64,000 nucleotides of DNA. It comes from Candidatus Omnitrophota bacterium (GTDB lineage: Bacteria; Omnitrophota; Gorgyraeia; Zapsychrales; Fredricksoniimonadaceae). Positions 1 through 64,000 of this stretch are shown here, in pieces. The notes under the pieces were generated by a model, which saw only the letters and a program-made list of their open reading frames with translations, was not told the origin of the DNA and made no database searches. The stretch is from the NCBI GenBank assembly GCA_028865345.1, contig JAGWKL010000009.1, positions 7,382 through 71,381 on the forward strand, written 5' to 3'. Both the position numbers and the translations under genes were made by a program. How positions within the stretch are numbered: the stretch's first letter is position 1; every line of letters starts with the position of its first letter.

Positions 1-2
1 TA

Positions 3-506
3 ATTGGAGGAGGTCCTTACAACGGCGACCAAAGATCAAAGGTCACCCAAATGGGCGCGAAAATAGGCGGCTACGATGATTTCTTAGGTAAGGGCCAGAT
101 CTACGGATACCTGGACGGAGGCAAAAGAATTTGGGACAGGGGAGAAAACGTGCTTCCGGATTACCATGAAAAATATTACTGGATATATACCGGCTTCGGC
201 GCCGGCGTCAGCTATCCGTTTATTTCAAAATTATCCGTCGGCCTGGATGCGGAGATGTTATTTGCCATCAATCCCCGCATGCACGCTGATACCCTGAATG
301 ATACTTTTAAATTAGGCGCCGTCTGGGGCACGGAAGTCAAGCTTCCGATTAAATTCTATGTTTTAAACAATTTATCGCTGGATATCACCCCGTATTTTAC
401 TTATTGGAAGATCCAGGCTTCCGAAGTCTTGCCGGACGGCTATTATGAGCCGGTCAGCAAAACCCATGAAGAAGGCCTGCTGAGCGGCATGACGTATATT
501 TTCTAA
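3..506 (+). CDS. Outer-membrane beta-barrel-like protein, C-terminal fragment (5' end lies outside the window)
   Basis: The reading frame is open from the window edge to a stop at 506. The sequence is Gly/Tyr/aromatic-rich with alternating beta-strand-like segments. It ends ...GMTYIF, with the terminal Phe typical of OM beta-barrels. Confidence 0.45.
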   Translation: MGGGPYNGDQRSKVTQMGAKIGGYDDFLGKGQIYGYLDGGKRIWDRGENVLPDYHEKYYWIYTGFGAGVSYPFISKLSVGLDAEMLFAINPRMHADTLNDTFKLGAVWGTEVKLPIKFYVLNNLSLDITPYFTYWKIQASEVLPDGYYEPVSKTHEEGLLSGMTYIF

Positions 507-727
507 GCCGATTTATTGTGTGACCCGTCGCAAAAAGGCTTGTTGGCCGAGGTCTTGCAGCCGCACCAGGCTACTTGTTTTTCTTCTGTGATCTCCACGA
601 ATACAGGCCGCATGCCGGTGGGGCCATGGGAGCCGTCACAAAAAGGTTGTTTTTGGGACAGGCCGCAGCTGCACCAGACATACTTTCCGGGCTTGACGTT
701 CATGATGAAGGGATGGTTGTTGTTCAT
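503..727 (-). CDS. CDGSH iron-sulfur domain protein (mitoNEET-like, two CDGSH motifs)
   Basis: Two copies of C-x-C...FCDGSH (CSCG...CDGSHG and CGCK...CDGSHN) occur in a 74-aa protein. Confidence 0.85.
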   Translation of the reverse strand: MNNNHPFIMNVKPGKYVWCSCGLSQKQPFCDGSHGPTGMRPVFVEITEEKQVAWCGCKTSANKPFCDGSHNKSA

Positions 728-730
728 AGG

Positions 731-985
731 TTATTTCCCCGCTGCCGGTTGAATGGTCTGGCCCAGGCCCCGGATTTGGCCGATAAACAAGCAATTATTG
801 ATATTGTTGTCATAAATATAGACCCGGCCGGTGGTTTGGTCAAAAAATCCTATACGGTCGCTGGTGGTGCTAAAGGGAATGACGCCCGCGAAGCTTTTTT
901 GTTGGGCCCTGCTTTGCATGGTCAGCCCCAGGCAAAAACTCATTGTCGCGATCACGATCACTAAGAAAGCCGCCATTTTATTCAT
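731..985 (-). CDS. Small secreted hypothetical protein
   Basis: The N-terminus is hydrophobic and signal-peptide-like (MNKMAAFLVIVIATMSFCLGLT). No motif was recognised. Confidence 0.4.
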   Translation of the reverse strand: MNKMAAFLVIVIATMSFCLGLTMQSRAQQKSFAGVIPFSTTSDRIGFFDQTTGRVYIYDNNINNCLFIGQIRGLGQTIQPAAGK

Positions 986-1045
986 AGTTTTCTCCTCACT
1001 TAAATGTTATAATTTTTTTCATTTTAACAGATTCCCCGAAATTGT

Positions 1046-2236
1046 ATGAAAAAATATGATTTCATCATTATAGGCTCGGGCATCATCGGCTTAGGTGTGG
1101 CGCTGGCCCTCAAGGACCGTAAAGAGCAAAGCCGCATTCTGGTCATGGACAAGGAAGCGGCAGAGGCCCAACACGCTTCCGGACGCAACAGCGGCGTGTT
1201 GCATGCGGGCTTCTACTATACGGCAGACAGCCTCAAGGCCAGGTTTACCGTTGAGGGTTCGCGCGCCATGAAAGCCTATGTCAAATCCAGGGGTCTGAAG
1301 ATCAATGAATGCGGGAAATTGGTGGTGGCCCAAAACGAGCATGAGTTGGGGCAACTGGATGAACTTTTGCAAAGGGGAAAACACAACGGTTCCAATGTCA
1401 GGCTGGTGGATGAGGCCGAAGCCTGCCGGATCGAGCCTAACGTCAGGACCTTTAAGCGGGCGTTGTATTCGCCGGACACGGCAAGCATCGATCCCAAGGA
1501 GGTCTGTGCCTCGCTTAAAAATGATCTGCAAAGATCAGGCGTCGAGTTTTCATTTGACACAAAGTATTTGGGCCGCTCGTCCAATATTCTTCAAACCACC
1601 AAGGGAGATTTCGAGGCAGGCAAGATCATCAATGCTGCCGGCCTTTACGCGGACCGCGTGGCCAGGGACTTCGGTTTTGGGTTTAAATATACAATGGTCC
1701 CTTTTAAAGGGCTTTATTTGAAATACACCAGCAATAAGACCGATGTTACCACCAACATTTATCCGGTGCCGAATTTAAAAAACCCGTTTTTAGGGGTGCA
1801 TTACACCAAGACCGTGACAGGGGACATTAAGATCGGGCCTACGGCCATCCCGGCTTTTTGGCGTGAAAATTACGGGGCCGCAAGCGGCTTTTCGGCCCAA
1901 GAGATGGCGGAGGTGTTGTTTTTCGAATCCAAGTTATATCTGACCAATGCCTTTAATTTCCGTTCCCTGGCCCATGAAGAAATGCGTAAATACAACAAGG
2001 AGTATTTTATTTCCCTGGCCGCTTCCATGGTCCGGCATATCGACCCGCAAGGGTTTACGGAATGGACCAAGCCCGGCATCCGGGCGCAGCTTTTGGACAA
2101 GCAAGAGCTCAAGCTCGTCCAGGATTTTGTGGTGGAGGGCGACCACAAAAGCATCCATGTCCTTAATGCCGTGTCTCCGGCCTTTACCTGCGCCTTTCCG
2201 TTTGCCAGGTATGTCGTGGACCAATACGTTATATGA
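1046..2236 (+). CDS. lhgO: FAD-dependent L-2-hydroxyglutarate oxidase-like oxidoreductase
   Basis: The N-terminus carries the dinucleotide-binding motif YDFIIIGSGIIGLGVA. HNSGVLHAGFYYT, NECGKLVVA and the C-terminal HVLNAVSPAFT collinearly match the LhgO/YgaF family. Confidence 0.8.
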   Translation: MKKYDFIIIGSGIIGLGVALALKDRKEQSRILVMDKEAAEAQHASGRNSGVLHAGFYYTADSLKARFTVEGSRAMKAYVKSRGLKINECGKLVVAQNEHELGQLDELLQRGKHNGSNVRLVDEAEACRIEPNVRTFKRALYSPDTASIDPKEVCASLKNDLQRSGVEFSFDTKYLGRSSNILQTTKGDFEAGKIINAAGLYADRVARDFGFGFKYTMVPFKGLYLKYTSNKTDVTTNIYPVPNLKNPFLGVHYTKTVTGDIKIGPTAIPAFWRENYGAASGFSAQEMAEVLFFESKLYLTNAFNFRSLAHEEMRKYNKEYFISLAASMVRHIDPQGFTEWTKPGIRAQLLDKQELKLVQDFVVEGDHKSIHVLNAVSPAFTCAFPFARYVVDQYVI

Positions 2237-4263
2237 AATCACCTCTTAAAATAGCTTCCCGTTCGAGTCCGCTTGCCCTCGTGCAGATCGACGAGATCAT
2301 CCGTGATTTAAAGGCCCTGGGCAGGTCGGTGGATTATGAAATTCTAAAAATCCAGACCGCCGGAGACATGGACAAGACCACGCCATTGACCCAAAGCTCC
2401 GACGATTTTTTTACCGACGCCATTGACCAGGCCCTGCTGGCAGGCCGGGCAGATATCGCCGTGCACAGCGCCAAAGACCTGCCGCAACATTTGAATGAAG
2501 GCTTAAAGATTTTCGCCCTGACCAAAACTCTCGATGACAAGGACGCCTGGGCAGGCCGGGTGCATTGGAAAGACCTGCCGCCCAATCCAACGATCGGCAC
2601 CAGCAGCCTCCTGCGTCAGCAACAGTTCTTGGGGCTGCGTCCCGATGCCAGGATCGTTCAAATCCGCGGGACCATTCAGGAGCGTCTGCAATTAGTCAAC
2701 AAAGGTGAGGTGGATGGCATTATTGTGGCGGCTTGCGCCCTCAAACGCCTGGGACTGCAGAAGGAAATCAAGGATGTTTTTCCCTGGGAGGGCATGCCTT
2801 TGCAAGGCCAGCTGGCCGTGGTGGGCCGCCGCGGCGATCAGGAATTGGAACAACTATTTGGCGTGATGGATGTCCGCCGCCAATACGGCAAGGTCACGCT
2901 GGTCGGAGCAGGCCCCGGCGACCCGGAATTGATGACCGTCAAGGGACTAAAGTGCCTTGCCCAAGCGGACTGCGTATTTTACGATTATCTGCTGGATGTC
3001 TCTTTATTAAAGCATGCCCCCCAAGCCGAGCATATTTATGCGGGCAAACGCAAAGGCGAGCATTCGCTTTCCCAGGCAGACCTTTCGAGGCTGCTTAAAG
3101 AAAAAGCTTTTGCCGGCAAAAGGGTGGTGCGTCTTAAAGGGGGAGACCCTTTGGTCTTTGGCCGCGGGGCTGACGAGATCCAATACCTGCGTTCCTACCA
3201 TATCGAGGTTGATGTCATTCCGGGCATCAGTTCGGCCACCGGCATTCCTTCTTCGCTGGGCATTCCTTTGACCGCTCGCGGGATTTCTTCGTCGGTTGCC
3301 TTCCTGACCGGCCATGAAGAAGACGAGAATAAAGACCATCCCAGGCAGGTCGCTGTCCCCGAGGCGGACACCCTTGTTTTTTTCATGGGGCTGACCAAAT
3401 TAAACGTGATCGTGCAATCATTAAAAGAATCCGGCCGGCCGCTGACGACACCGGTCATGATCGTTGCCAACGGCACCAGGCCCGGGCAACAGATCGTCCA
3501 GGGTACGCTTGGGACAATAGAAGATTCGGCCCATGTCCATGGTTTAAAGCCTCCCGCGCTTATTATCGTCGGGAAAACCATTGAATTTTATAAGTCCGAC
3601 GGGAAAAAGATTTTCCTGCATTGCGGAACGCACCCTCAAAGCTACAGCCGTTTGGGCACCATTGTGCATTGGCCCATGATCGATATCAAGCCTGCGGCTT
3701 TAAGCAAGGCCCAACAACAAGCTCTGCAGCAGGCTTTTGAATCCGCGGACATCATTGTGTGTACCAGCTGGTATGCGGGAGAGAATTTTGTCAATGCGAT
3801 GAGGGCCGTTGATCCTCAGGCCGATCTTTCAGGCAAGGCTTTTGCCGTCATCGGCCGGCGCACAGCAGGCGCCTTGCAGGAACACGGCATCAAGTCCGCC
3901 GTTGTCTCCCGGGAGGAGACCGCGCAAGGACTGTTTGAAACCATGAGGCGGCATTGGGATTTGAAAGGCAAGCGCATTTTGTTTCCGCGTTCCAATTTGC
4001 CCAACCCGTTTTTAAAAGAAGCGCTGGCGGCCCAGGGGGCGCTGGTCACGGAAATAACGATTTATGAAAACACCAAACCCGCCCGGCGTGATTTGCCGTC
4101 CATGGACATCGAAGGCGTTATTTTCACCAGCCCTTCAACAGTAAGGAATTTTCTGGCGGATTATGGTAAAATACCGGACTCCTGGCAGGTCCTGGCCAAG
4201 GGGCCGGTCACTTTAAAAACATTACAGGAAGAAGGGTACCATCATGCCTCATCGTTATCGTAG
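2233..4263 (+). CDS. Tri-domain fusion of HemC-like domains 1-2 (about 215 aa), uroporphyrinogen-III C-methyltransferase CobA/SUMT, and uroporphyrinogen-III synthase HemD
   Basis: The N-terminus has IASRSSPLALVQ, ADIAVHSAKDLP and IGTSSLLRQQ, matching HemC. The middle has VTLVGAGPGDPELMTVKG and KGGDPLVFGRG, matching SUMT. The C-terminal third resembles HemD. The ATG overlaps the lhgO stop as ATGA. Confidence 0.8.
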   Translation: MKSPLKIASRSSPLALVQIDEIIRDLKALGRSVDYEILKIQTAGDMDKTTPLTQSSDDFFTDAIDQALLAGRADIAVHSAKDLPQHLNEGLKIFALTKTLDDKDAWAGRVHWKDLPPNPTIGTSSLLRQQQFLGLRPDARIVQIRGTIQERLQLVNKGEVDGIIVAACALKRLGLQKEIKDVFPWEGMPLQGQLAVVGRRGDQELEQLFGVMDVRRQYGKVTLVGAGPGDPELMTVKGLKCLAQADCVFYDYLLDVSLLKHAPQAEHIYAGKRKGEHSLSQADLSRLLKEKAFAGKRVVRLKGGDPLVFGRGADEIQYLRSYHIEVDVIPGISSATGIPSSLGIPLTARGISSSVAFLTGHEEDENKDHPRQVAVPEADTLVFFMGLTKLNVIVQSLKESGRPLTTPVMIVANGTRPGQQIVQGTLGTIEDSAHVHGLKPPALIIVGKTIEFYKSDGKKIFLHCGTHPQSYSRLGTIVHWPMIDIKPAALSKAQQQALQQAFESADIIVCTSWYAGENFVNAMRAVDPQADLSGKAFAVIGRRTAGALQEHGIKSAVVSREETAQGLFETMRRHWDLKGKRILFPRSNLPNPFLKEALAAQGALVTEITIYENTKPARRDLPSMDIEGVIFTSPSTVRNFLADYGKIPDSWQVLAKGPVTLKTLQEEGYHHASSLS

Positions 4264-5206
4264 ATTAAGGGCCTCCGCCGCCATCCGCGGGCTTGTGCGC
4301 GAAACCCACCTTTTGGCCGACGATCTGCTGCAGCCTTTTTTTGTGATCGACGGCAAAAATAAAAAAGAGCCCATCGACGCCATGCCGGGCGTTTTTCGTT
4401 ATTCCGTCGATCTATTGCTCAAGGAGATCGCCGCCTGTGTGCGCCTGGGAGCAAAAGGCGGGATACTTTTCGGCGTGTCCCGTCACAAGGACAATACCGG
4501 TAAATATGCCTATGCCGCCAACGGCCCGGTGCCTTGCGCCATTAAGGCCATCAAGAAACATTTCCCGCAATTTTTTATTGTGACCGATGTTTGCCTTTGC
4601 GCTTACATGGGCCATGGCCATTGCGGCATCGTTGAGGCCCAAAAGATCAACAATGATAAAACCCTGCCGGTGTTGGCCAGGATGGCCTTATGCCATGCCC
4701 AGGCCGGGGCCGATATGGTGGCCCCGTCGGACATGATGGATTTTCGCGTGGCTGCCATCAGGCAGGCCCTGAATAAGGAAAATTTTCAGGACGTGGGTAT
4801 ATTGTCCTACGCGGTCAAATATGCTTCGGCCTATTACGGCCCCTTCCGTGAGGCCGCGCATTCGGCGCCTGGCTTCGGCGACCGCAGGAGTTACCAGATG
4901 GATGCCGCCAACAGCCGGGAAGCTCTTAAAGAAGCCCTGCAGGATCTGGACGAAGGCGCGGACATGGTGATGGTCAAACCGGCGCTGGTTTATTTGGACA
5001 TCGTCTCCCTGCTGCGCCGGAAATTGAATGTGCCCATCGTGGCCTATAATGTGAGCGGAGAATACGCCATGGTCAAGGCCGCGGCCCAAAACGGCTGGAT
5101 CGATGAGAGATCATTGGTGTTGGAAACATTGACTTCCATCAAGCGCGCCGGGGCGGACATCATCATTTCCTACCACGCGAAGGCGGCCCTCGAATGGCTT
5201 CGATGA
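4244..5206 (+). CDS. hemB: Porphobilinogen synthase (ALA dehydratase), Zn-type
   Basis: RASAAIRGLVRETHL and the cysteine cluster CLCAYMGHGHCG mark the Zn-binding site. It continues to SYHAK at the C-terminus. Confidence 0.9.
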   Translation: MPHRYRRLRASAAIRGLVRETHLLADDLLQPFFVIDGKNKKEPIDAMPGVFRYSVDLLLKEIAACVRLGAKGGILFGVSRHKDNTGKYAYAANGPVPCAIKAIKKHFPQFFIVTDVCLCAYMGHGHCGIVEAQKINNDKTLPVLARMALCHAQAGADMVAPSDMMDFRVAAIRQALNKENFQDVGILSYAVKYASAYYGPFREAAHSAPGFGDRRSYQMDAANSREALKEALQDLDEGADMVMVKPALVYLDIVSLLRRKLNVPIVAYNVSGEYAMVKAAAQNGWIDERSLVLETLTSIKRAGADIIISYHAKAALEWLR

Positions 5207-6462
5207 ATACGGCCCAAAAAGTCATGGTGGGCGGCGTCAACAGTCCGGTGCGCGCTTTCAAGGCCGTGGGCGGAAACCCCCTGGTGATGGCCCAAGGCCG
5301 GGGCAGCAAACTTTTCGACATCAATGGCCGCAGTTACACCGATTATTGCCTTTCCTGGGGCGCATTGATCCTGGGCCACGCCCATCCTGATGTCACGGCG
5401 GCCGTATGCAAAGCGGCCCGAAAGGGCACCAGTTTCGGCACCACAACCTCGCCTGAGATCGAAATAGCCCGGTTTATCGTCAAGCATGTGCCGTCGGTGG
5501 ACATGGTGCGGTTTGTCAATTCAGGCACCGAAGCCACGATGAGCGCGGTGCGCTTAAGCAGGGGTTTTACTAAGCGCCGCAAGATCATCAAGTTCGACGG
5601 CTGTTACCACGGCCACAGCGACGATCTTTTGGCCGTGGCAGGTTCAGGGGTGGCTTTTCTGCCGGCCTCATCAAGCCAGGGAATTCCGAAAGCCCACATG
5701 CAAGACACCTTAAGTCTGCCTTTTAATGATACGCAGACCCTGCAGCATACCATTGAACGCCATCATGCGGACCTTGCCTGCGTCATCGTAGAGCCTGTGG
5801 CCGGCAATATGGGCGTCATCAATCCGCACCTTGATTTCCTTAAAACCTTACGTGCCCTGACCAAAAAATACGGCATTGTGCTTATTTTTGATGAAGTGAT
5901 GTGCGGGCTGCGTTCCGGTCTTGGCTGTGTCCAGGCCGATCTGGGGATCATTCCCGATCTTACCTGTCTGGGCAAGATCATCGGCGGCGGGTTCCCGGTC
6001 GGGGCGTATGGCGGAAGAAGGGACATCATGAAGTGCCTTTCGCCTTTGGGCGGCGTTTATCAGGCCGGCACCTTTTCAGGTACGCCTGTTGTCATGCAGG
6101 CAGGCCTGGCCGTTTTAAAGAATTTGACCCCTAAGATGTATAAAGATCTTAACACCATCTGTGATGATTTTGTCGGGCGGACAAACCTTGTTTTGAGGCG
6201 GGCTAAGGTAAAAGCCCATCTGGTCAATTATAAAAGCATGATCAGCATCCGTTTTTCGGATAATCCTGTTGATAATTATGCCCAAGCCAGGCAGGCTTCG
6301 TCCGATAAACTTTATGCGAAATTGTTCCATCATTTATTGCGCCGCGGGATCTATCTTCCCCCGGCGGATTTGGAATCTTTCTTTGTTTCCAGCCGCCACT
6401 CGCTGAAGGACATCAATGCTTTGGGCCGGGCCCTTCAGGACTTTTTTACCGGCCGGCGTTAA
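5194..6462 (+). CDS. hemL: Glutamate-1-semialdehyde 2,1-aminomutase
   Basis: GGVNSPVRAF is present, the class-III aminotransferase fold is suggested, and the PLP lysine context is GKIIGGG. It overlaps the hemB 3' end by 13 nt. Confidence 0.9.
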   Translation: MASMNTAQKVMVGGVNSPVRAFKAVGGNPLVMAQGRGSKLFDINGRSYTDYCLSWGALILGHAHPDVTAAVCKAARKGTSFGTTTSPEIEIARFIVKHVPSVDMVRFVNSGTEATMSAVRLSRGFTKRRKIIKFDGCYHGHSDDLLAVAGSGVAFLPASSSQGIPKAHMQDTLSLPFNDTQTLQHTIERHHADLACVIVEPVAGNMGVINPHLDFLKTLRALTKKYGIVLIFDEVMCGLRSGLGCVQADLGIIPDLTCLGKIIGGGFPVGAYGGRRDIMKCLSPLGGVYQAGTFSGTPVVMQAGLAVLKNLTPKMYKDLNTICDDFVGRTNLVLRRAKVKAHLVNYKSMISIRFSDNPVDNYAQARQASSDKLYAKLFHHLLRRGIYLPPADLESFFVSSRHSLKDINALGRALQDFFTGRR

Positions 6463-6477
6463 TATTTTAAGCCTCTT

Positions 6478-6692
6478 TTGAATTTTGAATGGGTGCTTAC
6501 GGGTATTGATGAGCGGGTGGCGGCGAGCTGGTGTTGTCGAGCGCACGCTGCCTGTTCCGTACAGCGCATCAGGGAAACCACTTTTCAATACGGCTATTGG
6601 ACCCGCACCCATCAAAGGAGCACGACAATACCAGCGAGTCGCCAGGACCCGCCTAGATTAAGCATAGTTATCCATTCAAAATTCAATGGATC
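6478..6692. other. Structured GC-rich intergenic element bounded by perfect 15-bp inverted repeats; candidate ncRNA or MITE-like element
   Basis: TTGAATTTTGAATGG at 6478-6492 is the exact reverse complement of 6673-6687. The interior also has long-range complementarity: GCGGGT/ACCCGC, GCTGGTG/CACCAGC, CGCTG/CAGCG. Confidence 0.4.
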
Positions 6693-6780
6693 CTATTTTA
6701 AGATATTTTTCCCAAACCCTTTCTTTTTGGCGGTCTTTTTGTTATCCTTATAGAAGAGGCCCTGAATCGGCCTAAAGCCT

Positions 6781-7122
6781 ATGTTCAATCCCATGAGAAA
6801 TAATGAGCAGCGCAGCCAACCGCGTGTCACCCTGGAGTTGCCCGTTACCGTCAGCATCGGATCGCAGCTGAGCGTCAAAGGCCAGCTTAAAGACCTTGCC
6901 GTCAACAGCGCCTTCATCAAGATCAAAAACAGCATTTATTTGAATGTTAACGATGAGATAGGGCTGGCCATTTCAGATTTGCCGGATGATCCTGATGCGC
7001 AGATCCAGGTGACCGCCCGGATCTCCCGTATCGTGCCGGGGGAGGGTTTTGCCGTTTATTTTACCGGAGTAGATGAAGAATCCTTAAAGTACATCAAGAA
7101 ATTCCTTCCCAAAGATCAATAA
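6781..7122 (+). CDS. PilZ domain protein (c-di-GMP binding candidate)
   Basis: An RxxxR motif (QRSQPRV) is followed by a D/NxSxxG-like segment and a beta-barrel-like C-terminus, in a single 113-aa domain. Confidence 0.6.
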   Translation: MFNPMRNNEQRSQPRVTLELPVTVSIGSQLSVKGQLKDLAVNSAFIKIKNSIYLNVNDEIGLAISDLPDDPDAQIQVTARISRIVPGEGFAVYFTGVDEESLKYIKKFLPKDQ

Positions 7123-7143
7123 TCAGGACAGCCGTTCATCACC

Positions 7144-8376
7144 ATGCACAAACGCATTTCAATCATCGGCGGGGGAATATCGGGCCTGGCTGTTTTGCAT
7201 TATTTGAAACAGCGCTTCGGGGACGATGCCGATATCTCTCTTTTTGAGAAAGAAGCGTCCGCCGGCGGCACAGTCCGCAGCCTGAAAAAAGATTCCTTCC
7301 TCTTTGAATGGGGGCCTGACGGGTTTTTGGACAATCAACCCGTTACGTTGGAGCTTATCGCGCAACTGGGTCTGGAAGACCGGCTCATCGGGGCCAGGCC
7401 TGAGGCCGCCACGCGTTATATTCAAATCGAGGGAAGATTATATCCTGTCCCCTTGGACCCTGTTGGTTTGATGCGTTCGCGGTTATTGTCCTCCCATGAT
7501 AAATGGTCCTTGATCAAAGGCCTGTTCAAAAGAAATATTTCCACCGACGTCTCCATCTATGATTATGTCAGCCGGCGCTTTTCTTGCGGGATCGCCGAGG
7601 CCCTGGTCGATCCTTTCATCAGCGGGATTTATGCCGGGGACATCCGGCGGCTGCATATGTCCGCTTTTCCTAAATTCAAAGGCCGGAAGTTCAAAAAGAG
7701 CCGCATGTGTTCTTTTAAAGGGGGCATGGGAGAGATCATCGAAGCCCTGGCTGACCGTTATAAAAATTGTATTCAAACAAGCTCGCCCGTAGCATCAATC
7801 CCGCCCGATATGGACATTACGGTTGTGGCGACACCTGCTTACGCCGCGGCCAGGATCGTTAAAAACGTCAATCCTGACCTGGCCCAAATCCTTGGCCTTT
7901 TCCCCTATGCGCCGGTGGCGGTGGCGGGCCTGGCCTTTAAACGCGATTCTTTCAAAAAAATTCCTGACGGCTTCGGATACCTGGTCCCTTCCAAGGAGCA
8001 TAAAGAGATTTTGGGAGTGCTCATCGAAAGCAATGTATATTCCCATCGGGCGCCGGAGGGCCATGTGATGCTGCGTGTCATTCTGGGAGGCATGCATCAT
8101 CCCCAGACCATCAACGACGCGCAAGAGAGGGTCCTTGTCAAAGCAGTCAAAGAGATCGATTCTGTTTATGGGCTGGTTTCCAATCCCATTGAAGGTTTTG
8201 TCAAATTTTGGCCCCAGGCCATCCCGCAATACGAAATAAATTATCCGCAAAACAGGCGCTCCATTGCCCTGGAATGCGCCAAAACGCCGGGACTGCATTT
8301 ATGCGCCAATTATTTGGACGGTATTTCCTTCAACGACTGCATTGCCGCTGCCAGGTCACTGGCGCTTGCTATATAG
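7144..8376 (+). CDS. hemY: HemY-family FAD-dependent protoporphyrinogen/coproporphyrinogen III oxidase
   Basis: The N-terminus is ISIIGGGISGLA. It also has SGIYAGD, WPQAIPQY and a C-terminal LDGISFNDC, all collinear with B. subtilis HemY. Confidence 0.75.
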   Translation: MHKRISIIGGGISGLAVLHYLKQRFGDDADISLFEKEASAGGTVRSLKKDSFLFEWGPDGFLDNQPVTLELIAQLGLEDRLIGARPEAATRYIQIEGRLYPVPLDPVGLMRSRLLSSHDKWSLIKGLFKRNISTDVSIYDYVSRRFSCGIAEALVDPFISGIYAGDIRRLHMSAFPKFKGRKFKKSRMCSFKGGMGEIIEALADRYKNCIQTSSPVASIPPDMDITVVATPAYAAARIVKNVNPDLAQILGLFPYAPVAVAGLAFKRDSFKKIPDGFGYLVPSKEHKEILGVLIESNVYSHRAPEGHVMLRVILGGMHHPQTINDAQERVLVKAVKEIDSVYGLVSNPIEGFVKFWPQAIPQYEINYPQNRRSIALECAKTPGLHLCANYLDGISFNDCIAAARSLALAI

Positions 8377-8400
8377 CCCATCTGGTGAGATAATATATCC

Positions 8401-9564
8401 ATGATCTCTCCTTCAGAAGCGCACAGGCTTATCTTGAATGCGGCCAGACTTTTTCCTGTAGAAACAATTCCTTTGACAAAAGCGGTGGGACGCGTTTTGC
8501 GTGAAGACATTAAAAGCGACCGCGACCAGCCGCCTTTCAGCAAAAGCCTGATGGACGGCATTGCAGTTTCTTATGAAGCCTGGATAAAAGGGCAAAGAAA
8601 ATTCAATATCGAAGCCGTGGTCGCGGCAGGGGTGTCGCCCAAGCCTTTAAAAAAGCCTTCAGGCTGTGTGCGCATCATGACCGGGGCCGTTGTTCCCAAA
8701 GGCTGTGACTGTGTTGTCCCGGTGGAGCAGGTCCAGGTGGATGAAAATTTCGCCCTGTGCAAAGACTGGACCATGATCAAAAAACACCAATTCATCCGCT
8801 CCCAGGCTTCCGACGGTAAAAAAGGGGACATTCTGCTTAAATCCGGCAGGCGGCTTTGGGCGCCTCATATCGGCATTGCCGCCGGTGTCGGAAAATCCAG
8901 GATCAAGGTCAGCCGCCTGCCGGCCATTGCGGTTGTGGCCACAGGGGATGAGCTGGTGGACATCCATCGCCTTGTCAAGCCATACCAGACCCGCCTTTCC
9001 AATTCCTACGCGCTGCAAGCCTTGCTGGACCAGGCCCAGTTGGGAGAGGTAAAAATTTTCCACCTGCGCGACAATGAAAAGCTCATGCGGCAGGGCATCA
9101 AGGATATTTTAGGCAAATTCGATTGCATGATTTTAAGCGGGGGAGTGTCCATGGGAGAATTTGATTATGTCCCCCGTGTCCTGGAGCAGTTGGGGATCAA
9201 ACAATCCTTTCATAAGGTTTCCCAGAAACCCGGCAAACCTTTCTGGTTCGGGGTCTCCAAAAACGGCAAGGCCATTTTCGCCCTGCCGGGCAATCCGGTC
9301 TCCACCCAAATTTGCGCCTACCGCTATGTCATCCCGTATTTAAAAAAGACCGTGGGGCTCGAGGTCAAACAGGAATTCATTTCCGTCCTGGACAAAGTCA
9401 ACATCCAATCCGACCTGACGCATTTTTTGCCGGTGGCCCAGGGGCATTTAGTCGCGATCAGCGGGTCCGGTGATTTTGCGGCCCTGGGAGAGGCCGACGG
9501 GTTTATTGAATATGAAAGCTACAAATCACAAACTCTTTGGCCTTATTTTAGCTGGCGGGTATAG
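8401..9564 (+). CDS. moeA: Molybdopterin molybdenumtransferase
   Basis: The MoeA N-terminal domain is present (LMDGIAV), along with an MoCF-binding region (LSGGVSMGEFD). Confidence 0.9.
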   Translation: MISPSEAHRLILNAARLFPVETIPLTKAVGRVLREDIKSDRDQPPFSKSLMDGIAVSYEAWIKGQRKFNIEAVVAAGVSPKPLKKPSGCVRIMTGAVVPKGCDCVVPVEQVQVDENFALCKDWTMIKKHQFIRSQASDGKKGDILLKSGRRLWAPHIGIAAGVGKSRIKVSRLPAIAVVATGDELVDIHRLVKPYQTRLSNSYALQALLDQAQLGEVKIFHLRDNEKLMRQGIKDILGKFDCMILSGGVSMGEFDYVPRVLEQLGIKQSFHKVSQKPGKPFWFGVSKNGKAIFALPGNPVSTQICAYRYVIPYLKKTVGLEVKQEFISVLDKVNIQSDLTHFLPVAQGHLVAISGSGDFAALGEADGFIEYESYKSQTLWPYFSWRV

Positions 9565-10117
9565 CACGCGCATGGGGCGGGACAAGGCCCTGCTTTCCTT
9601 TCACGGCAAACCTCAGGTGGAATACGTTGGCGGCCTCCTGCAACAATTCTGCAAAAAAGTTTTCCTGTCGAAAAGGGCCGACCAGCCGCCGTACAAGGCC
9701 TTTGACTCCATCGATGATGCTCCTGAATTTTCCGGCCAGGGCCCTTTAAGCGGGATTTTATCTGCCATGAAGGAATACCGGGGCCATGACTGGCTGGTTA
9801 TGGCCTGTGATCTGCCCCTGGCGGGCGAGGAAGCGGTCCGAACGCTTCTCGCCGGCCGGGACCGCAGCAAAACAGCCACGGCTTTTATCAGCACCCATGA
9901 CCAATTGCCTGAACCTTTATGCGCCGTTTGGGAAGGGCATGCCTACGCCGCCATCTTAAAATCATTCAACGAAGGCATTCATTGCCCGCGCAAAATCCTG
10001 CTCAAAAGCGATGCCGCTTTGGTCAGCCAAACAAATCCGCATTGGCTGGACAACATCAACACCCTTAAAGAGTACGAAGCATTAATAAAGACCGCGCCGT
10101 TTGTTTTTTCCCGTTAA
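9512..10117 (+). CDS. mobA: Molybdenum cofactor guanylyltransferase
   Basis: LILAGGYSTRMGRDKALL is the MobA signature. The start was chosen at the internal ATG of MKATNHKLFGL. The track ORF begins at 9470. Confidence 0.85.
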   Translation: MKATNHKLFGLILAGGYSTRMGRDKALLSFHGKPQVEYVGGLLQQFCKKVFLSKRADQPPYKAFDSIDDAPEFSGQGPLSGILSAMKEYRGHDWLVMACDLPLAGEEAVRTLLAGRDRSKTATAFISTHDQLPEPLCAVWEGHAYAAILKSFNEGIHCPRKILLKSDAALVSQTNPHWLDNINTLKEYEALIKTAPFVFSR

Positions 10118-10152
10118 ATCGTATATACTTACATTTAGGATGCTTGATCGAT

Positions 10153-10254
10153 AATAGCAAACCCCGCGTAAGCGGGGGACGCAAAGCTATAGGGTCCTTT
10201 TGAGGGATAGGACAGCCTGGCCGCCGAAATAAGCTTCGAAGACCACGCCCTATT
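10153..10254 (+). promoter_or_regulatory. Candidate c-di-GMP-I (GEMM) riboswitch in the 5' leader of the tandem-REC gene
   Basis: The sequence is AGCAAACC-CCGC-GUAA-GCGG-GGGACGCAAAGC. This reproduces the GEMM-I core: GGCAAACC, a GNRA-capped hairpin, and GGGACGCAAAGCC. A possible P1 pairs AAUAG at 10153-10157 with CUAUU at 10250-10254. Confidence 0.45.
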
Positions 10255-10319
10255 CCTTAAATCAAGCAGTTTAAGGGATAGGTTTTTTATTTAATGGGCA
10301 TCCCTGGAGGGAGGGGCGC

Positions 10320-11123
10320 TTGATGAATAAAATACTGATCGTTGATGAAAAAGAAGCCCTTGCCCGCCAAATTGAAGAGCGTCTTTCTTCGACAGGTTTT
10401 GAAATTCTTTATGCGCCGGACGGCCTTTATGGTTTCCAGATGGCCAAGGACAAAACCCCGGATCTGATCATCACCGACGCCTCGATCCCCATGATCAGCG
10501 GTTATGAGTTATGCAAGGCGATCAAGCTTGATAAAGACACCCAATCCATCCCCATCGTGGTCATGACGGAAAAACACCGCATGGAAGAAGCCTTCATGTT
10601 TTTGGGCGTCAAAGATTTTCTGGAAAAGCCCGTTAACATGGATGAATTGGAGAAAGTCGTGAGGAACAAACTCCAATTTTCCAGGATCATGCAATTGCAA
10701 AGGTCCAAGGTCCTGGTGAGCGGCAACCCGGAAGTCCTGTCAGTTTGCGAAAAACTGCTTAAACACGACAAGTATTGGATGGGGTGTTTTTGTGATAATG
10801 GCGATTCCTGTCTGGAATTGGCCGCCAGGTATTCCCCGGATGTCATCCTGGTGGATATCCTCAAGCCGGGCATGACCTCCGATGAGGTGATACGCCAGCT
10901 TAAAACACTGCCGGGACTGAAAAATAGCGTTATTCTGGCCTATTACTCCCTCTCCGGGCAGAACAAGGACTATATTGCCGTCCAGGTCCAAATGATGGAA
11001 GTCCAATACATGAAAATCCTGGCGCTCGAAGCGGGCGCCAAGGAATATCTGGGGGCCTTAAATCCCGATACCTTCCTGAAACTCATCAATATCTACCGCA
11101 GGGAATTTAACTTTATCATTTAA
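10320..11123 (+). CDS. Tandem receiver-domain response regulator-like protein with no output domain
   Basis: The N-terminal REC has a phosphoacceptor context LIITDASIPMISG and K-box EKPV. The second half is REC-like and degenerate. Confidence 0.7.
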   Translation: MMNKILIVDEKEALARQIEERLSSTGFEILYAPDGLYGFQMAKDKTPDLIITDASIPMISGYELCKAIKLDKDTQSIPIVVMTEKHRMEEAFMFLGVKDFLEKPVNMDELEKVVRNKLQFSRIMQLQRSKVLVSGNPEVLSVCEKLLKHDKYWMGCFCDNGDSCLELAARYSPDVILVDILKPGMTSDEVIRQLKTLPGLKNSVILAYYSLSGQNKDYIAVQVQMMEVQYMKILALEAGAKEYLGALNPDTFLKLINIYRREFNFII

Positions 11124-11162
11124 AATTTGCGTGGTTTGGGATATTTTGTTAATATTCCTTTT

Positions 11163-12227
11163 ATGTTAGTTGTTGGTGTAAGCCACAAAACAGCGCCTAT
11201 TGGGGTCCGGGAAAAGTTTTTCTTAAATCCTTCCCAGCAGGACTTGCTCCTGAGTGAACTGAAAAATCATCCCCAGATCACGGAAGGTTTTGTCCTTTCG
11301 ACCTGCAACCGGACCGAGGTCTATCTGAAATGCCTAAATGAGGATGTCGGCCCTTCCTTTGTTGTGGCGCTTATCGCCAAGGTCAAAAAGATCAATTTTG
11401 ATTTTGATACAGGCCTTTATGTTTATTCCTATGAAGGGCCCGGGGCCCTGGACCATCTTTTAAGGGTGGCCTGCGGCCTGGAGTCCATGGTGTTGGGAGA
11501 AAAGCAGATCCTGGGGCAGGTCAAGCTGGCGGTGGAGCGTTCACATGGGGCAGGCACCCTGTCGCGTTATTTCAATATCCTGACCAATGTGGCCATCCGC
11601 GCTGGCAAAAAGGCCCAAAACGAAACCCAAATCAGCCACGGCGGATCTTCCGTTTCCTGGGCGGCCGTGAAAATGGCTGAAAAAGCCCTTGGCGATCTTA
11701 AGGGAAAATCCGTGCTGGTCATCGGCGCCGGAAAAATGGGAGGGATCGCCCTCGAACATCTTCAGGGGCTGGGTGTCAAAAAAATATTTTTAATGAACCG
11801 TACAGGCGAAAAAGCGGAGGCCCTGGCCGCCAAATACAACGGCATCCCGTCTTCTTTTTGGAACATCAGGGAGATTTTAAGCGAAGCGGACGTTTGCTTT
11901 TGCGCCGTGGGCGCCCCGCATTATATTCTCGACAAAGAAAAGATCGCCGATATCGCATCACAGCGCGGCGGGCGATTGCTCGTCTTGATAGACATTTCCA
12001 TGCCGCGCAACATCGACCCTGAAGTCGGGAAGCTTGCGGATGTCCATTTAAGCGCCATTGATGATCTGCAGGTTGTTTTGGACAACAACATGAAAAAACG
12101 CAGCCAGGCCGTGCACCAGGTTGAGGATATTATCCGCCAAAAAATCACCGAGTTCAAAGTCAAGATCGCCAAATTGGAACATACGCCCGGCACCGATTTT
12201 TATGAGCATCGGCGAATGCCCGGCTAG
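11163..12227 (+). CDS. hemA: Glutamyl-tRNA reductase
   Basis: VVGVSHKTAPIGVREK and STCNRTEVY contain the catalytic Cys. An NADP-binding GAGKMG is present. The start was chosen at the internal ATG. Confidence 0.85.
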   Translation: MLVVGVSHKTAPIGVREKFFLNPSQQDLLLSELKNHPQITEGFVLSTCNRTEVYLKCLNEDVGPSFVVALIAKVKKINFDFDTGLYVYSYEGPGALDHLLRVACGLESMVLGEKQILGQVKLAVERSHGAGTLSRYFNILTNVAIRAGKKAQNETQISHGGSSVSWAAVKMAEKALGDLKGKSVLVIGAGKMGGIALEHLQGLGVKKIFLMNRTGEKAEALAAKYNGIPSSFWNIREILSEADVCFCAVGAPHYILDKEKIADIASQRGGRLLVLIDISMPRNIDPEVGKLADVHLSAIDDLQVVLDNNMKKRSQAVHQVEDIIRQKITEFKVKIAKLEHTPGTDFYEHRRMPG

Positions 12228-12258
12228 AGGGCCAATCTAAGGATATCGACAGAACAAT

Positions 12259-12564
12259 ATGACAGCCGGGATCATTTTAACAGTCTGGGGCCTTCTTCTT
12301 ATATTAGGAGGCTTTCTGGGGTTTAAAAAGGGGAGCAAGGTCTCGCTCATTGCGGGCGCCTCATGCGGCATCCTCGTCTTTCTCGGTATTTGGATATTGA
12401 GTTTCGCGCCCAAACCGGGCTGGGTATTTTTGAGTTGTTTGAATTTCTTGTTGTCTTTGAACTTTCTTTCCAGGCTCCTTAAAACCAAAAAATTCATGCC
12501 TTCCGGCATGCTTTTAATTCTCACCCTGGCTGTGTTGATTTTCTGCCTGGCCGGACTTAAGTGA
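12259..12564 (+). CDS. Small four-TM membrane protein (TMEM14-like)
   Basis: It is 101 aa and almost entirely hydrophobic, with Gly-rich helices. Confidence 0.5.
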   Translation: MTAGIILTVWGLLLILGGFLGFKKGSKVSLIAGASCGILVFLGIWILSFAPKPGWVFLSCLNFLLSLNFLSRLLKTKKFMPSGMLLILTLAVLIFCLAGLK

Positions 12565-12568
12565 ACAC

Positions 12569-12769
12569 ATGCCTAAAAAGCCGGCTGATGAACGCCCCCA
12601 ATTTTTTTTAATGTCACAAGGCTGGAACATCGCCATCGCCATCCTGGTATTGGTGCTGTTAGGCCATTGGATGGACGAAAAATTCCACACCGCGTATCTT
12701 TTTACGGCGGCAGGGGCGCTGTTGGGGGTCTTGTATTCTTTATATGAAATTTGGCGGATGTTGAAATAA
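12569..12769 (+). CDS. AtpZ/AtpI-like small membrane protein preceding the atp operon
   Basis: It is 66 aa with two TM segments, sits immediately upstream of atpB, and is followed by a weak hairpin plus T-run. Confidence 0.5.
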   Translation: MPKKPADERPQFFLMSQGWNIAIAILVLVLLGHWMDEKFHTAYLFTAAGALLGVLYSLYEIWRMLK

Positions 12770-12983
12770 TTTACGTAGTAATACTGATTGCGCAAACTCC
12801 CGAAAGGTTTAGACTAAAAAAGTATTCAAGTTCGGCAAAGCTGTCGATCCCAACAGGACAAAGATGCCCTCAGTGTTTCCGCTTTGGCGGCCAGACCCTG
12901 GGGGCCTTTTATTTAATAAAGTTTTAATGTTTTATGGCTAAAAACTTGCGCTGTTTTAACTTATCGTTTATCATATCAACATC

Positions 12984-13748
12984 ATGTTCCCCACATTTAA
13001 TTTAAGCGACTATATCATGCATCACATCGTCAATTCCCATGAGTGGCATATCCCGTTCTTTGGCGCTGTGGGGCTTGGCGGTTTTTTGACCATGCACGCC
13101 TTGATGATGTTCATCGGCACGGCCCTCGTACTGATTTTGTTCCTGGTGCTTTACCGCAAAGACGAACGCGTGCCCGCAGGCCTTACCAATTGCCTGGAGA
13201 TGTTTGTGGTTTTTATCCGCGATGAAGTCGCCATCCCGAGCCTCGGGGAAAAAGACGGTCTGTTGTTCACCCCGATGCTATGCACGCTTTTTTTCTTTAT
13301 TTTGGTCCTTAATCTCCTTGGACTTATCCCGCTTTTCGAACCTGCTACGGCCAACATCAATGTGACAGGGCCGCTGGCCTATCTTATCCTGGTTTTGATG
13401 GTTGTCGGCACTCTTGTACGCAACGGTCCCAAAGGCATATGGCATGCCATGATCCCCTCGACCTTGCCCAAGCTTCTTATCCCTTTTTTTTTGGTCACGG
13501 AGGTCGTGAGCATATTAGTGCGCACCGTCGCCCTGGCGATACGGCTTTTCGCGAACATGATAGCCGGCCACATGGTGATTTTGTCTTTTCTGGGACTGGT
13601 GGTCCTGTTCGGCTGGTGGGCCATGCTGGCCCCGGTGGTTGCCGTATTTTTTTACTGCCTGGACATTTTTGTGGCCTTTTTGCAGGCTTATATATTTATT
13701 TTGCTGTCTGCCGTATTTATCGGGCAAATGTACCATCCGGAACATTGA
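12984..13748 (+). CDS. atpB: F0F1 ATP synthase subunit a
   Basis: The sequence LAIRLFANMIAGH contains the essential Arg. Confidence 0.9.
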   Translation: MFPTFNLSDYIMHHIVNSHEWHIPFFGAVGLGGFLTMHALMMFIGTALVLILFLVLYRKDERVPAGLTNCLEMFVVFIRDEVAIPSLGEKDGLLFTPMLCTLFFFILVLNLLGLIPLFEPATANINVTGPLAYLILVLMVVGTLVRNGPKGIWHAMIPSTLPKLLIPFFLVTEVVSILVRTVALAIRLFANMIAGHMVILSFLGLVVLFGWWAMLAPVVAVFFYCLDIFVAFLQAYIFILLSAVFIGQMYHPEH

Positions 13749-13853
13749 AACGGGGTTTAAACACAGCATAAGAAAGGTCGCTTCTCTGAATAAAATTAAG
13801 GTAGCGGCACAAACCGGGAATTAAATTTATTAACCTTAAGGGAGGAAGTTTTT

Positions 13854-14084
13854 ATGAATCCACAATTATTGCATTTAGGGGAGATTTCCGCAGGGGCGGG
13901 TCTCGGGCTTTCCGCCGTCGGTGCGGGTATCGGGGTGGGACTTATCTTTGCGGCAGCCATCCAGGCCATCGCCCGCCAGCCGGAATTGACCAATAAATTG
14001 CAGACCCTGATGTTCATCGGCGCAGCCATTGTCGAAGGGGTGGCGTTTTTCTGCGCCATTATTTGTTTTTTAGCCATCAAATAA
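13854..14084 (+). CDS. atpE: ATP synthase subunit c
   Basis: It is a 76-aa hairpin proteolipid with a conserved carboxylate in AAIVEGVAFF. Confidence 0.9.
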   Translation: MNPQLLHLGEISAGAGLGLSAVGAGIGVGLIFAAAIQAIARQPELTNKLQTLMFIGAAIVEGVAFFCAIICFLAIK

Positions 14085-14093
14085 AGGTCCATT

Positions 14094-14636
14094 ATGTCCG
14101 ATACCACCGCGCATACACAAGCCCCTTCGGGCGGCCACCAGCAGACGGGGATCCTGACGCCGGATGCGACCCTGTTGACCTTGACCTGGGTGACCTTTTT
14201 TGTGCTGATGTTCATCCTGCATAAATTCGCCTGGAAACCCATACTTGCCGGCCTTAAAAAACGCGAAGATTACATCCGCAAGTCCGTTGAAGATGCGGAC
14301 AAGATCACCCGGCAGCTGGCCGAGATTGAACAAGACAAGACCAAGATACTTAACGAGGCCAAGGATAAGGCCAATGCCATCATCGAACAGTCCCGCAAGA
14401 TGAGCCATGAGATGGCCATGCATGTTGAGGCCGGCGCCAAAAAGAACGCCGAGGAGATCATCAACAGCGCCCGTCAGGAACTGGCCGGGGAGCGCGAGCG
14501 CGTCCTGGTCGCTTTGAAAAAAGAGAGCGTCCAGGCGGCCGTGTCTTTGTCTGAAAAGATCCTCAAGGAAAATCTCGATACCGAAAAGAACCGGAAATTG
14601 ATCAACGACGCCATTAAGGACATTGAACCGTCATGA
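14094..14636 (+). CDS. atpF: ATP synthase subunit b
   Basis: It has a single N-terminal TM followed by a long charged coiled coil. Its operon position supports the call. Confidence 0.8.
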   Translation: MSDTTAHTQAPSGGHQQTGILTPDATLLTLTWVTFFVLMFILHKFAWKPILAGLKKREDYIRKSVEDADKITRQLAEIEQDKTKILNEAKDKANAIIEQSRKMSHEMAMHVEAGAKKNAEEIINSARQELAGERERVLVALKKESVQAAVSLSEKILKENLDTEKNRKLINDAIKDIEPS

Positions 14637-15154
14637 GCCGGACTGCTGACCGTTATGCCAAAGCCATTTTTGAATTGGCCCGGGAACAAAACATCCTTGA
14701 AGCTGTGCAGGAATCCATGACTGAGATAAGAACGCTTATCATCACCTTGGAGGGTTTCCGGAGGTTTTTGGGCAATCCCTTGCTTTCTTACGAGGAACGC
14801 CGCGCTGTCCTGACCAGCCTCTTCGAGGGAAAAATCCCCGAGTTGGCCTTAAGGGCCCTTTTATTCATCACGTATAAGAACCGTTTGCCCATCTTGAGGG
14901 ACATCATCGAATCTTTTGACAGCTTATACCTGGCCGGCACCGGCACGATCAGGGCCTATATCAGGACGGCATTGCCCATTACGGACCAGGACAAAGCCTT
15001 GATCGACGGGCAGCTGCATGATAAATTCCGCCAACGGATGCTGACCCGCTGGTCCGTGGACGGCTCGCTCATAGGGGGCTTTAGGATTTTTATTCAAGGA
15101 GTCATTTACGATTATAGTTTTAAGAACCAGTTGAACCATTTCTTGCAACTATAG
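14633..15154 (+). CDS. atpH: ATP synthase subunit delta (OSCP)
   Basis: The N-terminus ADRYAKAIFELAREQN matches OSCP. It is placed between atpF and atpA. Confidence 0.8.
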   Translation: MSRTADRYAKAIFELAREQNILEAVQESMTEIRTLIITLEGFRRFLGNPLLSYEERRAVLTSLFEGKIPELALRALLFITYKNRLPILRDIIESFDSLYLAGTGTIRAYIRTALPITDQDKALIDGQLHDKFRQRMLTRWSVDGSLIGGFRIFIQGVIYDYSFKNQLNHFLQL

Positions 15155-15208
15155 GAACAAAGCGCAGCATAAAGTAAACCTTACAACAACCCCTAACAGA
15201 GAGTTCAT

Positions 15209-16723
15209 ATGCCTCAACAATTGAATCCCGATGAAATATCCGCCATCCTCAAACAGCAATTAAGCCATTTTACAGCCAAGGTGGAGACCTTTGAGGTGGG
15301 CACCGTGCTTAATGTCGGTGACGGCATCGCGCGTGTCTACGGCCTTTCCAATGTCATGGCCGGTGAGATCGTGCAATTTACCAACGGCATCAAGGGCCTG
15401 GCGCTTAATCTGGAAGAAAGCAATGTGGGTGTGGCCATTTTCGGATCGGACGCCGATATTAAGGAAGGCGATGAGGTCAGGCGCACGGGCAAAATTGCCT
15501 CCGTGCCTGCGGGGGACGGTCTTTTGGGCCGCATTGTGGATGCTCTGGGGGCTGCGGTTGACGGCAAACCGGCTTTCACTTCCAATGTCCTGCAGCCCAT
15601 TGAAGTCAAGGCTCCCGGCATCATCGACCGCAAGAACGTGCATGAGCCATTGCAGACCGGCATCAAGGTCATTGATGCCTTGACGCCCATCGGCCGCGGC
15701 CAGCGCGAATTGATCATCGGGGACCGTAAAACGGGCAAGACCACTCTTGCCGTCGATACCATCATCAATCAAAAGGGCAAGGGCGTGTATTGCTTTTACG
15801 TGGCCATCGGCCAGAAAAGATCGACGGTGGTCCAGGTCTTTGAGACGTTGCGCAAATTCGGGGCCATGGACTACACGACCATCGTGGCAGCCACGGCTTC
15901 CGACCCCGCACCCATGCAATTTTTAGCGCCATATGCCGGCTGCGCCATGGCAGAGTATTACCGGGACAACGGTAAACATGCGTTGATCATCTACGACGAT
16001 TTGACCAAACACGCCCAGTCCTACCGCCAGCTTTCGCTCTTGTTGCGGCGTCCGCCGGGCCGTGAAGCTTATCCCGGCGATATTTTCTATCTTCACAGCC
16101 GCCTCCTGGAGCGCGCGGCCAAATTGTCCGACAAAAAAGGGGCAGGTTCCCTGACGGCCCTGCCGGTCATCGAGACCCAGGCCGGGGACGTGTCCGCCTA
16201 TATCCCCACCAATGTCATTTCCATTACCGACGGCCAGATTTTCCTGGAAGGCGACCTTTTCAATGCCGGCCAGCGCCCGGCCATCAATGCAGGGCTTTCG
16301 GTGTCACGTGTGGGCGGTGATGCCCAGGTCAAGGCCATGAAGCAGACCGCGGGGTCCCTGCGCCTGGAACTGGCCCAGTACCGGGAGCTCGCGGCATTTT
16401 CGCAATTTGCCTCAGACTTAGACCAGGCCACCCGCAAACAGCTCGACCGCGGCAGGAGATTGATGGAGATCATCAAGCAGGGCATCCATGTGCCGTTGCC
16501 GGTCGTTAAACAAGTCGCCATCATTTTTGCCGGGACAAACGGATTTCTGGACGATGTCCCGGCCAACAGGGTGTGCGATTTTGAAGAATTCCTCTCTGCC
16601 CAAATAGACACCCAATACCATGACTTTGTGCAGTTGTTCAATAAAACCATGACCATGACCGATGAAATCAAAGCGGCATTAAAGAAATTATTGGAAGAAG
16701 TTAAATCGTCATTTAAAATATGA
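15209..16723 (+). CDS. atpA: ATP synthase subunit alpha
   Basis: It carries a Walker A motif GDRKTGKT and alpha-specific regions. Confidence 0.95.
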
Positions 16724-17604
16724 TCGGCATCAGAGAATTCAATAAAAAAATAGCCTCGCTGAAAAACACCCGCAAGATGACCAAGACGATGAAGATGGTC
16801 TCTGCCAGTAAATTCAAGCGGGCGCACAAGGCACAAGAGAGCGCGCAGGATTACGCCCAGAAACTGGGCAAATTAATGGAAAGCCTCTCCGGCGCAGGCC
16901 CCACCAACCATCCCTTGCTCAAAACCAAAAGGGCGGTCACCCGCAGTTTGATCGTTTTATTTACCTCCGACAAAGGCTTATGCGGGGGGTTCAATAATAA
17001 TTTGATCCGAAAAACCCGGCACTGGATCTCGGACAATCCCTATAAGTACACCGTTATCGGGATGAGCTTTTGCGGCCGGCGCGGCTATATGGCTTTCCGC
17101 CGCAGTGCTAAAATCAGCAAATATTATGAGAACATCACGGCCAAGCCGGAATTTGAAGGGGCCTTGAAGGTGGCGCAGGAAATTACGGATTCCTTTATCA
17201 ACAGCGAGTATGAAGAGATTTATCTGGCTTATAACCGTTTCGATGGGGCCATGACCCAGACCCCGGTGATCGAAAAGATCCTGCCATTGGATGCGTCTGT
17301 TTTCAGCAAATCCGAGGCCCCCCTGAAATCCAAAGGGCCGCGATCGATGGATTATACGTATGAACCCGAAGAAAAGGAGATCCTGTATTTTTTGATACCG
17401 AAATTCCTGAACTTTAAGATTTTTTATACGTTACTGGAAAATGCGGCCGGGGAACACGGGGCGCGCATGACCGCCATGGACAAGGCTTCCCAGAATACCG
17501 GCGAACTCATCGACCGCTATACGCTCTTGCGCAACCGCGCCAGGCAGGCGGCGATCACGAATGAATTGATCGAGATCATTTCAGGAGCGGAAGCTCTCAA
17601 ATAA
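16720..17604 (+). CDS. atpG: ATP synthase subunit gamma
   Basis: A gamma-family N-terminus and C-terminal helix ([15 protein letters not shown]) are present. Confidence 0.9.
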
Positions 17605-19035
<1,431 letters not shown>

Positions 19036-19039
19036 TATT

Positions 19040-19300
19040 ATGAGCTTTAAACTGTCCATAGTCGCGCCCAGCGGCAAAATTTTTGAGAACACGGTCGATT
19101 CTGTTGCGCTTCCCGGCGCCGAAGGCGCATTTGAAGTCTACAGCATGCACACGCCCCTCATATCGACTTTAAAAGCAGGGCGCGCCCGGGTGCGCCGCGG
19201 GGACAAAGAAACCGCTTATGAGATCACCAGCGGTATCCTCGAAGTCGACCTCGAACACAACGTGACCTTATTGGCCGATCAGGCCACACCGGTTCAATGA
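19040..19300 (+). CDS. atpC: ATP synthase subunit epsilon, short form (86 aa, beta-sandwich only)
   Basis: MSFKLSIVAPSGKIFENTVDSVALPGAEGAFEVYSMHTPLISTL matches the epsilon N-terminal domain. The ORF track extends the same frame upstream into atpD, so an internal ATG was chosen. Confidence 0.75.
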   Translation: MSFKLSIVAPSGKIFENTVDSVALPGAEGAFEVYSMHTPLISTLKAGRARVRRGDKETAYEITSGILEVDLEHNVTLLADQATPVQ

Positions 19301-19848
19301 AGAAGCTCAGCGAGAAAGTGCTTTATGAAGGCCAGTGGCTTGCCGTGCATCAAACGGTCTACCGGACCAAACACGGCCTGCAATTGACCTGGGAAACGGT
19401 CCACCGCCGCCGTTCGACCGTGGGGGTCGTGGTTGTTGCCAGGCTCATGCCTTCCGGGCGTTTTATCCTCATCAAACAGTACCGTCCGGCCATCGACGGA
19501 TACATCATTTCCTTTCCGGCAGGGCTTGGGCAAAATGATCCCAACCATGCCCTGGTGGAATTAAAAGAAGAGACCGGTTATACGGGAACGATCAAGGTTG
19601 TCAGCCCCGTGGTAAAAACCGGATCATCGATGATCAATGATAATGCCAGGATCGTTTATGTCGAAGTCGACGAGTATGCGCCGGCCAACCAAAACCCCGT
19701 GCAAACCCTGGAGGATGCCGAAGACATCGAAGTCTGCCTGGTGGCCAAAGATGACGCCGAAAACTTCCTGCTCAAGCAGATAGAACAGGGTATAAGCGTG
19801 TCGGCCAATTTGTGGTACGTTTTTGGTATGGGACAATGGATAGTTTAG
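19297..19848 (+). CDS. NUDIX hydrolase (ADP-ribose pyrophosphatase-like)
   Basis: A Nudix-box-like segment PAGLGQNDPNHALVELKEETGY is present. The ATGA overlaps the atpC stop. Confidence 0.75.
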   Translation: MKKLSEKVLYEGQWLAVHQTVYRTKHGLQLTWETVHRRRSTVGVVVVARLMPSGRFILIKQYRPAIDGYIISFPAGLGQNDPNHALVELKEETGYTGTIKVVSPVVKTGSSMINDNARIVYVEVDEYAPANQNPVQTLEDAEDIEVCLVAKDDAENFLLKQIEQGISVSANLWYVFGMGQWIV

Positions 19849-19863
19849 AAAAGGAAAAAAACA

Positions 19864-20562
19864 ATGAAAACAATATTGGTATTTATTTTCAGCCTCTGCC
19901 TTGCCACCTGTGCTTTTGCCGATGGCTCCATTACGGGTACGGTCAAATATGAAGGGATGGTTCCCCCTAAAAGATTTATCCCCATGGAGGCCGACCCGGT
20001 CTGTTACGCGATCCATAAGGGCAATATTTATTTGCCGTCGCTTCTATTAGGGAAGGGCAACACCCTGGGCAATACGTTCGTGTTCATCAAAAGCGGCCTT
20101 AAGCAAAGCGTTTATCCGCCTCCGGCAAGGCCCGCGGTCATCAGTCAGGCGGGATGCGACTATCATCCCCATGTCATCGGGGTCATGGCAGGGCAGAAGG
20201 TCGAGTTCCTCAATCCTGACGGGACCCTGCACAATGTGCATGCCATGTGCAGGATCAATCCGCAATTCAACGCTTCCATGCCGCCTTTCCGCAAGGAAAT
20301 GGAAGTGACGTTTAAAAAACCGGAATTCATGTTCCCCGTTCAGTGCGACGTGCATCCATGGATGCGGGCATGGATGGCGGTGATGCCGGACCCGTTCTTT
20401 GCCGTGACGGGACAGGACGGCAAATTTGTGATCAAAAACGTGCCCGACGGCACCTACGTCGTTGAGGCCTGGCATGAAAGGCTGGGCACAAAAACAGCGA
20501 CAGTAAAGGTGGGGGGCAACTCCTCGCAAAAGATAGATTTTACTTTTTCCGAGACCAATTAG
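19864..20562 (+). CDS. Secreted protein with carboxypeptidase-regulatory-like beta-sandwich signatures and a putative Cu site (His...C-x2-H-x2-M)
   Basis: It has a signal peptide. GTVKYEG and DGKFVIKNVPDGTYVVEAWHE are typical of CarboxypepD_reg. HNVHAM...QCDVHPWMRAWM gives a Cys/His/Met ligand set. It lies directly upstream of the oxidase operon. Confidence 0.5.
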   Translation: MKTILVFIFSLCLATCAFADGSITGTVKYEGMVPPKRFIPMEADPVCYAIHKGNIYLPSLLLGKGNTLGNTFVFIKSGLKQSVYPPPARPAVISQAGCDYHPHVIGVMAGQKVEFLNPDGTLHNVHAMCRINPQFNASMPPFRKEMEVTFKKPEFMFPVQCDVHPWMRAWMAVMPDPFFAVTGQDGKFVIKNVPDGTYVVEAWHERLGTKTATVKVGGNSSQKIDFTFSETN

Positions 20563-20591
20563 TGTTAAAATATTTCTAATTAGGGGGTTTT

Positions 20592-20768
20592 ATGGGAATT
20601 AAGAATATTCACGTGCTTCTTATTGTTATTTCCATCCTGTTGTCCGTTGGTTTCGGATTTTGGGCGGTTTTCCATAACTATGCCGTATGGGGATATCTTT
20701 CGTTCATCATTGCAGCCGTTTTGATTGTTTACTGTGTTCAATTTATTAAAAAAATGAAAACTTTATGA
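20592..20768 (+). CDS. Unlisted small ORF, 58-aa two-TM membrane peptide
   Basis: The ATG follows a TAGGGGG RBS-like stretch. The product is MGIKNIHVLLIVISILLSVGFGFWAV... It sits upstream of coxA. Confidence 0.35.
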   Translation: MGIKNIHVLLIVISILLSVGFGFWAVFHNYAVWGYLSFIIAAVLIVYCVQFIKKMKTL

Positions 20769-20831
20769 TAAGAAAAATAGCGTCCGACTGCCCCGCCCGC
20801 AGCTTTCGCGAACCGCTATCAGAGAGTTGAT

Positions 20832-21002
20832 ATGATTTTTTGCGCAGTCTGCTTCGGGGATCCCACCTCGCCCCTCACTCACGGATACAATTACGCGGTG
20901 ATCACGTTATTGCTTGTTGTCACCGCTGTCTTATCGGCATTCGGCATGATGTTTTTGAATTTCCGTAAAAGAGAAAGAAATTTCATCCATAAAATAAAAT
21001 AG
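20832..21002 (+). CDS. Unlisted small ORF, 56-aa peptide with N-terminal CxxC followed by one TM
   Basis: It encodes MIFCAVCFGDPTSPL...VITLLLVVTAVLSAFGMMFL. It lies between the preceding small ORF and coxA. Confidence 0.35.
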   Translation: MIFCAVCFGDPTSPLTHGYNYAVITLLLVVTAVLSAFGMMFLNFRKRERNFIHKIK

Positions 21003-21086
21003 AAATTAAATTTACCTTTCAAAGATTTATGGTATAGTTTAGGTTCTTAAGTTAAGGTCAAAAGGTCATTTTGGAGAACAAGCGAT

Positions 21087-22832
21087 ATGGGCGGTTCCCC
21101 CAATAGCGCTTCACATCACGAATCTTTTATCCGCAAGTATATTTTTTCCACAGACCATAAGGTCATTGCCATTCAATACCTGTTTTTAAGCCTGTTTTTT
21201 CTCCTTTTTGGCTTTTTGCTGATGCTTTTGATGCGCTGGCAATTGGCCTATCCCGGGCAACCCGTACCTTTTAATTTTATAGGAAAGCTGTTCGGCCAAA
21301 ACAGTATGCCCGGCGGTGTCATGCTCCCTGAATTTTATAACCAGTTGGGGGCCATGCACGGGACGATCATGGTGTTTTTGGGGGTTGTCCCGCTGGGCTT
21401 CGCTGTTTTTGGAAATTATTTGATCCCTTTGCAGATCGGCGCCAGGGACATGGCCTTTCCACGGTTGAACATGTTCAGCTACTGGTCGTTTTTTGCAGGC
21501 GGCATGTTGATGCTCTCAAGCTTTTTTTGGCCGGGCGGCCCGGCCAGCAACGGCTGGACATCTTATGCCCCCTTGTCCGACATTGCGCATGACGGGCAGA
21601 CCATCTGGCTTTTCAGCATGTTTATCATCATCGTGTCCTCGCTGCTTTCTTCCTTAAATTTTATTGTGACTATCTTTAACCTCCGGGCCCCGGGCATGAC
21701 CTTCGAACGCCTGCCGTTCTTTATCTGGGCCCAACTGGTCACCTCCTTTTTACTGCTGTTAGCTTTCCCGCCGCTGGAAGGGGCCGCGTTTTTGCAATTG
21801 TGCGACCGCCTGCTGGGGACAAGCTTTTTTCTGCCCAGCGGCCTGTTTGTCAACGGCCAGGTCTACAATGTCAGCGGGGGAGGCAATGCGCTGCTTTGGC
21901 AGCATTTGTTCTGGTTTCTGGGCCATCCCGAGGTTTATGTCCTTATCCTGCCGGCCTTAGGCATCGTCACGGAAATCATCGCCAACAACACCAGAAAAAA
22001 TATCAGCGGCTTTAACATGATGCGCGTTTCCGTCATCTTTTTGGGCTTTTTGTCATTTGTCGTCTGGTCGCATCACATGTACTTGACCGGCATGGGCACC
22101 GATATCACAGCCTTTTTCCAATTGACCACCATGATCATCTCGATCCCATCCATCATCATCGTTTCTGCTTTGTTCATCACCTTGTGGGGGGGATCCATCC
22201 GTTTTACCACTCCGATGATCTTTGCCCTTGCCTTTTTACCCATGTTCGGTATCGGCGGGTTGACCGGTTTGCCCCTGGGCCTGGCCGCCACCGACATCCC
22301 TTTGCATGACACCTACTATGTCATCGGGCACTTTCATTATGTCGTGGCCCCGGGCGTTATTTTAGGGCTTTTTGCCGGGATTTATTATTGGTTCCCCAAG
22401 GCCACGGGCCGAAAAATGAATGACCTCCTTGGCCATCTGCATTTTTGGCCTACCTTGATCACCATGAATTTCGTTTTTTTCCCCATGCTCATTCAAGGCC
22501 TGATGGGGGTCAACCGCAGGTTGTACGACGGGGGGGAGACTTATTTATTCATGCATAAAGTGCTTTATTGGAATGTGGTCATCTCCTGGGCGGCCTGGGT
22601 CCTGGCCCTGGCCCAGCTTCCGTTTATCTTCAACTTTTTTTACAGCATGTTCAAAGGCGAAAAAGTCCATTCGGACAATCCCTGGGAGTCCACCACGCTG
22701 GAATGGGCCACACCCACACCGCCTCCGCACGGAAATTTCACCAAACAGCTGACCGTGTATCGCGATCCCTACAGCTACAGCCTGGAGGGAGCGCCTAAAG
22801 ATTACAGCCCACAATATCAGGAGGAGATTTAA
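21087..22832 (+). CDS. coxA: Heme-copper cytochrome c oxidase subunit I
   Basis: It is a 581-aa 12+ TM protein with His ligands in HHMYLTG and GHFHYV. Confidence 0.9.
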   Translation: MGGSPNSASHHESFIRKYIFSTDHKVIAIQYLFLSLFFLLFGFLLMLLMRWQLAYPGQPVPFNFIGKLFGQNSMPGGVMLPEFYNQLGAMHGTIMVFLGVVPLGFAVFGNYLIPLQIGARDMAFPRLNMFSYWSFFAGGMLMLSSFFWPGGPASNGWTSYAPLSDIAHDGQTIWLFSMFIIIVSSLLSSLNFIVTIFNLRAPGMTFERLPFFIWAQLVTSFLLLLAFPPLEGAAFLQLCDRLLGTSFFLPSGLFVNGQVYNVSGGGNALLWQHLFWFLGHPEVYVLILPALGIVTEIIANNTRKNISGFNMMRVSVIFLGFLSFVVWSHHMYLTGMGTDITAFFQLTTMIISIPSIIIVSALFITLWGGSIRFTTPMIFALAFLPMFGIGGLTGLPLGLAATDIPLHDTYYVIGHFHYVVAPGVILGLFAGIYYWFPKATGRKMNDLLGHLHFWPTLITMNFVFFPMLIQGLMGVNRRLYDGGETYLFMHKVLYWNVVISWAAWVLALAQLPFIFNFFYSMFKGEKVHSDNPWESTTLEWATPTPPPHGNFTKQLTVYRDPYSYSLEGAPKDYSPQYQEEI

Positions 22833-22833
22833 T

Positions 22834-23445
22834 TTGGAAGCCGCACATACCGAAGAATTTATCCCTTACATCGTTGAACCCCGCGAAGACACCGGCCTTT
22901 ATAACGCAAAATTCGGCATCTGGCTTTTTTTGGCCTCAGAAGTGATGCTCTTCGGGTCTTTGTTTTCAGCTTACATCCTGCTGCGCGCAGGGTCTTTCAA
23001 CTGGCCGGTGCAGTCCGACGTCCAGAACGTGCCTATCGGCGCCATCAACAGCATTGTCCTTTTGTCATCCAGCATATTTTTTATACGCGCCTGGGTCCAC
23101 TTGAAAGCTGATAATATCGCCAAATATAAACAATTCATGCGTTTGGTGCTTTTGTTTGCTTTTATATTCCTGACGCTTAAAGGTTTTGAGTATTACCAGC
23201 ATTTCAGCCATCATGAATACCCCAAAACAAATGTTTTTTTCGGCCTTTATTATTTAATGACAGGCCTTCATGCCTTGCATATTATCGGCGGAATTATTGT
23301 CAACAGCTTTTATCTTGGGCCCGGCATGCGCCTTAGGTCCACCAACAAACAATGGTTCATCAACCGCCTGGAAGTCGCCGGCCTTTATTGGCATTTTGTG
23401 GACTTAGTCTGGATATTTTTGTTCTCGACCCTGTACCTGCTCTAA
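22834..23445 (+). CDS. coxC: Cytochrome c oxidase subunit III
   Basis: It is a 5-7 TM protein with a conserved C-terminal YWHFVDLVWIFLF. Confidence 0.85.
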   Translation: MEAAHTEEFIPYIVEPREDTGLYNAKFGIWLFLASEVMLFGSLFSAYILLRAGSFNWPVQSDVQNVPIGAINSIVLLSSSIFFIRAWVHLKADNIAKYKQFMRLVLLFAFIFLTLKGFEYYQHFSHHEYPKTNVFFGLYYLMTGLHALHIIGGIIVNSFYLGPGMRLRSTNKQWFINRLEVAGLYWHFVDLVWIFLFSTLYLL

Positions 23446-23449
23446 ATCT

Positions 23450-23761
23450 ATGGAAGACCATTCGAATTCCGCAGACCTTAAAAGAGATATCCTGATCTAT
23501 GGCGCCATCGTTGTCCTGACGGTCCTGATTGTGCTTATCAGCCGTTTTCATCTGGGCGTATTGGGAATTTTTATCATTGTGCCCATCGCCTGCACGGAAG
23601 CCGGGGTCCTGGCTTATTTTTTCATGCACCTTAGCGCCAAACAAAAAACTCTTCATATGCTTTTGTTGTTGACCATTGTCGTCTTTTTGTCGTTATTATT
23701 TTGGCCCGTGTGGGACATTCTTTATTCACCGAGAACGCCCAGCGCCTATACCACGAATTGA
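23450..23761 (+). CDS. coxD: Cytochrome c oxidase subunit IV (bacterial small subunit)
   Basis: It is a 103-aa 3-TM protein placed after subunit III. Confidence 0.6.
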   Translation: MEDHSNSADLKRDILIYGAIVVLTVLIVLISRFHLGVLGIFIIVPIACTEAGVLAYFFMHLSAKQKTLHMLLLLTIVVFLSLLFWPVWDILYSPRTPSAYTTN

Positions 23762-23763
23762 TT

Positions 23764-24513
23764 ATGGACAGCCTTTTACAAAAACTCCTTCCCATGCAGC
23801 CTTTAGCGTCGGTGGAAGGCCGTGCCAATGATACCCTGATGTATCTCATTCATGGGCTTATTCTTGTCCTTTTTGTGGGTTGGGCCGTTTATTTTATTAC
23901 GGTCCTGATCAAATTCCGCCAGAGAAAAGGCGTTAAGGCCCGTGAAGTCCCTGTCGCGCATAAAATTTCAACGTCCGTTGAATGGACCGTGGCCTTTCTT
24001 GAACTTTTGCTTCTCTTTGCCTTCTCCATCCCTTTTTGGGCTGTGCACCAGGCGTCGATCCCTAAAGGCAAGAACATCCTGACGATCAAAGTGGTGGCCC
24101 AGCAATTCGCCTGGAACATCCATTATGCCGGCCCTGACGGGAGATTCGGCCATACCTCTGCCCGTTTCCTTAATGATAACCCCCTGGGGCTTGATCCCAG
24201 CGATCCTGACGGTAAAGACGACATCACCACCATGAACGAGATCTATCTGCCGGTCAATAAGCCTGTCATTTTCGACCTGACCAGCAAGGACGTCATCCAC
24301 AGTTTTGGCATACCTGCGATGCGTGTCAAACAAGATGTCATTCCCGGCATGGTCACCCATGTCTGGTTTACCCCGGATAAGATAGGCCAATATGAAGTGG
24401 CGTGTTCCCAGTTGTGCGGCCCGGGGCATTACCGCATGAGGGGCATTATCCATGTTGTGAGCCAGGCCGATTTTGACCAATGGATACAGCAAAACAAAGG
24501 AATCCATGACTGA
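23764..24513 (+). CDS. coxB: Cytochrome c oxidase subunit II (CuA) with no fused cytochrome c domain
   Basis: It has two N-terminal TMs and the CuA site H...CSQLCGPGHYRM. The start was taken at the ATG right after the coxD stop. Confidence 0.85.
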   Translation: MDSLLQKLLPMQPLASVEGRANDTLMYLIHGLILVLFVGWAVYFITVLIKFRQRKGVKAREVPVAHKISTSVEWTVAFLELLLLFAFSIPFWAVHQASIPKGKNILTIKVVAQQFAWNIHYAGPDGRFGHTSARFLNDNPLGLDPSDPDGKDDITTMNEIYLPVNKPVIFDLTSKDVIHSFGIPAMRVKQDVIPGMVTHVWFTPDKIGQYEVACSQLCGPGHYRMRGIIHVVSQADFDQWIQQNKGIHD

Positions 24514-25045
24514 TCATCATCCAACCCCAAGACCGGAAGAACCTGAGGATATCCAAAAGCGTAATTTTATAAAAACCCTGACTGTCGCGATTTTGGGATT
24601 TATAACGTTTTTCTTAACGCAGCCTTTTGTCACCTACCTGTTTCCGGTGGCTAAGGAGGGGACGAAGGAAAAATTTATCAAGGTCCCTAATTTCCCGGCC
24701 ATACCTCTCGAAACGCCTACAAAAATGACCTTCGAATACATGGATGTGCAGGCCTACATCACCAGCAATGTTATTTATGACGTTTGGGTGGTCAAGCATG
24801 CCGCTGATAAAGCCTCCGTCTATAACCCCCTGTGCACGCATTTAAATTGCCGTTACACCTGGGTGGGAAGCCACCATGAATTTATGTGCCCCTGTCACGG
24901 AAGCATATTTAACATCAACGGCAAGGTCGTTGGGGGCCCCGCCCCCAGGCCTTTGGACACCCTTCCTTATAAAATTGAAGGGGGGGAGCTTTATGTCCAT
25001 TGGGAATTGTTTAAAGCCGGCATCCCGCAGAAACTTGAGATTTAA
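24506..25045 (+). CDS. Rieske 2Fe-2S protein of a bc-type complex
   Basis: Rieske box I is CTHLNC and box II is CPCHGS. The ATG overlaps the coxB stop as ATGACTGA. Confidence 0.85.
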   Translation: MTDHHPTPRPEEPEDIQKRNFIKTLTVAILGFITFFLTQPFVTYLFPVAKEGTKEKFIKVPNFPAIPLETPTKMTFEYMDVQAYITSNVIYDVWVVKHAADKASVYNPLCTHLNCRYTWVGSHHEFMCPCHGSIFNINGKVVGGPAPRPLDTLPYKIEGGELYVHWELFKAGIPQKLEI

Positions 25046-25076
25046 TGCGTCAAGGCGAACAAAGTAAAGGGCCGTC

Positions 25077-27374
25077 ATGAGTAAGAAAAAATGGCTGCAT
25101 CAGATCAAAGACTGGGTCGATGAACGCACCGGATTGATAAAGGCCGGCGCTGAATTCCTTCATGAAGAAATCCCCGGCGGCACCAGGTTTTCATACACCT
25201 TAGGCAGCGCCTGTTTATTTCTTTTGACCCTCCAGATCGTCACCGGCATCTGGCAGCTTTTTTATTATGTTCCGACCATTGATTATGCGTACTCCAGCTT
25301 AAATTACCTGCGCCTGCAGGTCCCATATGGGTGGCTCATCCACGGCATCCATTATTGGGGAGGGACTTTATTTACCATCGTCGTGGGATTGCACTGCCTG
25401 CGGGTTTTCATCTGGGGGTCCTATAAAAAGCCCCGGGAAATGGTGTGGCTGATGGGCATCGTGCTCATTATCCTGACGGCCCTGTTCATGTTCACCGGTC
25501 CGGTATTGCCCTGGGACAAAAACGGTTACTGGGCGGGGCAGGTGGGCATCGGCATCGCCGGCACCGTCCCTATCGTCGGTCCGCTGACGCAGATGCTGAT
25601 GCAGGGCGCCGACAAGATGGGGCAAATGGCCTTATTGCGCATGTATGTCATGCATGTGGCGCTTTTGCCCGGCGCCATTGCCCTTTTTGTGATTTTGCAT
25701 TTGGTGGCTTTCCGGAAATACGGTGAATCCGGGCCATGGGATAAAAAGAAGCGCGGAGGAGTCGGATATTTCTGGCCGGAACAGATATTCAAGGATGTGC
25801 TGGTTTCATTGTTGATATTCCTTTTGCTTGTTTACCTTTCCGCCTTTCATCCGGCGCCTTTTTCCGGTCTGGCCGACCCCATGGATACGCTTGTCACCCC
25901 TAAACCGGCCTGGAATTTTCTTTTCCTCTATCAATTGCTTAAATTGAAAATATTTTCAGGTCCTTTTGAACCATTGGGCACTGCCGGCATTCCCACGCTC
26001 TTTATCCTGCTTTTTGCTTCACTGCCTTTTGTGGACAAGAGTCCTGAACGCAATCCTTTTAAACGCGGCTTTGTCGTATTAAGCGGGTTTGCTTTTGTGG
26101 GCATGATCTTATATTTAACCTGGCTTGGTTATAGCTACACGTCTCCTGCCGTGGCAGCTCAAAAGGAACAGCCTAACCGCACCATGGTGACCCTTCACCA
26201 TAAAACGCAACCCCCCATGGACCTTCAAGAAACCATGCTCCTTGCCAATGCCAATAAAAAATTGACAGGAAAGAAGTTATTCCATACCTTGGGATGTACG
26301 GAATGCCATACCATAACCGGCAAGCCCAGCAATAAGCAAGGCCCGGACCTTATCATGGCAAAATCCAACAATCGTACCCGTGCCTGGTTATATGAACAGA
26401 TCGTTTCCCCTCAATCGCACAATCCCCGTACGATCATGCCGCCGTTTTCGGATTTAAGCCATAAAAATGTCGAGCTTTTGATTAATTTCCTGGACGGGCT
26501 GAAAGCCCCCAAGACGGCGGCGTTGCCGCCTCCGCCGCCGGCGTCGACAGCCGGAGGGACTGCGGCCGGCAAAGCAGCTGCCATTAAATACGGCGAACAA
26601 CTTTTCAATACAGTGGGCTGTACTCAATGCCATACGATCCAGGGCCGGCCAAGCAACAAGGTAGGGCCGGATTTGATCATAGCCGTCAAAAAGAGCAATC
26701 CTTCCAAAGATTGGCTCAAGACCCAGTTGACAGATCCCCAAGCGCATAATCCCATGAGCATCATGCCTTCATTTTCCAGCCGCTTGAATGACACGCAGAT
26801 GAATGCCGTGATTGTTTTCTTAAAAAGTTTGTCGACAAGAAAAGCAGTGCCATTGCCCGCCGGAGTGACGGAGACATCTTCCAGTAATACGAGTTCATCT
26901 TCGTCTTTCAGCAGCAATGCCGTTTATGCCACCAATATCATCGGTGACAAAGATCACGGAGCCATTCTCTTTCACCAGTCTTGTATCATGTGCCATGGGC
27001 CCCACGGAAACCCCAAAACCCCGGGATTTAACGCCCCCAAAGGCGTCCCGCCCCTTAATCCGATCGACCCCCATATTTTTAACGCCGATCCGCAGGCTTT
27101 TGTCGATCATATAAATACATTTATTCAGCACGGCGCCCCCAATATCGAGGGCGGCCCCAAAATGCCCAACTTCGGCGATTCTAATGCTTTGACCCAGGCC
27201 CAGATAGCGGACCTGGAAGCCTATGTCCTTTCCCTTAACGGAGTTGACCGCACCATGATCATGAACCCCGGGATTCAGCCCAAAGTATTTTTTTATACCT
27301 TACTTTGGATCACCTCTGTTATAATCATGTTAGCTGCAGTGTATTGGTTCGTGATCAGAACGCTTAAAATATAA
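25077..27374 (+). CDS. Cytochrome b fused to a C-terminal tri-heme c-type cytochrome
   Basis: The N-terminal 400 aa is a cyt b with His pairs in IHGIHYWG/GLHCLR and MHVALLP/ILHLVAF. The C-terminus carries three CxxCH motifs (CTECH, CTQCH, CIMCH) after a Pro-rich linker. Confidence 0.85.
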   Translation: MSKKKWLHQIKDWVDERTGLIKAGAEFLHEEIPGGTRFSYTLGSACLFLLTLQIVTGIWQLFYYVPTIDYAYSSLNYLRLQVPYGWLIHGIHYWGGTLFTIVVGLHCLRVFIWGSYKKPREMVWLMGIVLIILTALFMFTGPVLPWDKNGYWAGQVGIGIAGTVPIVGPLTQMLMQGADKMGQMALLRMYVMHVALLPGAIALFVILHLVAFRKYGESGPWDKKKRGGVGYFWPEQIFKDVLVSLLIFLLLVYLSAFHPAPFSGLADPMDTLVTPKPAWNFLFLYQLLKLKIFSGPFEPLGTAGIPTLFILLFASLPFVDKSPERNPFKRGFVVLSGFAFVGMILYLTWLGYSYTSPAVAAQKEQPNRTMVTLHHKTQPPMDLQETMLLANANKKLTGKKLFHTLGCTECHTITGKPSNKQGPDLIMAKSNNRTRAWLYEQIVSPQSHNPRTIMPPFSDLSHKNVELLINFLDGLKAPKTAALPPPPPASTAGGTAAGKAAAIKYGEQLFNTVGCTQCHTIQGRPSNKVGPDLIIAVKKSNPSKDWLKTQLTDPQAHNPMSIMPSFSSRLNDTQMNAVIVFLKSLSTRKAVPLPAGVTETSSSNTSSSSSFSSNAVYATNIIGDKDHGAILFHQSCIMCHGPHGNPKTPGFNAPKGVPPLNPIDPHIFNADPQAFVDHINTFIQHGAPNIEGGPKMPNFGDSNALTQAQIADLEAYVLSLNGVDRTMIMNPGIQPKVFFYTLLWITSVIIMLAAVYWFVIRTLKI

Positions 27375-27375
27375 T

Positions 27376-28401
27376 TTGCCCCTTCAACTTATGCAGACTG
27401 AAACCTTTGCCCTCCGACGTTTTTCAAAATTCCTTTGTCTTTTGACCCTGGGCCTGATTTTCTTAGGCGCCCTGGTCAAAAGCACCGATTCAGGACTTTC
27501 CGTGCCTGATTGGCCGACCACTTACGGCAAATTCATATACGCTTATCCTCTTAACAAAATGTACGGGGGGATCAAGTTTGAGCAAACCCACCGGCTGCTG
27601 GCATCCTTGGTGGGGATGCTGACCCTGCTTTTGACCATATGGCTTCTTCGTGTCAGGGACATGCCCCTTTGGGTCAGACGTTGGGGCATATTCGCATTTG
27701 TCGCAGTTGTACTTCAAGGTGTTTTAGGGGGACTGGGCGTCATATATTTCCTGCCGGTTTGGCTGACATCCTTACACGGAGTCCTGGCCCAGACATTTCT
27801 TCTGATTCTGATCTTTATCGCCTACGCGTTGTCCGCGGAACGCCATCAGCGTGGCAAGACCCAGGAAGAAGGCCATGACGGGACTTTCCTGAAGCCGGCC
27901 CTCTTTTTGATGGCGATGATCTACATCCAATTGATCATCGGCAATGTCGTGCGTCATTCCGGCTCCGGGCTGGCGGTGCCGGATTTCCCGACGATGGGAT
28001 GGAAGCTGATCCCAACTTTTGATGCCGCCTGGCTTCACAGGATCAACGCCTGGCGCTTCGAGCACAATATGGACCCCGTTACCATGGCCCAGGTATGCAT
28101 CCATCTTCTTCACCGCTTCTGGGCTTTTTTGATCGTCATTAGCCTTCTGTGGACCAATAAGATCGCTTATGACCGGTGCCTGAAGAATGCCGTTATCATG
28201 AAGACCCTGTATTGGCTTAATATTGCGATTATACTGCAAGTGGTTTTGGGGGCCTCCACGGTGCTGTCCCATGAAGAAGTTTATACAACGACCCTGCATG
28301 TGACCACAGGGGCGATCGTATTGACCTTGTCTTTCATCATGGTGCTGCGTTCAGCGCCCATAAAGTGGAAACAATTCAAATCATTGGTTTTTGCAAAATG
28401 A
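27376..28401 (+). CDS. ctaA: Heme A synthase (COX15/CtaA)
   Basis: It is an 8-TM protein with the COX15-like N-terminus STDSGLSVPDWPTTYG and conserved His residues. Confidence 0.85.
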   Translation: MPLQLMQTETFALRRFSKFLCLLTLGLIFLGALVKSTDSGLSVPDWPTTYGKFIYAYPLNKMYGGIKFEQTHRLLASLVGMLTLLLTIWLLRVRDMPLWVRRWGIFAFVAVVLQGVLGGLGVIYFLPVWLTSLHGVLAQTFLLILIFIAYALSAERHQRGKTQEEGHDGTFLKPALFLMAMIYIQLIIGNVVRHSGSGLAVPDFPTMGWKLIPTFDAAWLHRINAWRFEHNMDPVTMAQVCIHLLHRFWAFLIVISLLWTNKIAYDRCLKNAVIMKTLYWLNIAIILQVVLGASTVLSHEEVYTTTLHVTTGAIVLTLSFIMVLRSAPIKWKQFKSLVFAK

Positions 28402-29270
28402 AGAATAAATTCAAACTCTATAAGGCCTATTGGAGCATGACCAAGCCCGGCATCATGATGATGGTGCTGGTGACAACCGCCCTGGGGTTCTATTTTGCCG
28501 GCCGCGGCATTCAAGATTCCGTATTGCTTCTTTGGACATTGCTTGGTTCAGGATTGACGTGCGGGGGGGCATCCGTGCTCAATCAATACCTTGAGAGAGA
28601 TGTTGACGCGATCATGCGGCGCACCCAAAACAGGCCCATTCCGACGGGAATCATTGCGCCGGAAGATGCCTTGACCTTCGGTCTTGCCCTTATCTTAAGC
28701 GGCCTGTTCGTGTTCTGCTGGAAGGTCAATTTATTGACGGCGTTCTTGAGCCTGCTGACTTGTTTTTTATATGTTTTAGTCTACACGCCGATGAAAAAAC
28801 TGACCTGGCTGAACACCAGTTTCGGCGCCATTCCGGGAGCCATCCCGCCTTTGGGAGGCTGGGCCGCGGCGACCGATCATTTGGCCCCGGGCGGATGGAT
28901 CCTGTTTTTGATCATGTTCACCTGGCAGCACCCGCATTTTTATTCCATCGCCTGGTTGCTGAAAGATGATTATAAAAAAGCCGGATTTAAAATGCTGCCT
29001 GTCGTCCATCCGGACGCCAAATACACCCTTGTACAGATCACGGCCTTCAGTTTCCTTTTGACCGCCTTTTCGCTGATGCCGTCTTTGGCCGGCATGTCCG
29101 GCAAAATATATTTCTGGGGCGCCCTTGGCCTGGGGATAGGTGTTTTATACACCGCTTTTTTGTTCCAGCACAACCAATCCGACGCCAATGCGCGCAAGAT
29201 CCTGGGCGCATCCATTATGTATCTTCCTCTTTTATTGGTCCTGATCATCGTTGACGGGGCTTTAAGCTGA
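28398..29270 (+). CDS. ctaB: Protoheme IX farnesyltransferase (heme O synthase)
   Basis: It is a UbiA-family protein with YWSMTKPGIMMMV and NQYLERDVDAIMRRTQNRP. The ATGA overlaps the ctaA stop. Confidence 0.9.
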   Translation: MKNKFKLYKAYWSMTKPGIMMMVLVTTALGFYFAGRGIQDSVLLLWTLLGSGLTCGGASVLNQYLERDVDAIMRRTQNRPIPTGIIAPEDALTFGLALILSGLFVFCWKVNLLTAFLSLLTCFLYVLVYTPMKKLTWLNTSFGAIPGAIPPLGGWAAATDHLAPGGWILFLIMFTWQHPHFYSIAWLLKDDYKKAGFKMLPVVHPDAKYTLVQITAFSFLLTAFSLMPSLAGMSGKIYFWGALGLGIGVLYTAFLFQHNQSDANARKILGASIMYLPLLLVLIIVDGALS

Positions 29271-29271
29271 T

Positions 29272-29691
29272 ATGCATCCGCCTATCCTGCCGACCATCAA
29301 TGCCGGTTTGAACGCTTCTGCGGGAGTCCTTTTGACCTTGGGAGGGATTGCCATCAAGAACAAAGACCGCGTCAGACACAAAAAATTCATGATTTCAGCT
29401 TTTGCCTGTTCGGCTTTGTTCTTATGCACCTACCTGTATTACCACTTCACATCAGGGATCACGTATTATCACGGCAAGGGGATCTTAAGGACGATTTATT
29501 TTATCGTTTTGGGCACGCATACGCCCCTGGCGGTATTGATTGTGCCCTTTATCATCATGGCCATCCGCCATGCCTTAAGAGGGGAGTTTGATAAACACAC
29601 GCGCATTACCCGTTGGCTTTATCCGGCCTGGATTTATGTGTCGGTGACAGGCGTGGTAGTTTACTTCATGCTTTTCGTTCTTCCTGCCTGA
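29272..29691 (+). CDS. DUF420-family membrane protein commonly linked to aa3/caa3 oxidase clusters
   Basis: It is a 139-aa 4-TM protein at the end of the operon. Confidence 0.6.
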   Translation: MHPPILPTINAGLNASAGVLLTLGGIAIKNKDRVRHKKFMISAFACSALFLCTYLYYHFTSGITYYHGKGILRTIYFIVLGTHTPLAVLIVPFIIMAIRHALRGEFDKHTRITRWLYPAWIYVSVTGVVVYFMLFVLPA

Positions 29692-29720
29692 CGACCAAGA
29701 AAAGCTGATTAAGTCTTTTG

Positions 29721-30242
29721 TTATTTATTTTTCCTGCCGGTTATAAACGCGATCCTTTTGGCGATCATCCCCATAAAAAAGTCCGACTGGCCAAGCAATG
29801 TCCCGAAGACCAGCAAACCCGCGTAATAGGTGGGAGGGATAATAGGGATATAGACAAGGACCTTGATCCAAAGGGGCGTTTTGAGGGTAATACCCAGTAC
29901 GTGGAAAATGAATTTACGCACAGGCATGATGAACATGCCCGCCAGAGAGAAGCTCAGCATGATCATCCAGAAGTCCCATTCCTTTTTACATTTGACCCTG
30001 AGGCGTTGAAATACGAAGTACATTCCCATGGTTAAAAAACATGCGGCGGCGATAAATGGGATGGAGGCAAGCAGCCTGACAAAAAGGGACGATTGGGGCG
30101 TAATGCCCAGCATATGGAAGAAAAGCATGGCCAGAAGGCCAAGGCCCGTAAAAGCCATGACAATGCTAAGCAGGGCCCTTCCCAAATCCCAAATGCCGTT
30201 GATCTGCCATTTGGTTGATGGCGTTTCAGTGGAATTCATCAT
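29721..30242 (-). CDS. Polytopic membrane protein, hypothetical
   Basis: It is 173 aa with 4-5 TM segments. It is the last gene of a minus-strand trio with a ferredoxin and a B12-radical SAM protein. Confidence 0.5.
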   Translation of the reverse strand: MMNSTETPSTKWQINGIWDLGRALLSIVMAFTGLGLLAMLFFHMLGITPQSSLFVRLLASIPFIAAACFLTMGMYFVFQRLRVKCKKEWDFWMIMLSFSLAGMFIMPVRKFIFHVLGITLKTPLWIKVLVYIPIIPPTYYAGLLVFGTLLGQSDFFMGMIAKRIAFITGRKNK

Positions 30243-30253
30243 TTGCTTCCAGG

Positions 30254-30538
30254 TTATTTTTTTGGTTCAGCCAAAGGAGTCTTTTTTTGAGTGATCACTG
30301 GCAGCTCCTTTGACTTGGTGGCGTTTAACTCTGTGAAACTTTTGTATTTTTCAGGCAGGTCTGAATCCGAATAAATGGCCTGTACGGGGCATTCCGGAAT
30401 GCAGGCGCCGCAATCAATGCAAACCTCAGGGTCGATGACCAGCATTTCTTTATCTTCATGAAAGCAGTCCACGGGGCAGACCGTGACGCAATCGGTATAT
30501 TTACATTTAATGCAGGGTTCTGTAACGATGTGGGCCAT
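30254..30538 (-). CDS. 7Fe/8Fe ferredoxin (FdxA-like)
   Basis: [18 protein letters not shown] and [12 protein letters not shown] are two Cys clusters. Confidence 0.85.
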
Positions 30539-30575
30539 ATAAATTCTCCTTGAACTTTTGAATTACTATATCAAA

Positions 30576-32153
30576 TCAATGCGCCGGTGTCAATACAGGC
30601 ACTTCCGTGGCCGGACGCACACGGACGGTGCGGTTTAAAAATTTAGTGGCCGGGGCATGTCCCGCACGTTCGCCTTTAAGGGTCCTTAACATCTTTTGGG
30701 TAAAATAATGCACAAAGGCGCCAAAGCCGTAAACCTTTCTTAATAAATCACCCACAGAGCGGATGGCAATGAACATGTTCCATATCTGTCTGGGCCTTAA
30801 ATAAAATTCTTTAAGGCCGATGTCAATATGCTCATCGATATCTTTGTGGGAAAATTGGGGGTAGGAAAGCAGGGTGCGCTGCTCGCCGTTTTTCGTCAGC
30901 CAGTCTTGCCAATCCCTGCCCAAAAGATAATTGTTTTCCTTGGCCCATTTATATAACGATGTGCCGGGATAAGAGGAAACGCCGGTGATCTGGATCGTGT
31001 CCAGAGGCATGGATTTGGCGAAATCGATGGTCTTGCGGGCGGATTCCCTGGTCTCGCCGGGAGCGCCGATCATAAAACAGCCGTGTATGGTAAAGCCCAG
31101 GTTGTGCGCCTGTCTGGAATACTCGCGGGCCATGTCAACGGACACGCCGCCTTTACGGATGACCCGCAAATTTTCATCGGTGCCGAATTCGAAGCCTGTC
31201 ATCAGCATGCGGCAGCCGGCCTTGCGCATCAAGGGCAGGAGGCCCAAGTCCGTATTGACGCGCATATTGCACGACCAGCTGATGCGTTTGTTGATCCCTT
31301 TTTCGATGATCAAATTGCAGACATCCACGACATGCTGCTTGTCCGCCGCAAAGGTGTCTGTTTCAAACATGATCTCACGGACCTGCGGATGGAGCTTGAG
31401 GTCATGTTCCATTTCAGCGACAACCAACTCTGCCCGCCGGCTGCGCAGTTTATAGCCGTACATCAGCTGCGGATCGCGGCAAAACGTGCAGGCATTGTTG
31501 CAGCCGCGTCCGGTGATCAATGTTAAAAAAGGAAATTTCTTGCCGGCATCCGGATACCATTCCGGCTTGATCAATTGCCAGGCAGGGAAGGGCAATTCAT
31601 TGACATCGATATCAGGCCGCGGCATATTCCTGATGACCCTGCCGTCTTTTAACCAGCAAAGCCCTGAATTTTTGTCGTCGGCAATACCGTCGGCCAAATC
31701 GCGCAGCGTATAATCATATTCGCGGGGCAGGATATAATCCACCACCCCGCGGCCGATTTCAAAAGTATTTTCAACTTCGGCCGTGGCATGCTGGCCGACG
31801 AAGGCGACCCGGCATTTGGTCCTGGCCTTAATGATTGCGGCCTGTTCAATATCGGAATAAATAGAGGGGGTCGTTACGTGCATGACCAGAAGCCCGGGCG
31901 TAAGGCTCACCGTCGATTCAATGGACTCTTCGGCGGAAAAATTACGCGCGGCGGCTTCGATAAAATGGGTGTCGTGGCCGGCATCGATCAGGATCTGGGC
32001 GGCGGTCAGCAGATACTCGGGATGGCGCTGGACCCGGCCGCGGGACTTGGCCGCCCAACGGGCCACACGTACAAAATTATCTCCAAAGGAGGGATTAAGT
32101 ATTACGACCTTCATAGGCATAAATATATTACATCCTTCAATTTTGAGTGGCAA
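30576..32153 (-). CDS. B12-binding domain radical SAM protein (class B)
   Basis: It has an N-terminal cobalamin-binding-like Rossmann region (VVILNP...), the radical SAM motif CNNACTFC (Cx3Cx2C), and a C-terminal extension. Alternative starts lie at MPM, 33-39 nt inside the ORF. Confidence 0.8.
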   Translation of the reverse strand: MPLKIEGCNIFMPMKVVILNPSFGDNFVRVARWAAKSRGRVQRHPEYLLTAAQILIDAGHDTHFIEAAARNFSAEESIESTVSLTPGLLVMHVTTPSIYSDIEQAAIIKARTKCRVAFVGQHATAEVENTFEIGRGVVDYILPREYDYTLRDLADGIADDKNSGLCWLKDGRVIRNMPRPDIDVNELPFPAWQLIKPEWYPDAGKKFPFLTLITGRGCNNACTFCRDPQLMYGYKLRSRRAELVVAEMEHDLKLHPQVREIMFETDTFAADKQHVVDVCNLIIEKGINKRISWSCNMRVNTDLGLLPLMRKAGCRMLMTGFEFGTDENLRVIRKGGVSVDMAREYSRQAHNLGFTIHGCFMIGAPGETRESARKTIDFAKSMPLDTIQITGVSSYPGTSLYKWAKENNYLLGRDWQDWLTKNGEQRTLLSYPQFSHKDIDEHIDIGLKEFYLRPRQIWNMFIAIRSVGDLLRKVYGFGAFVHYFTQKMLRTLKGERAGHAPATKFLNRTVRVRPATEVPVLTPAH

Positions 32154-32247
32154 TCATTATTTCAAATTTTATCCCCGATTCCGGGGACAGATTTTCTTGC
32201 ATTTAAGGCTTTTTGAAAAGTTCGATTATGTGCTATAATTTCTCACC

Positions 32248-32679
32248 ATGAAATTATTTATCAGCTTGGTATTTTTGGTTTTAATGTTCAGTTCATGCCA
32301 GCAGCCGCCTTCCTATAAGGAGTTTCCCTGGAAGCCTTACAGCCAAAAGGCCGTGGAAGAGTCGATCGCACACAAAAAGCCGGTGGTGATCGATTTTTGG
32401 GCTTCCTGGTGCCCCAATTGCCGGGACATGGACAGGGCCGTCTTCTCCAGGCCGGATATACAGGCCAAGCTTTCCCAAGTGACCACTTTAAGGATGGATG
32501 TGACCAACCAGGACGATCCCCGGGTCCAAAGGATAGCGGACCAATTCGGCATCGAAGGCGTCCCAACGGTCGTCTTTCTAAACAGCCATGGGAAAGAAAT
32601 AGAGAACGCCCGTGTCATAGGTTTCGTCACACCGGCGGAATTCATGCAGGCATTGGCCTTGCTGAACATATTCAAATGA
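32248..32679 (+). CDS. Thioredoxin-fold lipoprotein (TlpA/DsbE-like)
   Basis: It has a lipobox MFSSC and a WCPNC active site. Confidence 0.75.
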
Positions 32680-33194
32680 CAAGATCCTTTGGGCTGTTTC
32701 TATGCCTGACAATGATTTTTAACGGAGGCCCGTGTATGGCCCTATCAAGCCAGGATACCATCGAAGTCTATGATGCTTCAACCCATTCCATCATCAAGAC
32801 CCAAAAAGTTTTCAAAAGCGAGGATGAATGGAGAAAAATATTAACCCCTTTACAATTTGATGTGATGCGCCGGCAAGGCACAGAGGCGCCTTTCAGCGGA
32901 GAATATGTCCATAACCACCGCAAAGGGATATATAAATGCGCCGCCTGCGGCCTGGATTTGTTTTCCTCGGATGATAAATTTGATTCCGGGACCGGCTGGC
33001 CCAGTTTCACCAGGCCCATCAATAAGCTTAATATCGCTTACGTCAAAGATGACAGCCTTGGCATGATGCGCATCGAAGTACGCTGTCCGCGTTGCGGCGC
33101 CCACCTGGGCCATGTGTTCGACGACGGGCCTCCTCCGACGGGAAAACGTTATTGCATCAATTCCGCGGCGCTCAAATTCGTAGAACAAAAATGA
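32676..33194 (+). CDS. msrB: Peptide methionine sulfoxide reductase MsrB (exported)
   Basis: A signal peptide is followed by the SelR motifs CAACG...[13 protein letters not shown]. The ATGA overlaps the trx stop. The track's 265-aa N-terminal extension is an artefact. Confidence 0.85.
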
Positions 33195-33805
33195 ACAACA
33201 AGATCTTCCTGCTGACCGTTCTTTTTTCGTTTTTGTATTTAGTCCAAACCAAGGGAGCCGATATGCCTTCCGACACTCATTTGGAAACCGCGACCTTTGC
33301 CGGCGGATGTTTCTGGTGCATGCAGCCGTTCTTTGACCACACCAAGGGGGTCGTCAAAACAACCGTTGGTTATACGGGCGGCCATGTGGCCAACCCCACT
33401 TACGAAGAAGTTTCATCCGGCACCACGGGCGATGTGGAGGCCATCCAGATAAAATACGATCCCAAAACCGTTTCTTACGAAAAATTATTGGACCTTTACT
33501 GGCATAACATCGATCCCACCCAGGCCGACGGCCAGTTCGTGGACGAAGGCACGCAATACCGGACCGTCATCTTTTATCATAATGAAGAACAGAAACGCAT
33601 CGCCGAGAAATCCAAGCAGGCCCTGGCTGCATCCGGGCGTTTCGATAAACCTATCGTGACAGCCATTACACCTGCCACGGCCTTCTATCCGGCGGAGGAC
33701 TACCATCAAAAATATTATTTGAAAAGCCCCTTCCAATACAATATGTACCATGATAATTCCGGCCGCGAAGAGTTTGAAAAGAAAGTATGGGGGAACGCCC
33801 ATTAA
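33191..33805 (+). CDS. msrA: Peptide methionine sulfoxide reductase MsrA (exported)
   Basis: A signal peptide is followed by a GCFWC active site. The ATGA overlaps the msrB stop. Confidence 0.85.
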
Positions 33806-34498
33806 ATGTCCAAGCTGTTTTTAGTCCCCAATACGATCAGTGAAGAACGCTACGATTTGCTCCCGGAATATATAGCCCCTGAGATCAGGGGAGTGCGGGT
33901 TTTTTTCGTGGAAGAACCAAAATCCGGCCGCAAGCTTCTTAAGAATCTTGACCCTGCATTCCCTCTAAGGGATTGCCGTTTTCTGGGCCTCAATGAACAT
34001 ACTTCTTCTCATGATATACACAGTTTTATCGATATTTTGAAAAAGCAGGACGGGGCGGTCATCTCGGAATCCGGCTGCCCCTGCGTGGCTGACCCGGGAA
34101 GCGAGCTGGTGGCGCTGGCCCATCAAAACCGGATCGAAGTCATCCCCCTCATCGGCCCTTCATCGATAATCCTTGCCCTCATGGCTTCCGGCTTAAACGG
34201 GCAAAATTTTGCTTTCAACGGTTATCTGCCCAAGGACCGGACGCAGCGGATACAAAAAATAAAACAGCTCCAAGAGCGTTCATCAAAGGAAAAGCAGGCC
34301 CAGATTTTCATGGAGGCACCGTTTCACAATCAAAGCCTTCTTGAAGATATCCTGGCTTCCTGCCGGGACAACACCCGCCTATGCATTGCCTGCGACATTG
34401 CCGGTCCTCATCAAAGCATTAAAACCATGAGCATTGAGGCATGGAAAAAGAGCACGGTAGAACTGGATAAAAAACCCGTATTATTCCTTCTCCAATAG
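33806..34498 (+). CDS. SAM-dependent methyltransferase of the tetrapyrrole-methylase superfamily (RsmI/YraL-like)
   Basis: LFLVPNTI...ESGCPCVADPGSELV resembles the RsmI-like family. Confidence 0.65.
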   Translation: MSKLFLVPNTISEERYDLLPEYIAPEIRGVRVFFVEEPKSGRKLLKNLDPAFPLRDCRFLGLNEHTSSHDIHSFIDILKKQDGAVISESGCPCVADPGSELVALAHQNRIEVIPLIGPSSIILALMASGLNGQNFAFNGYLPKDRTQRIQKIKQLQERSSKEKQAQIFMEAPFHNQSLLEDILASCRDNTRLCIACDIAGPHQSIKTMSIEAWKKSTVELDKKPVLFLLQ

Positions 34499-34583
34499 CT
34501 TATTGAATTATTTCAGATTAAAGCCTTCGCTATTGACGCGGGTCATATATTATTTATAATAAAAAAGTTAAACCCCTTTTTAT

Positions 34584-37298
34584 TTGAGAAGCGCCATGGA
34601 TCCATTCGACAAAAAATCCGTCGTAAAGAAATTAAAAACCGCTTCATCGTCATTTACCATCTATTCCCTGCCTCAATTTGCAAAGGCGCGGGGTCTTGAT
34701 ATTTCCCGGCTTCCGTTTTCCATCCGCGTCCTTTTGGAAAGCGCCCTGCGTAATTTTGACGATTACCAGGTCACGGAAAAAGATATCAACACGATCGCCT
34801 CCTGGAAACCCAACTCAAAAAAAGAAGAGATCGCCTTTAAGCCCGGCCGCGTGATCCTCCAGGATTTTACCGGCGTTCCCTGTGTGGTCGATCTGGCCGC
34901 CATGCGCGATGCCATGAAAGATCTCGGAGGAGACATCAAGAAAATTAACCCGCAGGTCCCCTGTGATCTTGTCATCGACCATTCCGTACAGGTGGACGCC
35001 TTCGGTACCGCAAAAGCTTTCGCCCAAAACGTGGCGCTGGAATTCCAACGCAACAAAGAACGTTATGAATTCCTCAAATGGGGGCAGTGTGCCCTGCAGA
35101 ATTTCCGCGTGGTGCCGCCCGCCACGGGCATTGTGCACCAGGTCAACCTCGAATATCTGGCCAAGGGTGTTTTAATAAAGAAAACCGGCCACGACATCCT
35201 GGCTTTCCCTGACAGCCTTGTGGGCACGGATTCCCACACCACCATGATCAACGGCCTGGGTGTCGTGGGCTGGGGAGTCGGCGGGATCGAGGCTGAATCC
35301 GTGATGTTGGGCGAGCCTATTTATATGCTGCTGCCGGAAGTTGTGGGTTTTCGCATCAAAGGCAAATTAAAAGAGGGAGTCACGGCAACCGACCTGGTTT
35401 TGACCGTCACCCAAGCCCTGCGCAAAAAAGGGGTGGTGGAGAAATTCGTGGAGTTTTTCGGCCCCGGCTTGCAGTATCTCTCCCTGCCGGACAGGGCCAC
35501 CATCGCCAACATGTCGCCGGAATATGGGGCCACCATCGGCCTGTTTCCTGTAGATGATGAAACGCTTAACTATTTGAAATTATCCGGCCGAAGCCGCCTC
35601 GAGGTGGCCCTGGTGGAAAAATATTATAAAACCCAGGGCTTGTTCTACACTTCACAAACAGCCGAATGCGTTTATTCCGATGTTCTGGAATTGGACCTTT
35701 CCACCGTCGAGCCATGTCTCGCGGGTCCCAAGCGCCCACAGGACAAGGTGGCCCTAAAAGATTTGAAATCAAACTTTTTGCAATCCTTGACCGCCGATGT
35801 GGCAAACCGGGGGTTCGGCGTTAAACCGGATGATGTGGGCAAAACAGCCCGCCTCTCCAACGGCCAAACGGAGACCTTGGGCCACGGGGCCGTGGTGATC
35901 GCCGCCATCACCAGCTGCACCAACACTTCCAACCCGTCGGTGTTGATCGGGGCGGGGCTTTTGGCCAAGAAGGCCGTTGAAAAAGGTCTTACCCCCGCAC
36001 ATTATGTCAAGACCTCTTTTGCGCCCGGCTCCCAGGTGGTGGAAGATTATCTGAAAACAGCCGGTTTGTTGAAATACCTGGAAAAAATCCGCTTTAACAT
36101 TGTCGGCTATGGCTGCACCACCTGCATCGGCAATTCCGGCCCCTTGCCGCAGCCCGTGGCCGATGCCATCAACCAGAACAATCTGGTTGCCGCCGCGGTG
36201 CTTTCCGGAAACCGCAATTTTGAAGGCCGCGTCAACCCCTACACCAAGGCCAATTTCCTGGCATCACCGCCGCTGGTCGTGGCTTATGCATTGGCCGGGC
36301 GCGTGGACATCGATTTGAATAACGAGCCCTTAGGCCGGGACAAAAAGGGCAATCCCGTATACCTAAAAGACATCTGGCCCACCCAAAAAGAAATAGCGCA
36401 GGCGGCGCACCGATTCGTCAAAGCCTCGATCTTCCGCCGTCGTTATAAAAACGTGGACCGCGGCAATAAAAACTGGAATGCCATTAAAACCGTTAAATCC
36501 GACCTGTTCCAATGGGATGATAAAAGCACCTATATTCAAAGCCCTCCTTATTTTGCAGGCATGAAGCTTGAGACCTCCCCCATCAAGGGCATTCGACAAG
36601 CCCGGTGCCTGGTCATGGTGGCTGATTCGATTACGACGGACCACATTTCCCCCGCAGGGGCCATTGCCAAGGATTCACCGGCGGGGAGATTCCTCATCGA
36701 GCAGGGTGTGGCCCCAAAAGATTTCAACAGCTACGGCGCCAGGCGGGGCAATGACAGGGTCATGACCAGGGGGACTTTTGCCAATATCCGTTTGCGCAAT
36801 TTAACGGCCGTTGGTTCCGAAGGCCCATGGACGACCTATTGGCCCACAAAAGAGAAAATGTTCATATATGATGCGGCCATGAAATACAAAGAAAGTCTCG
36901 TCCCATTGATCGTTCTTGCCGGCAAAGAATACGGCACGGGTTCTTCCCGCGACTGGGCCGCCAAAGGCACCACCTTGCTTGGGCTGCGCGCGGTCATTGC
37001 GGAAAGTTTCGAGAGGATCCACCGCAGCAACCTGTGCGGCATGGGCGTTCTACCCTGCCAGTTTATGGCAGGGGAAAGCCATGTCTCCCTCGGCTTAAAA
37101 GGGGATGAGACCTTTGATTTTATAGACCTGGACGACAGTCTCCAACCCCGCCGGGAACTGACCATTGAGGCAACATCGAGCGACGGCAATAAAAAGCATT
37201 TTAAGGTCATCGCCCGGGTTGACACGCCGGTGGAGGTGGATTATCTGCGCAACGGAGGGATTCTGCAAACGGTCATAAGGAAACTGGCGAAGCCATAA
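34584..37298 (+). CDS. acnA: Aconitate hydratase A
   Basis: It is about 900 aa with the Fe-S ligand region SCTNTSNP...CTTCIGNSG and a C-terminal swivel domain. An alternative start lies at the ATG 12 nt in. Confidence 0.9.
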
Positions 37299-37301
37299 TT
37301 C

Positions 37302-38048
37302 ATGCGTATTTTACTGACCAACGACGATGGGATCTATGCCGAAGGCATTTACGCCGCTTATAAGGCCTTAAGTAAAATTGCCGAGGTCACGGTCGTGGCC
37401 CCGGATTACGAGCAGAGTTCGGTCGGGCACGGCATCACTCTTTTTTACCCTCTCTTTGCCAAGAGAATCTCCCCGGAAAACCATTTCGATGGCTATGCCG
37501 TCAGCGGCAAACCCGCTGACTGCGTCAAATTCGCCGTCAGCGTGCTGTTCAAAGGCAAAAAGCCCGACCTGGTCGTCTCCGGCATCAATTTGGGAGGCAA
37601 TGACGGTTGCAGCGTATTTTATTCGGGAACGGTCGCCGCCGCCCGCGAAGGGGCGCTGATGGGCCTTAAGGCATTTTCCATTTCCCTGGATTGTTTTGAC
37701 GATCCGGATTTTGCCCAGGCCGCTAAATTCACATCCAGGTTTGCTTTGTGGGTCCACAAAAATCATCTGCCTTCCGGCACCTTCCTCAACGTGAATGTCC
37801 CCCTTGGGAAACCCAAAGGCGTGCTGTTCACCCGCCAGGGAACGGAACCTATCCATGAAATCTTCGAAAAACGCAAAAGCCCGCATGATAAACATTATTA
37901 CTGGATGGGCGCCAAAATGCCCGTCCATAAAAATGATAATAAGATAGACACCTATGCGTTGAAAAATAAATACATCACCATAACCCCGGTCCGTTCGGAC
38001 TTGACCGATGAAGGTTTTTTGAGCAACGTGCTCATGGAAAAAATATGA
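37302..38048 (+). CDS. surE: 5'/3'-nucleotidase SurE
   Basis: MRILLTNDDGI is the SurE signature. Confidence 0.9.
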   Translation: MRILLTNDDGIYAEGIYAAYKALSKIAEVTVVAPDYEQSSVGHGITLFYPLFAKRISPENHFDGYAVSGKPADCVKFAVSVLFKGKKPDLVVSGINLGGNDGCSVFYSGTVAAAREGALMGLKAFSISLDCFDDPDFAQAAKFTSRFALWVHKNHLPSGTFLNVNVPLGKPKGVLFTRQGTEPIHEIFEKRKSPHDKHYYWMGAKMPVHKNDNKIDTYALKNKYITITPVRSDLTDEGFLSNVLMEKI

Positions 38049-39094
38049 TCCCTGACGAAAGAATCTTTGCAGCCCGGATCCTGGCCGTAGACGACAACAT
38101 CCTTAACCTCCAGATCCTCAAAAAAATACTTGATCAGGCGGGCTTTATCCACATTACGACCACCACCGATCCTACAAAGGCCGTTGACCTTTACAAAGAG
38201 ATCCGGCCTGACCTGGTTCTCCTTGATTTGAACATGCCCAAGATGGACGGTTTCGCTGTCATGGCCCAATTGTCCATTCTCAATCCGGGGGACTATCTTC
38301 CCATATTGGTGTTGACGGCCGAAGAAGAGTCATTGCGTTTTAAGGCCCTGCAAAGCGGCGCCAAAGATTTTCTGCACAAGCCTTACGAACGGCTCGATGT
38401 GCTCCTCAGGAGCCGTAACATCATAGAGGTAAGGCTTTTGTACAAACAGATCAAGGATGATAATGCCACCCTGGACCAAAAGGTCAACGAGCAGATCAAG
38501 GAGATCCGGGACACCCGTCTGGAAGTCATCCGGCGGCTGGCCGTGGCCGCAGAATTGAGGGACACGGGCACCGGGCAGCACATCTACCGCATGAGCCATT
38601 ATTCCAAAGCCTTGGCCCTGGCCTTCGGTTTTACGAAAGAGCAGGGGGAGCTGCTGTTTACGGCCTCACCTTTGCATGATATCGGCAAGATTGCCATTCC
38701 CGATTCCATTTTATTAAAACCCTCCAGGCTCGAACCCCATGAATTCGAGATCATCAAGACCCATACCATCCTGGGGGCCCAAATGCTGGCAGGCAGCAAT
38801 TCTGTTTTCCTGAAGATGGCCGAAACCATCGCCTTAAACCATCACGAAAAATGGGACGGTAGCGGATATCCTCAAGGTATACGGGGAGAAGAGATCCCCA
38901 TCACCGGCCGCATCTGCGCTGTTGCCGATGTTTTTGACGCTCTCAGCTCCGACAGGCCGTATAAAGGGGCTTGGACGATCGAAAAAACCATGGCCGAATT
39001 AAGAAAACAAAAAGGGACTCATTTTGACCCTAAATTGATCGACGCCTTTGAAAGCATCCAGAAGGAGATTAAAGCAGTTTATGATCAGAATTAA
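38045..39094 (+). CDS. Response regulator with HD-GYP phosphodiesterase domain (RpfG-like)
   Basis: A REC domain (LLDLNMPKMDG) is followed by HDIGK...HHEKWDGSGYPQG. Confidence 0.85.
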   Translation: MIPDERIFAARILAVDDNILNLQILKKILDQAGFIHITTTTDPTKAVDLYKEIRPDLVLLDLNMPKMDGFAVMAQLSILNPGDYLPILVLTAEEESLRFKALQSGAKDFLHKPYERLDVLLRSRNIIEVRLLYKQIKDDNATLDQKVNEQIKEIRDTRLEVIRRLAVAAELRDTGTGQHIYRMSHYSKALALAFGFTKEQGELLFTASPLHDIGKIAIPDSILLKPSRLEPHEFEIIKTHTILGAQMLAGSNSVFLKMAETIALNHHEKWDGSGYPQGIRGEEIPITGRICAVADVFDALSSDRPYKGAWTIEKTMAELRKQKGTHFDPKLIDAFESIQKEIKAVYDQN

Positions 39095-39143
39095 TCATGT
39101 TATAATGCCGCCTTGTTGATGAAATTTGGAAGGAGTGTCCTTT

Positions 39144-40433
39144 ATGGCAGACTTTGCAGAGCTCAAAATTGATGGGAAAAAAGTGGAATGTCCAGTTATC
39201 ATCGGGACCGAAGGTGAAAAAGCCTTTGATATCGGCAAACTGCGTTCCCAGTCCGGGTGCATCACCCTGGATCCCGGATTTGCCAATACAGGCTCCTGCG
39301 CCAGCGCCATCACCTTTCTCGATGGAGAAAAGGGGATCCTGCGCTACAGGGGCATTCCCATCGAGCAATTAGCCGAGAAATCCACCTTTGTGGAAACCTC
39401 CTATCTCCTGATCCACGGACGCCTGCCCAATCATGACGAACTGGACGCCTTCTCTGAAGCCTTCAATGAGCATTCCATGATCCATGAGGACATGATCAAT
39501 TTTTTCCATGCCTATCCGTCCACATCCCATCCCATGGCCATCCTCTCGGCCATGGTCTGCGCCATGTCCGCTTATTATCCTGAATTCGTCAAGGAAAGGC
39601 CGGCCCAGGAGGAGATCGACCGCATTGCCATACAGCTTTTGTCCAAAGTGCGCACCATTTGCGCGTTTTCCTATAAGAAATCCATAGGCGAACCCTTTGT
39701 TTATCCGCGCTATGATTTAAGTTATGTCCCCAATTTCCTGAACATGATGTTCTCTTCGCCGACCCATCCGTACAAGATCGTCGATGAGGTGGTGCGCGCC
39801 CTGCAGGTCCTCTTGATCTTGCACGCCGACCATGAGCAGAACTGCTCGACGTCCACCGTGCGCCTGGTGGGCTCTTCGCATGCCAATCTGTACGCTTCCA
39901 TCTCCGCGGGGATATGCGCCCTGTGGGGGCCTTTGCACGGGGGGGCCAATCAGGCGGTCATTGAGATGCTCGAGAAGATCCAAAAAGACGGCGGCAATGT
40001 TTCCAAGTACATCGCCATGGCCAAGGACAAAAATTCGAACTTCCGCCTCATGGGTTTCGGCCACCGCGTTTATAAGAACTTCGACCCGCGGGCCAAGATC
40101 ATCAAAAAGCGGGCCGATGATCTGCTCAATAAATTGGGCATCCATGACCCGTTGCTTGAGCTGGCCAAAAAGATGGAAGAGACGGCCCTCAAAGACGAAT
40201 ATTTTATCGAACGCAAACTTTATCCCAATGTCGACTTTTACAGCGGCATCATTTACCGCGCCATCGGCATACCTTTGAACATGTTCCCGGTGATGTTCGC
40301 CATCGGCCGCCTGCCGGGCTGGATCGCGCATTGGAAAGAAATGATCCAGGACCCCGCAACCAAGATCGGCAGGCCGTTACAAATCTATGTCGGCGAAACC
40401 AAAAAAGATTACACCCCCATAGAAAAACGATAG
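39144..40433 (+). CDS. gltA: Citrate synthase
   Basis: The type II citrate synthase motifs GFGHRVYK and HPMAIL are present. Confidence 0.9.
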   Translation: MADFAELKIDGKKVECPVIIGTEGEKAFDIGKLRSQSGCITLDPGFANTGSCASAITFLDGEKGILRYRGIPIEQLAEKSTFVETSYLLIHGRLPNHDELDAFSEAFNEHSMIHEDMINFFHAYPSTSHPMAILSAMVCAMSAYYPEFVKERPAQEEIDRIAIQLLSKVRTICAFSYKKSIGEPFVYPRYDLSYVPNFLNMMFSSPTHPYKIVDEVVRALQVLLILHADHEQNCSTSTVRLVGSSHANLYASISAGICALWGPLHGGANQAVIEMLEKIQKDGGNVSKYIAMAKDKNSNFRLMGFGHRVYKNFDPRAKIIKKRADDLLNKLGIHDPLLELAKKMEETALKDEYFIERKLYPNVDFYSGIIYRAIGIPLNMFPVMFAIGRLPGWIAHWKEMIQDPATKIGRPLQIYVGETKKDYTPIEKR

Positions 40434-40443
40434 GAGTCTCTGC

Positions 40444-41835
40444 GTGATATCATTCCGTCCCAAAACTGCATATGATAAAGATGCCGTCCTGGTGCTTTTG
40501 GGCTCAGGACAAACCCATCCGCGCTTTAAAAAAGACCTGGAAAAGGGGGAAGTTTATCCTGTGATAGAAAAAGGCAGGGTATTTTTATTTGCCGGCCTTG
40601 GGAACACCGATAAATTGTCTTTGACGGATTTGCGCATCCAGGTACGCAAAGCCCTTTTGTCAGGTTATCTTAAAAAAGCCAGAAGTGTTGAGATTGTCCC
40701 TCACAGCAAGAATGATACAGCCATCATTTCCATTATTGAGGGCGTTGCCATCGGCACCTATGTCTGGGATAAATATAAATCCAGGGACAAAGAAGATAAA
40801 ACGGTCAAGGATAAACACATTACCATCAATGCTGAACCCAAGAAAGCCTTCCTTGATGCGGTCAATATCTGCCAGGGGGTAAGCCTGACCCGCGATCTTG
40901 TCAATGACAACGCCGACACCATCACGTCGGACTATTTGGAGAAAACGGTGCGCGGACTTATTAAAGGCCATAAGCCCGCCCGCCTGGAAGTCTTAAACCG
41001 CAAAGAACTGAAAGCCCGGGGCCTCAATCTTATCCTGGCGGTCAACCAGGCGAGCAACAAGGAGCCCAAGCTCATCATTGTCCGCTATGACGGCGCCAAA
41101 AAGAACGAAGGCTACACCGCCATCATAGGTAAAGGCATGACCTTTGACACCGGCGGCCTGAATTTAAAGCCTACCGGAAGCATTGAAACGATGAAAATCG
41201 ACATGGCCGGGGCCGCTGCTGTTTGCGGCCTGTTAAGAAATGCGCTTGCCCTGAAGATAAAAAAGAACCTTCTTTTTGTCCTGGGCGTTGCTGAGAATTC
41301 CATCGGTTCCGCGGCGTATAAACCCGGCGATGTGCTCACAGGCTATGCCGGCAAATCTGTTGAGATCGGCAACACCGATGCCGAGGGCAGGCTGGTGCTG
41401 GCCGATGCTTTTGCCTATGTTGTCAAGAATTATAAGCCTTCTAAAATGATAGACCTGGCGACGCTGACAGGCGCTTGTGTGGTGGCCTTGGGATTCGATT
41501 ATTCCGGCTTGTTTTCCAACAGCGATGAGCTCGCCCGTGAATTGATGGAAGCCTCCAGGAAAACAGATGACAGGGCCTGGCACATGCCCCTTTATCCGGA
41601 AATCAAGGAATATATCAAGTCACCCATTGCGGATATAAAAAATACCAGCAATATCAAGGGCGCAGGGGCCTGTACGGCCGCAGAATTTTTGCACCAGTTC
41701 ACCGAAGGCACCACCTGGGCCCATCTGGACATCGCCGGCACTTCCTACGCGGACGGCCATGGCCGCATGTATTACGGCCACGGGGCCACCGGCGCAGGGG
41801 TGCGCTTGTTGACGCATTATCTATTGCACAATTAG
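40444..41835 (+). CDS. pepA: Leucyl aminopeptidase (M17)
   Basis: NTDAEGRLVLADA is the M17 signature. Confidence 0.85.
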   Translation: MISFRPKTAYDKDAVLVLLGSGQTHPRFKKDLEKGEVYPVIEKGRVFLFAGLGNTDKLSLTDLRIQVRKALLSGYLKKARSVEIVPHSKNDTAIISIIEGVAIGTYVWDKYKSRDKEDKTVKDKHITINAEPKKAFLDAVNICQGVSLTRDLVNDNADTITSDYLEKTVRGLIKGHKPARLEVLNRKELKARGLNLILAVNQASNKEPKLIIVRYDGAKKNEGYTAIIGKGMTFDTGGLNLKPTGSIETMKIDMAGAAAVCGLLRNALALKIKKNLLFVLGVAENSIGSAAYKPGDVLTGYAGKSVEIGNTDAEGRLVLADAFAYVVKNYKPSKMIDLATLTGACVVALGFDYSGLFSNSDELARELMEASRKTDDRAWHMPLYPEIKEYIKSPIADIKNTSNIKGAGACTAAEFLHQFTEGTTWAHLDIAGTSYADGHGRMYYGHGATGAGVRLLTHYLLHN

Positions 41836-41841
41836 GAAACT

Positions 41842-43230
41842 ATGGATTATCGCATTGAAACCGATAGTATGGGGGAGATCAAGGTCCCTGCCGATAAATA
41901 CTGGGGCGCCCAGACCCAGCGTTCACTGGAGAATTTCAAGATCGGCACAGACAGGTTCCCCAGAGAAATGATCAAGGCGCTGGGTATCCTTAAAAAGGCG
42001 GCCGCATTGACGAATAAAGAACTTAAGACCCTGACCGCGGAGAAGGCGGATTTGATCGTCCGCGCGGCTGATGAAGTGATCGGCGGGGAGCTGGACCGTC
42101 ATTTTCCGCTCGTGGTCTGGCAAACCGGTTCAGGCACCCAGACCAACATGAATGCCAATGAAGTGATCGCCAACCGCGCTATTGAACTATCCGGGGGAGT
42201 CATGGGCAGTAAAAAACCCATTCATCCCAACGACGATGTCAATAAGGCCCAGTCTTCCAATGACACTTTTCCGACGGCCATGCATATCGCCGCCGTTGAA
42301 GAGCTCCACCGGCGCCTGATTCCAATGGTCAAAAAGCTGTGTGAGGCCTTACAAAAAAAAGAAAAAGAATTTCAGGACGTCATTAAGATCGGGCGCACGC
42401 ATTTGATGGATGCGACACCCTTGACGTTGGGGCAGGAATTTTCCGGTTATGTGCAGCAGTTGACCGGAGGCCTGGAACGCATTGAGGCATGCCTGCCGCA
42501 CCTTTATGAATTGGCATTAGGAGGGACCGCTGTCGGCACCGGGCTTAACACGCACCCTCAGTTTGCCGTCAAGGCCGCGGCCCAAATAGCGCAGTTGACC
42601 GGCAAACCTTTTAAAAGCGCCAGGAATAAATTCGAGGCCCTGGCTTCCCATGACAGCCTGGTGTTTTTAAGCGGGGCATTGAACACCCTGGCTGTTTCCT
42701 TGATGAAGATCGCCAATGACGTCCGTTGGCTGGGTTCCGGCCCTCGTTGCGGCATCGGCGAACTGCACCTGCCGGAAAACGAGCCTGGTTCGTCGATCAT
42801 GCCGGGCAAGGTCAACCCTACCCAATGCGAGGCCATGACCATGGTCTGCGTGCAGGTCTTCGGCAATCATGCGGCGGTGACCGTGGCCGGCTCCAACGGA
42901 AATTTCGAATTGAATGTTTATAAACCTGTCATCATTTTCAATTGTCTTAATTCCATACGGCTGCTCGCAGATGCCTGTGAAAGCTTCAGCGACAATTGCG
43001 TCACAGGCATCGAGGCCAACAGCATCAACATCAAAAAGCACCTGGATGATTCCCTGATGCTGGTGACGGCCTTAAATCCGCATATCGGCTACGACAACGC
43101 CGCCAAGGTCGCCAAAAAAGCCTTCGCGGAAAACATCACCCTTAAAGAGGCCGCCGTGCGTTTGGGATTGTTGACCGCTGAAAAATTTGATGCCGCCGTC
43201 CGTCCGCAGGACATGATAGGTCCCCATTAA
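41842..43230 (+). CDS. fumC: Fumarate hydratase class II
   Basis: [17 protein letters not shown] is the fumarase/aspartase signature. Confidence 0.9.
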
Positions 43231-43233
43231 AAT

Positions 43234-44337
43234 ATGATCATCGGTGTGCCGAAAGAGATCAAAAACAACGAATGCCGCGTGAGCCTTTTACCCGTCGGAG
43301 TTGAGGCCCTGGTACGTGCGGGCCATCAAGTCCTCATCGAACATAATGCCGGGGCAAACAGCGGTATCTCCGATGTGGATTATCAAACCGTGGGGGCGGA
43401 GATCGTTGATGTGGCGTCAGACGTGTTTGCCCAGGCCCAGATGATCGTCAAGATCAAGGAACCTTTGCCATCCGAATACAAACACCTTAGGAAGGACCAG
43501 ATTGTATTTACATATTTTCATTTTGCCGCCAGTCGACCGCTCACCGAAGCCATGCTGCAGGCCAAGATCACGGCCCTGGCTTATGAGACCCTGCAGACCG
43601 AGCATGGGGAACTGCCGTGTCTGACCCCCATGTCCGAGGTGGCCGGACGCATGGCGGTGCACGAAGGCGCCAAATATTTGGAAGAGCCGATGCACGGCAG
43701 GGGGATTTTATTGGCCGGCGTTCCCGGCGTTTATCCGGCGGAAGTGGTCATTATCGGCGCCGGCGTCGTGGGTTCCAATGCCTGTAAAATGGCCGCAGGA
43801 TTAGGGGCCAATGTCACGGTCCTGGACATCAATTTAAACCGCCTGAGGTATTTGGAAGAGATCATGCCGCCCAATGTCCATACCCTGATGAGCAATTCCC
43901 ATAATATCCGGGAAGCCGTGCTTAAGGCAGATTTGGTCATCAGCTCTGTGCTTATCCGCGGGGCCAAATCGCCGTGCGTGATCGACCGCAAATTGGTTTC
44001 CCAGATGAAAAAAGGGGCCGTGATCGTTGATGTGGCCATTGATCAGGGCGGGTCCATCGAAACATCCCAGCCCACGACTCATGACAACCCTGTTTATGTG
44101 GTCGACGGGGTGGTGCATTATTGCGTCACCAATATGCCCGGGGCGGTCGCCCGTACCAGCACCTGGGCCCTGGCCAACGCGACATTTCCCTATATCCTGA
44201 AAGTCGCCAACGACGGCTACAGGAAATGGGCCAAGGAGTCCCATGAGATCCGCACGGCCCTGAACATGACGGAAGGGCATTTGACCATCGCCGAGGTGGC
44301 CGAGACCTTTGACATTCCTTATAAGAAATTTACTTAG
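43234..44337 (+). CDS. ald: Alanine dehydrogenase
   Basis: MIIGVPKEIK matches AlaDH, and the NAD-binding motif GAGVVG is present. Confidence 0.9.
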   Translation: MIIGVPKEIKNNECRVSLLPVGVEALVRAGHQVLIEHNAGANSGISDVDYQTVGAEIVDVASDVFAQAQMIVKIKEPLPSEYKHLRKDQIVFTYFHFAASRPLTEAMLQAKITALAYETLQTEHGELPCLTPMSEVAGRMAVHEGAKYLEEPMHGRGILLAGVPGVYPAEVVIIGAGVVGSNACKMAAGLGANVTVLDINLNRLRYLEEIMPPNVHTLMSNSHNIREAVLKADLVISSVLIRGAKSPCVIDRKLVSQMKKGAVIVDVAIDQGGSIETSQPTTHDNPVYVVDGVVHYCVTNMPGAVARTSTWALANATFPYILKVANDGYRKWAKESHEIRTALNMTEGHLTIAEVAETFDIPYKKFT

Positions 44338-44382
44338 AATAAATCAATTGACGGCAAGAATTGAGAAATTACAATAACTAAT

Positions 44383-44736
44383 ATGACATCTTACGAAGAT
44401 CGCCGGGACAGTGTACGGGCCAGACGCATCATCACCGTCCGCCACCGTCTCGTTAAACACAACAACCGGAAAATTGATTCCATCTGGCAGCTGGCCACGA
44501 CAGAAAATATGTCCTTGAGCGGCCTGCTTTTTGTCAGCGCCTTGCCGTACCATCCCGATGACGTTATTGAGCTTAATATCATCATGTCCGGTGTCATCGA
44601 TATTTTTAACGGCTTCGGCAAGGTCGTCCGGGTGATCCGCAATAAAGGCGGTTACCATAAGGTGGCCGTAAGGTATGTCGATCTCAAAGCCAGGCGCCGG
44701 CCGGCTAAGTCTATTCTTACCTCAACCAAACAATGA
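44383..44736 (+). CDS. PilZ domain protein
   Basis: An RxxxR motif (RRDSVRARR) and an NxSxSG motif (NMSLSGL) are present. The stop overlaps the next ORF's ATG. Confidence 0.6.
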   Translation: MTSYEDRRDSVRARRIITVRHRLVKHNNRKIDSIWQLATTENMSLSGLLFVSALPYHPDDVIELNIIMSGVIDIFNGFGKVVRVIRNKGGYHKVAVRYVDLKARRRPAKSILTSTKQ

Positions 44737-46319
44737 AAAAAACTTCTTTTGTTGTCTGGCTCATCCTGGTGGTGGAATTCCTCTATATTTTTGCCTTTCT
44801 GATGAATTATGATTTCGCCTGGGTCAACCAGGAGAAATTCGGCGTACACCAATGGATCCTCTCCAATGGTTCCCAGTGGCATAAAGAAGATTGGACCAAA
44901 TTCCTCAACATCAATGTGATCGAATGCAACCCTTACCGTTTATCACGCCCGCTGTCCAATTTTGTCGAAGTTGTTGATACGAAATTCCGGGCCTGGTTAT
45001 GGAATTTTATACCCCCGCATCCGTCACTTTCCCTGCAATGGCCGTTCATGTTCATCCTGTTGCCCTGGCTTTTATATCAAACCTTTGTGAATATGGGGTG
45101 TTATCCTTTCATGGCCCTGGCCGGGGCCTGCCTTTATATATCTTCTCCCGGGTTTTTAGGGCCTTTGGTGATGCTTTTTCATCCTGCCAAGAGCCTTGCC
45201 AATTTCTTTGGCGTCCTTTCCATGTATTTCTTTTCCATAAACTACAAGCGAGAGTTTTCCTTACCCAAAAATGAAGAAGCCTCCCGCCAAAGGCGGGGCG
45301 GGGGAGTGTTATTCATAGCCGGATTGCTGGCTTTATACCTGGCGTTTATTTCCGATGAAACAGGACTTTATATGTATGTGGTCGTACTTTTACTTTTTTT
45401 CCGTTTATGGCTGCGCTCATGGCAAGAGAAACGCTACGGAATTTTTGCCGGTTTATTGGCCATGCCGATTCTCTATTGGGCCACGATCAAAGTTTTCCTG
45501 CCATATCTGCATTGGGCCGTCATGGGCGTAAAGATCAATTTGGCCAGTTATGAATCCTACCCGTCTTTAAAATCCTTATTTTGGCCGAATTGGCATTTTC
45601 TCTGGCTGAATACAAGGTTCCTGTTTGCCGACCATCCTCATCTTTTGATCAATTACAAGCAGCTGTTAAGCCATCCGTTGATATTAAGCATTCAGATCGT
45701 TTATGTGCTGCTGTTTTTATGGATGGTATTTTTGTTTTTTAGATCAGCGCTTAAGAATAAAAATGATCCCCGGCAAATAGACTTTCTTAAATTAACGGTC
45801 ATCGGAGTTTTACTGTTGCTCGGGTATTGTTTTTTTCAGACCTTCCAATTGTCCAAGAACGCCAAAGCATGGGGAATTTGGTGGTACGGCAGCCTTTTTT
45901 CTTTGATCTATACCGTGGCCCTGGTTTTCTTTCTGCAATTTATTTGTTCTCATTACCAATGGCTGCGTAAATGGTCGGCTGTAATTATTTTCATCTTTGT
46001 ACTTAATACTATGACTTTCACCACCTACCGTCTTGCAATTTGTAAAATGCAGAATCTCAACCGTACCGCTTACAGCTTCATGGACATATTCAAAGGCAGG
46101 GTGGATCCGTACGGATTCGACTTTGACGAATTCTTTGATAAAAGCTATTGCAGACAAATGTATACCTATATGTATTGGCTGCATTGGAAGGGCCTTCCCG
46201 ATAATATTGATCCCCGGAAAATAAATAAATGCTTCTCCAGGTATTTAAGCAGTGATCTTTACTTTTTTACAGAAGAAGATGGCTATCTGCCGGCAGAACT
46301 CGGTCAGCCGCCGTCCTAA
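44733..46319 (+). CDS. Large polytopic membrane protein, hypothetical
   Basis: It is 528 aa with more than 10 predicted TM helices and is translationally coupled to the PilZ gene. Confidence 0.5.
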   Translation: MKKTSFVVWLILVVEFLYIFAFLMNYDFAWVNQEKFGVHQWILSNGSQWHKEDWTKFLNINVIECNPYRLSRPLSNFVEVVDTKFRAWLWNFIPPHPSLSLQWPFMFILLPWLLYQTFVNMGCYPFMALAGACLYISSPGFLGPLVMLFHPAKSLANFFGVLSMYFFSINYKREFSLPKNEEASRQRRGGGVLFIAGLLALYLAFISDETGLYMYVVVLLLFFRLWLRSWQEKRYGIFAGLLAMPILYWATIKVFLPYLHWAVMGVKINLASYESYPSLKSLFWPNWHFLWLNTRFLFADHPHLLINYKQLLSHPLILSIQIVYVLLFLWMVFLFFRSALKNKNDPRQIDFLKLTVIGVLLLLGYCFFQTFQLSKNAKAWGIWWYGSLFSLIYTVALVFFLQFICSHYQWLRKWSAVIIFIFVLNTMTFTTYRLAICKMQNLNRTAYSFMDIFKGRVDPYGFDFDEFFDKSYCRQMYTYMYWLHWKGLPDNIDPRKINKCFSRYLSSDLYFFTEEDGYLPAELGQPPS

Positions 46320-46322
46320 CGC

Positions 46323-46997
46323 ATGACCGAAATTAGAATAGATAAGCTGATCAGAAGCCGGCGCAAGACCATCGGCCTGCAGATAACCGGTGATGCCAAG
46401 CTTATTGTCCGGGCCCCGCTTTTTGCTCCCCAAAACTTCATCGAAGAGCTTATCCAACGCAAACAATCCTGGATCAGGGCCAAACAGGACTTTTATAAGG
46501 TGCGGCAAAGGCAGGTACGGAGATTCATCCCTGGGGAAGAATTCCTGTTTTTAGGCCAAAGTTATCCGTTGGTTGCGGCAGAAGATCTGCCCAAAGCGAT
46601 CGTCTTTGATGGTCATTTAAGGATTTCCAGCCTGGTTTTGGCCAATGCGCGCCAACATCTGGAAAGCTGGTACAAAGCCCAGGCTTTTGAATATATTGCC
46701 CAAAGAGTGCAGCATTTTGCCAAATTGGCAGGGTTAGGCTATAAATCCATAAAGATCAATAGGGCAACAACGCGTTGGGGGTCCTGCGGGCCTAAAGATA
46801 CCCTGAACTTCAGCTGGAGGCTGATCATGGCACCGTGCGATGTGGTGGATTATGTGGTCATCCATGAGCTGATGCACTTAAAGCAGAAGAACCATTCGCG
46901 TAAATTTTGGGCAGAGGTGGCAGGAATGATGCCGGAGTACAGGCAACAAGAGCGCTGGCTTAGGGCAAAGGGGCATTTGCTGGCATGGCCTGAATGA
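46323..46997 (+). CDS. YgjP/DUF45-like metal-dependent hydrolase (HExxH)
   Basis: It has a C-terminal HELMHLKQKNHSRKFW motif. Confidence 0.7.
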   Translation: MTEIRIDKLIRSRRKTIGLQITGDAKLIVRAPLFAPQNFIEELIQRKQSWIRAKQDFYKVRQRQVRRFIPGEEFLFLGQSYPLVAAEDLPKAIVFDGHLRISSLVLANARQHLESWYKAQAFEYIAQRVQHFAKLAGLGYKSIKINRATTRWGSCGPKDTLNFSWRLIMAPCDVVDYVVIHELMHLKQKNHSRKFWAEVAGMMPEYRQQERWLRAKGHLLAWPE

Positions 46998-47085
46998 ATA
47001 TCATTTCCCTGTATAACAACTTAACATAACATATATTATAGGAAGAACTTTTAAAGAGAACTAAGGGGCTGGAATTGATCCGTTT

Positions 47086-48300
47086 TCATGGCTTAACGCA
47101 GCTAGTCAGCTCCTTCGCCCATTGTTTTCCTTTCGTATTTAATAAGTTTTCCATACCTTTTAATCTGTCTTGAGTCCTTTCTTTTAGAGATAGTTCTTTA
47201 ATCAAGGTAAGATGTCTTTTTAAGAATGCTATAACTAAATTTAAGCTTCCCTTTTCCTTTGAAATTATGTTTCCCAATCGTTCACCATTGTAGTCAAAGC
47301 AACTAAAAAAAGCTTGGTACTTTCTTTTGAGAAATAGCTCTTTTTCGATAGTTACATCATCGTAAAAAAAATTGAAAATTTTTATCAAATCTGAATTTCT
47401 GAAATATCCAACCTGGTAAGCCCTTGCATCTGCAAAAGCGTAAATTGGTTGAACGCTCGTTTTAGCATAATTGGACAGGCTTTTACATATGCCTTCAATA
47501 AACAGTTTAGAGCCTGAAACAAAGCTTACGCGCCATCGATTAGATGAAAAGCTGATGCTGCCGTCACCATCAAAATATCCGCGAATAAAGTGACTATATA
47601 AAATTTCAGGTAAAACAGGAAATTTATCATCTAAGCTTTTATTAGGCGTTAACCCCAAGGCAAGCAAGTCATTAATCATGACCTTATTGCCTATAGTTAA
47701 AGTATATAACTCTTGTTTAACTTGTCTAGTAATTTTGTGCTCTGAATCCATTAAATCTCTAATTTTATATAAAATTTCCGGTTCTTTTTGACTAATGGAA
47801 AATTGATTAAGCTGGTTGCCCAAATTCCCATCTGAATAGATAAAACCAAGCACATAGGCCATTTCTGGCGTTTGCTGTTTAAAAAAAGCCTCGTTTATTG
47901 AACTGAACCCAACATTTTTGCCTTTCTTTTTTGCCTCTCCCCTTGCTGCTGATTTACTCCGTATAGCAAGGCCGTACTTTCTAAGCAATAATAGAATATA
48001 AGCCCTTGAACAATTATGAAGCTTAGCAATGTCCCCCATCGACATTTTCTGTTCACAATATAATTCCTTGAGCCGATCTTCAGTTAATTGAGAAATGATG
48101 GCGCTTTTGACCCGTTGTTTTTGAGTTGCAGAAATCTTTTTTTTAATACTCGACAAATGCTTTAGATAAGACCCATGATCATTTCTATCAAAATCCCCTG
48201 TTCCTCTGATTACAAATTTATGGTAACAGTTTCGACAATAGCCCTTGGAATGATGTGGCTTATTCTGTAAGCATCCCTTGCAAGTGGTCAAAGTTTGCAT
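47086..48300 (-). CDS. Free-standing double-motif LAGLIDADG homing-endonuclease-like protein with N-terminal Zn ribbon and HTH
   Basis: It has CKGC...CRNC, the HTH MSMGDIAKLHNCSRAYILLLLRKYGL, and LAGLIDADG motifs YVLGFIYSDGNL and IRGYFDGDGSISF about 100 aa apart. Confidence 0.6.
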   Translation of the reverse strand: MQTLTTCKGCLQNKPHHSKGYCRNCYHKFVIRGTGDFDRNDHGSYLKHLSSIKKKISATQKQRVKSAIISQLTEDRLKELYCEQKMSMGDIAKLHNCSRAYILLLLRKYGLAIRSKSAARGEAKKKGKNVGFSSINEAFFKQQTPEMAYVLGFIYSDGNLGNQLNQFSISQKEPEILYKIRDLMDSEHKITRQVKQELYTLTIGNKVMINDLLALGLTPNKSLDDKFPVLPEILYSHFIRGYFDGDGSISFSSNRWRVSFVSGSKLFIEGICKSLSNYAKTSVQPIYAFADARAYQVGYFRNSDLIKIFNFFYDDVTIEKELFLKRKYQAFFSCFDYNGERLGNIISKEKGSLNLVIAFLKRHLTLIKELSLKERTQDRLKGMENLLNTKGKQWAKELTSCVKP

Positions 48301-48336
48301 AAAACACCCTTAAATACAAAATACATCTATTTCAGC

Positions 48337-48654
48337 CTACTTAACAGGCTGTAATTCATAATGTACGCCTTCATTTTCTTGTAATAGATGGATCACTTCA
48401 AAAAGATTATTAGCTGTTGGATTTCCGGTAACACTAAACATGCGCATCAGGCTTTTGGGGTCTTTATGGGTCAATCTAGACAGTTTTTCAAAGCCAACAG
48501 TCGCATTAATATAATCACGTAACAACGCTTTACCTGTTTTAATATCTCCTGAAAGCATGGATTCAATACTTTCACGAAGAATTCCCTCACGGAATTCCTT
48601 GTCTTGTAAGGCTCGAGCCTGAACTGTTTCCTTGAAATTACGCGTAATTGTCAT
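48337..48654 (-). CDS. higA: HTH antitoxin (HigA-like addiction-module antidote)
   Basis: It is a 105-aa Cro/C1-type HTH located downstream of the toxin. Confidence 0.7.
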   Translation of the reverse strand: MTITRNFKETVQARALQDKEFREGILRESIESMLSGDIKTGKALLRDYINATVGFEKLSRLTHKDPKSLMRMFSVTGNPTANNLFEVIHLLQENEGVHYELQPVK

Positions 48655-48659
48655 CGCTT

Positions 48660-48983
48660 TTAACCTTTTTTACGCCGTTTATATTCATCCCAAAGCAAAT
48701 AGGCATGGTCGATATCTTTTTGTTGACGTTTCTTTGTTCCGCCCCCTAAAAGAATGATCAATTTATCCCCATCTTTACCAATATAAACCCGGTAACCAGG
48801 CCCCCAGTCAATAATCACTTCTTGAAAAGCACCGTTAATCGGTTTTAAATTCGAACAATTCCCCTGCTCAATACGAGTCAAATAAACATTCACTTTATTT
48901 GCTGCATGAGCATCAAGGCTATTAAACCAGTCAGCAAACGGGCTTTTTCCATCTATAGTTATATATTCCTCAACTATGATCAT
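48660..48983 (-). CDS. higB: RelE/HigB-family addiction-module killer protein
   Basis: It is 107 aa, toxin-first, and separated from higA by a 5-nt gap. Confidence 0.7.
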   Translation of the reverse strand: MIIVEEYITIDGKSPFADWFNSLDAHAANKVNVYLTRIEQGNCSNLKPINGAFQEVIIDWGPGYRVYIGKDGDKLIILLGGGTKKRQQKDIDHAYLLWDEYKRRKKG

Positions 48984-48995
48984 GCCCTACCTATA

Positions 48996-49015
48996 AAGTA
49001 ACATATAAGTTACTT
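48996..49015. promoter_or_regulatory. Perfect palindrome AAGTAAC-N6-GTTACTT immediately upstream of higB; likely TA operator
   Basis: The 7-bp arms are exact reverse complements, 12 nt upstream of the toxin start. Confidence 0.5.
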
Positions 49016-49167
49016 ATATGCAAATTAAATTGATTAAAAAATTGGGGGAATTTGATTGTTTTTATTGCTGTCCGCTTGGGGGGGAAGATCGATGAAAAGA
49101 TTATACAAGCCAAACCACCGCCGCACCAGAGAAAAACTACCTTGCGACTTCATCTCAAGGGCTGGCC

Positions 49168-50100
49168 TCAAGAAAAGGAGGCACAAATCCCCTTCGGGGC
49201 TTTATGTCCCCTTTTCTTGTGCGGGAAATGGCTGGGCCCGTAGGGCCGTAACCAGTATTTGAGCTTGCACTTTCTTACCCGTGTACCATACCTGAAATGA
49301 TCGGCGAACTGGTGGATGAGATACCAGAACTCCTTTTCCGTCAGGTCCTGTTTCATGGCGTTGACCATCCTGGAAGTGATCACCAGTCTCTTGGGGTTGG
49401 CCGGTGTCCAGTGGTCAAAGGTCAAATACCATGGACTGTGCTCATCAAATAGATCCAGCTCCATGCCGGTGTAATAGCAGATATAACCGTACTTGCGTAT
49501 ATAGTCCCAAATGGCTTTTCTGGCCTTTAAGGGGAAACGTTCCATGACCATGCGCTTGGCGATGGTCGAACACTGCGGGCAATATTTGTGCCATCTATTG
49601 GCTGTGGGCTGGCGGCCGCAACCGGCACAACACCGCTGTCCATGAAGGAGCTTTGGCAATCTGTACCAATGTTTCAGATGCCTCTTTTTGACCTTCAGAT
49701 GTTTTCTTCTGTGATCGTCGAGTGCGATCACATAATACCTAAACTCTTTTTGGGTCATGTCCTGCTTCATGTCGTTGACGATGGCGGCACAAATGACAAT
49801 CTTGATGGGATCTCCCGGCCTCCAATGGTCAAAATCAAGATACCAGGGGCTTGTTTCATCGTCTAACTCTAAAGCGACTTTTATGTAATAATCCCTATAG
49901 TATTGGGCACGGATATATTCCCGTACGCCCTGCTGGGCCTTGGCAGGGAATCTCTTTCTATGCATCCGGCGGGTTGTTTTGAGGCAGTCCCGGCAATAGA
50001 TGGACCAGTTGGAAAAGACCTTTTTGCGGCCGCACATGCAGCAGGTTTTTAAAGGTTTTCTGGAGAGGTGGTGAGCTTTAAGGGGCATATTGACATGCAC
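49168..50100 (-). CDS. Internally duplicated Zn-ribbon protein with HNH-like DHW-P...N-MKQD motifs (two ~150-aa repeats)
   Basis: Repeat 1 has CCMCGR..YCRDC and SPWYLDFDHWRPGDP...VNDMKQDMTQKEF. Repeat 2 has CCAGCGR..YCPQC and SPWYLTFDHWTPANP...VNAMKQDLTEKEF. Confidence 0.55.
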   Translation of the reverse strand: MHVNMPLKAHHLSRKPLKTCCMCGRKKVFSNWSIYCRDCLKTTRRMHRKRFPAKAQQGVREYIRAQYYRDYYIKVALELDDETSPWYLDFDHWRPGDPIKIVICAAIVNDMKQDMTQKEFRYYVIALDDHRRKHLKVKKRHLKHWYRLPKLLHGQRCCAGCGRQPTANRWHKYCPQCSTIAKRMVMERFPLKARKAIWDYIRKYGYICYYTGMELDLFDEHSPWYLTFDHWTPANPKRLVITSRMVNAMKQDLTEKEFWYLIHQFADHFRYGTRVRKCKLKYWLRPYGPSHFPHKKRGHKAPKGICASFS

Positions 50101-50118
50101 TTAATTTTAAAAGTGCGC

Positions 50119-50442
50119 CTACCTCTTAAACACAAACGCAAGAAACATGCCGGCATACAGGCAAAAAACCAACATGCAGATGAAAGAAATTTTCTTTCTT
50201 TGAGCGATCAACGAATTTAATCCCGGGTCCTTCAAAGCAAGATACTCTTCCTTGTCCTCAAAAGCTTTCATGAGAGCTTTATCCGCTTTCGAAGTGCTGG
50301 GTACCCAGGAAGGCTTATTCAGCTTTTCCCATACCGAAGGATGCTTGAATTGCAGATATTTGACAAACCTCAAATTAAAATAAACGACCAAAAAAAGGGT
50401 AATGACAAGGACAACAAACAAAATCTGCAAAAAAATGCTCAT
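50119..50442 (-). CDS. Small two-TM membrane protein, hypothetical
   Basis: It has N- and C-terminal hydrophobic helices flanking a charged core. Confidence 0.45.
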   Translation of the reverse strand: MSIFLQILFVVLVITLFLVVYFNLRFVKYLQFKHPSVWEKLNKPSWVPSTSKADKALMKAFEDKEEYLALKDPGLNSLIAQRKKISFICMLVFCLYAGMFLAFVFKR

Positions 50443-50465
50443 ACTAAAACCTCCTCATTGAAACA

Positions 50466-50918
50466 TCATCTGGCTTCCGGGATTTCCGGCTCGACGAGCA
50501 TCGCTAAAAGAGTCAGGGATTCCTGCCAGCCCAAATAGCACATTTCCGTAGGGATAGCCGTCGGTATGCCTTCCTGAACTATATTCAAGTCAACCCCACA
50601 AGACACCTTTTTAATGGTAATGGTTGTTTGCATTTCACCGGGCATATTGGGATCGTCAAAACTGTCCGTATAACGGATAAGCTTATTGGGCGCCAATTCA
50701 ATGATTTTCCCGCCGAAGGAATGCGAATGCCCTGTCGTAAAATTGGTAAACGTTATTTTATAAGAACCGCCGACCTTGGCGTCCAAGTGATGCACCTTGC
50801 ACGTAAATCCGTTGGGCGCAAGCCATTTGGCCTTGGCATCGGGATCAAGGAATGCTTTATATAGCTTTTCAGGCGTGGTTCTCAGTACGCGATGAAGTTG
50901 GATAGCACCTCCGGCCAT
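50466..50918 (-). CDS. SRPBCC/Aha1-like (polyketide cyclase fold) protein
   Basis: Its length and KLYKAFLDPDAKAKWLAP...GGSYKITF are typical of the AHSA1/SRPBCC family. Confidence 0.7.
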   Translation of the reverse strand: MAGGAIQLHRVLRTTPEKLYKAFLDPDAKAKWLAPNGFTCKVHHLDAKVGGSYKITFTNFTTGHSHSFGGKIIELAPNKLIRYTDSFDDPNMPGEMQTTITIKKVSCGVDLNIVQEGIPTAIPTEMCYLGWQESLTLLAMLVEPEIPEAR

Positions 50919-50977
50919 ACCAATCCCCTCTCTTTTAAAAGTAAGATTACTGCGGAAAGTAAATTAATTCAAGTTAT

Positions 50978-51127
50978 TTAGCGATGGTCAAAATCCTCAT
51001 CCTCATGGTGGTGATGACGATACCACCAAGGATGATAATGATGGTCGACGTCCACATAACAGCCTGAAAATTGAATGGCCATTATCAGAACACCCAAGCC
51101 CAAGATTTCTTTTTTTATTATAAACAT
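50978..51127 (-). CDS. Unlisted 49-aa His-rich small lipoprotein (candidate metal-binding peptide)
   Basis: A GGAGAG RBS lies 6 nt upstream. The product is MFIIKKEILGLGVLIMAIQFSGCYVDVDHHYHPWWYRHHHHEDEDFDHR. It has a signal peptide with lipobox FSGC. 9 of the 27 residues after the lipobox Cys are His. Confidence 0.45.
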   Translation of the reverse strand: MFIIKKEILGLGVLIMAIQFSGCYVDVDHHYHPWWYRHHHHEDEDFDHR

Positions 51128-51150
51128 ATACTCTCCTTTTTTGCCTTAAT

Positions 51151-51172
51151 TTATGAGTTAATTATGAGTTAA
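51151..51172. promoter_or_regulatory. Perfect tandem direct repeat TTATGAGTTAA x2 in the promoter region of the His-rich lipoprotein gene
   Basis: The two copies are at 51151-51161 and 51162-51172, inside a TTGGTT-N17-TAAATT sigma70-like arrangement on the minus strand. Confidence 0.3.
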
Positions 51173-51212
51173 CCAAAATTAAGACAAAATGAAAACAAGA
51201 TTACGGCGGATT

Positions 51213-54200
51213 TTATTGGATAAATTTCAGAAGATTGGGAATGGGCGTAACGCCCACTATGACGCCATACAACCCCTGGGCTTTTAAAAGCATGGCCCCG
51301 AGCGCCTTATTGCTGACGATAGGGCCGAACAAGGAGCCCTGGCGTTGGAGGGTTATATTTGTAAATTTGATACCTCCCGGGTTTGCCATGGCCGCGTCGG
51401 CCCCCTTTAATGTTTGCAATTTGTTTTCGAGGTCTCTAACAAGCCCGCCGACAAACCGCCTGAGGCGGGCTTCTTTTTGCTCCACTGACAATACTTCATC
51501 ATTGTCCAAATTCATGATCCAATCATGCAAGATCCCCGATGCGCCGGAATGGGCAAACAGACCCTCCAGAAACTTTTGGAAATTGCGCCCGAGATAATAT
51601 GACAACAAGGCATTATAGCCAAACCTGTTTTCCAAACTCTTCTCCTCTGCTATAAATGCCTTGATCCCGCTGCCCTTTTCCTCAAAGACCTCCGGCACTC
51701 CAATGACGCTGAACTTGAACGATTTGACGCCGTTGCGCCCCGTATTCAATATCCCATTGATGGTTTGCTGGTCGTCCCCTAAGGCCTCAACGATCCTTTC
51801 CTGTGTATCTTTGTCCAGTTTGGCTTCTCTCTTGCGATGCTCAATGACCATTTCATATTCCTTCAGATAAGCCGCTGAAGTCAGCAAATAATAGGCGATC
51901 CGGTTTAATCGCGGCCCCAAGGCCGCGTTTTGGTAAAACTCCAAATGCTCCGGATCTTTGTTCCATAACCCGATCAATGGTTTATAGACCGTATCCAGCC
52001 ACGCATGGGAAGTGTCTTGTCTGGGCATCAGAATATTCCCCTTGCCGGGGTGGTTGAAATCCACAGGGATGCCCTGATCAGCCAGAACACCGGTCCTCCA
52101 TGTTCCTGAACCCACGTATGCCCCATTGGCTGTTCCGTCTTCTTCCCATGCCCCGTTAGCCTCGTTATCATCCGAGTCCTGGATCTCCACATCGAGCGCC
52201 GCCAAAAAAAGGATCTTCTCTTCCCGTGTGATGCTCTGGACAAACTGAAAACTTCCCGGAAAATCCTGGGGCCTCTTGTTTTTTTCATCAGCGATCTTGT
52301 TTTCCAAACTTTTCAATTCAGCCGCAAGTTTTTCGCTGGCTTCCGTATGCTGGTTGTTCCCCAATAAAACCACGTCATAACCGAGTTGAACCAACATCCA
52401 AATGTTGTCGTCCGTCAAAGCCCTTTGCCGGCCGGCCTTTTCCGGCACAAGGCGGCGGACATAGCCCAACACCGGCCTGTCCAAATCCACGTGCACAAAG
52501 CCGCCGTTGGCGGTCATGATCCCGGCCGCGTTAAGCCTTACTTTGCTTGCTCTTTTTGTCAATGCCTCCTCGCGGGCCGTCGGCCTTTCAAAATCAGCGT
52601 TCTGGGGGATCACATTTTCCTGCTGGAGCTTTTTGAATTCTTCACGGTAGACGGCCGCCATTTCTTCCGGCACCGCGCCGTTTGTCACGGCAACCAGGAC
52701 CGAATTGGGATCATTGCCCCTCATGCGGTCCGCATGGCTGTTGGCCACCGCCCCGAAGAAATCGGCCAGTCTTCCGCCTCCGCTGGTATAATCGATATAC
52801 TGGACCCCGCGCCTAAACGCATTGATATAAAAATCCTTGATCCCCATCATGTGTTTTAGAAAAACATCCACCGCCCATTTAACGTCACCGTTGCCTCCGC
52901 GGTTTAAATCGGTATGCGTGGTATATGCCCATACAATATTTTTAACCGCATCATCCGAGCCGAACCTGCTCATCGTGACCGCTTCCAACGGCCCGAATTG
53001 CCCGTCATTACCATGTACGATGGCCGGTTCCCAGGTCTGTCCCTGCTGTTCCATGGCCTGCCTTCTGTTCGTTTCCAGCCGTTTGATCAACTCGGCGCTG
53101 GCAATGTTCAAAAATGCCATGGACTCTTCTTTACTGACAGGGTTGTTTTTTGCGCTGTAGTTATAAAGCATCTTTGTATAATATGAACTGCCGTCCGCCT
53201 GGACATCGCGGATCAGATAGGTCGCGATACCGTTCTTGTCGATGCCCCTGGCCACCCTCACGTGCACCTGTTTATACCCATTTCCGTCGCTGTTACCGAT
53301 CTGGATATCAAAATCATCAAAATCATTATTCAGGTCCCTGATACCCTGATTGGGGGCCGCATAATCCAGGGGATTGCCGTTGATATCTAATTGATAGTCC
53401 GGTTCGATATAGTTGACATCCGCGCCCAGATCATGCATCCCTTTTCCATGGAATTCCATGACCGGGCCCAGGCCCCCTGTCCAGTAATGGATCTCTGCGG
53501 CCAGCATGTAGATCGCCCGCCCCTGCAAATTCGGCCTTTTGTCCGCCAGCCATGTCTTACGGTCAAAAATGCGGTTCATCAAAAAGATCTTATCGACCAA
53601 TTCCGGCTGTTTTTTGCCTTTGTACTTTTTTTGAAGGGCCTTGATCAGATCGTCTTCCTGAGCTTTGGACAACAGCGTGATCGCCTTTAATACCGGCCAT
53701 GCCGACTGCACAGGATATAACCTTTGGGATTGCACATAAGCAGAATATTTGTCAATAAAGGCATAAAGCCCTGCCCGGTTAAATTTCCCTCTCTTATTCA
53801 AAAGCCCTTTAAGCTCATCCAAAAGACCCCAAGGCCTATTGAGGTCATACCAGTTGGAATATGATTCGGCCGGGGATGGATTAAAAACGACCTGGATATC
53901 CACGTCATTTTCTGTGCCGGCAGCCATGGCCAGGTCGCCATCGGAAGCCCTGGTAAAATGCACGGGCTGATCCACAAAACCGCCCGAAAAATACTTGCGC
54001 GGTATGGGCTGGTTGGAAAAACGGTCCGTCTCTTCTTTGATAAAGTTGAAAACGCCTCTTTTATAAGAAGCCAGATAACGGTGATAGATAAGCTCCTTGT
54101 TTTTGGGGTTATTGAGGTCGATCCCCGAGACTTTATCGCGGCCGGAAAAATCTTTATTGAGGATGGACTGTTTAAAAGCCTCCTGGTACCATTGCGCCAG

Positions 54201-54356
54201 GATGAGCGAATAGAACACCTGTCTTACTCTCGCAAAATTCTTATTTTCATTCACGGCTTTTTCTACGGCAGGAAGCAGGACCTCACGTAAAACCTGTCTG
54301 GATATGTCCTTGGTCTGGGCATTGCCGGCTTGTCCATGGCTTGCATTGCCAATCAC
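51213..54356 (-). CDS. Large (1047 aa) protein with a diverged alpha-glucan phosphorylase (GT35)-like core and an N-terminal extension of about 300 aa
   Basis: TGGLGPV...GKGMHDLG resembles SGGLGVLAGDHLKSASDLG. HGNDGQ resembles H.NEGH. AYTTHT resembles AYTNHT. The C-terminal GGIKFTN resembles the PLP-Lys GNMKFMLNG. Confidence 0.4.
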   Translation of the reverse strand: MIGNASHGQAGNAQTKDISRQVLREVLLPAVEKAVNENKNFARVRQVFYSLILAQWYQEAFKQSILNKDFSGRDKVSGIDLNNPKNKELIYHRYLASYKRGVFNFIKEETDRFSNQPIPRKYFSGGFVDQPVHFTRASDGDLAMAAGTENDVDIQVVFNPSPAESYSNWYDLNRPWGLLDELKGLLNKRGKFNRAGLYAFIDKYSAYVQSQRLYPVQSAWPVLKAITLLSKAQEDDLIKALQKKYKGKKQPELVDKIFLMNRIFDRKTWLADKRPNLQGRAIYMLAAEIHYWTGGLGPVMEFHGKGMHDLGADVNYIEPDYQLDINGNPLDYAAPNQGIRDLNNDFDDFDIQIGNSDGNGYKQVHVRVARGIDKNGIATYLIRDVQADGSSYYTKMLYNYSAKNNPVSKEESMAFLNIASAELIKRLETNRRQAMEQQGQTWEPAIVHGNDGQFGPLEAVTMSRFGSDDAVKNIVWAYTTHTDLNRGGNGDVKWAVDVFLKHMMGIKDFYINAFRRGVQYIDYTSGGGRLADFFGAVANSHADRMRGNDPNSVLVAVTNGAVPEEMAAVYREEFKKLQQENVIPQNADFERPTAREEALTKRASKVRLNAAGIMTANGGFVHVDLDRPVLGYVRRLVPEKAGRQRALTDDNIWMLVQLGYDVVLLGNNQHTEASEKLAAELKSLENKIADEKNKRPQDFPGSFQFVQSITREEKILFLAALDVEIQDSDDNEANGAWEEDGTANGAYVGSGTWRTGVLADQGIPVDFNHPGKGNILMPRQDTSHAWLDTVYKPLIGLWNKDPEHLEFYQNAALGPRLNRIAYYLLTSAAYLKEYEMVIEHRKREAKLDKDTQERIVEALGDDQQTINGILNTGRNGVKSFKFSVIGVPEVFEEKGSGIKAFIAEEKSLENRFGYNALLSYYLGRNFQKFLEGLFAHSGASGILHDWIMNLDNDEVLSVEQKEARLRRFVGGLVRDLENKLQTLKGADAAMANPGGIKFTNITLQRQGSLFGPIVSNKALGAMLLKAQGLYGVIVGVTPIPNLLKFIQ

Positions 54357-55111
54357 AGTCTTTGGGCCTGATAATCTTCGTCCAGCATCACCTTCAAATG
54401 GGCATGAAGGATATAAACCGTGTCCCCCTTTTCATACACCGTCGCCTTCTCGGGAAGTATCCATATCTTATTGATGACATTAACCGGGATCTGGGTGACG
54501 CCGAATTTCCGGTAGGCCTCATCATAGACCTTATTCCAAAACTTCTTGCCCAGACGGCTTTCAGGATAAATAAGAGAGGCCCCCACCTGCTTGAGGATAT
54601 AATCTTCAGCCAGAAGGTCACGGCCTAGCTGGGTCTTGTTCAATACATCGGGAATGATATGGTTCTTCTGGACCGGTGATAAGTTGACCCAAAGGTCTTT
54701 TTCAGGCACCGCCAAAGCCGCCAGGAAATAATTCACCAGGCGCTGTGACGTTTTATGAAAATCTTCAGCGTTTAATCTTTGGTCACCCGGATCAACGATA
54801 AAATCAAAAAGGAAAGGATCATCAGGATGTATCTTCAGGCCTTTGATCAAAACAGGCCTGAAAGGTGGACTTAAATTGACCCTGACCCCTGGTTTTGGCA
54901 AAAGAAACGGTAAGGTGGAAAAATCATCGGACGCCGATTGGGCCCGGGAAGACGGCAGATATATTGACGAGGCGATAAAATTAAATATTATCCAAATGCA
55001 TAAAATGCGTCTCACATTTGTCATGGAAGCCGCCGGCATAGTTAATAATTGAATAATAGGGCCTACTGAAAAGATAGCATATCGAAGATTAAAAAACAAA
55101 TTTTCAAACAA
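54353..55111 (-). CDS. Hypothetical exported protein co-transcribed with the large phosphorylase-like gene
   Basis: Its stop overlaps the downstream ATG. The N-terminus has a hydrophobic signal/anchor segment. Confidence 0.5.
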   Translation of the reverse strand: MFENLFFNLRYAIFSVGPIIQLLTMPAASMTNVRRILCIWIIFNFIASSIYLPSSRAQSASDDFSTLPFLLPKPGVRVNLSPPFRPVLIKGLKIHPDDPFLFDFIVDPGDQRLNAEDFHKTSQRLVNYFLAALAVPEKDLWVNLSPVQKNHIIPDVLNKTQLGRDLLAEDYILKQVGASLIYPESRLGKKFWNKVYDEAYRKFGVTQIPVNVINKIWILPEKATVYEKGDTVYILHAHLKVMLDEDYQAQRL

Positions 55112-55506
55112 AAAAATGCGGTATAACGTTAAGGCGGGATTTATTGAACTTAGATAAAAGGATCGAAGTTGCCGGCACCTCCTATCCCTCGAGGGGCATA
55201 TTTACATCCCTTTTTTTCACATTCCATGTCTTTATCCGAACATTTTTTTATGCGCCAGGAGATGGCATCTTTTCTGCCTATTTCCGAGACAGCCTCTTTC
55301 ATAAGAGTGATCGTTTTACTTTTAAAATTACAATGAATATTAACAAATTGTGTTTTGTACATTTTTCTACCCAAAAAAACAGCCTTTTCTCCCAAACGGA
55401 AGAAAAGGCAACGGCTTTTCTTTGACTTGTCCTTATAACAATAGTCCTAACAGGAACCTATGTCAAAAGTATTTTTATAGGGTGTCAATGCCAAACTTGT
55501 ACCATA

Positions 55507-55929
55507 TCAAAGATCAAACGATTTTAGCAATTTGGCCGTGGGGTATGTTTCTAAATGAGGGATATTTTCAAAATCTTTATCATTGGACCAAATAGGTATG
55601 CCCTTAGCAAGTGCTAAAGCTGCCAGAGGAATGTCATCCATATCTCTTTGACCAATATATGTTTTAGCCTGAGTTAATTTAGATTTATATTCATCTTCTC
55701 CAATTATCTTGACTGGCAGCATTTTAAATTGCACCCATAAAGCTTTAAGATCGATATGGTATTTTGCGCCGAGAAAAGGAAGATAATCCTCAACCTCTCC
55801 GGCATTAAACTCGGTGGTCAGGATTTCAAGGTTTGTTCGGGTAAAAACCTTCAGCGCGGCATGACCAATAACTGCAGAAAGTAAAACATTACTGTCTGCT
55901 GCGACGCTTTTTAAAGACTTTGAAGTCAT
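55507..55929 (-). CDS. vapC: PIN-domain toxin
   Basis: It has an N-terminal acidic DSNVLL and later conserved Asp residues. Its length is typical for VapC. Confidence 0.75.
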   Translation of the reverse strand: MTSKSLKSVAADSNVLLSAVIGHAALKVFTRTNLEILTTEFNAGEVEDYLPFLGAKYHIDLKALWVQFKMLPVKIIGEDEYKSKLTQAKTYIGQRDMDDIPLAALALAKGIPIWSNDKDFENIPHLETYPTAKLLKSFDL

Positions 55930-56155
55930 CTAAAATTTCTTTCTCAGTTACTTTTTTCTGACTTAATGCTGAAGCGATTCTGCCGCCCATTTGAGCCACG
56001 AATTCCTTCTTTAACTCAATAGGAAGCTTGGCAGATTCTTCTAAAGGCAGAAAACAGCCCACCATTTTGCCATGGTTGGTCACCAAAACCATTTCTCCTT
56101 CTTTGCCATACTCTGCCAGGGAACTTCTGAATTCACGAATAGAAGCTAATTTCAT
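55889..56155 (-). CDS. vapB: Antitoxin of the VapBC/Phd-YefM type
   Basis: It is an 88-aa protein immediately upstream of, and overlapping, the PIN gene. The start was taken at the internal ATG of MKLASIREF. Confidence 0.55.
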   Translation of the reverse strand: MKLASIREFRSSLAEYGKEGEMVLVTNHGKMVGCFLPLEESAKLPIELKKEFVAQMGGRIASALSQKKVTEKEILDDFKVFKKRRSRQ

Positions 56156-56250
56156 AATTTTTACCTCCCGAGCCCAACTATAGCACACAAAATAAAATGT
56201 GTCAAATATGTGTACACATTATTCTTGTGTTTAGGCTGTAGCTTGTCCTT

Positions 56251-56502
56251 TTACTTGGCCAATCTATTGTAAAGCCAGGCAAAGACAGCACAACCGATAC
56301 CGGCATCCAAAAAGGCCCAGGCTGCGCCAAAGATGCTTCCGGGAATAGTTGCAGAGTAACCGATATAGAAAGTCCCCAGCGCGGCCACAAATTTGGCGCA
56401 ATAACCGCAAGTCATCGCCGAAATACCCATGATGAAAACCCCGGCACTCCAAAGGATGCCCCCTGCCAGCCCAAAAGCTTTTATATCCAGTTTTCCGTTC
56501 AT
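56251..56502 (-). CDS. Small Gly-rich two- or three-TM membrane protein
   Basis: The product is 83 aa and hydrophobic. Confidence 0.45.
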   Translation of the reverse strand: MNGKLDIKAFGLAGGILWSAGVFIMGISAMTCGYCAKFVAALGTFYIGYSATIPGSIFGAAWAFLDAGIGCAVFAWLYNRLAK

Positions 56503-56550
56503 GTTCCCCCCTTTTTATTTGCTTCGGTATGATCTTAGTAAGAATTTGGC

Positions 56551-57024
56551 TTGGTATTACAAAAGTTGTATAATAAAGATGCCATGAGATTAAAAATTAT
56601 TATATTTTCAGCTTTTTTCATGCTCATAGCCCTTCCCGCTTCCTTTGCCTGGCGGGATGCGGACGGCTATTGGGGCCCAAACGGCTATTGGCATTATTAC
56701 GGAAGCGGACGCGACCAGCCTTATTCCTATTACATCGATGAATATTATTCTCCCGGATTTGTCCATTATCCGTTGGTCGACCCGGACTTTATTGCCTACG
56801 TCAATACTACAGCGGTGCCTGCGGTTTCCCCCCTGGCCCCGCAACTACAGATCCCTGTTGCGCCCCCTCAGCAAAATGAATTTACGGTCAATATCCCCAA
56901 TGACCACGGAGGCTATACGCCTGTTCTTATAAAAAGATCGGGCAATGGATACACCGGCCCCCAAGGTGAATTTTATTACACCTTTCCCGCCGTGTCGCAA
57001 CTTAAGTTGATGTACGGAAAATAA
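56551..57024 (+). CDS. Secreted Tyr/Pro-rich hypothetical protein
   Basis: It has a signal peptide (MRLKIIIFSAFFMLIALPASFA) and a low-complexity Tyr-rich mature region. Confidence 0.45.
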   Translation: MVLQKLYNKDAMRLKIIIFSAFFMLIALPASFAWRDADGYWGPNGYWHYYGSGRDQPYSYYIDEYYSPGFVHYPLVDPDFIAYVNTTAVPAVSPLAPQLQIPVAPPQQNEFTVNIPNDHGGYTPVLIKRSGNGYTGPQGEFYYTFPAVSQLKLMYGK

Positions 57025-57027
57025 TTT

Positions 57028-57468
57028 TTATTTTTTCTTCGGCGCCGCTTTTTTCTTCACAGCGGTCTTTTTAGCTGCTGCCGGCTTTTTCTTGGGGCCG
57101 GCCTTGGGTGCTTGCTTGGGCGCCTGGATAAAAGAAGGGGCCATATTGGGATTATGGTCCTCCGCCCTGATGGGGCCATTGCCCCTTTTTCTTAAAGCAA
57201 AGCATTCCTTGCAATATACCGGACGGCCTTCGGCAGGTTTAAAAGGCAGGGATGCCTCTTTGCCGCAGTCGGCACAGGTGATCTTGTACATGACCTTTGC
57301 AAGACGCTGCTGTTGAGCGTTCATGGCCGGATTTTGAGGCTGGGACATCAACACGGGGGTGGCCATCACGCGGCCCATGACAAGGTCCAGTTTTTTGTCC
57401 AGCGAAGAGATCTGTTCCTGAATCTTGGAGATCAATTCCAAAATTTCTGATTCTGTCTGTGCCTTCAT
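57028..57468 (-). CDS. MJ0042-type zinc-ribbon protein with N-terminal coiled coil and Lys/Ala/Pro-rich histone-H1-like tail
   Basis: ITCADCGKE...PVYCKECF is a C-x2-C-x17-C-x2-C ribbon. The C-terminus is PKKKPAAAKKTAVKKKAAPKKK. Confidence 0.55.
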   Translation of the reverse strand: MKAQTESEILELISKIQEQISSLDKKLDLVMGRVMATPVLMSQPQNPAMNAQQQRLAKVMYKITCADCGKEASLPFKPAEGRPVYCKECFALRKRGNGPIRAEDHNPNMAPSFIQAPKQAPKAGPKKKPAAAKKTAVKKKAAPKKK

Positions 57469-57947
57469 GGGGTCAGGACCCCGCCGGTGCTCATGGTTTC
57501 CGTGGTGCTTCCGCCGGTGCTCATGGTTTCCGTGGTAGTCCCGCCGGCAGTCGTATCGGCGTTCATCAAATCCATCAAATCAGCGGAATACTGCTTGGCA
57601 AATTTCGAAGCCAAATATTGCATGCTTTTTACGTTCATATCCAGGTCAACTTCCGTAATAAGATTTAAATCCTTGTCATATTTCATCAATTTATTGCCAT
57701 AAGCGACTATGACCCCGTTATCGACGGGAACCATGGTCGGCTGTCCTATCATCCTGTAAATCACCCCCATCTCAAACAAGGACTCCATAAACTTCTTTAT
57801 TTTTTTCTTGGTCATTTGCGGAGTCATTCCAAGCGGAGGCATTCCCATAGGCCTGCCCATTGCCTTGTATTTATATGGATTTTGGGCAAAAACCGGCGGC
57901 GCGATCATGACCGACGCCAACAGGACCGCAACAAAAACTTTAAACAT
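57465..57947 (-). CDS. Secreted protein with a C-terminal Thr/Gly-rich tandem repeat
   Basis: It has a signal peptide and a C-terminal (TTETMSTGGS)x2+ repeat. Its stop overlaps the start of the Zn-ribbon gene. Confidence 0.5.
   Translation of the reverse strand: MFKVFVAVLLASVMIAPPVFAQNPYKYKAMGRPMGMPPLGMTPQMTKKKIKKFMESLFEMGVIYRMIGQPTMVPVDNGVIVAYGNKLMKYDKDLNLITEVDLDMNVKSMQYLASKFAKQYSADLMDLMNADTTAGGTTTETMSTGGSTTETMSTGGVLTP
57481..57550. repeat. 30-nt tandem direct repeat (2.3 copies) inside the coding sequence
   Basis: CCGCCGGTGCTCATGGTTTCCGTGGTGCTT is repeated with 2 mismatches and followed by a partial third copy. Confidence 0.8.
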
Positions 57948-57950
57948 AAG

Positions 57951-58217
57951 TCACTCCTTTATCAGTTTCCGGTTGATCGTGGCGGTATCTTCCACCATGT
58001 CCCACTTGGTCCAATACAAATATTCCCCTATGTCGATGCAAATGTAAGAGATCCCCTGCAACGAGATCACATAACCCTTTTTCTTGATTTGATGCACGAA
58101 ATCCTCGAACTCCTGGCGTTTATCTTCTTCACAAACATAAAATTGATGGCTTTGGTCATCACTTGTTTCCCAGCGGATCTTCTGTATGAACGGGTCGGTT
58201 TCTTTCATTTTTGACAA
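57951..58217 (-). CDS. Hypothetical 88-aa acidic protein
   Basis: The ORF lies between the sensory-GAF gene and the secreted-repeat gene. No motif was recognised. Confidence 0.35.
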   Translation of the reverse strand: MSKMKETDPFIQKIRWETSDDQSHQFYVCEEDKRQEFEDFVHQIKKKGYVISLQGISYICIDIGEYLYWTKWDMVEDTATINRKLIKE

Positions 58218-58239
58218 ACAAAAGAAAAGCCTCTGCCCC

Positions 58240-59226
58240 CTATGGATTTTTCTCCATGGAAACGCCGCCTATGGCAGCGGAAGTCAGCTTAAAGAGATTC
58301 TGGATGAATTCCTCGCTATGGCCCTCCGGACGGCCGGGGCCGTTTCGGAAGGAAAGATTCAACACCCCCAAAGCATCATGCCCGACGGCCATGAGGGGCA
58401 TGACGATCGAATACTTGATTTCGGGCCGTTTGAGAAGGTGTTGGATGCGGTTATTGGGATGGGCGCTGTCGATGACCAGCGTTTTTTTCTCTTTCATGGC
58501 AAACCCCGCAAGCCCCTCTTCTTTTTTTAAAGAAGGCCTCGGCACCCACCGTTCATCCAGGCCGCGGGAAACTTTGATCATAAATTCATCGGTCCGGTCA
58601 TCAACGGTCATGATGGAACCGCTTTCGGCCTGGGTCATGAACATGGCCATGTCGAGAATGGCGGTATAAATTTCGTCCATGGGAACGGAAGCTTCTTGCA
58701 GCTTCCTGCGCTCGTAATTGGCCTGCACGGTGTATTGGGAAAGTTCAAAGAGCAATTCCAAGATCGAACGCAGGCTGGTATAGGAAAGTATGCGCACCTG
58801 GTCGATCTCACTCAGGATGTCTTCGGCAAAGCCACCCTGGGCGGCGATCAGGAACTCATATTCCGCGCGTGTAAAGCGCTTATTTAAAATGACCGGCCCC
58901 ACGACAATATAGGCCAGCGGTTTGCCGGGCTGTATCTGCACGGGGATGGCAAAACTGCTTAAGGCCAGAGGGTCCTTATATTCCAGGTATCCTTCAGGAG
59001 AGGCTGTAAACCTGTCCAAAATATTAAACGGTCCGTCCTTGGTTTCATCGGCCCTGGCAGACCTGGCGTATCTGGAGATCAGGCGCCAGCCGTAGGCATC
59101 CGTCTTCGGCGTCAATAAGATCTTTCCATTGATATCGACGATAAAGATATTGGTCTTCAGCACATCGATGAAACTGTGCACGATAGGCTTGAGCTTTTCA
59201 AATTGGATGAGTTCGTTTAAGTCCAT
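58240..59226 (-). CDS. Sensory protein with N-terminal PocR-like region and C-terminal GAF domain, no output domain
   Basis: It has GAF-like residues in the C-terminal half and lies directly downstream of the sigma-54 regulator. Confidence 0.5.
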   Translation of the reverse strand: MDLNELIQFEKLKPIVHSFIDVLKTNIFIVDINGKILLTPKTDAYGWRLISRYARSARADETKDGPFNILDRFTASPEGYLEYKDPLALSSFAIPVQIQPGKPLAYIVVGPVILNKRFTRAEYEFLIAAQGGFAEDILSEIDQVRILSYTSLRSILELLFELSQYTVQANYERRKLQEASVPMDEIYTAILDMAMFMTQAESGSIMTVDDRTDEFMIKVSRGLDERWVPRPSLKKEEGLAGFAMKEKKTLVIDSAHPNNRIQHLLKRPEIKYSIVMPLMAVGHDALGVLNLSFRNGPGRPEGHSEEFIQNLFKLTSAAIGGVSMEKNP

Positions 59227-59241
59227 GATATCAACCGTTGA

Positions 59242-60627
59242 TTATTTGAATGAGATGCCGTATTTTTTCATTTTATTGTAAAGGGTCGTCCTGTTGATGC
59301 CGAGGCTCGCCGCGGTCAGGCTGCGGTTGCCGTTCATTTCTCTTAGCTTGGTCAGGATAAGTTCTTTGGCCGGTTCTTTCAAGCCGTCCTCCAAAGACTG
59401 GTGTACGGTATTCCTTTCCTTACGCTCTGCGGCGTTGAAGGTCACAGGGAGGTCCCGCTTGTTGATGCAATGGGTCTGGGCCATGATCACGGAGCCTTCG
59501 ATCACGTTTTCCAGCTGCCTGATATTGCCGGGCCAGCGGTATTCCATAAAGAGTTTTTTGACCTCGTCAGAAATGCCTTTGACATTTTTATTATTTTTCT
59601 CATTGGAGACCCGGATAAAATGTTCCACCAATAAATTGATATCATCTTTTCTCTGCCTCAAAGGGGCGATGGCAATGGGGATGACATGGATGCGGTAATA
59701 CAAGTCTTCCCTGAATTTCCCCTCTTCCACCAGCTTTTCAAGGTCTTGATTAGTGGCCACGATCACCCGGGCGTCGGTCTTGCGCGTCTGGGTGTCCCCC
59801 ACGCGTTCGTATCCGCCGTCCTGCAATACCCTCAAGAGCTTCACCTGGAGTTCCTGCGAGCAGGTGTCGATTTCATCCAGGAAAATGGTGGCGCCGTCGG
59901 CCAGCTCGAAACGGCCGGCCTTGTCGCGGATGGCGCCTGTAAAAGCGCCCTTCACGTGGCCGAACAACTCGCTTTCCAAAAGCGTTTCAGAAAGGGCGCC
60001 GCAACTGACCTCCACAAAAGGCTTGGCCCTGCGGTTCTGGTCGTGCTGGTGGATGGCGCGGGCGACCAGGCCTTTGCCGGTGCCGCTTTCGCCTGAGATC
60101 ATAATGGTGGCATTGGTCGAAGCCACGGACTCGATAAGCCGGTAGACCTGCTGCATGGCTTCGCTTTGTCCGACGATCCCGTAAAATGTGGACCGTTTTT
60201 TCATTTCCACCATGGCCCTCAGCTCGATGTTTTCCCTCAGGAGCTCTTTTTTTTCGATGATCCTGGCGATGATCAGCTTGATCTCTTCGTCATGGATGGG
60301 CTTGGTGACATAATCAAAAGCATGCTGCTTCATCGCGGAGACGGCCGACTCAATGGTCCCGTAGCCGGTGATCACAATGACCTCGGTGGCCGGAAAATTC
60401 TTTTTAATAAAGCCCAGCAGGTCGATGCCGTCGGCATCGGCAAGCTTGAGGTCGGTGATAACGATGTCAAAAAGGGTTTTGCGGACAAGCTCCTTGGCTT
60501 CCTGCATGGCGGAAGCCATCTGCACCCGGAAGCCTTCGATCTTGAGGATCTCATAAAGCGATTTGCGGATGAGAGGCTCGTCATCAACGATCAAAATATG
60601 GTAATTTTTATAGCGTTCGTCCATCAT
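59242..60627 (-). CDS. Sigma-54-dependent response regulator (NtrC family)
   Basis: It has REC (ILIVDDEPLIR), AAA+ Walker A GESGTGKG, GAFTGA, and a C-terminal Fis-type HTH. Confidence 0.9.
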   Translation of the reverse strand: MMDERYKNYHILIVDDEPLIRKSLYEILKIEGFRVQMASAMQEAKELVRKTLFDIVITDLKLADADGIDLLGFIKKNFPATEVIVITGYGTIESAVSAMKQHAFDYVTKPIHDEEIKLIIARIIEKKELLRENIELRAMVEMKKRSTFYGIVGQSEAMQQVYRLIESVASTNATIMISGESGTGKGLVARAIHQHDQNRRAKPFVEVSCGALSETLLESELFGHVKGAFTGAIRDKAGRFELADGATIFLDEIDTCSQELQVKLLRVLQDGGYERVGDTQTRKTDARVIVATNQDLEKLVEEGKFREDLYYRIHVIPIAIAPLRQRKDDINLLVEHFIRVSNEKNNKNVKGISDEVKKLFMEYRWPGNIRQLENVIEGSVIMAQTHCINKRDLPVTFNAAERKERNTVHQSLEDGLKEPAKELILTKLREMNGNRSLTAASLGINRTTLYNKMKKYGISFK

Positions 60628-61853
60628 GAATGCCCTGCCGGTAAAAAGACAGTAAACACCGTACCCTTTGAAGGCGCGCTTTCAATTTCTATTTTTCCGT
60701 CATACAAGCGGACGATCTCACTGACAATGGTCAGGCCCAGGCCGCAGCCTTCTTCCATGCCTTTGGTTGTGAAAAACGGCTCAAAGATCTTTTCAATGTT
60801 CTGCTTTGGGATACCTTTGCCCGAATCCGAGACCTGGATCTTGACCATGTCCCCTTCCATGGCGGTCAAGATCGCGATGGTACCTTCCCGGTCGATCGCG
60901 TCGGCGGCGTTGCGGATGATATTGGAAACGACCCTTTCCAGGCCGCGATCATCCAAGGGGGCCAGTCCTTCCTGCAGGCGACGCGTCACAGTGATGTTTT
61001 TATGAGCAAAATCCCCTCTTAATTCCTTCAGGCACTGCTCCACGCAGTTATTGACATCCACCAGGCCTGCTGTTGATGTGTTGCGCGCGCAGGCCAGAAG
61101 GCTTTTGACGATGTTGGCCATGCGTCTCAGGCCCTGGCGGGCCTCCAGAAGATATTCGCGGACAACCTCATTGTCTTCATCCAGGTGTTCAAGGGAAAGG
61201 TTCGTGTAACGCATGACGCCGTCTAAGGGATTGTTGAATTCATGGGCAATGCCGCCGGCAAGTTTGCCAAGCGACGCCAGACGCTCATGCAGGACAACTT
61301 CTTTCTTCAGGCGGGCAGCTTCCTGGTTGGTACGTCCCAGCTGGCTGTTGAGCATAAGGCGCTCAAAGTTCAAAGCGATCTGGCTGGAGAGAAAATCCAG
61401 GACCTTCAATTCGTTCTTATTGAACTTCTGATGCGTGGTCTTGTCGGAGATGTTGATGACGCCGATCAGCCTGTCCTTGATCAGAAGCGGCGCGCAGATG
61501 AACGAAGGCGAGCGGTAGCTCCTGCGGGGCTTGAGGTCGCCGAAGCGCTTGTCCCGGCCGATATCGTCGACCAATACCGGCATTTTGAGCTGGGCCACAT
61601 GCCCGACAATGCCCTCTCCCATGCGCTTGACCAAGAGCATCTGCTCATCCGTCTTCAGGCCCCTGGAAACCTGCAGGACAAGCTTGTCGCCTGCATCCAG
61701 AAGAAAAATAGAGCCGCGCGTGGCCCGCATTAGCTCAAGAATATCATTCAGAGCGCCTTCCAGAAGATCGTTGACATTATCTGCAACGAGCGCGGCCGCG
61801 CATACCCCATTGATCCTTGCCAGGATGCTTTGTTGTTTCACCGCAAGCACCAT
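60624..61853 (-). CDS. Cytoplasmic GAF-domain sensor histidine kinase
   Basis: It has an N-terminal GAF, an H-box HEFNNPL, and HATPase N/G boxes (DSGKGIP, GLGL). Confidence 0.85.
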   Translation of the reverse strand: MVLAVKQQSILARINGVCAAALVADNVNDLLEGALNDILELMRATRGSIFLLDAGDKLVLQVSRGLKTDEQMLLVKRMGEGIVGHVAQLKMPVLVDDIGRDKRFGDLKPRRSYRSPSFICAPLLIKDRLIGVINISDKTTHQKFNKNELKVLDFLSSQIALNFERLMLNSQLGRTNQEAARLKKEVVLHERLASLGKLAGGIAHEFNNPLDGVMRYTNLSLEHLDEDNEVVREYLLEARQGLRRMANIVKSLLACARNTSTAGLVDVNNCVEQCLKELRGDFAHKNITVTRRLQEGLAPLDDRGLERVVSNIIRNAADAIDREGTIAILTAMEGDMVKIQVSDSGKGIPKQNIEKIFEPFFTTKGMEEGCGLGLTIVSEIVRLYDGKIEIESAPSKGTVFTVFLPAGHS

Positions 61854-61865
61854 AATTCCTTCTGC

Positions 61866-62756
61866 CTATTTCCCCTCTTGCCGCGGAGTGATCTTCACAT
61901 GATTGGTTTTGAGCCTGGTAATATTGACCACCATGCCTTTGAACAATCCAATCATCGGATGTTGAGGGTATTTCTTCATGAACTCTTTGTAAATCTCAAC
62001 GGGCAAATCATAATTCTTCATGTGGACGATGGCCGCCACATTAATGACATAAATCGCTTCCCGCAGGCTTCTTTCGTCCGCGTCCGCCATCAACATTTCC
62101 CGGCAATACTTCACGACCTGGGGCCAATCCTGCCTGGCAAGGTCCGCGGAAACCATCAGCTTCAAGGCGGCGGTACGGATCTCTTTATCACGAGAATGTT
62201 CTAAGACATTTTTGTATTGGGTAATGGCGCGGCCAAAAGCCTCTGATTTATCTGCAGGATCGTTTTGGGCCTGGCGGCTGGCGATATATAAAGGAAGTTT
62301 TAAACCGACTACGGTTGTAGGATAAAGCCGGATGGTCTTTTGATACTGCTCCTGCGCCTGGGGCCAGTCCTTTTGCACTTCGTAGGTTTCTCCAATGGCT
62401 GCCATGGCCTCGGCAATATGCTGCGGATCATGGGGAAAGGCCGCCGGGATTTCGGCATAAACCTTGCGTGCCGCATCATAATTTTTTCTGACCAGATCGA
62501 CCTTAGCTATCCACATATACGCCTGGGGGACAAGAGGCGAATGAGAATAGGCCTTGATAAAATCCCTATAACGCCGGATGATCTGCTCAAACGTAAAGTC
62601 CGGAACAGCTTCCGGTTCCTGCTCCAATAGATTCATCTGTTGGTTGATATGCCACAAGCTGCGTTCGGCAGAGTACTCCCCTTTGAAGTCCAGAAGACTC
62701 AGGAGAACATAAACCGCAACCAGGACGATCAAAAGTCTGATGATAAGTTTCTTCAT
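61866..62756 (-). CDS. TPR-repeat protein with N-terminal membrane anchor (PrsT-like)
   Basis: It has multiple TPR-like helices. The start was chosen at MKKLIIRLLIVL, so the ATG overlaps the upstream gene's stop. Confidence 0.6.
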   Translation of the reverse strand: MKKLIIRLLIVLVAVYVLLSLLDFKGEYSAERSLWHINQQMNLLEQEPEAVPDFTFEQIIRRYRDFIKAYSHSPLVPQAYMWIAKVDLVRKNYDAARKVYAEIPAAFPHDPQHIAEAMAAIGETYEVQKDWPQAQEQYQKTIRLYPTTVVGLKLPLYIASRQAQNDPADKSEAFGRAITQYKNVLEHSRDKEIRTAALKLMVSADLARQDWPQVVKYCREMLMADADERSLREAIYVINVAAIVHMKNYDLPVEIYKEFMKKYPQHPMIGLFKGMVVNITRLKTNHVKITPRQEGK

Positions 62757-63640
62757 GCCGAAGGTCTCGCCGGATTTTCCTTGGTATACAAATAATAGGT
62801 GGTCACCGCCGCTGCGATGATGCAATCCACCAGGGTGGCGCAAATAGTGCTGACTACAAGGACGACCAGTTCAATTTCAGGAAAGGTTACGGTCATCAAA
62901 GCCGGAATTTTGTCACGCGCAAGCAGGACCGGTAAATAGAAAAGTGTGGGCACAAGCACAACAACGATCGTAAACCAAAACGACTGCCAAAAGAACTTCA
63001 ATCCCAGTCCTATCGCAGGGAATATCTTCTTTTTTTCAAGAACGATAATGGGAATGACATAAATCAAAACCGCTGTGATCAAAATCCCCACCAGAAACTG
63101 CACATAGAGACCGCTGCCAAGAATTGCATGTTTGATAAAACCATGCACCCCGCCCTTGGCTTGGATTTTTGCTGCCCAAATATACAAATTGTTATAACTC
63201 TTGGCAAAGGCGAAAAACAAGAAAAAAGAAAGGAAGGAGGCCAAAAGAACATGGATATAGGAAGGCCAACAGTCCTTCCATGCTTCTTTAACGGACATTT
63301 TTTTGTCGTTGTTGAAAGCGCCTATGAGCCGGATGGAAACAGCCAAAAGAAAGCCTCCGGCAAACAAATAAATGACCACCTGGGCGTAATAGAATAATTT
63401 AGGCAAAAGAAGGAAATTATAGGGATAGTGCAGAAATTCCGGGCCCCAGAGACGGCTGATCAAGGGGGCAAAAAAAACGGACAATGGCGGACGGGGAGCG
63501 AAATAGAAAATTTCAAGGGCCAACAATTGAAAGAAGACACTGATGACTAAGGGATAGAAAATTATGGGATGTTGGAACAGGATTGAAATCGAAGAGTTCA
63601 GGACAGCAAACGGCTTAGGGCGCAAGGATTTCGACGTCAT
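62753..63640 (-). CDS. Polytopic membrane protein, hypothetical
   Basis: It is 295 aa with about 8 TM helices and lies between the PEP-CTERM gene and the TPR gene. Confidence 0.5.
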   Translation of the reverse strand: MTSKSLRPKPFAVLNSSISILFQHPIIFYPLVISVFFQLLALEIFYFAPRPPLSVFFAPLISRLWGPEFLHYPYNFLLLPKLFYYAQVVIYLFAGGFLLAVSIRLIGAFNNDKKMSVKEAWKDCWPSYIHVLLASFLSFFLFFAFAKSYNNLYIWAAKIQAKGGVHGFIKHAILGSGLYVQFLVGILITAVLIYVIPIIVLEKKKIFPAIGLGLKFFWQSFWFTIVVVLVPTLFYLPVLLARDKIPALMTVTFPEIELVVLVVSTICATLVDCIIAAAVTTYYLYTKENPARPSA

Positions 63641-63787
63641 GAGTATTAATGTATCTCTTTATTATGTAATTAGTTATGAATAATAATATCACAATTTCAA
63701 AGATCAGTCCAGGTTAAAGAAACAATATGTTAAAAAAGCAGACATTGATGGTCTGCTTTTTTATACTGGTAATAAATGTCAAAACAA

Positions 63788-64000
63788 CTATTTCAAACAG
63801 GGCTTTACTGCTTTTGTGCGAAAATACATCACTATGATAAACATGCCCACAGCCAAAAGAAGAAGTGAAGTCGGTTCAGGATCATGAACAGAAGCAAGGG
63901 TCCCTCCTGTCGGATCCACACCTCCCGGAGGCGGGACAGTAACAACTGTGCCCGAGCCGCCGGTAAGTCCGCTGGTTAATCCAGAAGACGAACCTGAACC
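63788..64000 (-). CDS. C-terminal end of a PEP-CTERM protein-sorting-domain protein (5' end lies outside the window)
   Basis: Translation ends ...GTLASVHDPEPTSLLLLAVGMFIIVMYFRTKAVKPCLK. This is a classic PEP motif plus TM plus basic tail. Confidence 0.65.
   Translation of the reverse strand, partial: GSGSSSGLTSGLTGGSGTVVTVPPPGGVDPTGGTLASVHDPEPTSLLLLAVGMFIIVMYFRTKAVKPCLK

Follow-up and report, generated by a model that had tools for sequence, protein, structure and literature searches.

Structural and mechanistic accounts of hydroxymethylbilane synthase (HMBS, HemC) describe an enzyme of three domains, which carries its dipyrromethane cofactor on a conserved cysteine of domain 3 (e.g. PMC7959689, PMC13564367). 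In Escherichia coli HemC, domain 3 comprises residues 222-313 and R131 binds the acetate of cofactor ring c1; an engineered R131L variant loses cofactor binding and is inactive, as is the apo-enzyme without cofactor (PMC3945110). According to molecular dynamics simulations of the same enzyme, A172 and G173 contact the growing polypyrrole chain, and the cofactor turn shifts towards domain 2 (PMC3945110). For the HmbS-UroS fusion of Leptospira interrogans, a dual activity was reported (Guegan et al. 2003, as cited in bioRxiv 10.1101/2021.02.09.429727). A literature search, which is weak evidence as most subscription journals lie outside its coverage, did not yield a paper on a HemC without domain 3, or one on a fusion of HemC, CobA and HemD. 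Here we describe such a fusion from a Candidatus Omnitrophota bacterium, encoded in a window of 64 kb, which is the whole stretch of DNA that was analysed.

Results

HemC domains 1 and 2 are fused to CobA and HemD

A first-pass annotation of the window had proposed that domains 1 and 2 of HemC (hereafter HemC12), CobA and HemD are joined in one protein of 676 aa (Table 1), and Pfam, the TIGR models and phmmer agree on this. PF01379 (Porphobil_deam) matches aa 5-206 (E 2.9e-52, profile positions 1-206 of 207), PF00590 (TP_methylase) aa 220-429 (E 2.4e-51) and PF02602 (HEM4) aa 476-670 (E 8.6e-37), with no match of PF03900 (Porphobil_deamC) in the 676 aa. TIGR00212 (hemC) is matched from model position 1 to 216 of 293 and not beyond; aa 1-215 alone reach 190.8 bits, which is above the curated NCBI cut-off of 164. 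In a phmmer comparison with the PDB, aa 4-212 align to E. coli HemC 5-219, where the alignment ends. The HemC12 fold is predicted confidently (pLDDT ~85-96 over aa 1-215), and the model superposes on 1PDA/1AH5 with an rmsd of 1.8-2.1 A over 215-222 columns (TM-score per target 0.63-0.66). As also proposed, the SUMT domain follows directly: in the predicted model the last HemC helix extends to about aa 217, and CobA begins its first strand at aa 220, which leaves a very tight junction.

The two downstream domains are recognizable by themselves. The SUMT domain scores 263.1 bits with TIGR01469 (cobA; cut-off 185) and 275.5 bits with NF004790 (cut-off 198), resembles 1S4D/2YBO/1VA0 in Foldseek (TM-score per target 0.76-0.86) and contains the glycine-rich motifs VGAGPGDPELMT and LKGGDPLVFGRG, which are invariant in the family and which we take to be SAM-binding motifs. 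The HemD domain exceeds the Pfam gathering threshold of PF02602 (126.9 versus 27.5 bits) but stays below the cut-off of 275 bits for its best NCBIfam equivalog (NF004593, 94.7 bits); this is weak counter-evidence, since HemD families are very divergent. More than 120 clusters at 90% identity show the same three Pfam domains, and PF03900 occurs in none of them. The protein combines three enzymes of the early heme pathway in one chain and most likely leads from porphobilinogen (PBG) to precorrin-2.

Table 1 The fusion gene, codons of interest and heme genes in the window. Positions are counted from the first nucleotide of the window.
Feature	Position	Strand	Basis or remark
Fusion ORF, HemC(domains 1-2)-CobA-HemD	2233..4263	+	676 aa, ATG start, TAG stop
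HemC12 module, porphobilinogen deaminase domains 1+2 without domain 3	2233..2877	+	aa 1-215; PF01379, alignment to E. coli HemC, model superposition
D82 codon, catalytic Asp (E. coli D84)	2476..2478	+	Sequence alignment to E. coli HemC
L127 codon, at E. coli R131 position	2611..2613	+	Alignment to canonical HemCs
C168 codon, at E. coli A172 on cleft floor	2734..2736	+	Candidate, non-essential alternative tether
CobA/SUMT domain	2887..3588	+	aa 219-452; TIGR01469, NF004790, Foldseek
HemD/UROS domain	3622..4242	+	aa 464-670; PF02602 E 8.6e-37
hemB, porphobilinogen synthase	4244..5206	+	PF00490 E 1.6e-143; NF006762 478 bits; 20-nt overlap with end of fusion ORF
hemL, glutamate-1-semialdehyde aminomutase	5194..6462	+	TIGR00713 533 bits (cut-off 527)
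HemY-type proto-/coproporphyrinogen oxidase	7144..8376	+	TIGR00562 204.6 bits (cut-off 97.85)
hemA, glutamyl-tRNA reductase, short form without dimerisation domain	11127..12227	+	TIGR01035 351 bits, positions 2-340 of 416

Domain 3 and its cysteine are absent

That domain 3 is missing together with its cysteine was also borne out by an HMM of this domain, which was built from 119 canonical HemCs and recovers all of them. Searched against the six-frame translation of the window, it found no domain 3 (best E 0.12, 9.8 bits), nor did it match any of 276 domain-3-less proteins or any of 85 related loci, which were covered with 5-10 kb flanks (up to 22 kb per related genome). By this search, a split gene adjoining the fusion is ruled out for the window and the 85 loci. 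The N-terminal 215 aa are thus HemC-like without an overlooked domain 3, and they constitute the only HemC-like region of the window, which agrees with the earlier statement that it holds no second hemC. The column of C242, the cofactor cysteine of E. coli, is Cys in 119 of 119 canonical proteins, and this region is missing in the fusion. A few representatives carry 60-130 unassigned residues after HemC12; a hidden divergent domain 3 in these segments was rejected, as they are heterogeneous and their best E value was 0.079, compared with 1e-28 for the control.

The active site is largely conserved

The context of the catalytic aspartate is kept, as the first reading of the sequence had indicated: the module carries the motif ADIAVHSAKDLP, in which D82 corresponds to E. 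coli D84, and this residue is found in 119/119 members of the close family and in 148/150 of the wider clade. When catalytic and binding residues were mapped with Table 2 of PMC7959689, R11, S13, Q19, S81, K83, R132, R149, R155, R176 and Q198/G199 (E. coli numbering) were all kept in HemC12. Apart from R131, the catalytic aspartate and each of the substrate- and pyrrole-binding residues recur in 116-119 of 119 close relatives; what is missing there comes down to gaps in the alignment and to a single substitution at R176 and another at G199. Of 150 distant relatives, at least 140 keep these residues. Around PLQGQLAV, the pairwise HMMER alignment and the MAFFT alignment of 265 sequences disagree by 1-2 positions; the MAFFT mapping was used there, because with it a Q and a G come out as invariant in the two groups alike. 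By comparison, E. coli R101, E102, T154, E204, G173, K59 and G60 are all replaced in the module; R101, E102, T154 and E204 are invariant in canonical HemC, where the R101/E102 hinge contacts domain 3.

We favour the reading, with a probability of roughly 60%, that the fusion is a trifunctional enzyme of early tetrapyrrole synthesis, in which aa 1-215 would be the working HMBS of the organism and assemble its chain on a non-covalently held primer.

The fusion belongs to a large clade of domain-3-less HemCs

The first-pass annotation had treated the protein as a one-off, which did not hold, since the fusion turned out to be one architecture among others in a large single clade, to which the ordinary HemC of Chlamydiota belongs as well. 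At 50% identity this clade has 145 or more representatives, and it includes a stand-alone short HemC in Chlamydiota as well as fusions to HemD, CobA-HemD, HemA or SirC-HemA; HemC12 fusions occur in Omnitrophota, Elusimicrobiota and Planctomycetota. The best 150 representatives from an exhaustive search with aa 1-218 as query include about 60 triple fusions, about 40 HemC12-HemD proteins, about 25 stand-alone forms (211-239 aa), HemA-HemC12 and SirC-HemA-HemC12 proteins, and one canonical protein. HemC12 ends at the same C-terminal boundary, the domain 1/3 hinge, in the window module and in the stand-alone forms. The module scores 194.9 bits with the chlamydial model NF002202 and thereby stays below the cut-off of 251, as do environmental chlamydial sequences (188-245).

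In a neighbour-joining (NJ) tree without bootstrap support, 119 canonical and 146 domain-3-less sequences were separated by a clean single split, the canonical control set consisting of relatives of one protein and one E. coli sequence, checked over residues 5-219. Domain 3 was apparently lost once, and the resulting single clade most likely provides the usual HemC in Chlamydiota and in many members of the Omnitrophota, Elusimicrobiota and Planctomycetota.

A lost arginine and a candidate cysteine on the cleft floor

The R131 column is Arg in 117/118 canonical HemCs, whereas in the close family it is Leu, Ile or Val in 119/119 sequences and never Arg. Some domain-3-less members do not contain any cysteine. 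The canonical Cys-tethered dipyrromethane is most likely not used, because the domain-3 cysteine is absent, R131 is changed to Leu and Cys-free members exist.

The tether could instead have been relocated, in which case the module would be a working HMBS with a covalent dipyrromethane on Cys168 in domain 2, for which the loss of the R131 equivalent would make room. The corresponding A172 column is Ala in 118/118 canonical sequences, and thus Cys in none, but Cys in 78/145 domain-3-less sequences and in 110/119 (92%) of the close family. Cys168 and Arg127 are anticorrelated (66 Cys/non-Arg, 57 non-Cys/Arg, 14 both, 13 neither), and A172/G173 touch the chain in the E. coli simulations, in which the cofactor turn shifts towards domain 2 (PMC3945110). 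However, 9 of the 119 close relatives carry Ser, Ala, Ile or Val at this position, and 2 are without Cys anywhere in the HemC part. Furthermore, the ancestral domain-3-less state on the NJ tree is Ala168/Arg127 without a conserved cysteine, and about six changes suffice to explain the Cys168 state, so that the covariation mostly reflects one event; one third of the HemC12 columns are conserved at least as well as C168. Taken together, we consider a tether at Cys168 unlikely in this subfamily. As a general stand-in for the domain-3 cysteine it was rejected, since it is missing in 67/145 clade members as well as in the 9 close relatives and goes back mostly to one evolutionary gain. Judging from the sequence context, two other cysteines are unlikely tethers: C247 is 96% conserved but belongs to a hydrophobic strand of CobA (ADCVFYD), and C464 sits in the linker and is conserved in 67% only.

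HemC12 modules occupy the hemC slot of hem operons

The genes hemA, hemB, hemL and that of a HemY-type oxidase are present in the window as previously noted, according to Pfam and TIGR/NF models (Table 1); for hemA, Pfam finds GlutR_N and Shikimate_DH alone. The order fusion-hemB-hemL is shared by further loci (L001/L002, L086-L088), locus L005 reads cbiX-[hemA-hemC12]-[cobA-hemD]-hemB-hemL, and chlamydia-like genomes show the order rnc-radA-hemC12-hemD. In 72/80 loci hemD is fused to or follows hemC12, and hem operons of four phyla carry a HemC12 module in the place of hemC.

These data bear on the suggestion of the first-pass annotation that the protein serves as a scaffold and that a full HemC is encoded elsewhere, with aa 1-215 binding PBG or hydroxymethylbilane in order to channel or regulate the flux into HemD/CobA. 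E. coli HemC without cofactor is inactive (PMC3945110), and a canonical hemC may lie elsewhere in Omnitrophota genomes, as the 64 kb seen are a part of the source genome. Yet a catalytic aspartate, which binding alone would not need, is kept throughout the close family and nearly throughout the wider clade together with the binding residues, and the modules sit where hemC is expected. Moreover, Omnitrophota are absent from the named entries among the 120 nearest canonical HemCs, and NCBI rules assign the name hydroxymethylbilane synthase to the short forms that stand alone. To our knowledge, complete Chlamydia genomes have no hemC other than these short forms. We regard a purely accessory module as distinctly improbable.

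The combination of a SUMT domain with a HemY-type oxidase, which had been called unusual, does not appear so in context. The routes to heme and to siroheme/B12 normally part at uroporphyrinogen III, and a related operon contains sirC and has a siroheme-type sulfite/nitrite reductase close by. The window itself encodes cox1/2/3, a Rieske protein, cytochrome b-c, CtaA and CtaB, and protoheme is needed for the heme-copper oxidase, the cytochromes b/c and the CtaA and CtaB functions.

Docking in trans and decay as improbable readings

The other suggestion of the first-pass annotation was a novel split arrangement, in which domain 3 or another small Cys-bearing carrier would dock on the HemC12 cleft in trans. 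The fusion partners indeed begin exactly where domain 3 is expected to start. Nevertheless, no domain-3-like ORF was found in the window or the 85 loci, docking in trans is disfavoured because R101, E102, T154 and E204 are replaced, and R131, the holder of the tethered ring, is lost in the close family, which makes a split enzyme very improbable. That the HemC part is a decaying, non-functional fusion relic in an organism that imports heme or its precursors is hardly credible, even though many Omnitrophota and all Chlamydiota are host-dependent and whole-domain loss is often a sign of decay, given that hundreds of sequences show active-site residues under strong purifying selection, that the fold is predicted confidently and that hemA, hemL, hemB and hemY are intact nearby.

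Discussion

According to the favoured reading of an untethered, trifunctional enzyme, the fused HemC12 would produce hydroxymethylbilane, which the UROS domain would turn into uroporphyrinogen III. The fused SUMT may then methylate part of this product, which would give precorrin-2 for the synthesis of siroheme or related cofactors, and the remainder would supply protoheme to the oxidase and cytochromes encoded nearby. The least certain step is the first one, in which a primer that sits non-covalently in the conserved pyrrole sites is the probable starting point of the chain. What counts against this explanation is that the E. coli apo-enzyme and R131L are inactive and that, by our analysis, an untethered mechanism is without precedent; the conserved C168 could also be a relocated tether. 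Even more tentative, and in our view rather doubtful, is the extension to the whole domain-3-less clade including all Chlamydiota, whose members would then be HMBSs without covalent dipyrromethane that use a non-covalent primer, possibly with an aminomethylbilane-type intermediate, and that hand over their product directly to the adjacent or fused UROS.

The fusion protein draws attention to entire phyla, the pathogen-containing Chlamydiota among them, in which the sole recognisable HemC appears to lack the domain and the cysteine and yet keeps a catalytic site under strict selection. If domain-3-less HemCs are active, the tether is inessential to the chemistry, which bears on chain-length counting and product release, and the chlamydial enzyme would be mechanistically distinct from the human one. 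If an untethered HMBS is true clade-wide, this would be a second catalytic mode for an enzyme whose cofactor is described as universal. At present the fusion proteins go by the names 'uroporphyrinogen-III C-methyltransferase' or 'uroporphyrinogen-III synthase' alone, so that hemC could be recorded as missing from Omnitrophota when pathways are reconstructed from product names.

The triple fusion is a new variant on known kinds of fusion, and the missing tether is the interesting part. With CysG siroheme synthase the protein shares the multifunctional tetrapyrrole design and the SUMT domain, which is matched by NF007922 (aa 212-450) and also by Foldseek; in CysG, however, SUMT is joined to the downstream dehydrogenase/chelatase, whereas here it is joined to two upstream enzymes. 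The Leptospira interrogans HmbS-UroS, compared at the level of the fusion as far as its description goes, is likewise a HemC-HemD fusion, but without SUMT. Bifunctional CobA-HemD (SUMT-UROS) proteins, of which a 468-aa example adjoins HemA-HemC12 in L005, have the same domain order and two activities, to which the window protein adds an upstream hemC12 for three in one chain. The chlamydial short HemC (NF002202/PRK01066, 241 positions, of which the window module spans 18-231) belongs to the same domain-3-less clade; unlike the window module it is stand-alone or fused to HemD only and has mostly Ala168/Arg127. Canonical HMBS (E. coli HemC 1PDA, human HMBS), finally, resembles HemC12 in the fold of domains 1-2, the catalytic Asp, the hem operon position and, at the substrate site and pyrrole sites 1-2, the Arg/Lys/Ser/Gln residues, and differs from it in domain 3, the cofactor Cys and R131, which is Leu in HemC12.

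Architecture and fold of the fusion protein

The composition proposed in the first-pass annotation, i.e. HemC domains 1-2, CobA (SUMT) and HemD in one 676-aa protein without HemC domain 3, was borne out by Pfam, NCBIfam and structure matches. The HemC C-terminal domain (PF03900, Pfam) had no match in the fusion, which covers only positions 1-216 of 293 of the NCBIfam hemC model TIGR00212; its HemC domains 1-2 (aa 1-215, hereafter HemC12) alone scored 190.8 bits, above the curated cut-off of 164. The cobA model TIGR01469 reached 263 bits (cut-off 185), and several NCBIfam HemD models matched aa 464-670.

Compared with solved structures, aa 4-212 correspond to E. coli HemC residues 5-219, where the alignment ends; in E. 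coli, the hinge (218-221) is followed by domain 3 (residues 222-313; PMC3945110). An AlphaFold2 model with 62 relatives as input (mean pLDDT 87, about 85-96 across aa 1-215) predicts the fold of E. coli HemC domains 1-2 for aa 1-215, with 1.8-2.1 Å over 215-222 columns (~2/3 of the target) against 1PDA, 1AH5 and 1YPN, and a SUMT/NirE-like middle part (TM-score per target about 0.8). In this model the final HemC helix extends to ~aa 217 and the initial CobA strand starts at aa 220, so that the fusion partner would begin exactly in the place of domain 3.

Features of the fusion protein and of the window
Feature	Position	Strand	Description
L-2-hydroxyglutarate-oxidase-like FAD enzyme	1046-2236	+	NF008726, 333.6 bits (cut-off 299)
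Fusion ORF	2233-4263	+	2031 nt, 676 aa
Porphobil_deam domain	aa 5-206		Pfam, E 2.9e-52, whole profile covered
TP_methylase domain	aa 220-429		Pfam
HEM4 domain	aa 476-670		Pfam
PilZ-domain protein	6781-7122	+	113 aa, between hemL and HemY-type oxidase
Short HemY-type oxidase	7144-8376	+	410 aa; TIGR00562 in two stretches, 204.6 bits (cut-off 97.85)
Short HemA	11127-12227	+	366 aa; GlutR_N and Shikimate_DH, no C-terminal dimerisation domain
ATP synthase operon	12984-19035		
Respiratory cluster	21087-29270	+	cox1, cox3, cox2 (cytochrome c oxidase I-III), Rieske, CtaA (heme A synthase), CtaB (heme O synthase); 765-aa cytochrome b fused with two c-type cytochrome domains
MsrB (SelR) and MsrA (PMSR) ORFs	32397-33805	+	different frames, ~100-nt overlap
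ORF	44733-46319		no Pfam match
Low-GC region	46000-51000		GC 0.41-0.45 (about 0.50-0.55 elsewhere in the window)
LAGLIDADG-like-domain ORF	47086-48300	-	within the low-GC region
ORF	49168-50100		no Pfam match

Canonical three-domain HemC carries its dipyrromethane cofactor on Cys242 (E. coli numbering) of domain 3, and this column holds Cys in all 119 canonical sequences. An HMM of domain 3, which recovered 119/119 canonical proteins, had no match when the window and five loci were translated in six frames, nor in the 5-kb surroundings of 80 chlamydial-type genes, which speaks against a locally split gene; it also gave 0 matches among 276 domain-3-less proteins. A divergent domain 3 is not contained in the 60-130 extra residues that follow HemC12 in a few representatives.

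Distribution of HemC proteins lacking domain 3

The triple fusion is neither an artefact nor the one-off it had been taken for, since over 120 clusters (90% identity) share its architecture, never with PF03900, the most distant at 53% identity. Clusters with an organism name all belong to Candidatus Omnitrophota, and the annotation of the proteins goes no further than 'uroporphyrinogen-III C-methyltransferase' or 'methyltransferase/synthase'. When 1.84 billion representatives were searched exhaustively with aa 1-218 (phmmer), 279 matches fell below 1e-30, the best 150 of which were sorted by local HMMs and Pfam; HemC12 members with a named source belong to Omnitrophota, Elusimicrobiota and Planctomycetota.

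Architectures among the best 150 of 279 phmmer matches
Architecture	Number	Length (aa)
HemC12-CobA-HemD	~60	635-714
HemC12-HemD	~40	401-551
Stand-alone HemC12	~25	211-239
HemC12-CobA	11 (several are fragments)	272-491
HemA-HemC12 and SirC-HemA-HemC12	8	370-726
Canonical, with PF03900	1	302

One 352-aa representative (P0163) combines HemC12 with a C-terminal segment carrying a CxxxxxR motif (FICIENSCRSQ), which looks like a low-molecular-weight phosphatase/ArsC and would be a partner from outside the tetrapyrrole pathway.

Stand-alone HemC12 is the HemC of Chlamydiota. It occurs in at least 587 stretches of the GTDB species genomes scanned, in Parachlamydiaceae, Simkaniaceae (one complete genome among them), Waddliaceae, Rhabdochlamydiaceae and others, matches NF002202 (NCBIfam 'hydroxymethylbilane synthase', 241 positions) end to end and exceeds the curated TIGR00212 cut-off (164 bits). 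For several genomes with a chlamydial-type short HemC (among loci L006-L085) the records name Verrucomicrobia, Acidobacteria or Bacteroidetes; these may be Chlamydiota MAGs that were wrongly binned or labelled, or the short form may range more widely. When 265 HemC12 regions were compared by neighbour-joining, without bootstrap support and with a taxonomically unbalanced canonical sample, one split separates 119 canonical from 146 domain-3-less sequences, a topology compatible with a single loss of domain 3.

Genomic context and heme demand

The presence of hemA, hemB, hemL and a HemY-type oxidase in the window was confirmed. The order fusion-hemB-hemL recurs on a 1.34-Mb Omnitrophota contig (L001), and three further loci (L086-L088) read hemA-[HemC12-CobA-HemD]-hemB-hemL-sirC with a siroheme-type sulfite/nitrite reductase close by. 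An Elusimicrobiota locus has cbiX-[hemA-hemC12]-[cobA-hemD]-hemB-hemL, and a chlamydia-like one rnc-radA-hemC12-hemD with a 4-nt overlap of hemC12 and hemD; of 80 chlamydial-type loci, 52 have hemD directly downstream and 20 have it fused. HemC12 thus occupies the classical hemC slot, fused to its upstream or downstream neighbour depending on the lineage, and the genomic context points to it as the HemC of the pathway.

The stop codon of the FAD enzyme gene overlaps the fusion start codon (ATGA), which suggests co-transcription; this linkage is not kept in L001 and L002, where the upstream gene encodes a patatin/cNMP-binding protein. Through the PilZ protein encoded amid the heme genes, this cluster could be tied to c-di-GMP signalling.

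Given its oxidase, cytochrome, CtaA and CtaB genes, the organism needs protoheme. Uroporphyrinogen III is the source of both heme and siroheme/B12, and therefore SUMT next to a HemY-type oxidase, previously regarded as unusual, is an ordinary combination, with which sirC and the siroheme-type reductase of L086-L088 agree. The HemY-type enzyme itself may be either a protoporphyrinogen or a coproporphyrinogen oxidase, and no hemE, hemH, hemQ or ahb was seen among window ORFs of at least 180 aa. HemA of the window matches TIGR01035 up to position 340 of 416; the HemA of L086, with 310 aa, and that of the HemA-HemC12 fusions are short too. Where HemC is truncated, HemA seems to be truncated as well.

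Elsewhere in the window, the low-GC region, to which the LAGLIDADG-like-domain ORF and both ORFs without a Pfam match belong, may be foreign or mobile DNA, and the MsrB/MsrA overlap could stem from long upstream ORF extensions or a frameshifted msrBA fusion.

Conservation of the active site and a possible role of Cys168

Site residues were mapped via Table 2 of a substrate-analogue study of human HMBS (PMC7959689); E. coli numbering follows a reference sequence checked against the PDB alignment for residues 5-219. At the substrate site and pyrrole sites 1 and 2, the fusion keeps R10, S12, Q18, F60, S79, K81, D82, S124, S125, R128, R145, R151, A166, R172, Q191 and G192. Site residues are conserved in 116-119 of the 119 close relatives (the shortfalls being alignment gaps and, in E. 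coli numbering, a single substitution at R176 and another at G199). In the wider alignment of 150 sequences, at least 140 have them. The only one not kept corresponds to E. coli R131 (R149 in human HMBS), the Arg that binds the acetate of ring c1, the cysteine-tethered ring. This column (position 127 of the fusion) holds Arg in 117/118 canonical and 70/145 domain-3-less sequences and Leu, Ile or Val in all 119 close relatives; engineered E. coli R131L is inactive and does not bind the cofactor (PMC3945110).

The HemC12 module is probably a working hydroxymethylbilane synthase, and the fusion would convert porphobilinogen via uroporphyrinogen III to precorrin-2. The pyrrole chain may perhaps be assembled on a primer held non-covalently in place of the Cys-tethered dipyrromethane. 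The strongest alternative is a tether on Cys168, the only well-conserved Cys of the HemC part. The equivalent E. coli position (A172) touches the growing chain in molecular dynamics (PMC3945110) and is Ala in 118/118 canonical sequences and Cys in 78/145 domain-3-less ones. Moreover, Cys168 and Arg127 are anticorrelated (66 Cys/non-Arg, 57 non-Cys/Arg, 14 both, 13 neither), initially a hint at a relocated tether. However, the ancestral domain-3-less state is Ala168/Arg127 without a conserved Cys, Cys168 takes only about six changes on the neighbour-joining tree, with one principal gain at the root of the clade that contains the triple fusions, and position 168 is Ser, Ala, Ile or Val in 9 of the 119 close relatives. 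The HemC part is entirely free of Cys in two of these nine, in seven representatives and in three GTDB loci. From this we conclude that Cys168 is not an obligatory tether; in the subfamily of the fusion it possibly serves as one.

Discussion

A second alternative to a primer-dependent HemC12 would be a canonical hemC elsewhere in the genome, with the module as an accessory. The 64 kb indeed hold a single hemC-like region, as first annotated, and HemC12 lies in the hemC slot. To our knowledge, the short hemC is the sole hemC of complete Chlamydia genomes. Less well surviving is a trans-acting carrier: residues near-invariant in canonical HemC are replaced across the clade, namely R101 and E102 (the hinge contacting domain 3), T154, E204, G173 and, in the active-site loop, K59/G60 (E. 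coli numbering), and without the residues that contact domain 3, docking of such a domain in trans is less likely. These replacements amount to a coherent remodelling rather than random truncation. Decay of the HemC part is the weakest explanation.

In the literature searched, mostly outside subscription journals, we found no description of a domain-3-less HemC or of a HemC-CobA-HemD fusion. A whole HemC clade without the cofactor-bearing domain is surprising for the field, apparently undiscussed and directly testable. As a fusion, the protein is a new variation on types already on record, namely CobA-HemD fusions and the HemC-HemD fusion of Leptospira.

Follow-up and report, generated by a model that had tools for sequence, protein, structure and literature searches.

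A GEMM-I-fold riboswitch upstream of REC-REC and hemA genes in Omnitrophota, with a pocket that may prefer 3',3'-cGAMP

In class I cyclic di-GMP (c-di-GMP) riboswitches, G20 and C92 each pair with one guanine of the ligand and A47 intercalates between the two (PMC5888326; PMC6140456). The GEMM-Ib riboswitches are defined by an A in place of G20, which pairs with the adenine of 3',3'-cGAMP (PMC6140456; PMC6456294). In Gs1761 of Geobacter the counterpart of Vc2 G20 is A14, which pairs with the cGAMP adenine (PMC6140456), and 11 ligand-contacting nucleotides have been catalogued for the Gs1761-cGAMP structure 4YAZ (PMC7288161). A single A20G change in Gmet_0970 turns cGAMP selectivity into selectivity for c-di-GMP (PMC6456294). 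An A at position 20 is necessary for cGAMP selectivity but does not by itself ensure it: c-di-GMP is bound too, via a protonated adenine, by Vc2 G20A and by certain natural A20 riboswitches (PMC6140456). Among the c-di-GMP sensors, the Cd1 riboswitch in the flgB leader of Clostridioides difficile switches transcription OFF; its aptamer and its terminator can be present together, and an antiterminator competes with both (PMC9262584). The Hammond laboratory explicitly anticipated cGAMP riboswitches in other bacteria (PMC8835794). Our literature search found no paper on a riboswitch of this kind in Omnitrophota. Among the papers searched, the three naming both riboswitches and Omnitrophota amount to one work on ComFB receptor proteins, as a preprint and in published form, each with a single mention of Omnitrophota.

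We analysed a 64,000-nt stretch of DNA from a Candidatus Omnitrophota bacterium (the window; all coordinates count from its first letter). A cmscan search of the whole window gave a single match above the gathering threshold (GA), at 10147-10229 on the + strand, to Rfam family RF03167, 'c-di-GMP-I-GGC' (60.3 bits, GA 59, E 9.7e-12); a scan of the leader only returned the same RF03167 match (E 4e-14). The Rfam scan used clan competition (CL00126), under which only the best-scoring clan member is reported and lower-scoring ones are suppressed. Its sequence places the element in the GEMM-I fold (Rfam clan CL00126, comprising c-di-GMP-I and its variants), with a covariance score that reaches the curated gathering threshold through RF03167. 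A preliminary description had proposed a class I c-di-GMP riboswitch at 10153-10254. The sequence features that it listed are all present, with conserved core letters AGCAAACC at 10156-10163, a GNRA-capped hairpin (CCCCGC-GUAA-GCGGGG) at 10162-10177 and a second core stretch GGGACGCAAAGC at 10176-10187, and the RF03167 score and E-value place them far beyond chance. A GEMM-I-fold riboswitch does lie in the leader, as the RF03167 match and the covariation described below indicate, and the element before the REC-REC gene is almost certainly a genuine one. The proposed limits do not hold, as they cut off the 5' half of P1 and end inside the terminator, and the assignment to c-di-GMP is doubtful given an A, not a G, at position 20. 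The aptamer occupies 10142-10234 and the full switch reaches ~10292. A clade-specific covariance model (R1) found no further aptamer copies, beyond the known ones, in the window or in 61 other loci.

The aptamer (10142-10234) is a three-way junction of P1, a GNRA-capped P2 and P3. The structure tested consisted of a P1 with a 5-bp outer and a 2-bp inner helix, a P2 with GC/GC outer pairs and a 6-bp stem, and an 11-bp P3 with an AG bulge, and the alignment comprised 12 orthologous aptamers and two further Omnitrophota aptamers from locus L003 (n = 14). Across the three helices 93.7% of cells are paired and nine pairs are changed on both sides; none of 500 shuffles was as good and slid controls reached at most 46%. 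The three-helix junction of the GEMM-I fold is thereby backed by covariation. The minimum free energy (MFE) structure of the isolated window aptamer is the same junction, so covariation and MFE agree that a P1/P2/P3 architecture can be folded.

The 5' strand of P1 (10142-10150, + strand) contains the outer helix strand 10142-10146 and the inner C-G/G-C pairs at 10149-10150. It pairs with the 3' strand CGAAAUAAGC (10225-10234, + strand), as 10142-10146/10230-10234 and 10149-10150/10225-10226, in both the covariation analysis and the MFE, and three of the five outer pairs show changes on both sides. The J1/2 strand AUAAUA (10151-10156, + strand) lies directly 5' of the invariant G-C/C-G pairs 10157-58/10181-82 in the Rfam alignment. 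P2 (10157-10182, + strand) is built of the GC...GC outer pairs, an AAA bulge, a 6-bp stem (10162-67/10172-77) and a GUAA loop (10168-10171). All P2 cells are paired, compensatory changes occur in four of the six inner pairs, and the loop is a GNRA tetraloop in all 14 aligned sequences (GUAA, GGAA, GCAA or GAAA). P3 (10185-10222, + strand) has a 5' strand of 10185-88 and 10191-97, a loop at 10198-10209 and a 3' strand of 10210-13 and 10216-22, with the AG bulge at 10214-15; 92% of its cells are paired and two pairs show compensatory changes. Candidate receptors for the P2 tetraloop within P3 are its AG bulge and the invariant AGG/CCU. Of the 14 sequences, 12 have an A.C mismatch as the closing pair of P3, next to C92. 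The conserved core GCAAAC ... GGACGCAAAGC, together with A47 and C92, is invariant across the 14 aligned sequences.

A different P1, AAUAG (10153-10157) paired with CUAUU (10250-10254), had been suggested to enclose the element. The two strands are complementary, but they do not form P1: L170, L173 and L177 alter AAUAG without compensation in CUAUU. AAUAG comprises the J1/2 strand, which contacts the ligand, and reaches one base into P2; CUAUU is a piece of the terminator 5' arm.

Orthologues of the REC-REC protein number ~40 in metagenomes, at 50-71% identity, and the element precedes them at 13 separate loci from metagenomes or MAGs (the window, L001, L081, L082, L161, L162, L163, L165, L167, L170, L173, L174 and L177). 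Protein-pattern scans of genome and metagenome contigs returned mostly generic receiver domains and about six true orthologous loci; the rest were obtained by exact look-ups. Seven of the 12 orthologous loci detected by Rfam score under the threshold, at 54.8-58.9 bits. In the 13 loci the aptamer lies between a conserved promoter block upstream and the gene downstream. It is missing at three loci (L172, L175/176 and L084), where the promoter block directly adjoins the ribosome-binding site. The block, cTTGTTTTT...GTATATACTT, is kept before every orthologue, the riboswitch-less L172, L175 and L084 included, and in the window it contains a probable promoter at 10101-10129 on the + strand (-35 TTGTTT at 10101-10106, 17-nt spacer, -10 TATACT at 10124-10129). 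From this promoter, transcription would start near 10136, ~5 nt before P1. A promoter-like site predicted by a scan at 10128-10155 lies inside the aptamer and was rejected; the upstream TTGTTT/TATACT block is a better fit.

The Shine-Dalgarno sequence GGAGGGAGG (10305-10313) and the ATG (10323-10325) of the REC-REC gene are read directly on the + strand, and all REC-REC orthologues begin MNKIL at the equivalent ATG. The gene (10323-11123, + strand) encodes a 266-residue stand-alone response regulator, and the tandem receivers noted earlier in its product are borne out by Pfam, with Response_reg matched in two stretches. As read from the translation, the first receiver is complete (acidic pocket, D52, T82, K102); the second is degenerate. 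Among solved structures the protein is closest to the REC-REC' stalk of PleD, again matched in two stretches, and it looks like a PleD-type receiver pair without the cyclase domain. NCBI has proteins of the same sequence (100% identity) from Candidatus Omnitrophota MAGs.

The hemA gene (glutamyl-tRNA reductase; 11127-12227, + strand; Pfam GlutR_N and Shikimate_DH) starts only 3 nt past the REC-REC stop and is for this reason probably co-transcribed with REC-REC; we found no convincing terminator between the two. REC-REC followed by hemA is kept in every orthologous locus that reaches that far, and the conserved order is REC-REC, hemA, often a TMEM14-family gene, then the atp operon. The riboswitch operon sits inside a cluster of haem and respiration genes, whose order is a hemC-methylase-hemD fusion, hemB, hemL, a PilZ gene, a protoporphyrinogen-oxidase-like gene, moeA and mobA, then the riboswitch operon, a TMEM14-family gene, the atp operon, cox genes, a cytochrome b-c fusion and ctaA/B-like genes. 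The labels hemC-methylase-hemD, hemB, hemL, PilZ, oxidase, moeA, mobA, hemA, TMEM14 and cytochrome b-c are from Pfam; the atp, cox and ctaA/B labels come only from ORF translations and the Pfam annotations of orthologous loci.

Downstream of the aptamer, where the preliminary description had left an intrinsic terminator to be looked for, one is present at 10249-10292 on the + strand, supported by a terminator scan and by pairing among orthologues. A 13-14 bp hairpin (10249-10282) is followed by UUUUUUAUUU (U6), and the 8-bp core of the hairpin is 100% paired in 11 of the 11 orthologues that have the terminator. The terminator does not overlap P1 or the rest of the aptamer. Its 3' arm (10270-10282, UUUAAGGGAUAGG) and the P3 segment 10199-10211 agree in 12 of 13 letters; P3 thus mimics the 3' arm, and the terminator 5' arm can pair with either. 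The switching strand (10243-10261, + strand), made up of linker CCA at 10243-45, GC at 10247-48 and the terminator 5' arm CCUAUUCCUUAAA at 10249-10261, can pair downstream to form the terminator or upstream to form an antiterminator. The 5' strand of the antiterminator (10199-10220, + strand) is drawn from the P3 loop and 3' strand: UUUGAGGGAUAGG at 10199-10211, GC at 10215-16 and UGG at 10218-20. Its pairing continues through the linker (G10215-C10248, C10216-G10247, U10218-A10245, G10219-C10244 and G10220-C10243), and the linker CCA.GC is conserved among the orthologues. An alternative pairing of a linker GACC with GGUC of the P3 5' strand was dropped: GGAUCC variants occur without compensation, the topology would be knotted, and CCA.GC pairs with the P3 3' strand instead.

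In 11 orthologues 91.5% of the antiterminator cells are paired, compared with at most 48% for slid partners. Covariation in this helix is thin (two compensatory cells), the strands being almost invariant; L082 has a compensatory change (AACAGG/CCUGUU), and in L177 the pairing, as read from the sequence, is kept in a shifted register. By constrained folding, the antiterminator state and the aptamer-plus-terminator state are 0-6 kcal/mol apart in 11 of 12 orthologues, and in the window their energies are -51.5 and -51.2, respectively. For transcripts that end just past the terminator 5' arm, the MFE structure is the antiterminator in 11 of 12 orthologues. L001 is without a terminator and without the GGAAUAGG motif in P3, and its start codon AUG lies within the P1 3' strand (CGAUG), which supports the same OFF logic there at the level of translation. 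The two L003 aptamers, which have G20, also have separate terminators; the P3 mimic of the terminator arm was not found in them.

We propose that, without ligand, the nascent linker and terminator 5' arm (10243-10261) would invade P3 by pairing with 10199-10220. The antiterminator would withhold the 5' arm from its 3' partner and so allow read-through into REC-REC and hemA. With ligand bound, P1, P3 and the P2-P3 docking would be locked and the switching strand left free, the terminator (10249-10282 and U6) would form, and transcription would end. The direction of switching is our inference from this geometry: the antiterminator uses up the P3 3' strand and is incompatible with the liganded aptamer, so that ligand favours termination. 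We consider a terminator/antiterminator mechanism of the OFF type likely, and the riboswitch probably turns off transcription of the REC-REC gene and hemA.

In the ligand pocket, A10156 is the equivalent of Vc2 G20 and Gs1761 A14, which read the first ligand base; the RF03167 consensus has G there. Of 13 orthologues, 12 have A at the position-20 equivalent; the exception, L170, has a C that a second assembly confirms. The AA at 10183-10184 (+ strand), the equivalent of Vc2 A47/A48, is invariant in the alignment, so that the position-47 equivalent is A10183 in the window versus G, the mark of that variant model, in the RF03167 consensus. The GC at 10223-10224 (+ strand), positioned from the Rfam alignment, is invariant in 14 of 14 sequences, and C10224 is the equivalent of Vc2 C92 and Gs1761 C75, which form a Watson-Crick pair with a ligand guanine. 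The pocket is therefore A/A/C, not the G/A/C of canonical c-di-GMP sensors and not the G/G/C of the Rfam label. The G at position 20 that marks a canonical c-di-GMP sensor, forming a Hoogsteen pair with the first guanine, is replaced by A10156, and the A20, A47 and C92 of GEMM-Ib are all present, as A10156, A10183 and C10224. The two L003 aptamers, from another Omnitrophota MAG, have G at position 20 on nearly the same scaffold (J1/2 AAUG and AAAG).

In an alignment of the window with the 4YAZ sequence, 10 of the 11 ligand contacts are identical and the 11th is one partner of a flipped base pair; the 4YAZ construct is matched at 73% identity overall and Vc2 at 59%. The 4YAZ sequence used for the contact alignment is one that we take to be correct, and it agrees with all 11 published letter/position pairs; the sequence behind the 59% figure we likewise assume to be that of Vc2. 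With an A/A/C pocket as in the Geobacter GEMM-Ib riboswitches, the most likely ligand would be 3',3'-cGAMP, possibly with some cross-recognition of c-di-GMP. Judged by its letters, the pocket has about an even chance of being cGAMP-preferring. The data are best explained by a cyclic-dinucleotide riboswitch of the GEMM-I fold that heads the REC-REC/hemA transcript and acts as an OFF switch with 3',3'-cGAMP as the likely ligand; for this composite we regard the balance of probability as roughly level.

Synthases of cGAMP are Hypr GGDEF proteins (Ser at GacA position 348) or DncV-like enzymes. No GGDEF motif occurs anywhere in the 64-kb window, and no cGAMP synthase (Hypr GGDEF or DncV-like) was found in the window or in the GGDEF genes of related loci and matches; the REC-GGDEF matches P0042, P0043, P0052 and P0059 and the gene in L010 are of canonical GHxxGD/GGEEF types, with Asp. 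The window does contain components of the c-di-GMP type that had been pointed out earlier and that we confirm, namely two stand-alone PilZ genes (6781-7122 and 44383-44736) and one gene for an HD-GYP response regulator (REC-HD-GYP, 38045-39094). One preprint reports HD-GYP enzymes in cGAMP signalling as well (bioRxiv 10.1101/600031), which would make this gene context not specific to c-di-GMP.

These observations bear on what the RNA senses. An ordinary class I riboswitch, one that despite its A20 binds c-di-GMP in vivo and has it as its physiological signal, would be in keeping with the place of the element in the Rfam c-di-GMP-I clan, with the two PilZ proteins and the REC-HD-GYP protein encoded in the window, with the failure to find a cGAMP synthase in the window or in the GGDEF genes of related loci, and with Vc2 G20A, which binds c-di-GMP at 53 nM through a protonated adenine (PMC6140456). 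We nevertheless think it unlikely. The A is kept in 12 of 13 orthologues though the regulated proteins are only 50-71% identical, and the same phylum has G20 aptamers on almost the same scaffold, a pattern that suggests selection for A, not drift. One A20G change flips selectivity in Geobacter (PMC6456294), and the HD-GYP context is not specific to c-di-GMP if such enzymes act in cGAMP signalling as reported (bioRxiv 10.1101/600031). Similarly unlikely is a bispecific sensor, responding to both 3',3'-cGAMP and c-di-GMP at physiological levels in the manner of Cbe 1-2. The 10 of 11 ligand contacts of the selective Gs1761 that are identical in the window argue against it (PMC7288161). In its favour, A20 riboswitches with dual specificity are known from nature (PMC6140456), and the surroundings of the pocket differ from those of the selective Geobacter RNAs: the outer pair of P2 is the G-C of Vc2 in place of the C-G of Gs1761, and P3 is closed by an A.C mismatch in 12 of the 14 sequences.

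The Rfam label offers a further reading, that of a c-di-GMP-I-GGC variant sensing whatever ligand that variant senses, and RF03167 is the best-scoring member of the clan (60.3 against a threshold of 59). The name GGC presumably gives the letters at positions 20/47/92, following the naming scheme of variant riboswitches. Weinberg 2017 NAR contains no description of the GGC variant. Of the 12 Rfam-detected orthologous loci, 7 fall below the RF03167 threshold (54.8-58.9 bits), and the score stems from the common scaffold, not from the variant pocket: the two consensus Gs, at the equivalents of positions 20 and 47, are both replaced by A in the window (blank in the match line), A20 recurring in 12 of 13 orthologues and A47 in all of them. 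This makes the GGC assignment very improbable. As for the direction of switching, all characterised Geobacter GEMM-Ib riboswitches are ON switches (PMC6456294; PMC9262584), and by analogy the ligand might favour read-through here. We give this only a small chance: terminator and aptamer do not overlap and hence can form side by side; a single conserved pairing competes with the terminator, and as it takes up the P3 3' strand it is incompatible with the liganded aptamer; and the L001 start codon in the P1 3' strand also points to repression by the ligand.

A standard annotation would label the element a c-di-GMP riboswitch or a 'GGC' variant, and the pocket disagrees with both. If the RNA is cGAMP-selective, it would be a natural cGAMP riboswitch outside the Geobacter group and an OFF-type GEMM-Ib. 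It suggests that in Omnitrophota, a phylum for which metagenomes are the only source, a second messenger controls haem synthesis and respiration, and it is a handle for locating an Omnitrophota cGAMP synthase. A wider proposal, which we put forward tentatively and at somewhat less than even probability, is that Omnitrophota run two cyclic-dinucleotide channels on near-identical GEMM-I scaffolds, with G20 aptamers reading c-di-GMP, A20 aptamers reading 3',3'-cGAMP and the A20 clade forming cGAMP-repressed OFF switches. If so, cGAMP would be tied, within a respiration cluster, to hemA, the gene for the entry step of the haem pathway, and to a REC-REC protein resembling PleD; riboswitch-based cGAMP signalling, characterised mainly in Geobacter so far, would extend to an uncultured phylum; and Omnitrophota would be a second lineage linking cGAMP with respiration, in which an unrecognised cGAMP synthase is implied. 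The G20 and A20 aptamers on one scaffold would also be a compact natural specificity-switch pair for biosensor design. Should c-di-GMP be bound after all, the element would be a routine riboswitch with a tidy antiterminator that exploits the P3 mimic. What makes it noteworthy is the link to hemA, the presence of an A20 pocket in another phylum, and an OFF logic proposed to act through P3 mimicry of a terminator arm.

Among the known systems, RF03167 c-di-GMP-I-GGC has the P3 AG-bulge scaffold and the 3' GCcgaa tail in common with the window and differs from it in the consensus G at the position-20 and position-47 equivalents, both A here. Vc2 of Vibrio cholerae, the archetype of RF01051, has, like the window, the core GCAAACC...GGGACGCAAAGC, A47, C92 and a GNRA-capped P2; with its G20 it discriminates against cGAMP (Kd 10 uM, compared with picomolar for c-di-GMP; PMC6140456), whereas the window has A20. 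Cbe 1-2 of Clostridium beijerinckii, the model for the bispecific reading, is a natural A20 GEMM-I riboswitch outside Geobacter and is documented as bispecific (PMC6140456).

The Geobacter GEMM-Ib riboswitches (Gs1761/pgcA, Gmet_0970 and pilM) share with the window the three-helix GEMM-I fold, the GNRA-capped P2 and A20/A47/C92. Gs1761 has the same J1/2 AAUA (A11 A12 U13 A14; PMC7288161; PMC6140456) and the same 3' pocket strand GCCGAAA. The Geobacter regulon is also respiratory, with cytochromes there (PMC6456294) and hemA in a haem, cytochrome and ATP-synthase cluster here. The host lineages differ (Desulfuromonadales versus Omnitrophota), the regulated gene here encodes a REC-REC protein, and the cognate Hypr GGDEF was not found in the sequence examined. 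At the P2 outer pair adjoining the pocket, Gs1761 has C-G and the window G-C, as in Vc2, and P3 in the window is closed by an A.C mismatch. The characterised Geobacter cGAMP riboswitches are ON switches (PMC6456294; PMC9262584), whereas OFF is predicted here, with a terminator that stands apart from P1 and an antiterminator drawn from P3. For this OFF layout the c-di-GMP-I riboswitch Cd1 provides a precedent (PMC9262584). Cd1 is described as a c-di-GMP sensor (PMC9262584), in contrast to the A at the position-20 equivalent of the window, and in the published scheme its antiterminator involves the P1 strand that stabilises the aptamer (PMC9262584), whereas the antiterminator proposed here is formed with the loop and 3' strand of P3.

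The riboswitch operon, in which a GEMM-I-fold aptamer (10142-10234) and a terminator precede a REC-REC gene (10323-11123) and hemA, is housed in an extended cluster of haem and respiration genes (1046-29270). Members of this cluster are a triple fusion of hemC, TP_methylase and hemD (2233-4263), hemA, hemB and hemL, an amine-oxidase/PPO-like gene, the atp operon, cox and ctaA/ctaB-like genes, a gene of the TMEM14 family (12259-12564), and a 765-residue fusion of cytochrome b with a three-CxxCH cytochrome c (25077-27374). A stand-alone PilZ gene (6781-7122; 113 aa) is flanked by hemL and the PPO-like gene, and may provide a second cyclic-dinucleotide input to the haem pathway, at the protein level. 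At one orthologous locus, L177, a MazE/PemK toxin-antitoxin pair (1678-2259) lies immediately 5' of the riboswitch promoter.

The best solved relatives of the REC-REC protein, with two matching stretches, are those of the REC-REC' stalk of the diguanylate cyclase PleD. The protein looks like a PleD-type receiver pair that lacks the GGDEF domain, and it could thus serve as a phosphate sink or as a partner in a cyclase pathway. The start codon of the REC-REC gene shares bases with the TGA stop of a 9-codon upstream ORF (MGIPGGRGA, 10294-10323), in the arrangement TGATG. This ORF showed no conservation among the orthologues read and therefore probably arose by chance.

The aptamer deviates from the window arrangement at several other loci. 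In the Omnitrophota isolate REEB252, the closest named relative (L001, 2915-3003), the terminator platform is absent; the aptamer continues directly into the start codon, which itself forms part of helix P1 (CAUUG/CGAUG). The same aptamer appears to have been re-wired to translational control. The aptamer core GGACG^CAAAGC is invariant apart from a 66-nt insert comprising two hairpins, which interrupts it at L165 (about 2308-2373) and L166 and has the same sequence in these two independent assemblies. The insert-bearing L165 aptamer was missed by Rfam, yet scored 67.7 bits with the clade-specific covariance model.

Two further deviations concern position 20 of the ligand pocket (Vc2 numbering; A10156 in the window). 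In a single orthologue (L170, position 2351; a second assembly, L171, agrees) the equivalent base is C rather than A (AAACGCAAAC). The predicted L170 antiterminator is the weakest, lying 11.5 kcal/mol above the terminator state, and L170 may represent a decaying switch or one of different specificity. Another Omnitrophota MAG (L003) carries two GEMM-I aptamers, at 1958-2053 (+) and 3576-3669 (-), both with G at position 20 and each with a separate terminator downstream; one lies upstream of a 255-aa REC-REC gene with 25% identity to the REC-REC of the window.

Beside the ligand pocket, the P3-closing pair (10185/10222; columns 44/109 in the alignment of 14 aptamers) adjoins the C92 equivalent (C10224). 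In 12 of the 14 sequences an A.C mismatch occupies this position; the remaining two have A-U, as does Gs1761, the Geobacter 3',3'-cGAMP (GEMM-Ib) riboswitch.

Follow-up and report, generated by a model that had tools for sequence, protein, structure and literature searches.

Rieske and tri-haem cytochrome b::c genes within an aa3 oxidase gene cluster of Omnitrophota

In a metagenome-assembled genome (MAG) of an uncultured Omnitrophota bacterium, the genes of a b6-like Rieske/cytochrome b complex lie inside an A-family aa3 oxidase operon, with coxB before and ctaA after them. This position raises the question of whether the encoded proteins constitute one respiratory chain, and by which route electrons would reach the oxidase. 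The window, i.e. the entire stretch of DNA that was analysed, comprises 64 kb. Searches with Pfam and NCBIfam profiles yielded the plus-strand order coxA-coxC-coxD-coxB-Rieske-cytb::3×cyt c-ctaA-ctaB-DUF420 and corroborated the gene identities and the order given in the original prediction. The genes are as follows.

21087..22832, plus strand: coxA, subunit I (Pfam COX1, E = 1.8e-133)
22834..23445, plus strand: coxC, subunit III (Pfam COX3; start TTG 22834)
23450..23761, plus strand: coxD, subunit IV (COX4_pro, TIGR02229)
23764..24513, plus strand: coxB, subunit II, 249 aa (Pfam COX2; TIGR02866 155 bits, cut-off 147.7)
24506..25045, plus strand: Rieske [2Fe-2S] subunit (Pfam Rieske above cut-off)
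25077..27374, plus strand: fusion of cytochrome b and cytochrome c, 765 aa (N- and C-terminal parts of Pfam Cytochrome_B, then three Cytochrom_C)
27391..28401, plus strand: ctaA, haem A synthase (Pfam COX15-CtaA; start according to the NCBI gene call)
28398..29270, plus strand: ctaB, haem O synthase of the UbiA family (Pfam; overlaps ctaA)
29272..29691, plus strand: DUF420 membrane protein (Pfam DUF420, E = 7e-40; last co-directional gene)

The junctions from coxA to DUF420 span −8 to +31 nt. At one of them, coxB and the Rieske gene overlap by 8 nt (ATGACTGA), and the ATGA that the original prediction had placed there has to be corrected. The ATGA overlap of ctaA and ctaB, also predicted, depends on a ctaB start at ATG 28398, which is the one that NCBI has called. 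For coxC, the NCBI gene call starts later (22945); the alignments of relatives begin at about residue 1-10 of the longer version. Downstream of DUF420 follows a convergent DUF6787 gene on the minus strand. The tight packing fits co-transcription of the cluster, and the single transcription unit of the original prediction is a reasonable inference from the spacing. Moreover, the 8-nt overlap suggests a translational coupling of the two complexes.

The coxA product is an A-family haem-copper oxidase subunit (GHPEVY), and its best PDB match is subunit I of the Paracoccus aa3 oxidase. A residue alignment with the latter identified GHPEVY, HHMY, HDTYYVIGHFHYV and the Asp in 'ARDMAFPRLN'. Thus, all six His of the conserved ligand set are kept, as are the cross-linked Tyr (HPEVY) and the Asp and Glu of the D-pathway. 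The cofactors are likely to be haem A, since ctaA and ctaB belong to the same cluster; the DUF420 product is presumably a CtaM-like aa3 accessory factor. Subunit II appears to contain two N-terminal hydrophobic spans followed by a CuA cupredoxin domain with the motif H…CSQLCGPGHYRM (H…C-S-Q-L-C-G-P-G-H-Y-R-M), and it is most similar in the PDB to subunit II of Paracoccus aa3. The Trp of electron entry (Paracoccus W121) is kept in 'QQFAW'. CuA and this Trp mark an oxidase of cytochrome c or cupredoxin, not a quinol oxidase. CoxB has neither a CxxCH nor a cytochrome c domain and ends 18 residues past the CuA Met, and is therefore not of the caa3 type. A CuA-only subunit II had been predicted correctly; its lack of cytochrome c is, however, ordinary for aa3 oxidases and no special feature. 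Similarly, the subunit order I-III-IV-II, which had been regarded as unusual because subunit II comes last, is standard across the whole CoxA clade. It also occurs beside Rieske/cytb::cc genes in MAGs of Bacteroidota, Kryptoniota and Thermodesulfovibrionales.

A separate observation concerns the K-pathway of CoxA. Its Lys (Paracoccus K354) is replaced by Ile in a gap-free alignment ('SIPSIIIVSALF'), and helix VIII is devoid of Lys. Ile, Val, Leu or Met occupies this position in all motif-readable sequences among the 120 best CoxA homologues, and in related loci. The K-pathway Lys has been described as conserved in the A family (PMC8361435).

The Rieske protein carries the cluster boxes CTHLNC…CPCHGS, which agree with the patterns CxHxxC and CxCH; its best NCBIfam match, b6f PetC, is below the cut-off. 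Within the fusion protein that is encoded next to it, the following parts can be distinguished.

25077..26171, plus strand: cytochrome b domain, aa 1-365 (unsplit, 7 TM helices; best PDB match cytochrome b6)
26259..26510, plus strand: cD1, class-I cytochrome c (CTECH 26295-26309, aa 407; distal Met in 'IMPPF')
26583..26846, plus strand: cD2, duplicate of cD1 (CTQCH 26619-26633, aa 515)
26934..27251, plus strand: cD3, terminal class-I cytochrome c (CIMCH 26982-26996, aa 636; Met in 'KMPNFGD')
27279..27362, plus strand: C-terminal TM anchor, aa 735-762 (AF2 helix; hydrophobic C-terminus kept across the family)

The four His ligands of haems bL and bH on helices B and D (H92, H106, H193, H208) are shared by 70 homologues without exception and show b6-type spacing. 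The Qo motif, P-E/D-W-Y in complexes of the bc1/b6f type, reads PAWN in the window and PEWN in more distant relatives, P and W being invariant. At the position of the haem ci Cys (CxGG), the sequence is Y-T-L-G-S, i.e. it contains a Thr instead of the Cys. A b6 of the b6f or Firmicute type with haem ci is ruled out by this replacement and by the unsplit cytochrome b.

The profile searches on 25077-27374 bear out the predicted fusion of cytochrome b with a tri-haem cytochrome c: Cytochrom_C matches in three stretches (E = 3.7e-30, Pfam). Two of the three CxxCH motifs lie, as proposed, in duplicated modules, cD1 and cD2 being 51% identical (E = 7e-30). The three haem c modules follow TM helix 7 of cytochrome b, so that they lie in the periplasm, and the TM anchor comes last. 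In a single-chain AF2 model of the fusion (pLDDT 83), 7 TM helices are followed by three well-folded c domains (cD1 with pLDDT ~80-96) and the C-terminal TM helix. Low-confidence linkers join the c domains, and aa 366-380 form a low-confidence linker as well; the linker before cD2 is rich in Pro and Ala, the one after cD2 in Ser. Residues C636, C639, H640 and M696 of cD3 are invariant in 70 homologues, and cD3 is present in all family members examined, whereas the number of cD1-like modules varies from 1 to ~4 across the fusion family. This combination fits a fixed acceptor plus variable tethered carriers. An assignment of the c part as QcrC, for which an alignment had been suggested, was rejected: the similarity to QcrC from the PDB is insignificant or marginal (E 1e-3 to 0.3), and NF050122 scores 25 bits compared to a cut-off of 200.

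Because the window stems from a MAG, the fusion might in principle be an artefact of assembly or sequencing, i.e. a chimeric contig or a frameshift that joins a separate c gene to cytochrome b; the latter had been named as a refutation of the original prediction. We consider this extremely improbable. Three independent assemblies (an NCBI MAG and two from Logan) contain the identical 765-aa protein and locus, and ~60 homologues of ~760 aa with 44-77% identity possess the same set of domains at full length. Furthermore, the comparison across relatives that had been called for recovered the gene order of the window in 7 other species-level genomes. A minimal cassette of four genes, coxA-coxB-Rieske-cytb::c3 (L087), exists at 50% identity, and the start/stop overlap of coxB and Rieske is conserved, even in this cassette.

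In sister lineages with a ~70%-identical CoxA, the same flanks enclose another bc module, which is located upstream of coxA. It consists of a split b6, a subunit IV and a c-type cytochrome with 7–8 haems. The clade of the window has swapped both the type and the position of its bc module, and the linkage of bc and oxidase genes goes back to the ancestor of the lineage. The placement of bc genes inside the oxidase operon is thus correct for the window, but the linkage as such is not special to it. The module of the window is 40-56% identical to Rieske-cytb::cc of MAGs from Nitrospirota, Bacteroidota and Ignavibacteria. Most Rieske-cytb::c(n) homologues in other phyla have no oxidase nearby, which shows that fused c modules are not confined to aa3 systems.

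It is conceivable that the Rieske/cytb::c3 module mainly serves another acceptor, or reverse flow from a periplasmic donor to the quinone pool, and that its position reflects shared regulation. Close relatives of the module without an oxidase are found in MAGs labelled as lineages that are typically anaerobic (Thermodesulfovibrionales, Deferrimicrobiaceae), and the acidic residue normally present in the Qo motif is missing (PAWN, not PEWY). On the other hand, the conserved coxB-Rieske overlap argues against such a role, alternative reductase genes are absent from the cluster and its flanks, and the flanking genes for ATP synthase, haem biosynthesis and the TCA cycle fit aerobic respiration. 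This alternative is therefore quite unlikely.

We favour, with a probability of roughly 0.6, the reading that the cluster encodes a conserved and complete quinol-to-oxygen chain with a tethered tri-haem path to CuA. Quinol oxidation would take place at Qo, and electrons would pass via the Rieske cluster to the membrane-anchored, invariant cD3, which would act as the counterpart of c1, cytochrome f or QcrC-D2. This module would hand them on to the duplicated cD2 and cD1, which hang on the flexible Pro/Ala/Ser-rich linkers. Either cD1 or cD2 would then dock on CuA of the co-encoded CoxB, and CuA would deliver to haem a and on to the haem a3/CuB centre. That cD3 would face the Rieske protein, and cD1 or cD2 would face CuA, is a provisional assignment based on conservation and on where the anchor lies, and not on geometry. 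Since both ends of the carriers would be tethered, the oxidase should lie within reach of the linkers. This points to a III-IV supercomplex, or at least to a tethered-shuttle arrangement; the obligate supercomplex of the original prediction would be a reasonable inference by analogy. The dihaem cytochrome cc wire of Actinobacteria and the membrane-anchored cytochrome cy are precedents (PMC8361435).

Upstream of coxA, three further genes have to be considered, the first of which had been overlooked in the original prediction.

19864..20562, plus strand: p232, amicyanin-like type-1 copper protein (secreted; C-terminal Ig-like domain, CarboxypepD_reg)
20592..20768, plus strand: sm58, small protein with two apparent hydrophobic membrane spans (conserved; no Pfam or NCBIfam match)
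20832..21002, plus strand: sm56, small protein (N-terminal C-x-V-C-[FY]-G, then one hydrophobic span; orthologues aligned)

Orthologues of sm58 are located upstream of coxA in the clade of the window and between coxD and coxB in loci L084 and L085; sm56 moves together with sm58. For p232, a direct Pfam search gave no cupredoxin match. A profile of 9 orthologues, however, matched amicyanin over the whole cupredoxin fold (E = 6e-5). The protein has a signal peptide, and its His-Cys-His-Met ligands of type-1 copper (H123, C161, H164, M167) are invariant. In at least 8 related loci, comprising both cluster configurations, it is encoded just upstream of the oxidase genes. It is therefore a candidate for an accessory or alternative electron carrier.

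These properties make p232 the best candidate for a diffusible periplasmic carrier to CuA, if the two complexes were co-regulated but physically separate; a soluble cytochrome c encoded elsewhere could play the same part. Within the 64-kb window there is no other credible ORF for a c-type cytochrome besides the fusion, but soluble cytochromes c may be encoded elsewhere in the genome. Blue copper proteins are encoded together with oxidases in the rus operon of Acidithiobacillus and the SoxM operon of Sulfolobus. The halocyanin–Rieske/cytb cluster of haloarchaea is a further case (PMC3509893). Nevertheless, three tethered haem c modules would already suffice to bridge the gap. Two small genes and gaps of 29-84 nt separate p232 from coxA, its Ig-like domain is odd for a simple shuttle, and p232 may instead take electrons from another donor or handle copper. 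A diffusible link is thus possible but doubtful, and we retain the tethered path. A more far-reaching version of the latter is only tentative: the cluster might encode a self-contained quinol oxidase supercomplex whose tri-haem arm leads directly to CuA, with an A-family oxidase that dispenses with the K-pathway Lys and uses a hydroxyl-lined helix VIII like B-type enzymes. If true, this would define a distinct, widespread environmental aa3 subfamily, co-evolved with dedicated bc modules in the same operon.

The arrangement is real and conserved, and it is a variant of known gene linkages of complexes III and IV rather than a new type of system. It resembles the actinobacterial bcc–aa3 system (Mycobacterium, Corynebacterium; QcrCAB and CtaCDEF) in its multi-haem class-I c part with a C-terminal TM anchor, and in its A-family aa3 oxidase, in which subunit II lacks a cytochrome c domain. 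In Actinobacteria, genetic linkage is partial, with ctaE adjoining qcrCAB. Their c subunit wires FeS directly to CuA and makes a soluble cytochrome c unnecessary (PMC8361435). In contrast to their separate dihaem QcrC, the c part of the window is fused to cytochrome b and contains three haems. Moreover, its cytochrome b is b6-like with 7 TM helices, and its bc genes are located inside the oxidase operon. The obligate actinobacterial supercomplex is defined by a stable III2IV2 association and by a genome that has no free cytochrome c; for the window, an association is predicted from the genes.

Full-length cytochrome b with a C-terminal class I cytochrome c constitutes a published clade (Kao & Hunte 2014). 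By its domain architecture, with three Cytochrom_C stretches, the fusion fits this clade as described there, and it adds three c modules and the terminal TM helix. Some members of the clade have Ala at Qo position 2 (PAWY); the motif of the window and of its more distant relatives ends in Asn (PAWN/PEWN) instead of Tyr, and Asn at position 4 is absent from the motifs of their Table 1 that were compared. A linkage of fused cytochrome b to an oxidase operon was not found in the searched passages of this publication.

In Melainabacteria and Sericytochromatia, genes for Rieske and a b6-type cytochrome b adjoin a haem-copper oxidase and have been read as a III/IV unit (PMC6349859; 10.1101/531145). 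The oxidase described for Melainabacteria belongs to the C family (cbb3-type), compared to the A family in the window, and to a different phylum; a tri-haem cytochrome b fusion is not described for either group. The SoxM-type Rieske/cytochrome b–oxidase supercomplex of Sulfolobus differs in being archaeal, in having no c-type haems and another organisation of oxidase subunits, and in using a blue copper protein as the link. There, the genes for Rieske, cytochrome b, oxidase subunits and the blue copper protein sulfocyanin form one operon. In Bacillus, cytochrome b is split and contains the haem ci Cys, whereas the cytochrome b of the window is unsplit and has a Thr at this position. Bacillus PS3 has yielded an isolated bc–oxidase supercomplex (PMC8361435). 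Compared to the three fused haems of the window, the b6c complex of Bacillus and Geobacillus (QcrABC) has only one fused c haem; their subunit II bears a cytochrome c domain (caa3), and their bc and oxidase operons are separate.

Pfam and NCBIfam scans identified an unbroken run of plus-strand genes from coxA to DUF420 (21087-29691):

21087-22832, + strand, coxA (COX1, E = 1.8e-133)
22834-23445, + strand, coxC
23450-23761, + strand, coxD
23764-24513, + strand, coxB
24506-25045, + strand, Rieske protein
25077-27374, + strand, cytochrome b fusion protein of 765 aa (N- and C-terminal parts of Cytochrome_B, then three Cytochrom_C stretches)
27391-28401, + strand, ctaA
28398-29270, + strand, ctaB
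29272-29691, + strand, DUF420

The gene identities and the order coxA-coxC-coxD-coxB-Rieske-cytb::c-ctaA-ctaB-DUF420 of the original prediction were thus confirmed by both scans. The gaps are 1, 4, 2 and −8 nt for coxA/coxC, coxC/coxD, coxD/coxB and coxB/Rieske, and 31, 16, −4 and 1 nt for Rieske/cytb, cytb/ctaA, ctaA/ctaB and ctaB/DUF420; the gene 3' of DUF420 is convergent. Two ATGA overlaps had been proposed. That of ctaA and ctaB is present; coxB and the Rieske gene overlap by 8 nt (ATGACTGA). As this junction is the only wrong detail, the description of the cluster is otherwise correct. The coxB/Rieske overlap is conserved, which suggests that the synthesis of both proteins may be translationally coupled. 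A promoter consensus scan yielded fewer promoter-like sites than shuffled sequence, and the plus-strand terminator-like hairpins found by consensus scan in the coxA–DUF420 run are all intragenic; both scans are uninformative for operon structure. A promoter-like site at 21011-21038, 5' of coxA, is a lead only from such a scan. No RNA elements were found in the oxidase cluster by means of Rfam.

The predicted fusion of three CxxCH modules to cytochrome b, two of them duplicated, is borne out. The motifs are CTECH at residue 407, CTQCH at 515 and CIMCH at 636, and there is 51% identity between the first two c modules. A contig of the 'Candidatus Omnitrophica' MAG GCA_028866185.1 (NCBI) is identical to the window, and the same 765-aa protein was called in two independent Logan assemblies. 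A search of 5.8 billion proteins gave about 60 homologues that share the domain set, are about 760 aa long and have 44-77% identity. These findings and the same gene order in relatives rule out a frameshift or a chimera; the fusion is real. In an alignment of 70 homologues, the four haem-b histidines and C636, C639, H640 and M696 of the terminal module are invariant.

The AF2 model of the fusion protein, deduced from the 70-homologue alignment, has a mean pLDDT of 83 and a pTM of 0.71. It predicts seven TM helices (39-61, 85-114, 121-140, 183-215, 235-257, 295-319 and 327-353), followed by three well-folded haem c domains and a last helix at 735-762. Segments 366-380 and 597-614 between the domains are of low confidence, and a stretch at about 480-495 is weaker; the linkers are Pro/Ala-rich or Ser-rich. 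Seven TM helices put the C-terminal extension in the periplasm, where c-type cytochromes must lie. In a Foldseek comparison of the model with the PDB, the cytochrome b part alone was matched, which does not inform the arrangement of the c domains. The cytochrome b part is unsplit and b6-like: cytochrome b6 is its best match both in the PDB and in NCBIfam, and 14 residues separate the helix D histidines. The haem ci cysteine is absent from it. The Qo motif (codons 277-280) is PAWN in the window and its nearest relatives, in contrast to PEWY/PDWY, and PEWN, PVWN or PAWP in more distant relatives; the acidic second residue was lost in the window's clade. The terminal c module and the anchor are constant across the family, and the module resembling the first one occurs in one to about four copies. 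In a few family proteins, among them P0081 and P0110, the C-terminal anchor is followed by a fused Rieske domain; here, the whole bc catalytic core is a single polypeptide.

Subunits I and II have their best matches in the aa3 oxidases of Paracoccus and Rhodobacter. According to an alignment with the Paracoccus enzyme, subunit I has kept all metal ligands, the Tyr of GHPEVY, and the Asp and Glu of the D-pathway. Subunit II contains the CuA ligands and the Trp residue of electron entry, which marks the enzyme as a cytochrome c (or cupredoxin) oxidase and excludes a quinol oxidase. The claim of a CuA-containing subunit II without a fused cytochrome c is correct, though this is the ordinary state of aa3. 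The defining features of caa3 oxidases were not found, nor were those of the QcrC and Bacillus QcrC families. One defining feature of the A family fails: in a gap-free alignment of coxA helix VIII (around codons 340-370), Ile stands in place of the K-pathway lysine (Paracoccus K354). Ile, Val, Leu or Met occupies this position in all readable sequences among the 120 nearest CoxA homologues (at least 69% identity) and likewise in all related loci. The Lys is kept in A2-type oxidases near other Rieske/cytb::cc genes, and several further groups lacking it, some with a Gln, exist among 50%-identity cluster representatives. In the window's clade, several residues with a hydroxyl or amide group (Ser, Thr, Gln) were gained in helix VIII; T330, T334, Q341, T343, S348 and S351 (Paracoccus numbering) are clade-specific polar residues. 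The A2-type oxidases that retain the Lys have the Glu of H292E too, and this substitution was rejected as compensation for the lost Lys. Literature searches for A-family oxidases without the K-lysine found nothing specific; its absence poses a testable question on proton delivery in this family.

For comparison, one genome was scanned for each GTDB species, and the 80 loci obtained were annotated with the window's proteins. Seven further species-level genomes (L004-L009, L066), labelled partly as Omnitrophota and partly as 'uncultured Planctomycetales', contain two small genes followed by coxA-C-D-B-Rieske-cytb::c3-ctaA-ctaB-DUF420, with cytochromes b 60-77% identical. Exceptions are L006, where DUF420 lies upstream, and L066, where ctaA and DUF420 were undetected. 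L087 (50% identity) has a minimal cassette coxA-coxB-Rieske-cytb::c3, in which coxB overlaps the Rieske gene. Stand-alone pairs of Rieske and cytb::c(n) genes were found in MAGs of Nitrospirota, Bacteroidota, Ignavibacteria, Kryptoniota, Planctomycetota and Zetaproteobacteria and in Desulfobacterota-like MAGs; in three loci, an A2-type oxidase cluster (I-III-II-ctaB) lies a few kb from the pair.

Three loci represent sister lineages whose CoxA is about 70% identical to that of the window. Here, a bc module consisting of Rieske protein, split b6, a subunit-IV-like protein (300-371 aa) and a multihaem cytochrome c (860-980 aa, 7-8 CxxCH motifs) lies 5' of the oxidase:

L084, 3694-9135, sister bc module
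L085, 4047-9164, sister bc module
L086, 2660-7928, sister bc module

The module is followed by the gene of the cupredoxin p232, coxA-C-D, two small genes, coxB, ctaA, ctaB and DUF420, with SCO1 between ctaB and DUF420 in L084 and L086. Only in these two do ATP synthase and then a HEAT-repeat protein precede the Rieske gene. They also keep the window's flanks, namely ATP synthase upstream and DUF6787, ferredoxin, a radical SAM enzyme and aconitase downstream. The sister module is just 30-40% identical to that of the window, which is closer to the stand-alone cytb::cc of other phyla (about 50-56%). Judged from this sequence comparison, the bc–aa3 linkage is a lineage trait, and the window's clade differs in the choice of module and in its position. 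The same holds for the subunit order I-III-IV-II, which had been regarded as unusual: the order recurs in the seven genomes and in the sister loci. On the simplest reading, the upstream split-b6/multihaem module would have been replaced by a cytb::c(n) inserted after coxB. In the window, a 183-aa, weakly NUDIX-like ORF (19297-19848) lies between the epsilon gene of the ATP synthase and the p232 gene. L084 and L086 have the HEAT–Rieske–b6–multihaem module at this position; the ORF may mark where a module was lost.

The cluster encodes every part of a quinol-to-O2 chain, and the fusion protein is the only c-type cytochrome ORF in the 64-kb window. Electrons would pass from the Rieske cluster to the invariant, anchor-adjacent terminal module (cD3), in the role of c1, cytochrome f or QcrC-D2, and from there via the duplicated, linker-tethered modules cD2 and cD1 to CuA. 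Because this arm is tethered at both ends, the oxidase would have to lie within its reach. By analogy with actinobacterial cyt cc and membrane-anchored cyt cy (PMC8361435), such proximity might imply a supercomplex or a tethered-shuttle mode.

A rival carrier is p232 (19864-20562), a secreted protein in which an amicyanin-like type-1 copper part is combined with a C-terminal Ig-like domain. In a PDB search, a profile of nine orthologues matched amicyanin (E = 6e-5) and other type-1 copper domains along the entire fold. Its His, Cys, His and Met ligands do not vary among orthologues, and Pfam does not recognize the cupredoxin part. The p232 gene adjoins those of the oxidase in both types of cluster. 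The protein could transfer electrons to CuA or supply electrons of another origin, which makes an 'obligate' direct wire less certain. Two conserved small hydrophobic proteins without family match are encoded at 20592-20768 and 20832-21002, one with an N-terminal C-x-V-C-[FY]-G motif. Their genes lie 5' of coxA in the window's clade, but between coxD and coxB in L084 and L085 (in L085 one was called and the second found by tblastn); neither small gene of L086 matched them. The two proteins probably act as additional subunits or as assembly factors of the oxidase.

The haem biosynthesis genes (HemC/CobA/HemD fusion, HemB, HemL, PPO-like oxidase, HemA) and then ATP synthase lie upstream at 1046-19300, on the same strand as the oxidase cluster:

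2233-4263, three-domain HemC/CobA/HemD fusion
10147-10229, + strand, c-di-GMP-I (GGC variant) riboswitch (60.3 bits, gathering score 59)
10320-11123, response regulator directly 3' of the riboswitch
11127-12227, hemA, the next gene
12984-19300, full F1Fo ATP synthase operon

Downstream of the cluster follow methionine sulfoxide reductases, aconitase and citrate synthase. The cluster thus lies beside genes for ATP synthase, haem biosynthesis and the TCA cycle, and the region looks like a neighbourhood of aerobic respiration.

Two genome surveys of Omnitrophota scored aerobic capacity by cytochrome c oxidase markers, and their main text mentions neither Rieske, bc1 nor complex III. The cluster means that aerobic Omnitrophota carry a compact, complete quinol-to-O2 chain. 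It further offers a natural experiment in III–IV wiring, in which one oxidase clade has two different bc partners: a split b6 with a 7–8-haem cytochrome c upstream, or an unsplit cytochrome b with a tri-haem extension inside the operon. The tethered, copy-variable c modules would be a good system for relating carrier-arm length to supercomplex formation. Literature searches found no description of this gene arrangement. It is real, conserved and coherent, and its logic is already familiar. Kao & Hunte (2014, PMC4122944) described a horizontally scattered clade of cytochromes b that carry a class I cytochrome c at the C-terminus; some of its members have PAWY at Qo. Linkage of complex III and IV genes has been noted before in Melainabacteria (PMC6349859), a supercomplex of Rieske/cytb and oxidase is known from Sulfolobus, and the obligate, dihaem-wired supercomplex of Actinobacteria has been characterized structurally (PMC8361435).

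Follow-up and report, generated by a model that had tools for sequence, protein, structure and literature searches.

A free-standing LAGLIDADG endonuclease gene and its neighbours beside the predicted chromosomal dif site of an Omnitrophota bacterium

The stretch of DNA analysed here, 64,000 nucleotides of a Candidatus Omnitrophota contig (hereafter the window), contains an AT-rich patch in which the GC content, measured in 500-nt windows, falls to 33-38% across 47,000-49,000, compared to ~50% elsewhere. The original prediction had taken all of 47,000-50,450 as an AT-rich island in which every gene is of a mobile or defence type. While the drop is real, a per-gene analysis against the 39 long ORFs of the window (GC 0.508 ± 0.039; GC3 0.617 ± 0.070) confines the compositional outliers to three co-oriented genes (47,086-48,983), encoding a LAGLIDADG protein (GC 0.352, GC3 0.326), an antitoxin-like protein (GC 0.381, GC3 0.311) and a toxin (GC 0.377, GC3 0.315). 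With a GC of 35-38% and a GC3 of ~32%, they lie ~4 standard deviations under the mean. The adjoining gene for a tandem Zn-ribbon protein is of native composition (GC 0.493, GC3 0.621), and the AT-richness of the small membrane gene beyond it (GC 0.39, GC3 0.519) comes mostly from its amino-acid content. The compositional island thus spans ~2 kb (47.09-48.98 kb) rather than 3.45 kb, and the block is indeed accessory, selfish-type DNA and not housekeeping DNA. Neither flanking direct repeats, a search for which the original prediction had suggested, nor a tRNA gene were found around the island. All features are collected in Table 1.

Table 1. Features of the locus, with positions in the window.
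Feature	Position	Strand	Basis or remark
YgjP-like metallopeptidase gene, last gene of the left replichore, XerD-side flank of dif	46323..46997	+	PF01863 E=4e-56
Predicted chromosomal dif (XerC/XerD dimer-resolution site), 28 bp	47019..47046	-	11-6-11 architecture
dif XerD arm	47029->47019	-	TTATGTTAAGT
dif central region	47035->47030	-	TATATG
dif XerC arm	47046->47036	-	TCTTCCTATAA
Allele-replacement tract: dif XerC arm, spacer, C-terminal LAGLIDADG domain	47041..47700	-	Comparison of near-clonal strains
Free-standing LAGLIDADG homing-endonuclease gene, 404 aa	47086..48300	-	PF14528, phrog_4645, PDB profile, fold matches
Endonuclease helical C-terminal extension, aa 335-404	47089-47298	-	
Conserved 25-mer 'm2'	47098..47122	-	ATGGGCGAAGGAGCTGACTAGCTGC; encodes endonuclease tail ...QWAKELTSC in the window
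Variable segment, XerC side of dif	47125..56826	.	Comparison with sister species L097
LAGLIDADG motif 2 with D244/D246	47554-47592	-	...GYFDGDG
LAGLIDADG motif 1 with D157	47824-47862	-	...GFIYSDG
Endonuclease HTH, aa 74-108	47977-48081	-	
Endonuclease N-terminal Zn ribbon	48226-48282	-	C7/C10/C22/C25
Putative antitoxin/regulator, 105 aa, downstream partner of toxin	48337..48654	-	Position, size, NCBI name 'transcriptional regulator'
RelE/ParE-superfamily toxin (HigB/Gp49-like), 107 aa, first in operon	48660..48983	-	TIGR02683, 90 bits vs cutoff 62.85
Perfect palindrome, 19-37 nt upstream of toxin ATG	49002..49020	.	CATATAAGTAACTTATATG; read from sequence
Tandem-repeat Zn-ribbon + beta-beta-alpha-Me (HNH-type) nuclease-like protein, 310 aa (NCBI: 306 aa)	49168..50100	-	Repeat 1 ~aa 17-150; repeat 2 ~aa 155-290
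Small predicted membrane protein, 107 aa	50119..50442	-	No significant family match; GC3 0.52

The 88-bp gap between the ygjP and LAGLIDADG genes has the decisive feature of the locus, which the original prediction overlooked: a 28-mer, 39 nt from the endonuclease stop codon, that is identical to the dif site of Bacillus subtilis at 23/28 positions and to that of Escherichia coli at 20/28 (10/11 in the XerD arm; reference sequences as quoted in PMC3025954). It is unique in the window, with a position weight matrix (PWM) score of 44.8 bits compared to 10.5 for the next best site. Of the long ORFs, 37/39 to its left are on the forward strand and 12/13 to its right on the reverse strand; the same 11-6-11 site was found in 13 further loci, and in 14/14 loci genes switch strand at this point. 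As gene orientation converges there, the 28-mer can be placed at the replication terminus, and by its sequence it is to be regarded as the canonical chromosomal dif. GC skew, weak throughout the window, keeps its sign across dif (-0.013 on the left, -0.055 on the right). YgjP orthologues also flank dif in four of the other loci (L006, L091, L092 and L097). On the XerC side, 80-180 nt from dif, the 25-mer m2 recurs even in loci lacking the endonuclease gene (L094, L097 and L099); it may derive from the 3' end of that gene, as a relic, or belong to the ancestral dif flank.

LAGLIDADG homing endonucleases are marked by two helices of that name, both of which terminate in an acidic residue that binds metal (PMC3384342). 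Both helices and their terminal acidic residues are present in the window protein, which belongs to the monomeric two-motif class, and the predicted LAGLIDADG similarity was confirmed by profile searches (PF14528, E=4.9e-9; phrog_4645 'endonuclease', E=1.3e-44 over aa 48-331; I-Tsp061I (2dch) at 6e-8 in a PDB profile search) and by fold: an AF2 model (pLDDT 84) retrieved with Foldseek the intein homing endonucleases, 7qsu (1.6e-8), I-Tsp061I (2dch), I-DmoI, I-OnuI and WhiA (3hyi). D157, G158, D244, G245, D246 and G247 are invariant across 33 homologues. In I-DmoI the periphery of the active site holds the basic residues K43/K130; candidate counterparts are K173 ('SISQKE') and R256 ('WRVSF'), and K221 is invariant. 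A profile search revealed no Hint/intein domain in the protein, no intron or ribozyme was found near the gene, and translation can start at its own ATG, 36 nt past the antitoxin stop. The gene is thus free-standing, and the additional Zn ribbon and HTH of the original prediction are both recognizable in its product; on the other hand, the supposed rarity of such proteins in bacteria did not hold up, with >1,000 homologues retrieved at E<=1e-3. Relatives in phages bear the annotation 'intron-encoded endonuclease'. Like I-DmoI, I-Tsp061I and the HTH-LAGLIDADG enzymes of Staphylococcus Twort-like phage and Bacillus phage 0305phi8-36, the protein has two motifs with catalytic acidic residues, and it shares with these monomeric enzymes the two-domain fold, the N-terminal HTH add-on and an AT-rich, patchily distributed gene. 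Unlike theirs, its gene is chromosomal, lies outside any intron or intein and adjoins dif, and the protein bears an extra N-terminal 4-Cys Zn ribbon. Judged from these features, it is probably an active, free-standing endonuclease composed of a Zn ribbon, an HTH and two LAGLIDADG domains.

Upstream of the endonuclease gene lie two ORFs, 5 nt apart and of matching composition, that had been predicted as a HigBA pair. For the toxin this assignment holds: besides TIGR02683 it matches phrog_3445 'toxin' (7e-23) and, weakly, Gp49, it is 93% identical to P0288 of another genome, and it comes first in the operon. Its partner is a putative antitoxin, so assigned by position, size and NCBI name; it matches phrog_4268 'transcriptional repressor' weakly (E=0.022) and nothing in Pfam, NCBIfam or PDB even at E<=10. 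Modules of the HigBA and HI1419-HI1420 type are alike in their toxin-first order, RelE/ParE-fold toxin, small downstream regulator and upstream palindrome (a putative operator), but the window antitoxin matches neither the HigA nor the HI1420 profile. The perfect palindrome ahead of the toxin gene is likely the operator of this operon. As for the duplicated Zn-ribbon/HNH-like protein, the tandem beta-beta-alpha-metal cores are there, with the catalytic His and metal-ligand Asn/His, and PHROG lends weak support (endonuclease VII, 2.3e-7; HNH, 3.4e-4), but no curated HNH model of Pfam or NCBIfam matches. Whereas the HNH type II restriction endonucleases PacI and DraIII form homodimers, the window protein carries both copies in tandem on one chain, as a pseudo-dimer, and no methyltransferase gene adjoins its own. 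Its homologues were found without any LAGLIDADG gene and without this toxin-antitoxin pair; it is an independent accessory gene from a small, unannotated tandem HNH family. Copies of the toxin and of the tandem HNH protein in putatively matched genomes are 93% and 89% identical, with YgjP only 66-69% identical.

The position of the endonuclease gene is conserved well beyond the window. Close homologues (58-71% identity) lie at this position in five other Omnitrophota loci, and in L004, L006, L010, L090, L091 and L092 dif is found 26-228 nt past the endonuclease stop codon. Across the family, we compared homologues sharing the N-terminal HTH region (24 loci) with core-only relatives (43 loci): dif was found 7-289 nt downstream of the stop, on the same strand, in 18/24 of the former and in 0/43 of the latter (Fisher p=1.4e-11), and was absent within 600 nt in 6/24 HTH-type loci. 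Dif-side position, strand and distance are kept down to 31-39% identity. The conserved position can be explained by the chromosomal dif abutting the gene, and the comparison shows that, in many unrelated bacteria, this HTH-LAGLIDADG clade holds the XerC-arm side of dif, as the last gene and reading toward dif. We found no published description of dif as the home site of a homing endonuclease, or of this link.

Presence of the gene is nevertheless patchy. The sister species L097/L098 lack it, as do the dif loci L094 and L099. In L097 synteny is maintained on both sides (window 39,543-46,997 corresponds to L097 1-10,672, and window 56,827-63,376 to L097 13,173-20,670), and between these flanks are just Fic and small ORFs in ~2 kb. 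The original prediction stood to lose if relatives carried the same genes at the same locus with native composition; the LAGLIDADG gene does recur at the locus in relatives, but in all six genomes it lies 6-11 GC points under its flanks. Even near-clonal strains differ: the window shares 100% identity with L001/L002 over 44,000-47,040 but is unalignable or heavily diverged over ~47,041-47,700, the encoded endonucleases measuring 404 aa (window) and 347 aa (L001/L002), and the replaced tract stops in the conserved inter-domain linker. The boundary of this mosaicism falls in the dif XerC arm, although, the contig being metagenome-assembled, the mosaics could partly be assembly chimeras. The XerC arm equals the consensus ACTTCCTATAA in 3/3 gene-less loci and differs from it in 7/7 gene-bearing loci, these 10 loci not being phylogenetically independent. 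No locus offered a clean empty-site junction; m2 persists in each of the three gene-less dif loci (L094, L097 and L099). The endonuclease is at least as conserved as the flanking YgjP (58-63% vs 42-56%), which is also compatible with prolonged vertical inheritance under selection.

Homing endonucleases make site-specific double-strand breaks at targets of 14-40 bp and thereby home into alleles without the gene. The reading we favour, to which we give even chances, is that the locus combines a higBA-type addiction module with a member of a free-standing homing endonuclease lineage that resides in the dif flank on the XerC side, the neighbours being independent selfish or defence cargo. The dif flank would be the homing site: gene-less chromosomes would be cut by the enzyme at dif or close beside it, perhaps through recognition of the XerC arm together with the neighbouring flank, and recombinational repair from incoming gene-carrying DNA would then copy the gene in. 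As a target, dif would have the advantages of universal conservation and of being impossible to lose. The neighbouring genes, among them the tandem-HNH nuclease gene and the toxin-antitoxin pair, collect in the variable stretch on the XerC side of dif, and conversion of the endonuclease gene may carry some of them along. A narrower version, tentative and in our judgement rather unlikely, has the enzyme recognize dif itself, with the variable XerC arm and adjoining flank as the most plausible target sequence, so that the universal dimer-resolution site is the homing target. Since dif is intact in gene-bearing genomes, it cannot itself be an unprotected target; these chromosomes would be immune through their own XerC-arm variant, still working in Xer recombination. 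If this is true, repeated cutting at the terminus and gene conversion would drive the swaps of recognition domain and the build-up of toxin-antitoxin and defence genes by dif, and the lineage would represent a new class of dif-exploiting mobile element, using a nuclease instead of Xer recombination.

Somewhat less likely again is that the gene and its cargo form an element like the IMEX (integrative mobile elements exploiting Xer: CTXphi, TLCphi, VGJphi, gonococcal genetic island), entering and leaving the chromosome via XerC/XerD at dif, with the LAGLIDADG protein or a small HTH protein as accessory or activation factor. IMEX likewise place foreign DNA against dif, and the window resembles them in that variable genes gather on the XerC side only and that divergence from L001 starts in the XerC arm, beside the Xer strand-exchange region, with the XerD side 100% identical. 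Moreover, at least seven distant loci have a 64-71 aa XRE/HTH_17-type ORF between dif and the endonuclease gene, and an integrase N-terminal fragment lies upstream in L092. IMEX are, however, bracketed by two dif-like sites (attL/attR), and carry either the TLC-type Xer activation factor XafT (DUF3653) or genes for phage replication and morphogenesis. We detected no second dif-like site within 8-10 kb in 10 loci (secondary PWM scores <=13.8 vs 38-47 bits for the true site), no phage structural or replication genes among the island proteins (Pfam, PHROG), and no DUF3653/XafT match in the small HTH ORFs or the endonuclease tail (Pfam scan). What is conserved is the nuclease gene and not an attP: upstream, conservation stops at the start codon itself, beyond which the neighbours are unrelated in each genome, and the replaced tract has its other end within the gene, requiring homologous recombination.

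We are more doubtful that the protein has been domesticated for a host role at the terminus, as a dif- or terminus-binding factor or as a nuclease that assists chromosome segregation or protects dif from Xer-exploiting phages, encoded beside its site of action. Precedents exist in WhiA and HO (PMC3384342), and the ORFs are intact, with conserved catalytic and DNA-binding modules, at a locus kept across species with an identity equal to or above that of flanking host genes. WhiA (DUF199), a domesticated LAGLIDADG + HTH regulator whose structure was among the Foldseek matches, is nonetheless universal in Gram-positives, whereas the window gene is patchy (absent from L097/L098, L094 and L099, truncated in L090) and persistently foreign in composition; it retains the catalytic acidic residues, unlike WhiA, and near-clonal strains swap alleles of its recognition domain.

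Of the proposed 'uncharacterised defence or homing islet', the accessory, selfish type of the DNA is borne out; that the LAGLIDADG gene, HigBA and tandem HNH constitute one uncharacterised defence system is very improbable. The genes are co-oriented and tightly packed, and the neighbourhoods of homologues are rich in defence genes, including NACHT, SIR2, SLFN, Dcm-Vsr and PD-(D/E)xK, but the components co-occur in no other locus examined, their compositions differ and no PADLOC model matches meaningfully (the sole match to an island protein was a TPR model, E=0.011). The upstream neighbours of LAGLIDADG homologues differ from genome to genome, and the toxin-antitoxin pair upstream of the endonuclease in L090 has no detectable similarity to that of the window (tblastn). 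As the homologues occur apart, the genes of the block are not one system. Equally improbable is a chance arrival of the endonuclease at a terminus that merely serves as a permissive dump for acquired genes: many different accessory genes do adjoin dif in related loci, but the same position, strand and distance in 18/24 loci against 0/43 control loci (p=1.4e-11) strongly disfavour it.

Alignment of the junctions downstream of the endonuclease gene, which encodes a Zn ribbon, an HTH and a two-motif LAGLIDADG core, revealed a 29-mer that is near-perfectly conserved in all gene-bearing loci and that is also present in three loci without the gene (L094, L097 and L099). The 29-mer and six further bases read TCTTCCTATAA-TATATG-TTATGTTAAGT, an 11-6-11 architecture as in dif, with identity at 23 of 28 positions to B. 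subtilis ACTTCCTAGAATATATATTATGTAAACT, the experimentally defined dif of that organism, and at 20 of 28 to E. coli dif (XerD arm, 10/11), using the reference dif sequences of PMC3025954. The site is single in the window and falls within the 88 bp that separate the ygjP and endonuclease genes, which converge there; 37 of the 39 long ORFs leftward of it are on the plus strand and 12 of the 13 rightward on the minus strand, and a gene-strand flip accompanies the site at each of the 14 loci examined. GC skew is weak and keeps the same sign on both sides of the site. From the match to dif, its uniqueness in the window, its position in a convergent-gene gap and the strand flip, we conclude that the sequence marks a predicted chromosomal dif at the replication terminus. 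Promoter, small-RNA and hairpin readings of the 29-mer were rejected in favour of dif, as Rfam was empty and the inverted ends do not covary.

In five further Omnitrophota loci, close homologues of the endonuclease (58-71% identity) keep this chromosomal position, bordering a conserved PNPOx-XdhC-PPIase-...-YgjP/MauE block. The close loci and 80 metagenome loci with relatives of 31-46% identity were surveyed for a dif-like site, defined as ATAA-N6-TTATGTNAA with at most one mismatch, on the same strand and within 600 nt past the stop codon. Such a site was present 7-289 nt downstream in 18 of the 24 evaluable loci whose homologue matches the HTH region, as opposed to 0 of 43 loci with core-only LAGLIDADG relatives (Fisher p = 1.4e-11); in one further HTH-type locus (L027) the site is on the other strand. 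An ORF of 64-71 aa of the XRE/HTH_3/HTH_17 type (...VSPRTIQRW.KG...) separates the endonuclease gene from dif in at least seven longer-spacing loci (L012, L013, L016, L017, L019, L020 and L035), and some database homologues of the endonuclease carry this small HTH domain as a fusion. Members of the HTH-LAGLIDADG clade also occur in the isolates Gracilibacillus phocaeensis and Paenibacillus agricola (P0111 and P0115). YgjP was rejected as the anchor or target: its gene is tail-to-tail with the endonuclease gene in the window and in L006, but MauE intervenes in L091 and L092, Fic takes its place in L004 and YgjP occurs in 0 of the 80 distant loci, the true anchor being dif. A scan of genome contigs with YgjP returned a single distant, non-syntenic locus (L009), and a search of the GTDB representative set with exact peptide patterns of the window YgjP found no copy of the window species; either the species representative is without the YgjP region or the region is unassembled there. 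Literature searches yielded no paper that connects LAGLIDADG or homing endonucleases to dif or Xer, and we regard the association of the HTH-LAGLIDADG clade with dif as notable and previously unremarked.

The 404-aa endonuclease matches PF14528 (4.9e-9) and, over residues 48-331, phrog_4645 ‘endonuclease’ (1.3e-44), while a 33-homologue profile run against the PDB matches the archaeal endonuclease I-Tsp061I and intein endonuclease domains, and the AlphaFold model (pLDDT 84) resembles intein endonucleases, I-Tsp061I, I-DmoI, I-OnuI and WhiA. The alignment contains a 4-Cys ribbon (C7, C10, C22, C25), a three-helix HTH (residues 74-108) and two LAGLIDADG motifs in which D157 and D244/D246 are invariant, in contrast to WhiA, which has lost the corresponding acidic residues (PMC3384342). 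Since no Hint domain, intron or ribozyme was found at the gene, it is free-standing, and on this point, as on its LAGLIDADG identity, the original prediction holds. Its further claim that such an architecture is uncommon in bacteria does not, as the homologues number over 1,000. Among phages, relatives of 24-34% identity bear the annotation of intron-encoded endonuclease, and the architecture is therefore proper to genuinely mobile enzymes. A phage origin of the endonuclease or of the neighbouring tandem-HNH protein was rejected, since IMG/VR contigs contain no close relatives and the phage homologues are distant only.

Against a background of 0.46-0.56 over the 64 kb, GC in 500-nt windows falls from ~50% to 33-38% between 47,000 and 49,000, and is again 47-49% by 49,000-50,000. 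When the composition of each gene was compared with that of 39 long ORFs in the window (GC 0.508 ± 0.039, GC3 0.617 ± 0.070), only three outliers emerged, at about −4 sd, and the duplicated Zn-ribbon gene proved native. The predicted AT-rich island of 47.0-50.45 kb is thus real as a drop in GC, and shrinks to a 2-kb block of three co-oriented genes. The flanking direct repeats suggested as a check were not found around the islet, and tRNA genes and an integrase were likewise absent. Identical copies of the region's proteins are recorded at NCBI under the MAG locus tags KGJ09_066xx, and the assemblies GCA_028871075.1 (L001) and GCA_028870875.1 (L002) contain near-identical contigs.

Features of the window around dif and elsewhere, with composition or comparison where available
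Feature	Position	Strand	GC/GC3	Remark
dif site	47,046->47,019	-
m2, conserved 25-mer	47,098-47,122	-
LAGLIDADG endonuclease gene	47,086-48,300	-	0.352/0.326	outlier
105-aa gene after toxin gene			0.381/0.311	outlier
Toxin gene	48,660-48,983		0.377/0.315	outlier
Perfect palindrome	49,002-49,020
Duplicated Zn-ribbon (tandem-HNH) gene	49,168-50,100		0.493/0.621	native
Inverted repeat	49169-49219
Mosaic block 1	47,041 to ~47,700			window differs from L001; L001 = L002
Mosaic block 2	48,200-48,900			L002 differs, ~6%
Mosaic block 3	49,000-49,400			window differs from L001
Syntenic block 1	39,543-46,997			L097 1-10,672
Syntenic block 2	56,827-63,376			L097 13,173-20,670
Large Glyco_transf_5 protein	51213-55111	-
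Second AT-rich patch	54750-56800	-		GC 0.35-0.39
c-di-GMP-I-GGC riboswitch aptamer	10147-10229	+		upstream of ORF 10320-11123

The sister species (L097 and L098; YgjP 71% identical) has no endonuclease gene though it is syntenic on both sides, and among dif loci of relatives the gene is missing from three (L094, L097 and L099) and truncated in a fourth (L090). Where present, it has a GC content 6-11 points under that of its flanks (6/6 genomes). The XerC arm of dif, on the side of the endonuclease gene, matches the consensus ACTTCCTATAA exactly in each of the three gene-less loci and is 1-3 bases off in all seven gene-bearing loci, a contrast (p = 0.008) drawn from small and non-independent samples. 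Reconstruction of an empty site found nothing shared between the sequence that precedes the start codon and the gene-less loci, and the comparison of L004 with L094 gave the dif match alone. The 25-mer m2, which encodes the endonuclease tail in the window, persists beside dif in loci without the gene, as either a relic of it or an ancestral flank; it was rejected as a cleavage target, because its presence in the gene-bearing window and L001 means that it is not an unprotected one.

The three near-clonal assemblies (the window, L001 and L002) show 100% identity from 44,000 as far as the dif central region, and are identical over most of the sequence beyond 49,400, with ~22 scattered mismatches in 50.2-52.8 kb. 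Three mosaic blocks lie between. The first (against L001 10725-11061) replaces the XerC arm, the spacer and the entire C-terminal LAGLIDADG domain; the endonuclease alleles measure 404 and 347 aa, that of the window being like the homologues P0002 and P0003, and the breakpoints are dif and the conserved inter-domain linker (GLTPNKSLD). Judged from these alignments, the block may represent a natural, dif-bounded swap of one DNA-recognition half, although the mosaic alleles could partly be assembly chimeras rather than true haplotypes.

The endonuclease gene combines dif adjacency, a family-wide association with the site, patchiness, foreign composition, mosaic alleles and intact catalytic motifs. 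We infer that this lineage has its home site on the XerC-side flank of dif: the endonuclease would cut gene-less chromosomes at or near dif, and its gene would then be copied into the cut chromosome by repair. The earlier reading of the region as a selfish homing islet is to this extent partly right. An Xer-dependent element akin to IMEX (integrative mobile elements exploiting Xer) is weakened as an explanation by the lack of XafT and of any further dif or pseudo-dif site that would delimit an element, and domestication of the enzyme as a terminus factor is weakened by the missing gene in the sister species and by the foreign composition. Placement beside dif by chance is strongly disfavoured by the difference between HTH-type and core-only loci.

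dif is among the most conserved non-coding sites of bacteria, and to our knowledge only elements hijacking the Xer recombinases (IMEX) have exploited it to date. Homing of the endonuclease gene to the dif flank would, if true, constitute a second, nuclease-based route of exploiting the terminus, and could explain the build-up of toxin-antitoxin and defence genes on one side of dif in these lineages. It would also yield natural monomeric meganucleases with targets guessable from genome context, while the naturally domain-swapped alleles bear on the evolution of LAGLIDADG/meganuclease specificity. Together, the endonuclease gene and the 28-mer offer a practical terminus marker in fragmentary genomes of uncultured phyla with weak GC skew, such as Omnitrophota.

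The toxin scores above the TIGR02683 RelE/ParE cutoff, with a perfect palindrome upstream of its gene, and the 105-aa putative antitoxin that follows has no profile match and is assignable to no family. The L002 contig ends within the toxin gene (locus 12167-12452), and its toxin-antitoxin region is ~6% diverged from the window with identical flanks, a strain-variable, assembly-breaking spot. The tandem nuclease-like protein belongs to a family of ~45 unannotated proteins, each with two tandem units of CxxC...CxxC and ‘C.YTG..L...SPWYL.FDH..P....V.....N.MK.DL.E.EF’; D229, H230, N247 and K250 of the C-terminal unit are invariant. An inverted repeat (24-nt arms, 83% complementary, 3-nt loop) lies at the 3' end of its ORF, where the window shows indels relative to L001 and its protein gains a C-terminal tail past the conserved end ...RPYG. 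The toxin and the tandem-HNH protein are 93% and 89% identical, respectively, to proteins on contigs that apparently also bear YgjP orthologues only 66-69% identical, and these identities hint at possible horizontal exchange of both. The tandem-HNH gene was rejected as dif-linked, being 2-4.5 kb from dif in the window and L094 but not within 8 kb of it in L093 or L095.

That the LAGLIDADG, HigBA and tandem-HNH genes form one multi-gene defence system, as the defence or homing islet of the original prediction could be read, is contradicted by their failure to co-occur. Homologues of the tandem-HNH gene reside in three defence-rich neighbourhoods (NYN, RelE/HTH, PD-(D/E)xK and SLFN; ORF6N, MazG and Dcm-Vsr; AAA_21 and SLFN_AlbA_2), none of which contains a LAGLIDADG gene. 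The upstream neighbour of the endonuclease gene changes by genome (HigBA in the window, YhcG in L006, NACHT in L004, an integrase fragment in L092), the Gp49/HTH toxin-antitoxin pair upstream of it in L090 has no detectable similarity to that of the window, and no PADLOC model matches. The toxin-antitoxin and nuclease genes beside the endonuclease gene probably reside in a variable XerC-side zone independently of it.

Elsewhere, the XerC side of dif carries HATPase_c_3 and SIR2_2 (L099 15122-18319), a NACHT NTPase (L004 5396-7777) or a Dcm methylase with Vsr (L094 10252-12655). In this lineage the flank of dif looks like a zone where defence-type genes generally accrete. The second AT-rich patch of the window, for which L001 is annotated with a VapC-like PIN_2 gene and its small partner ORFs, falls within the variable XerC-side segment missing from L097. 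A very large protein with a Glyco_transf_5 domain (a 1,047-aa ORF, called as 1,270 aa in L001) shares its N-terminal region with sequences close to dif in L091, L093 and L099, whose orientation varies. Far from dif, the window holds a c-di-GMP-I-GGC riboswitch aptamer (RF03167; 60.3 bits against a gathering score of 59).
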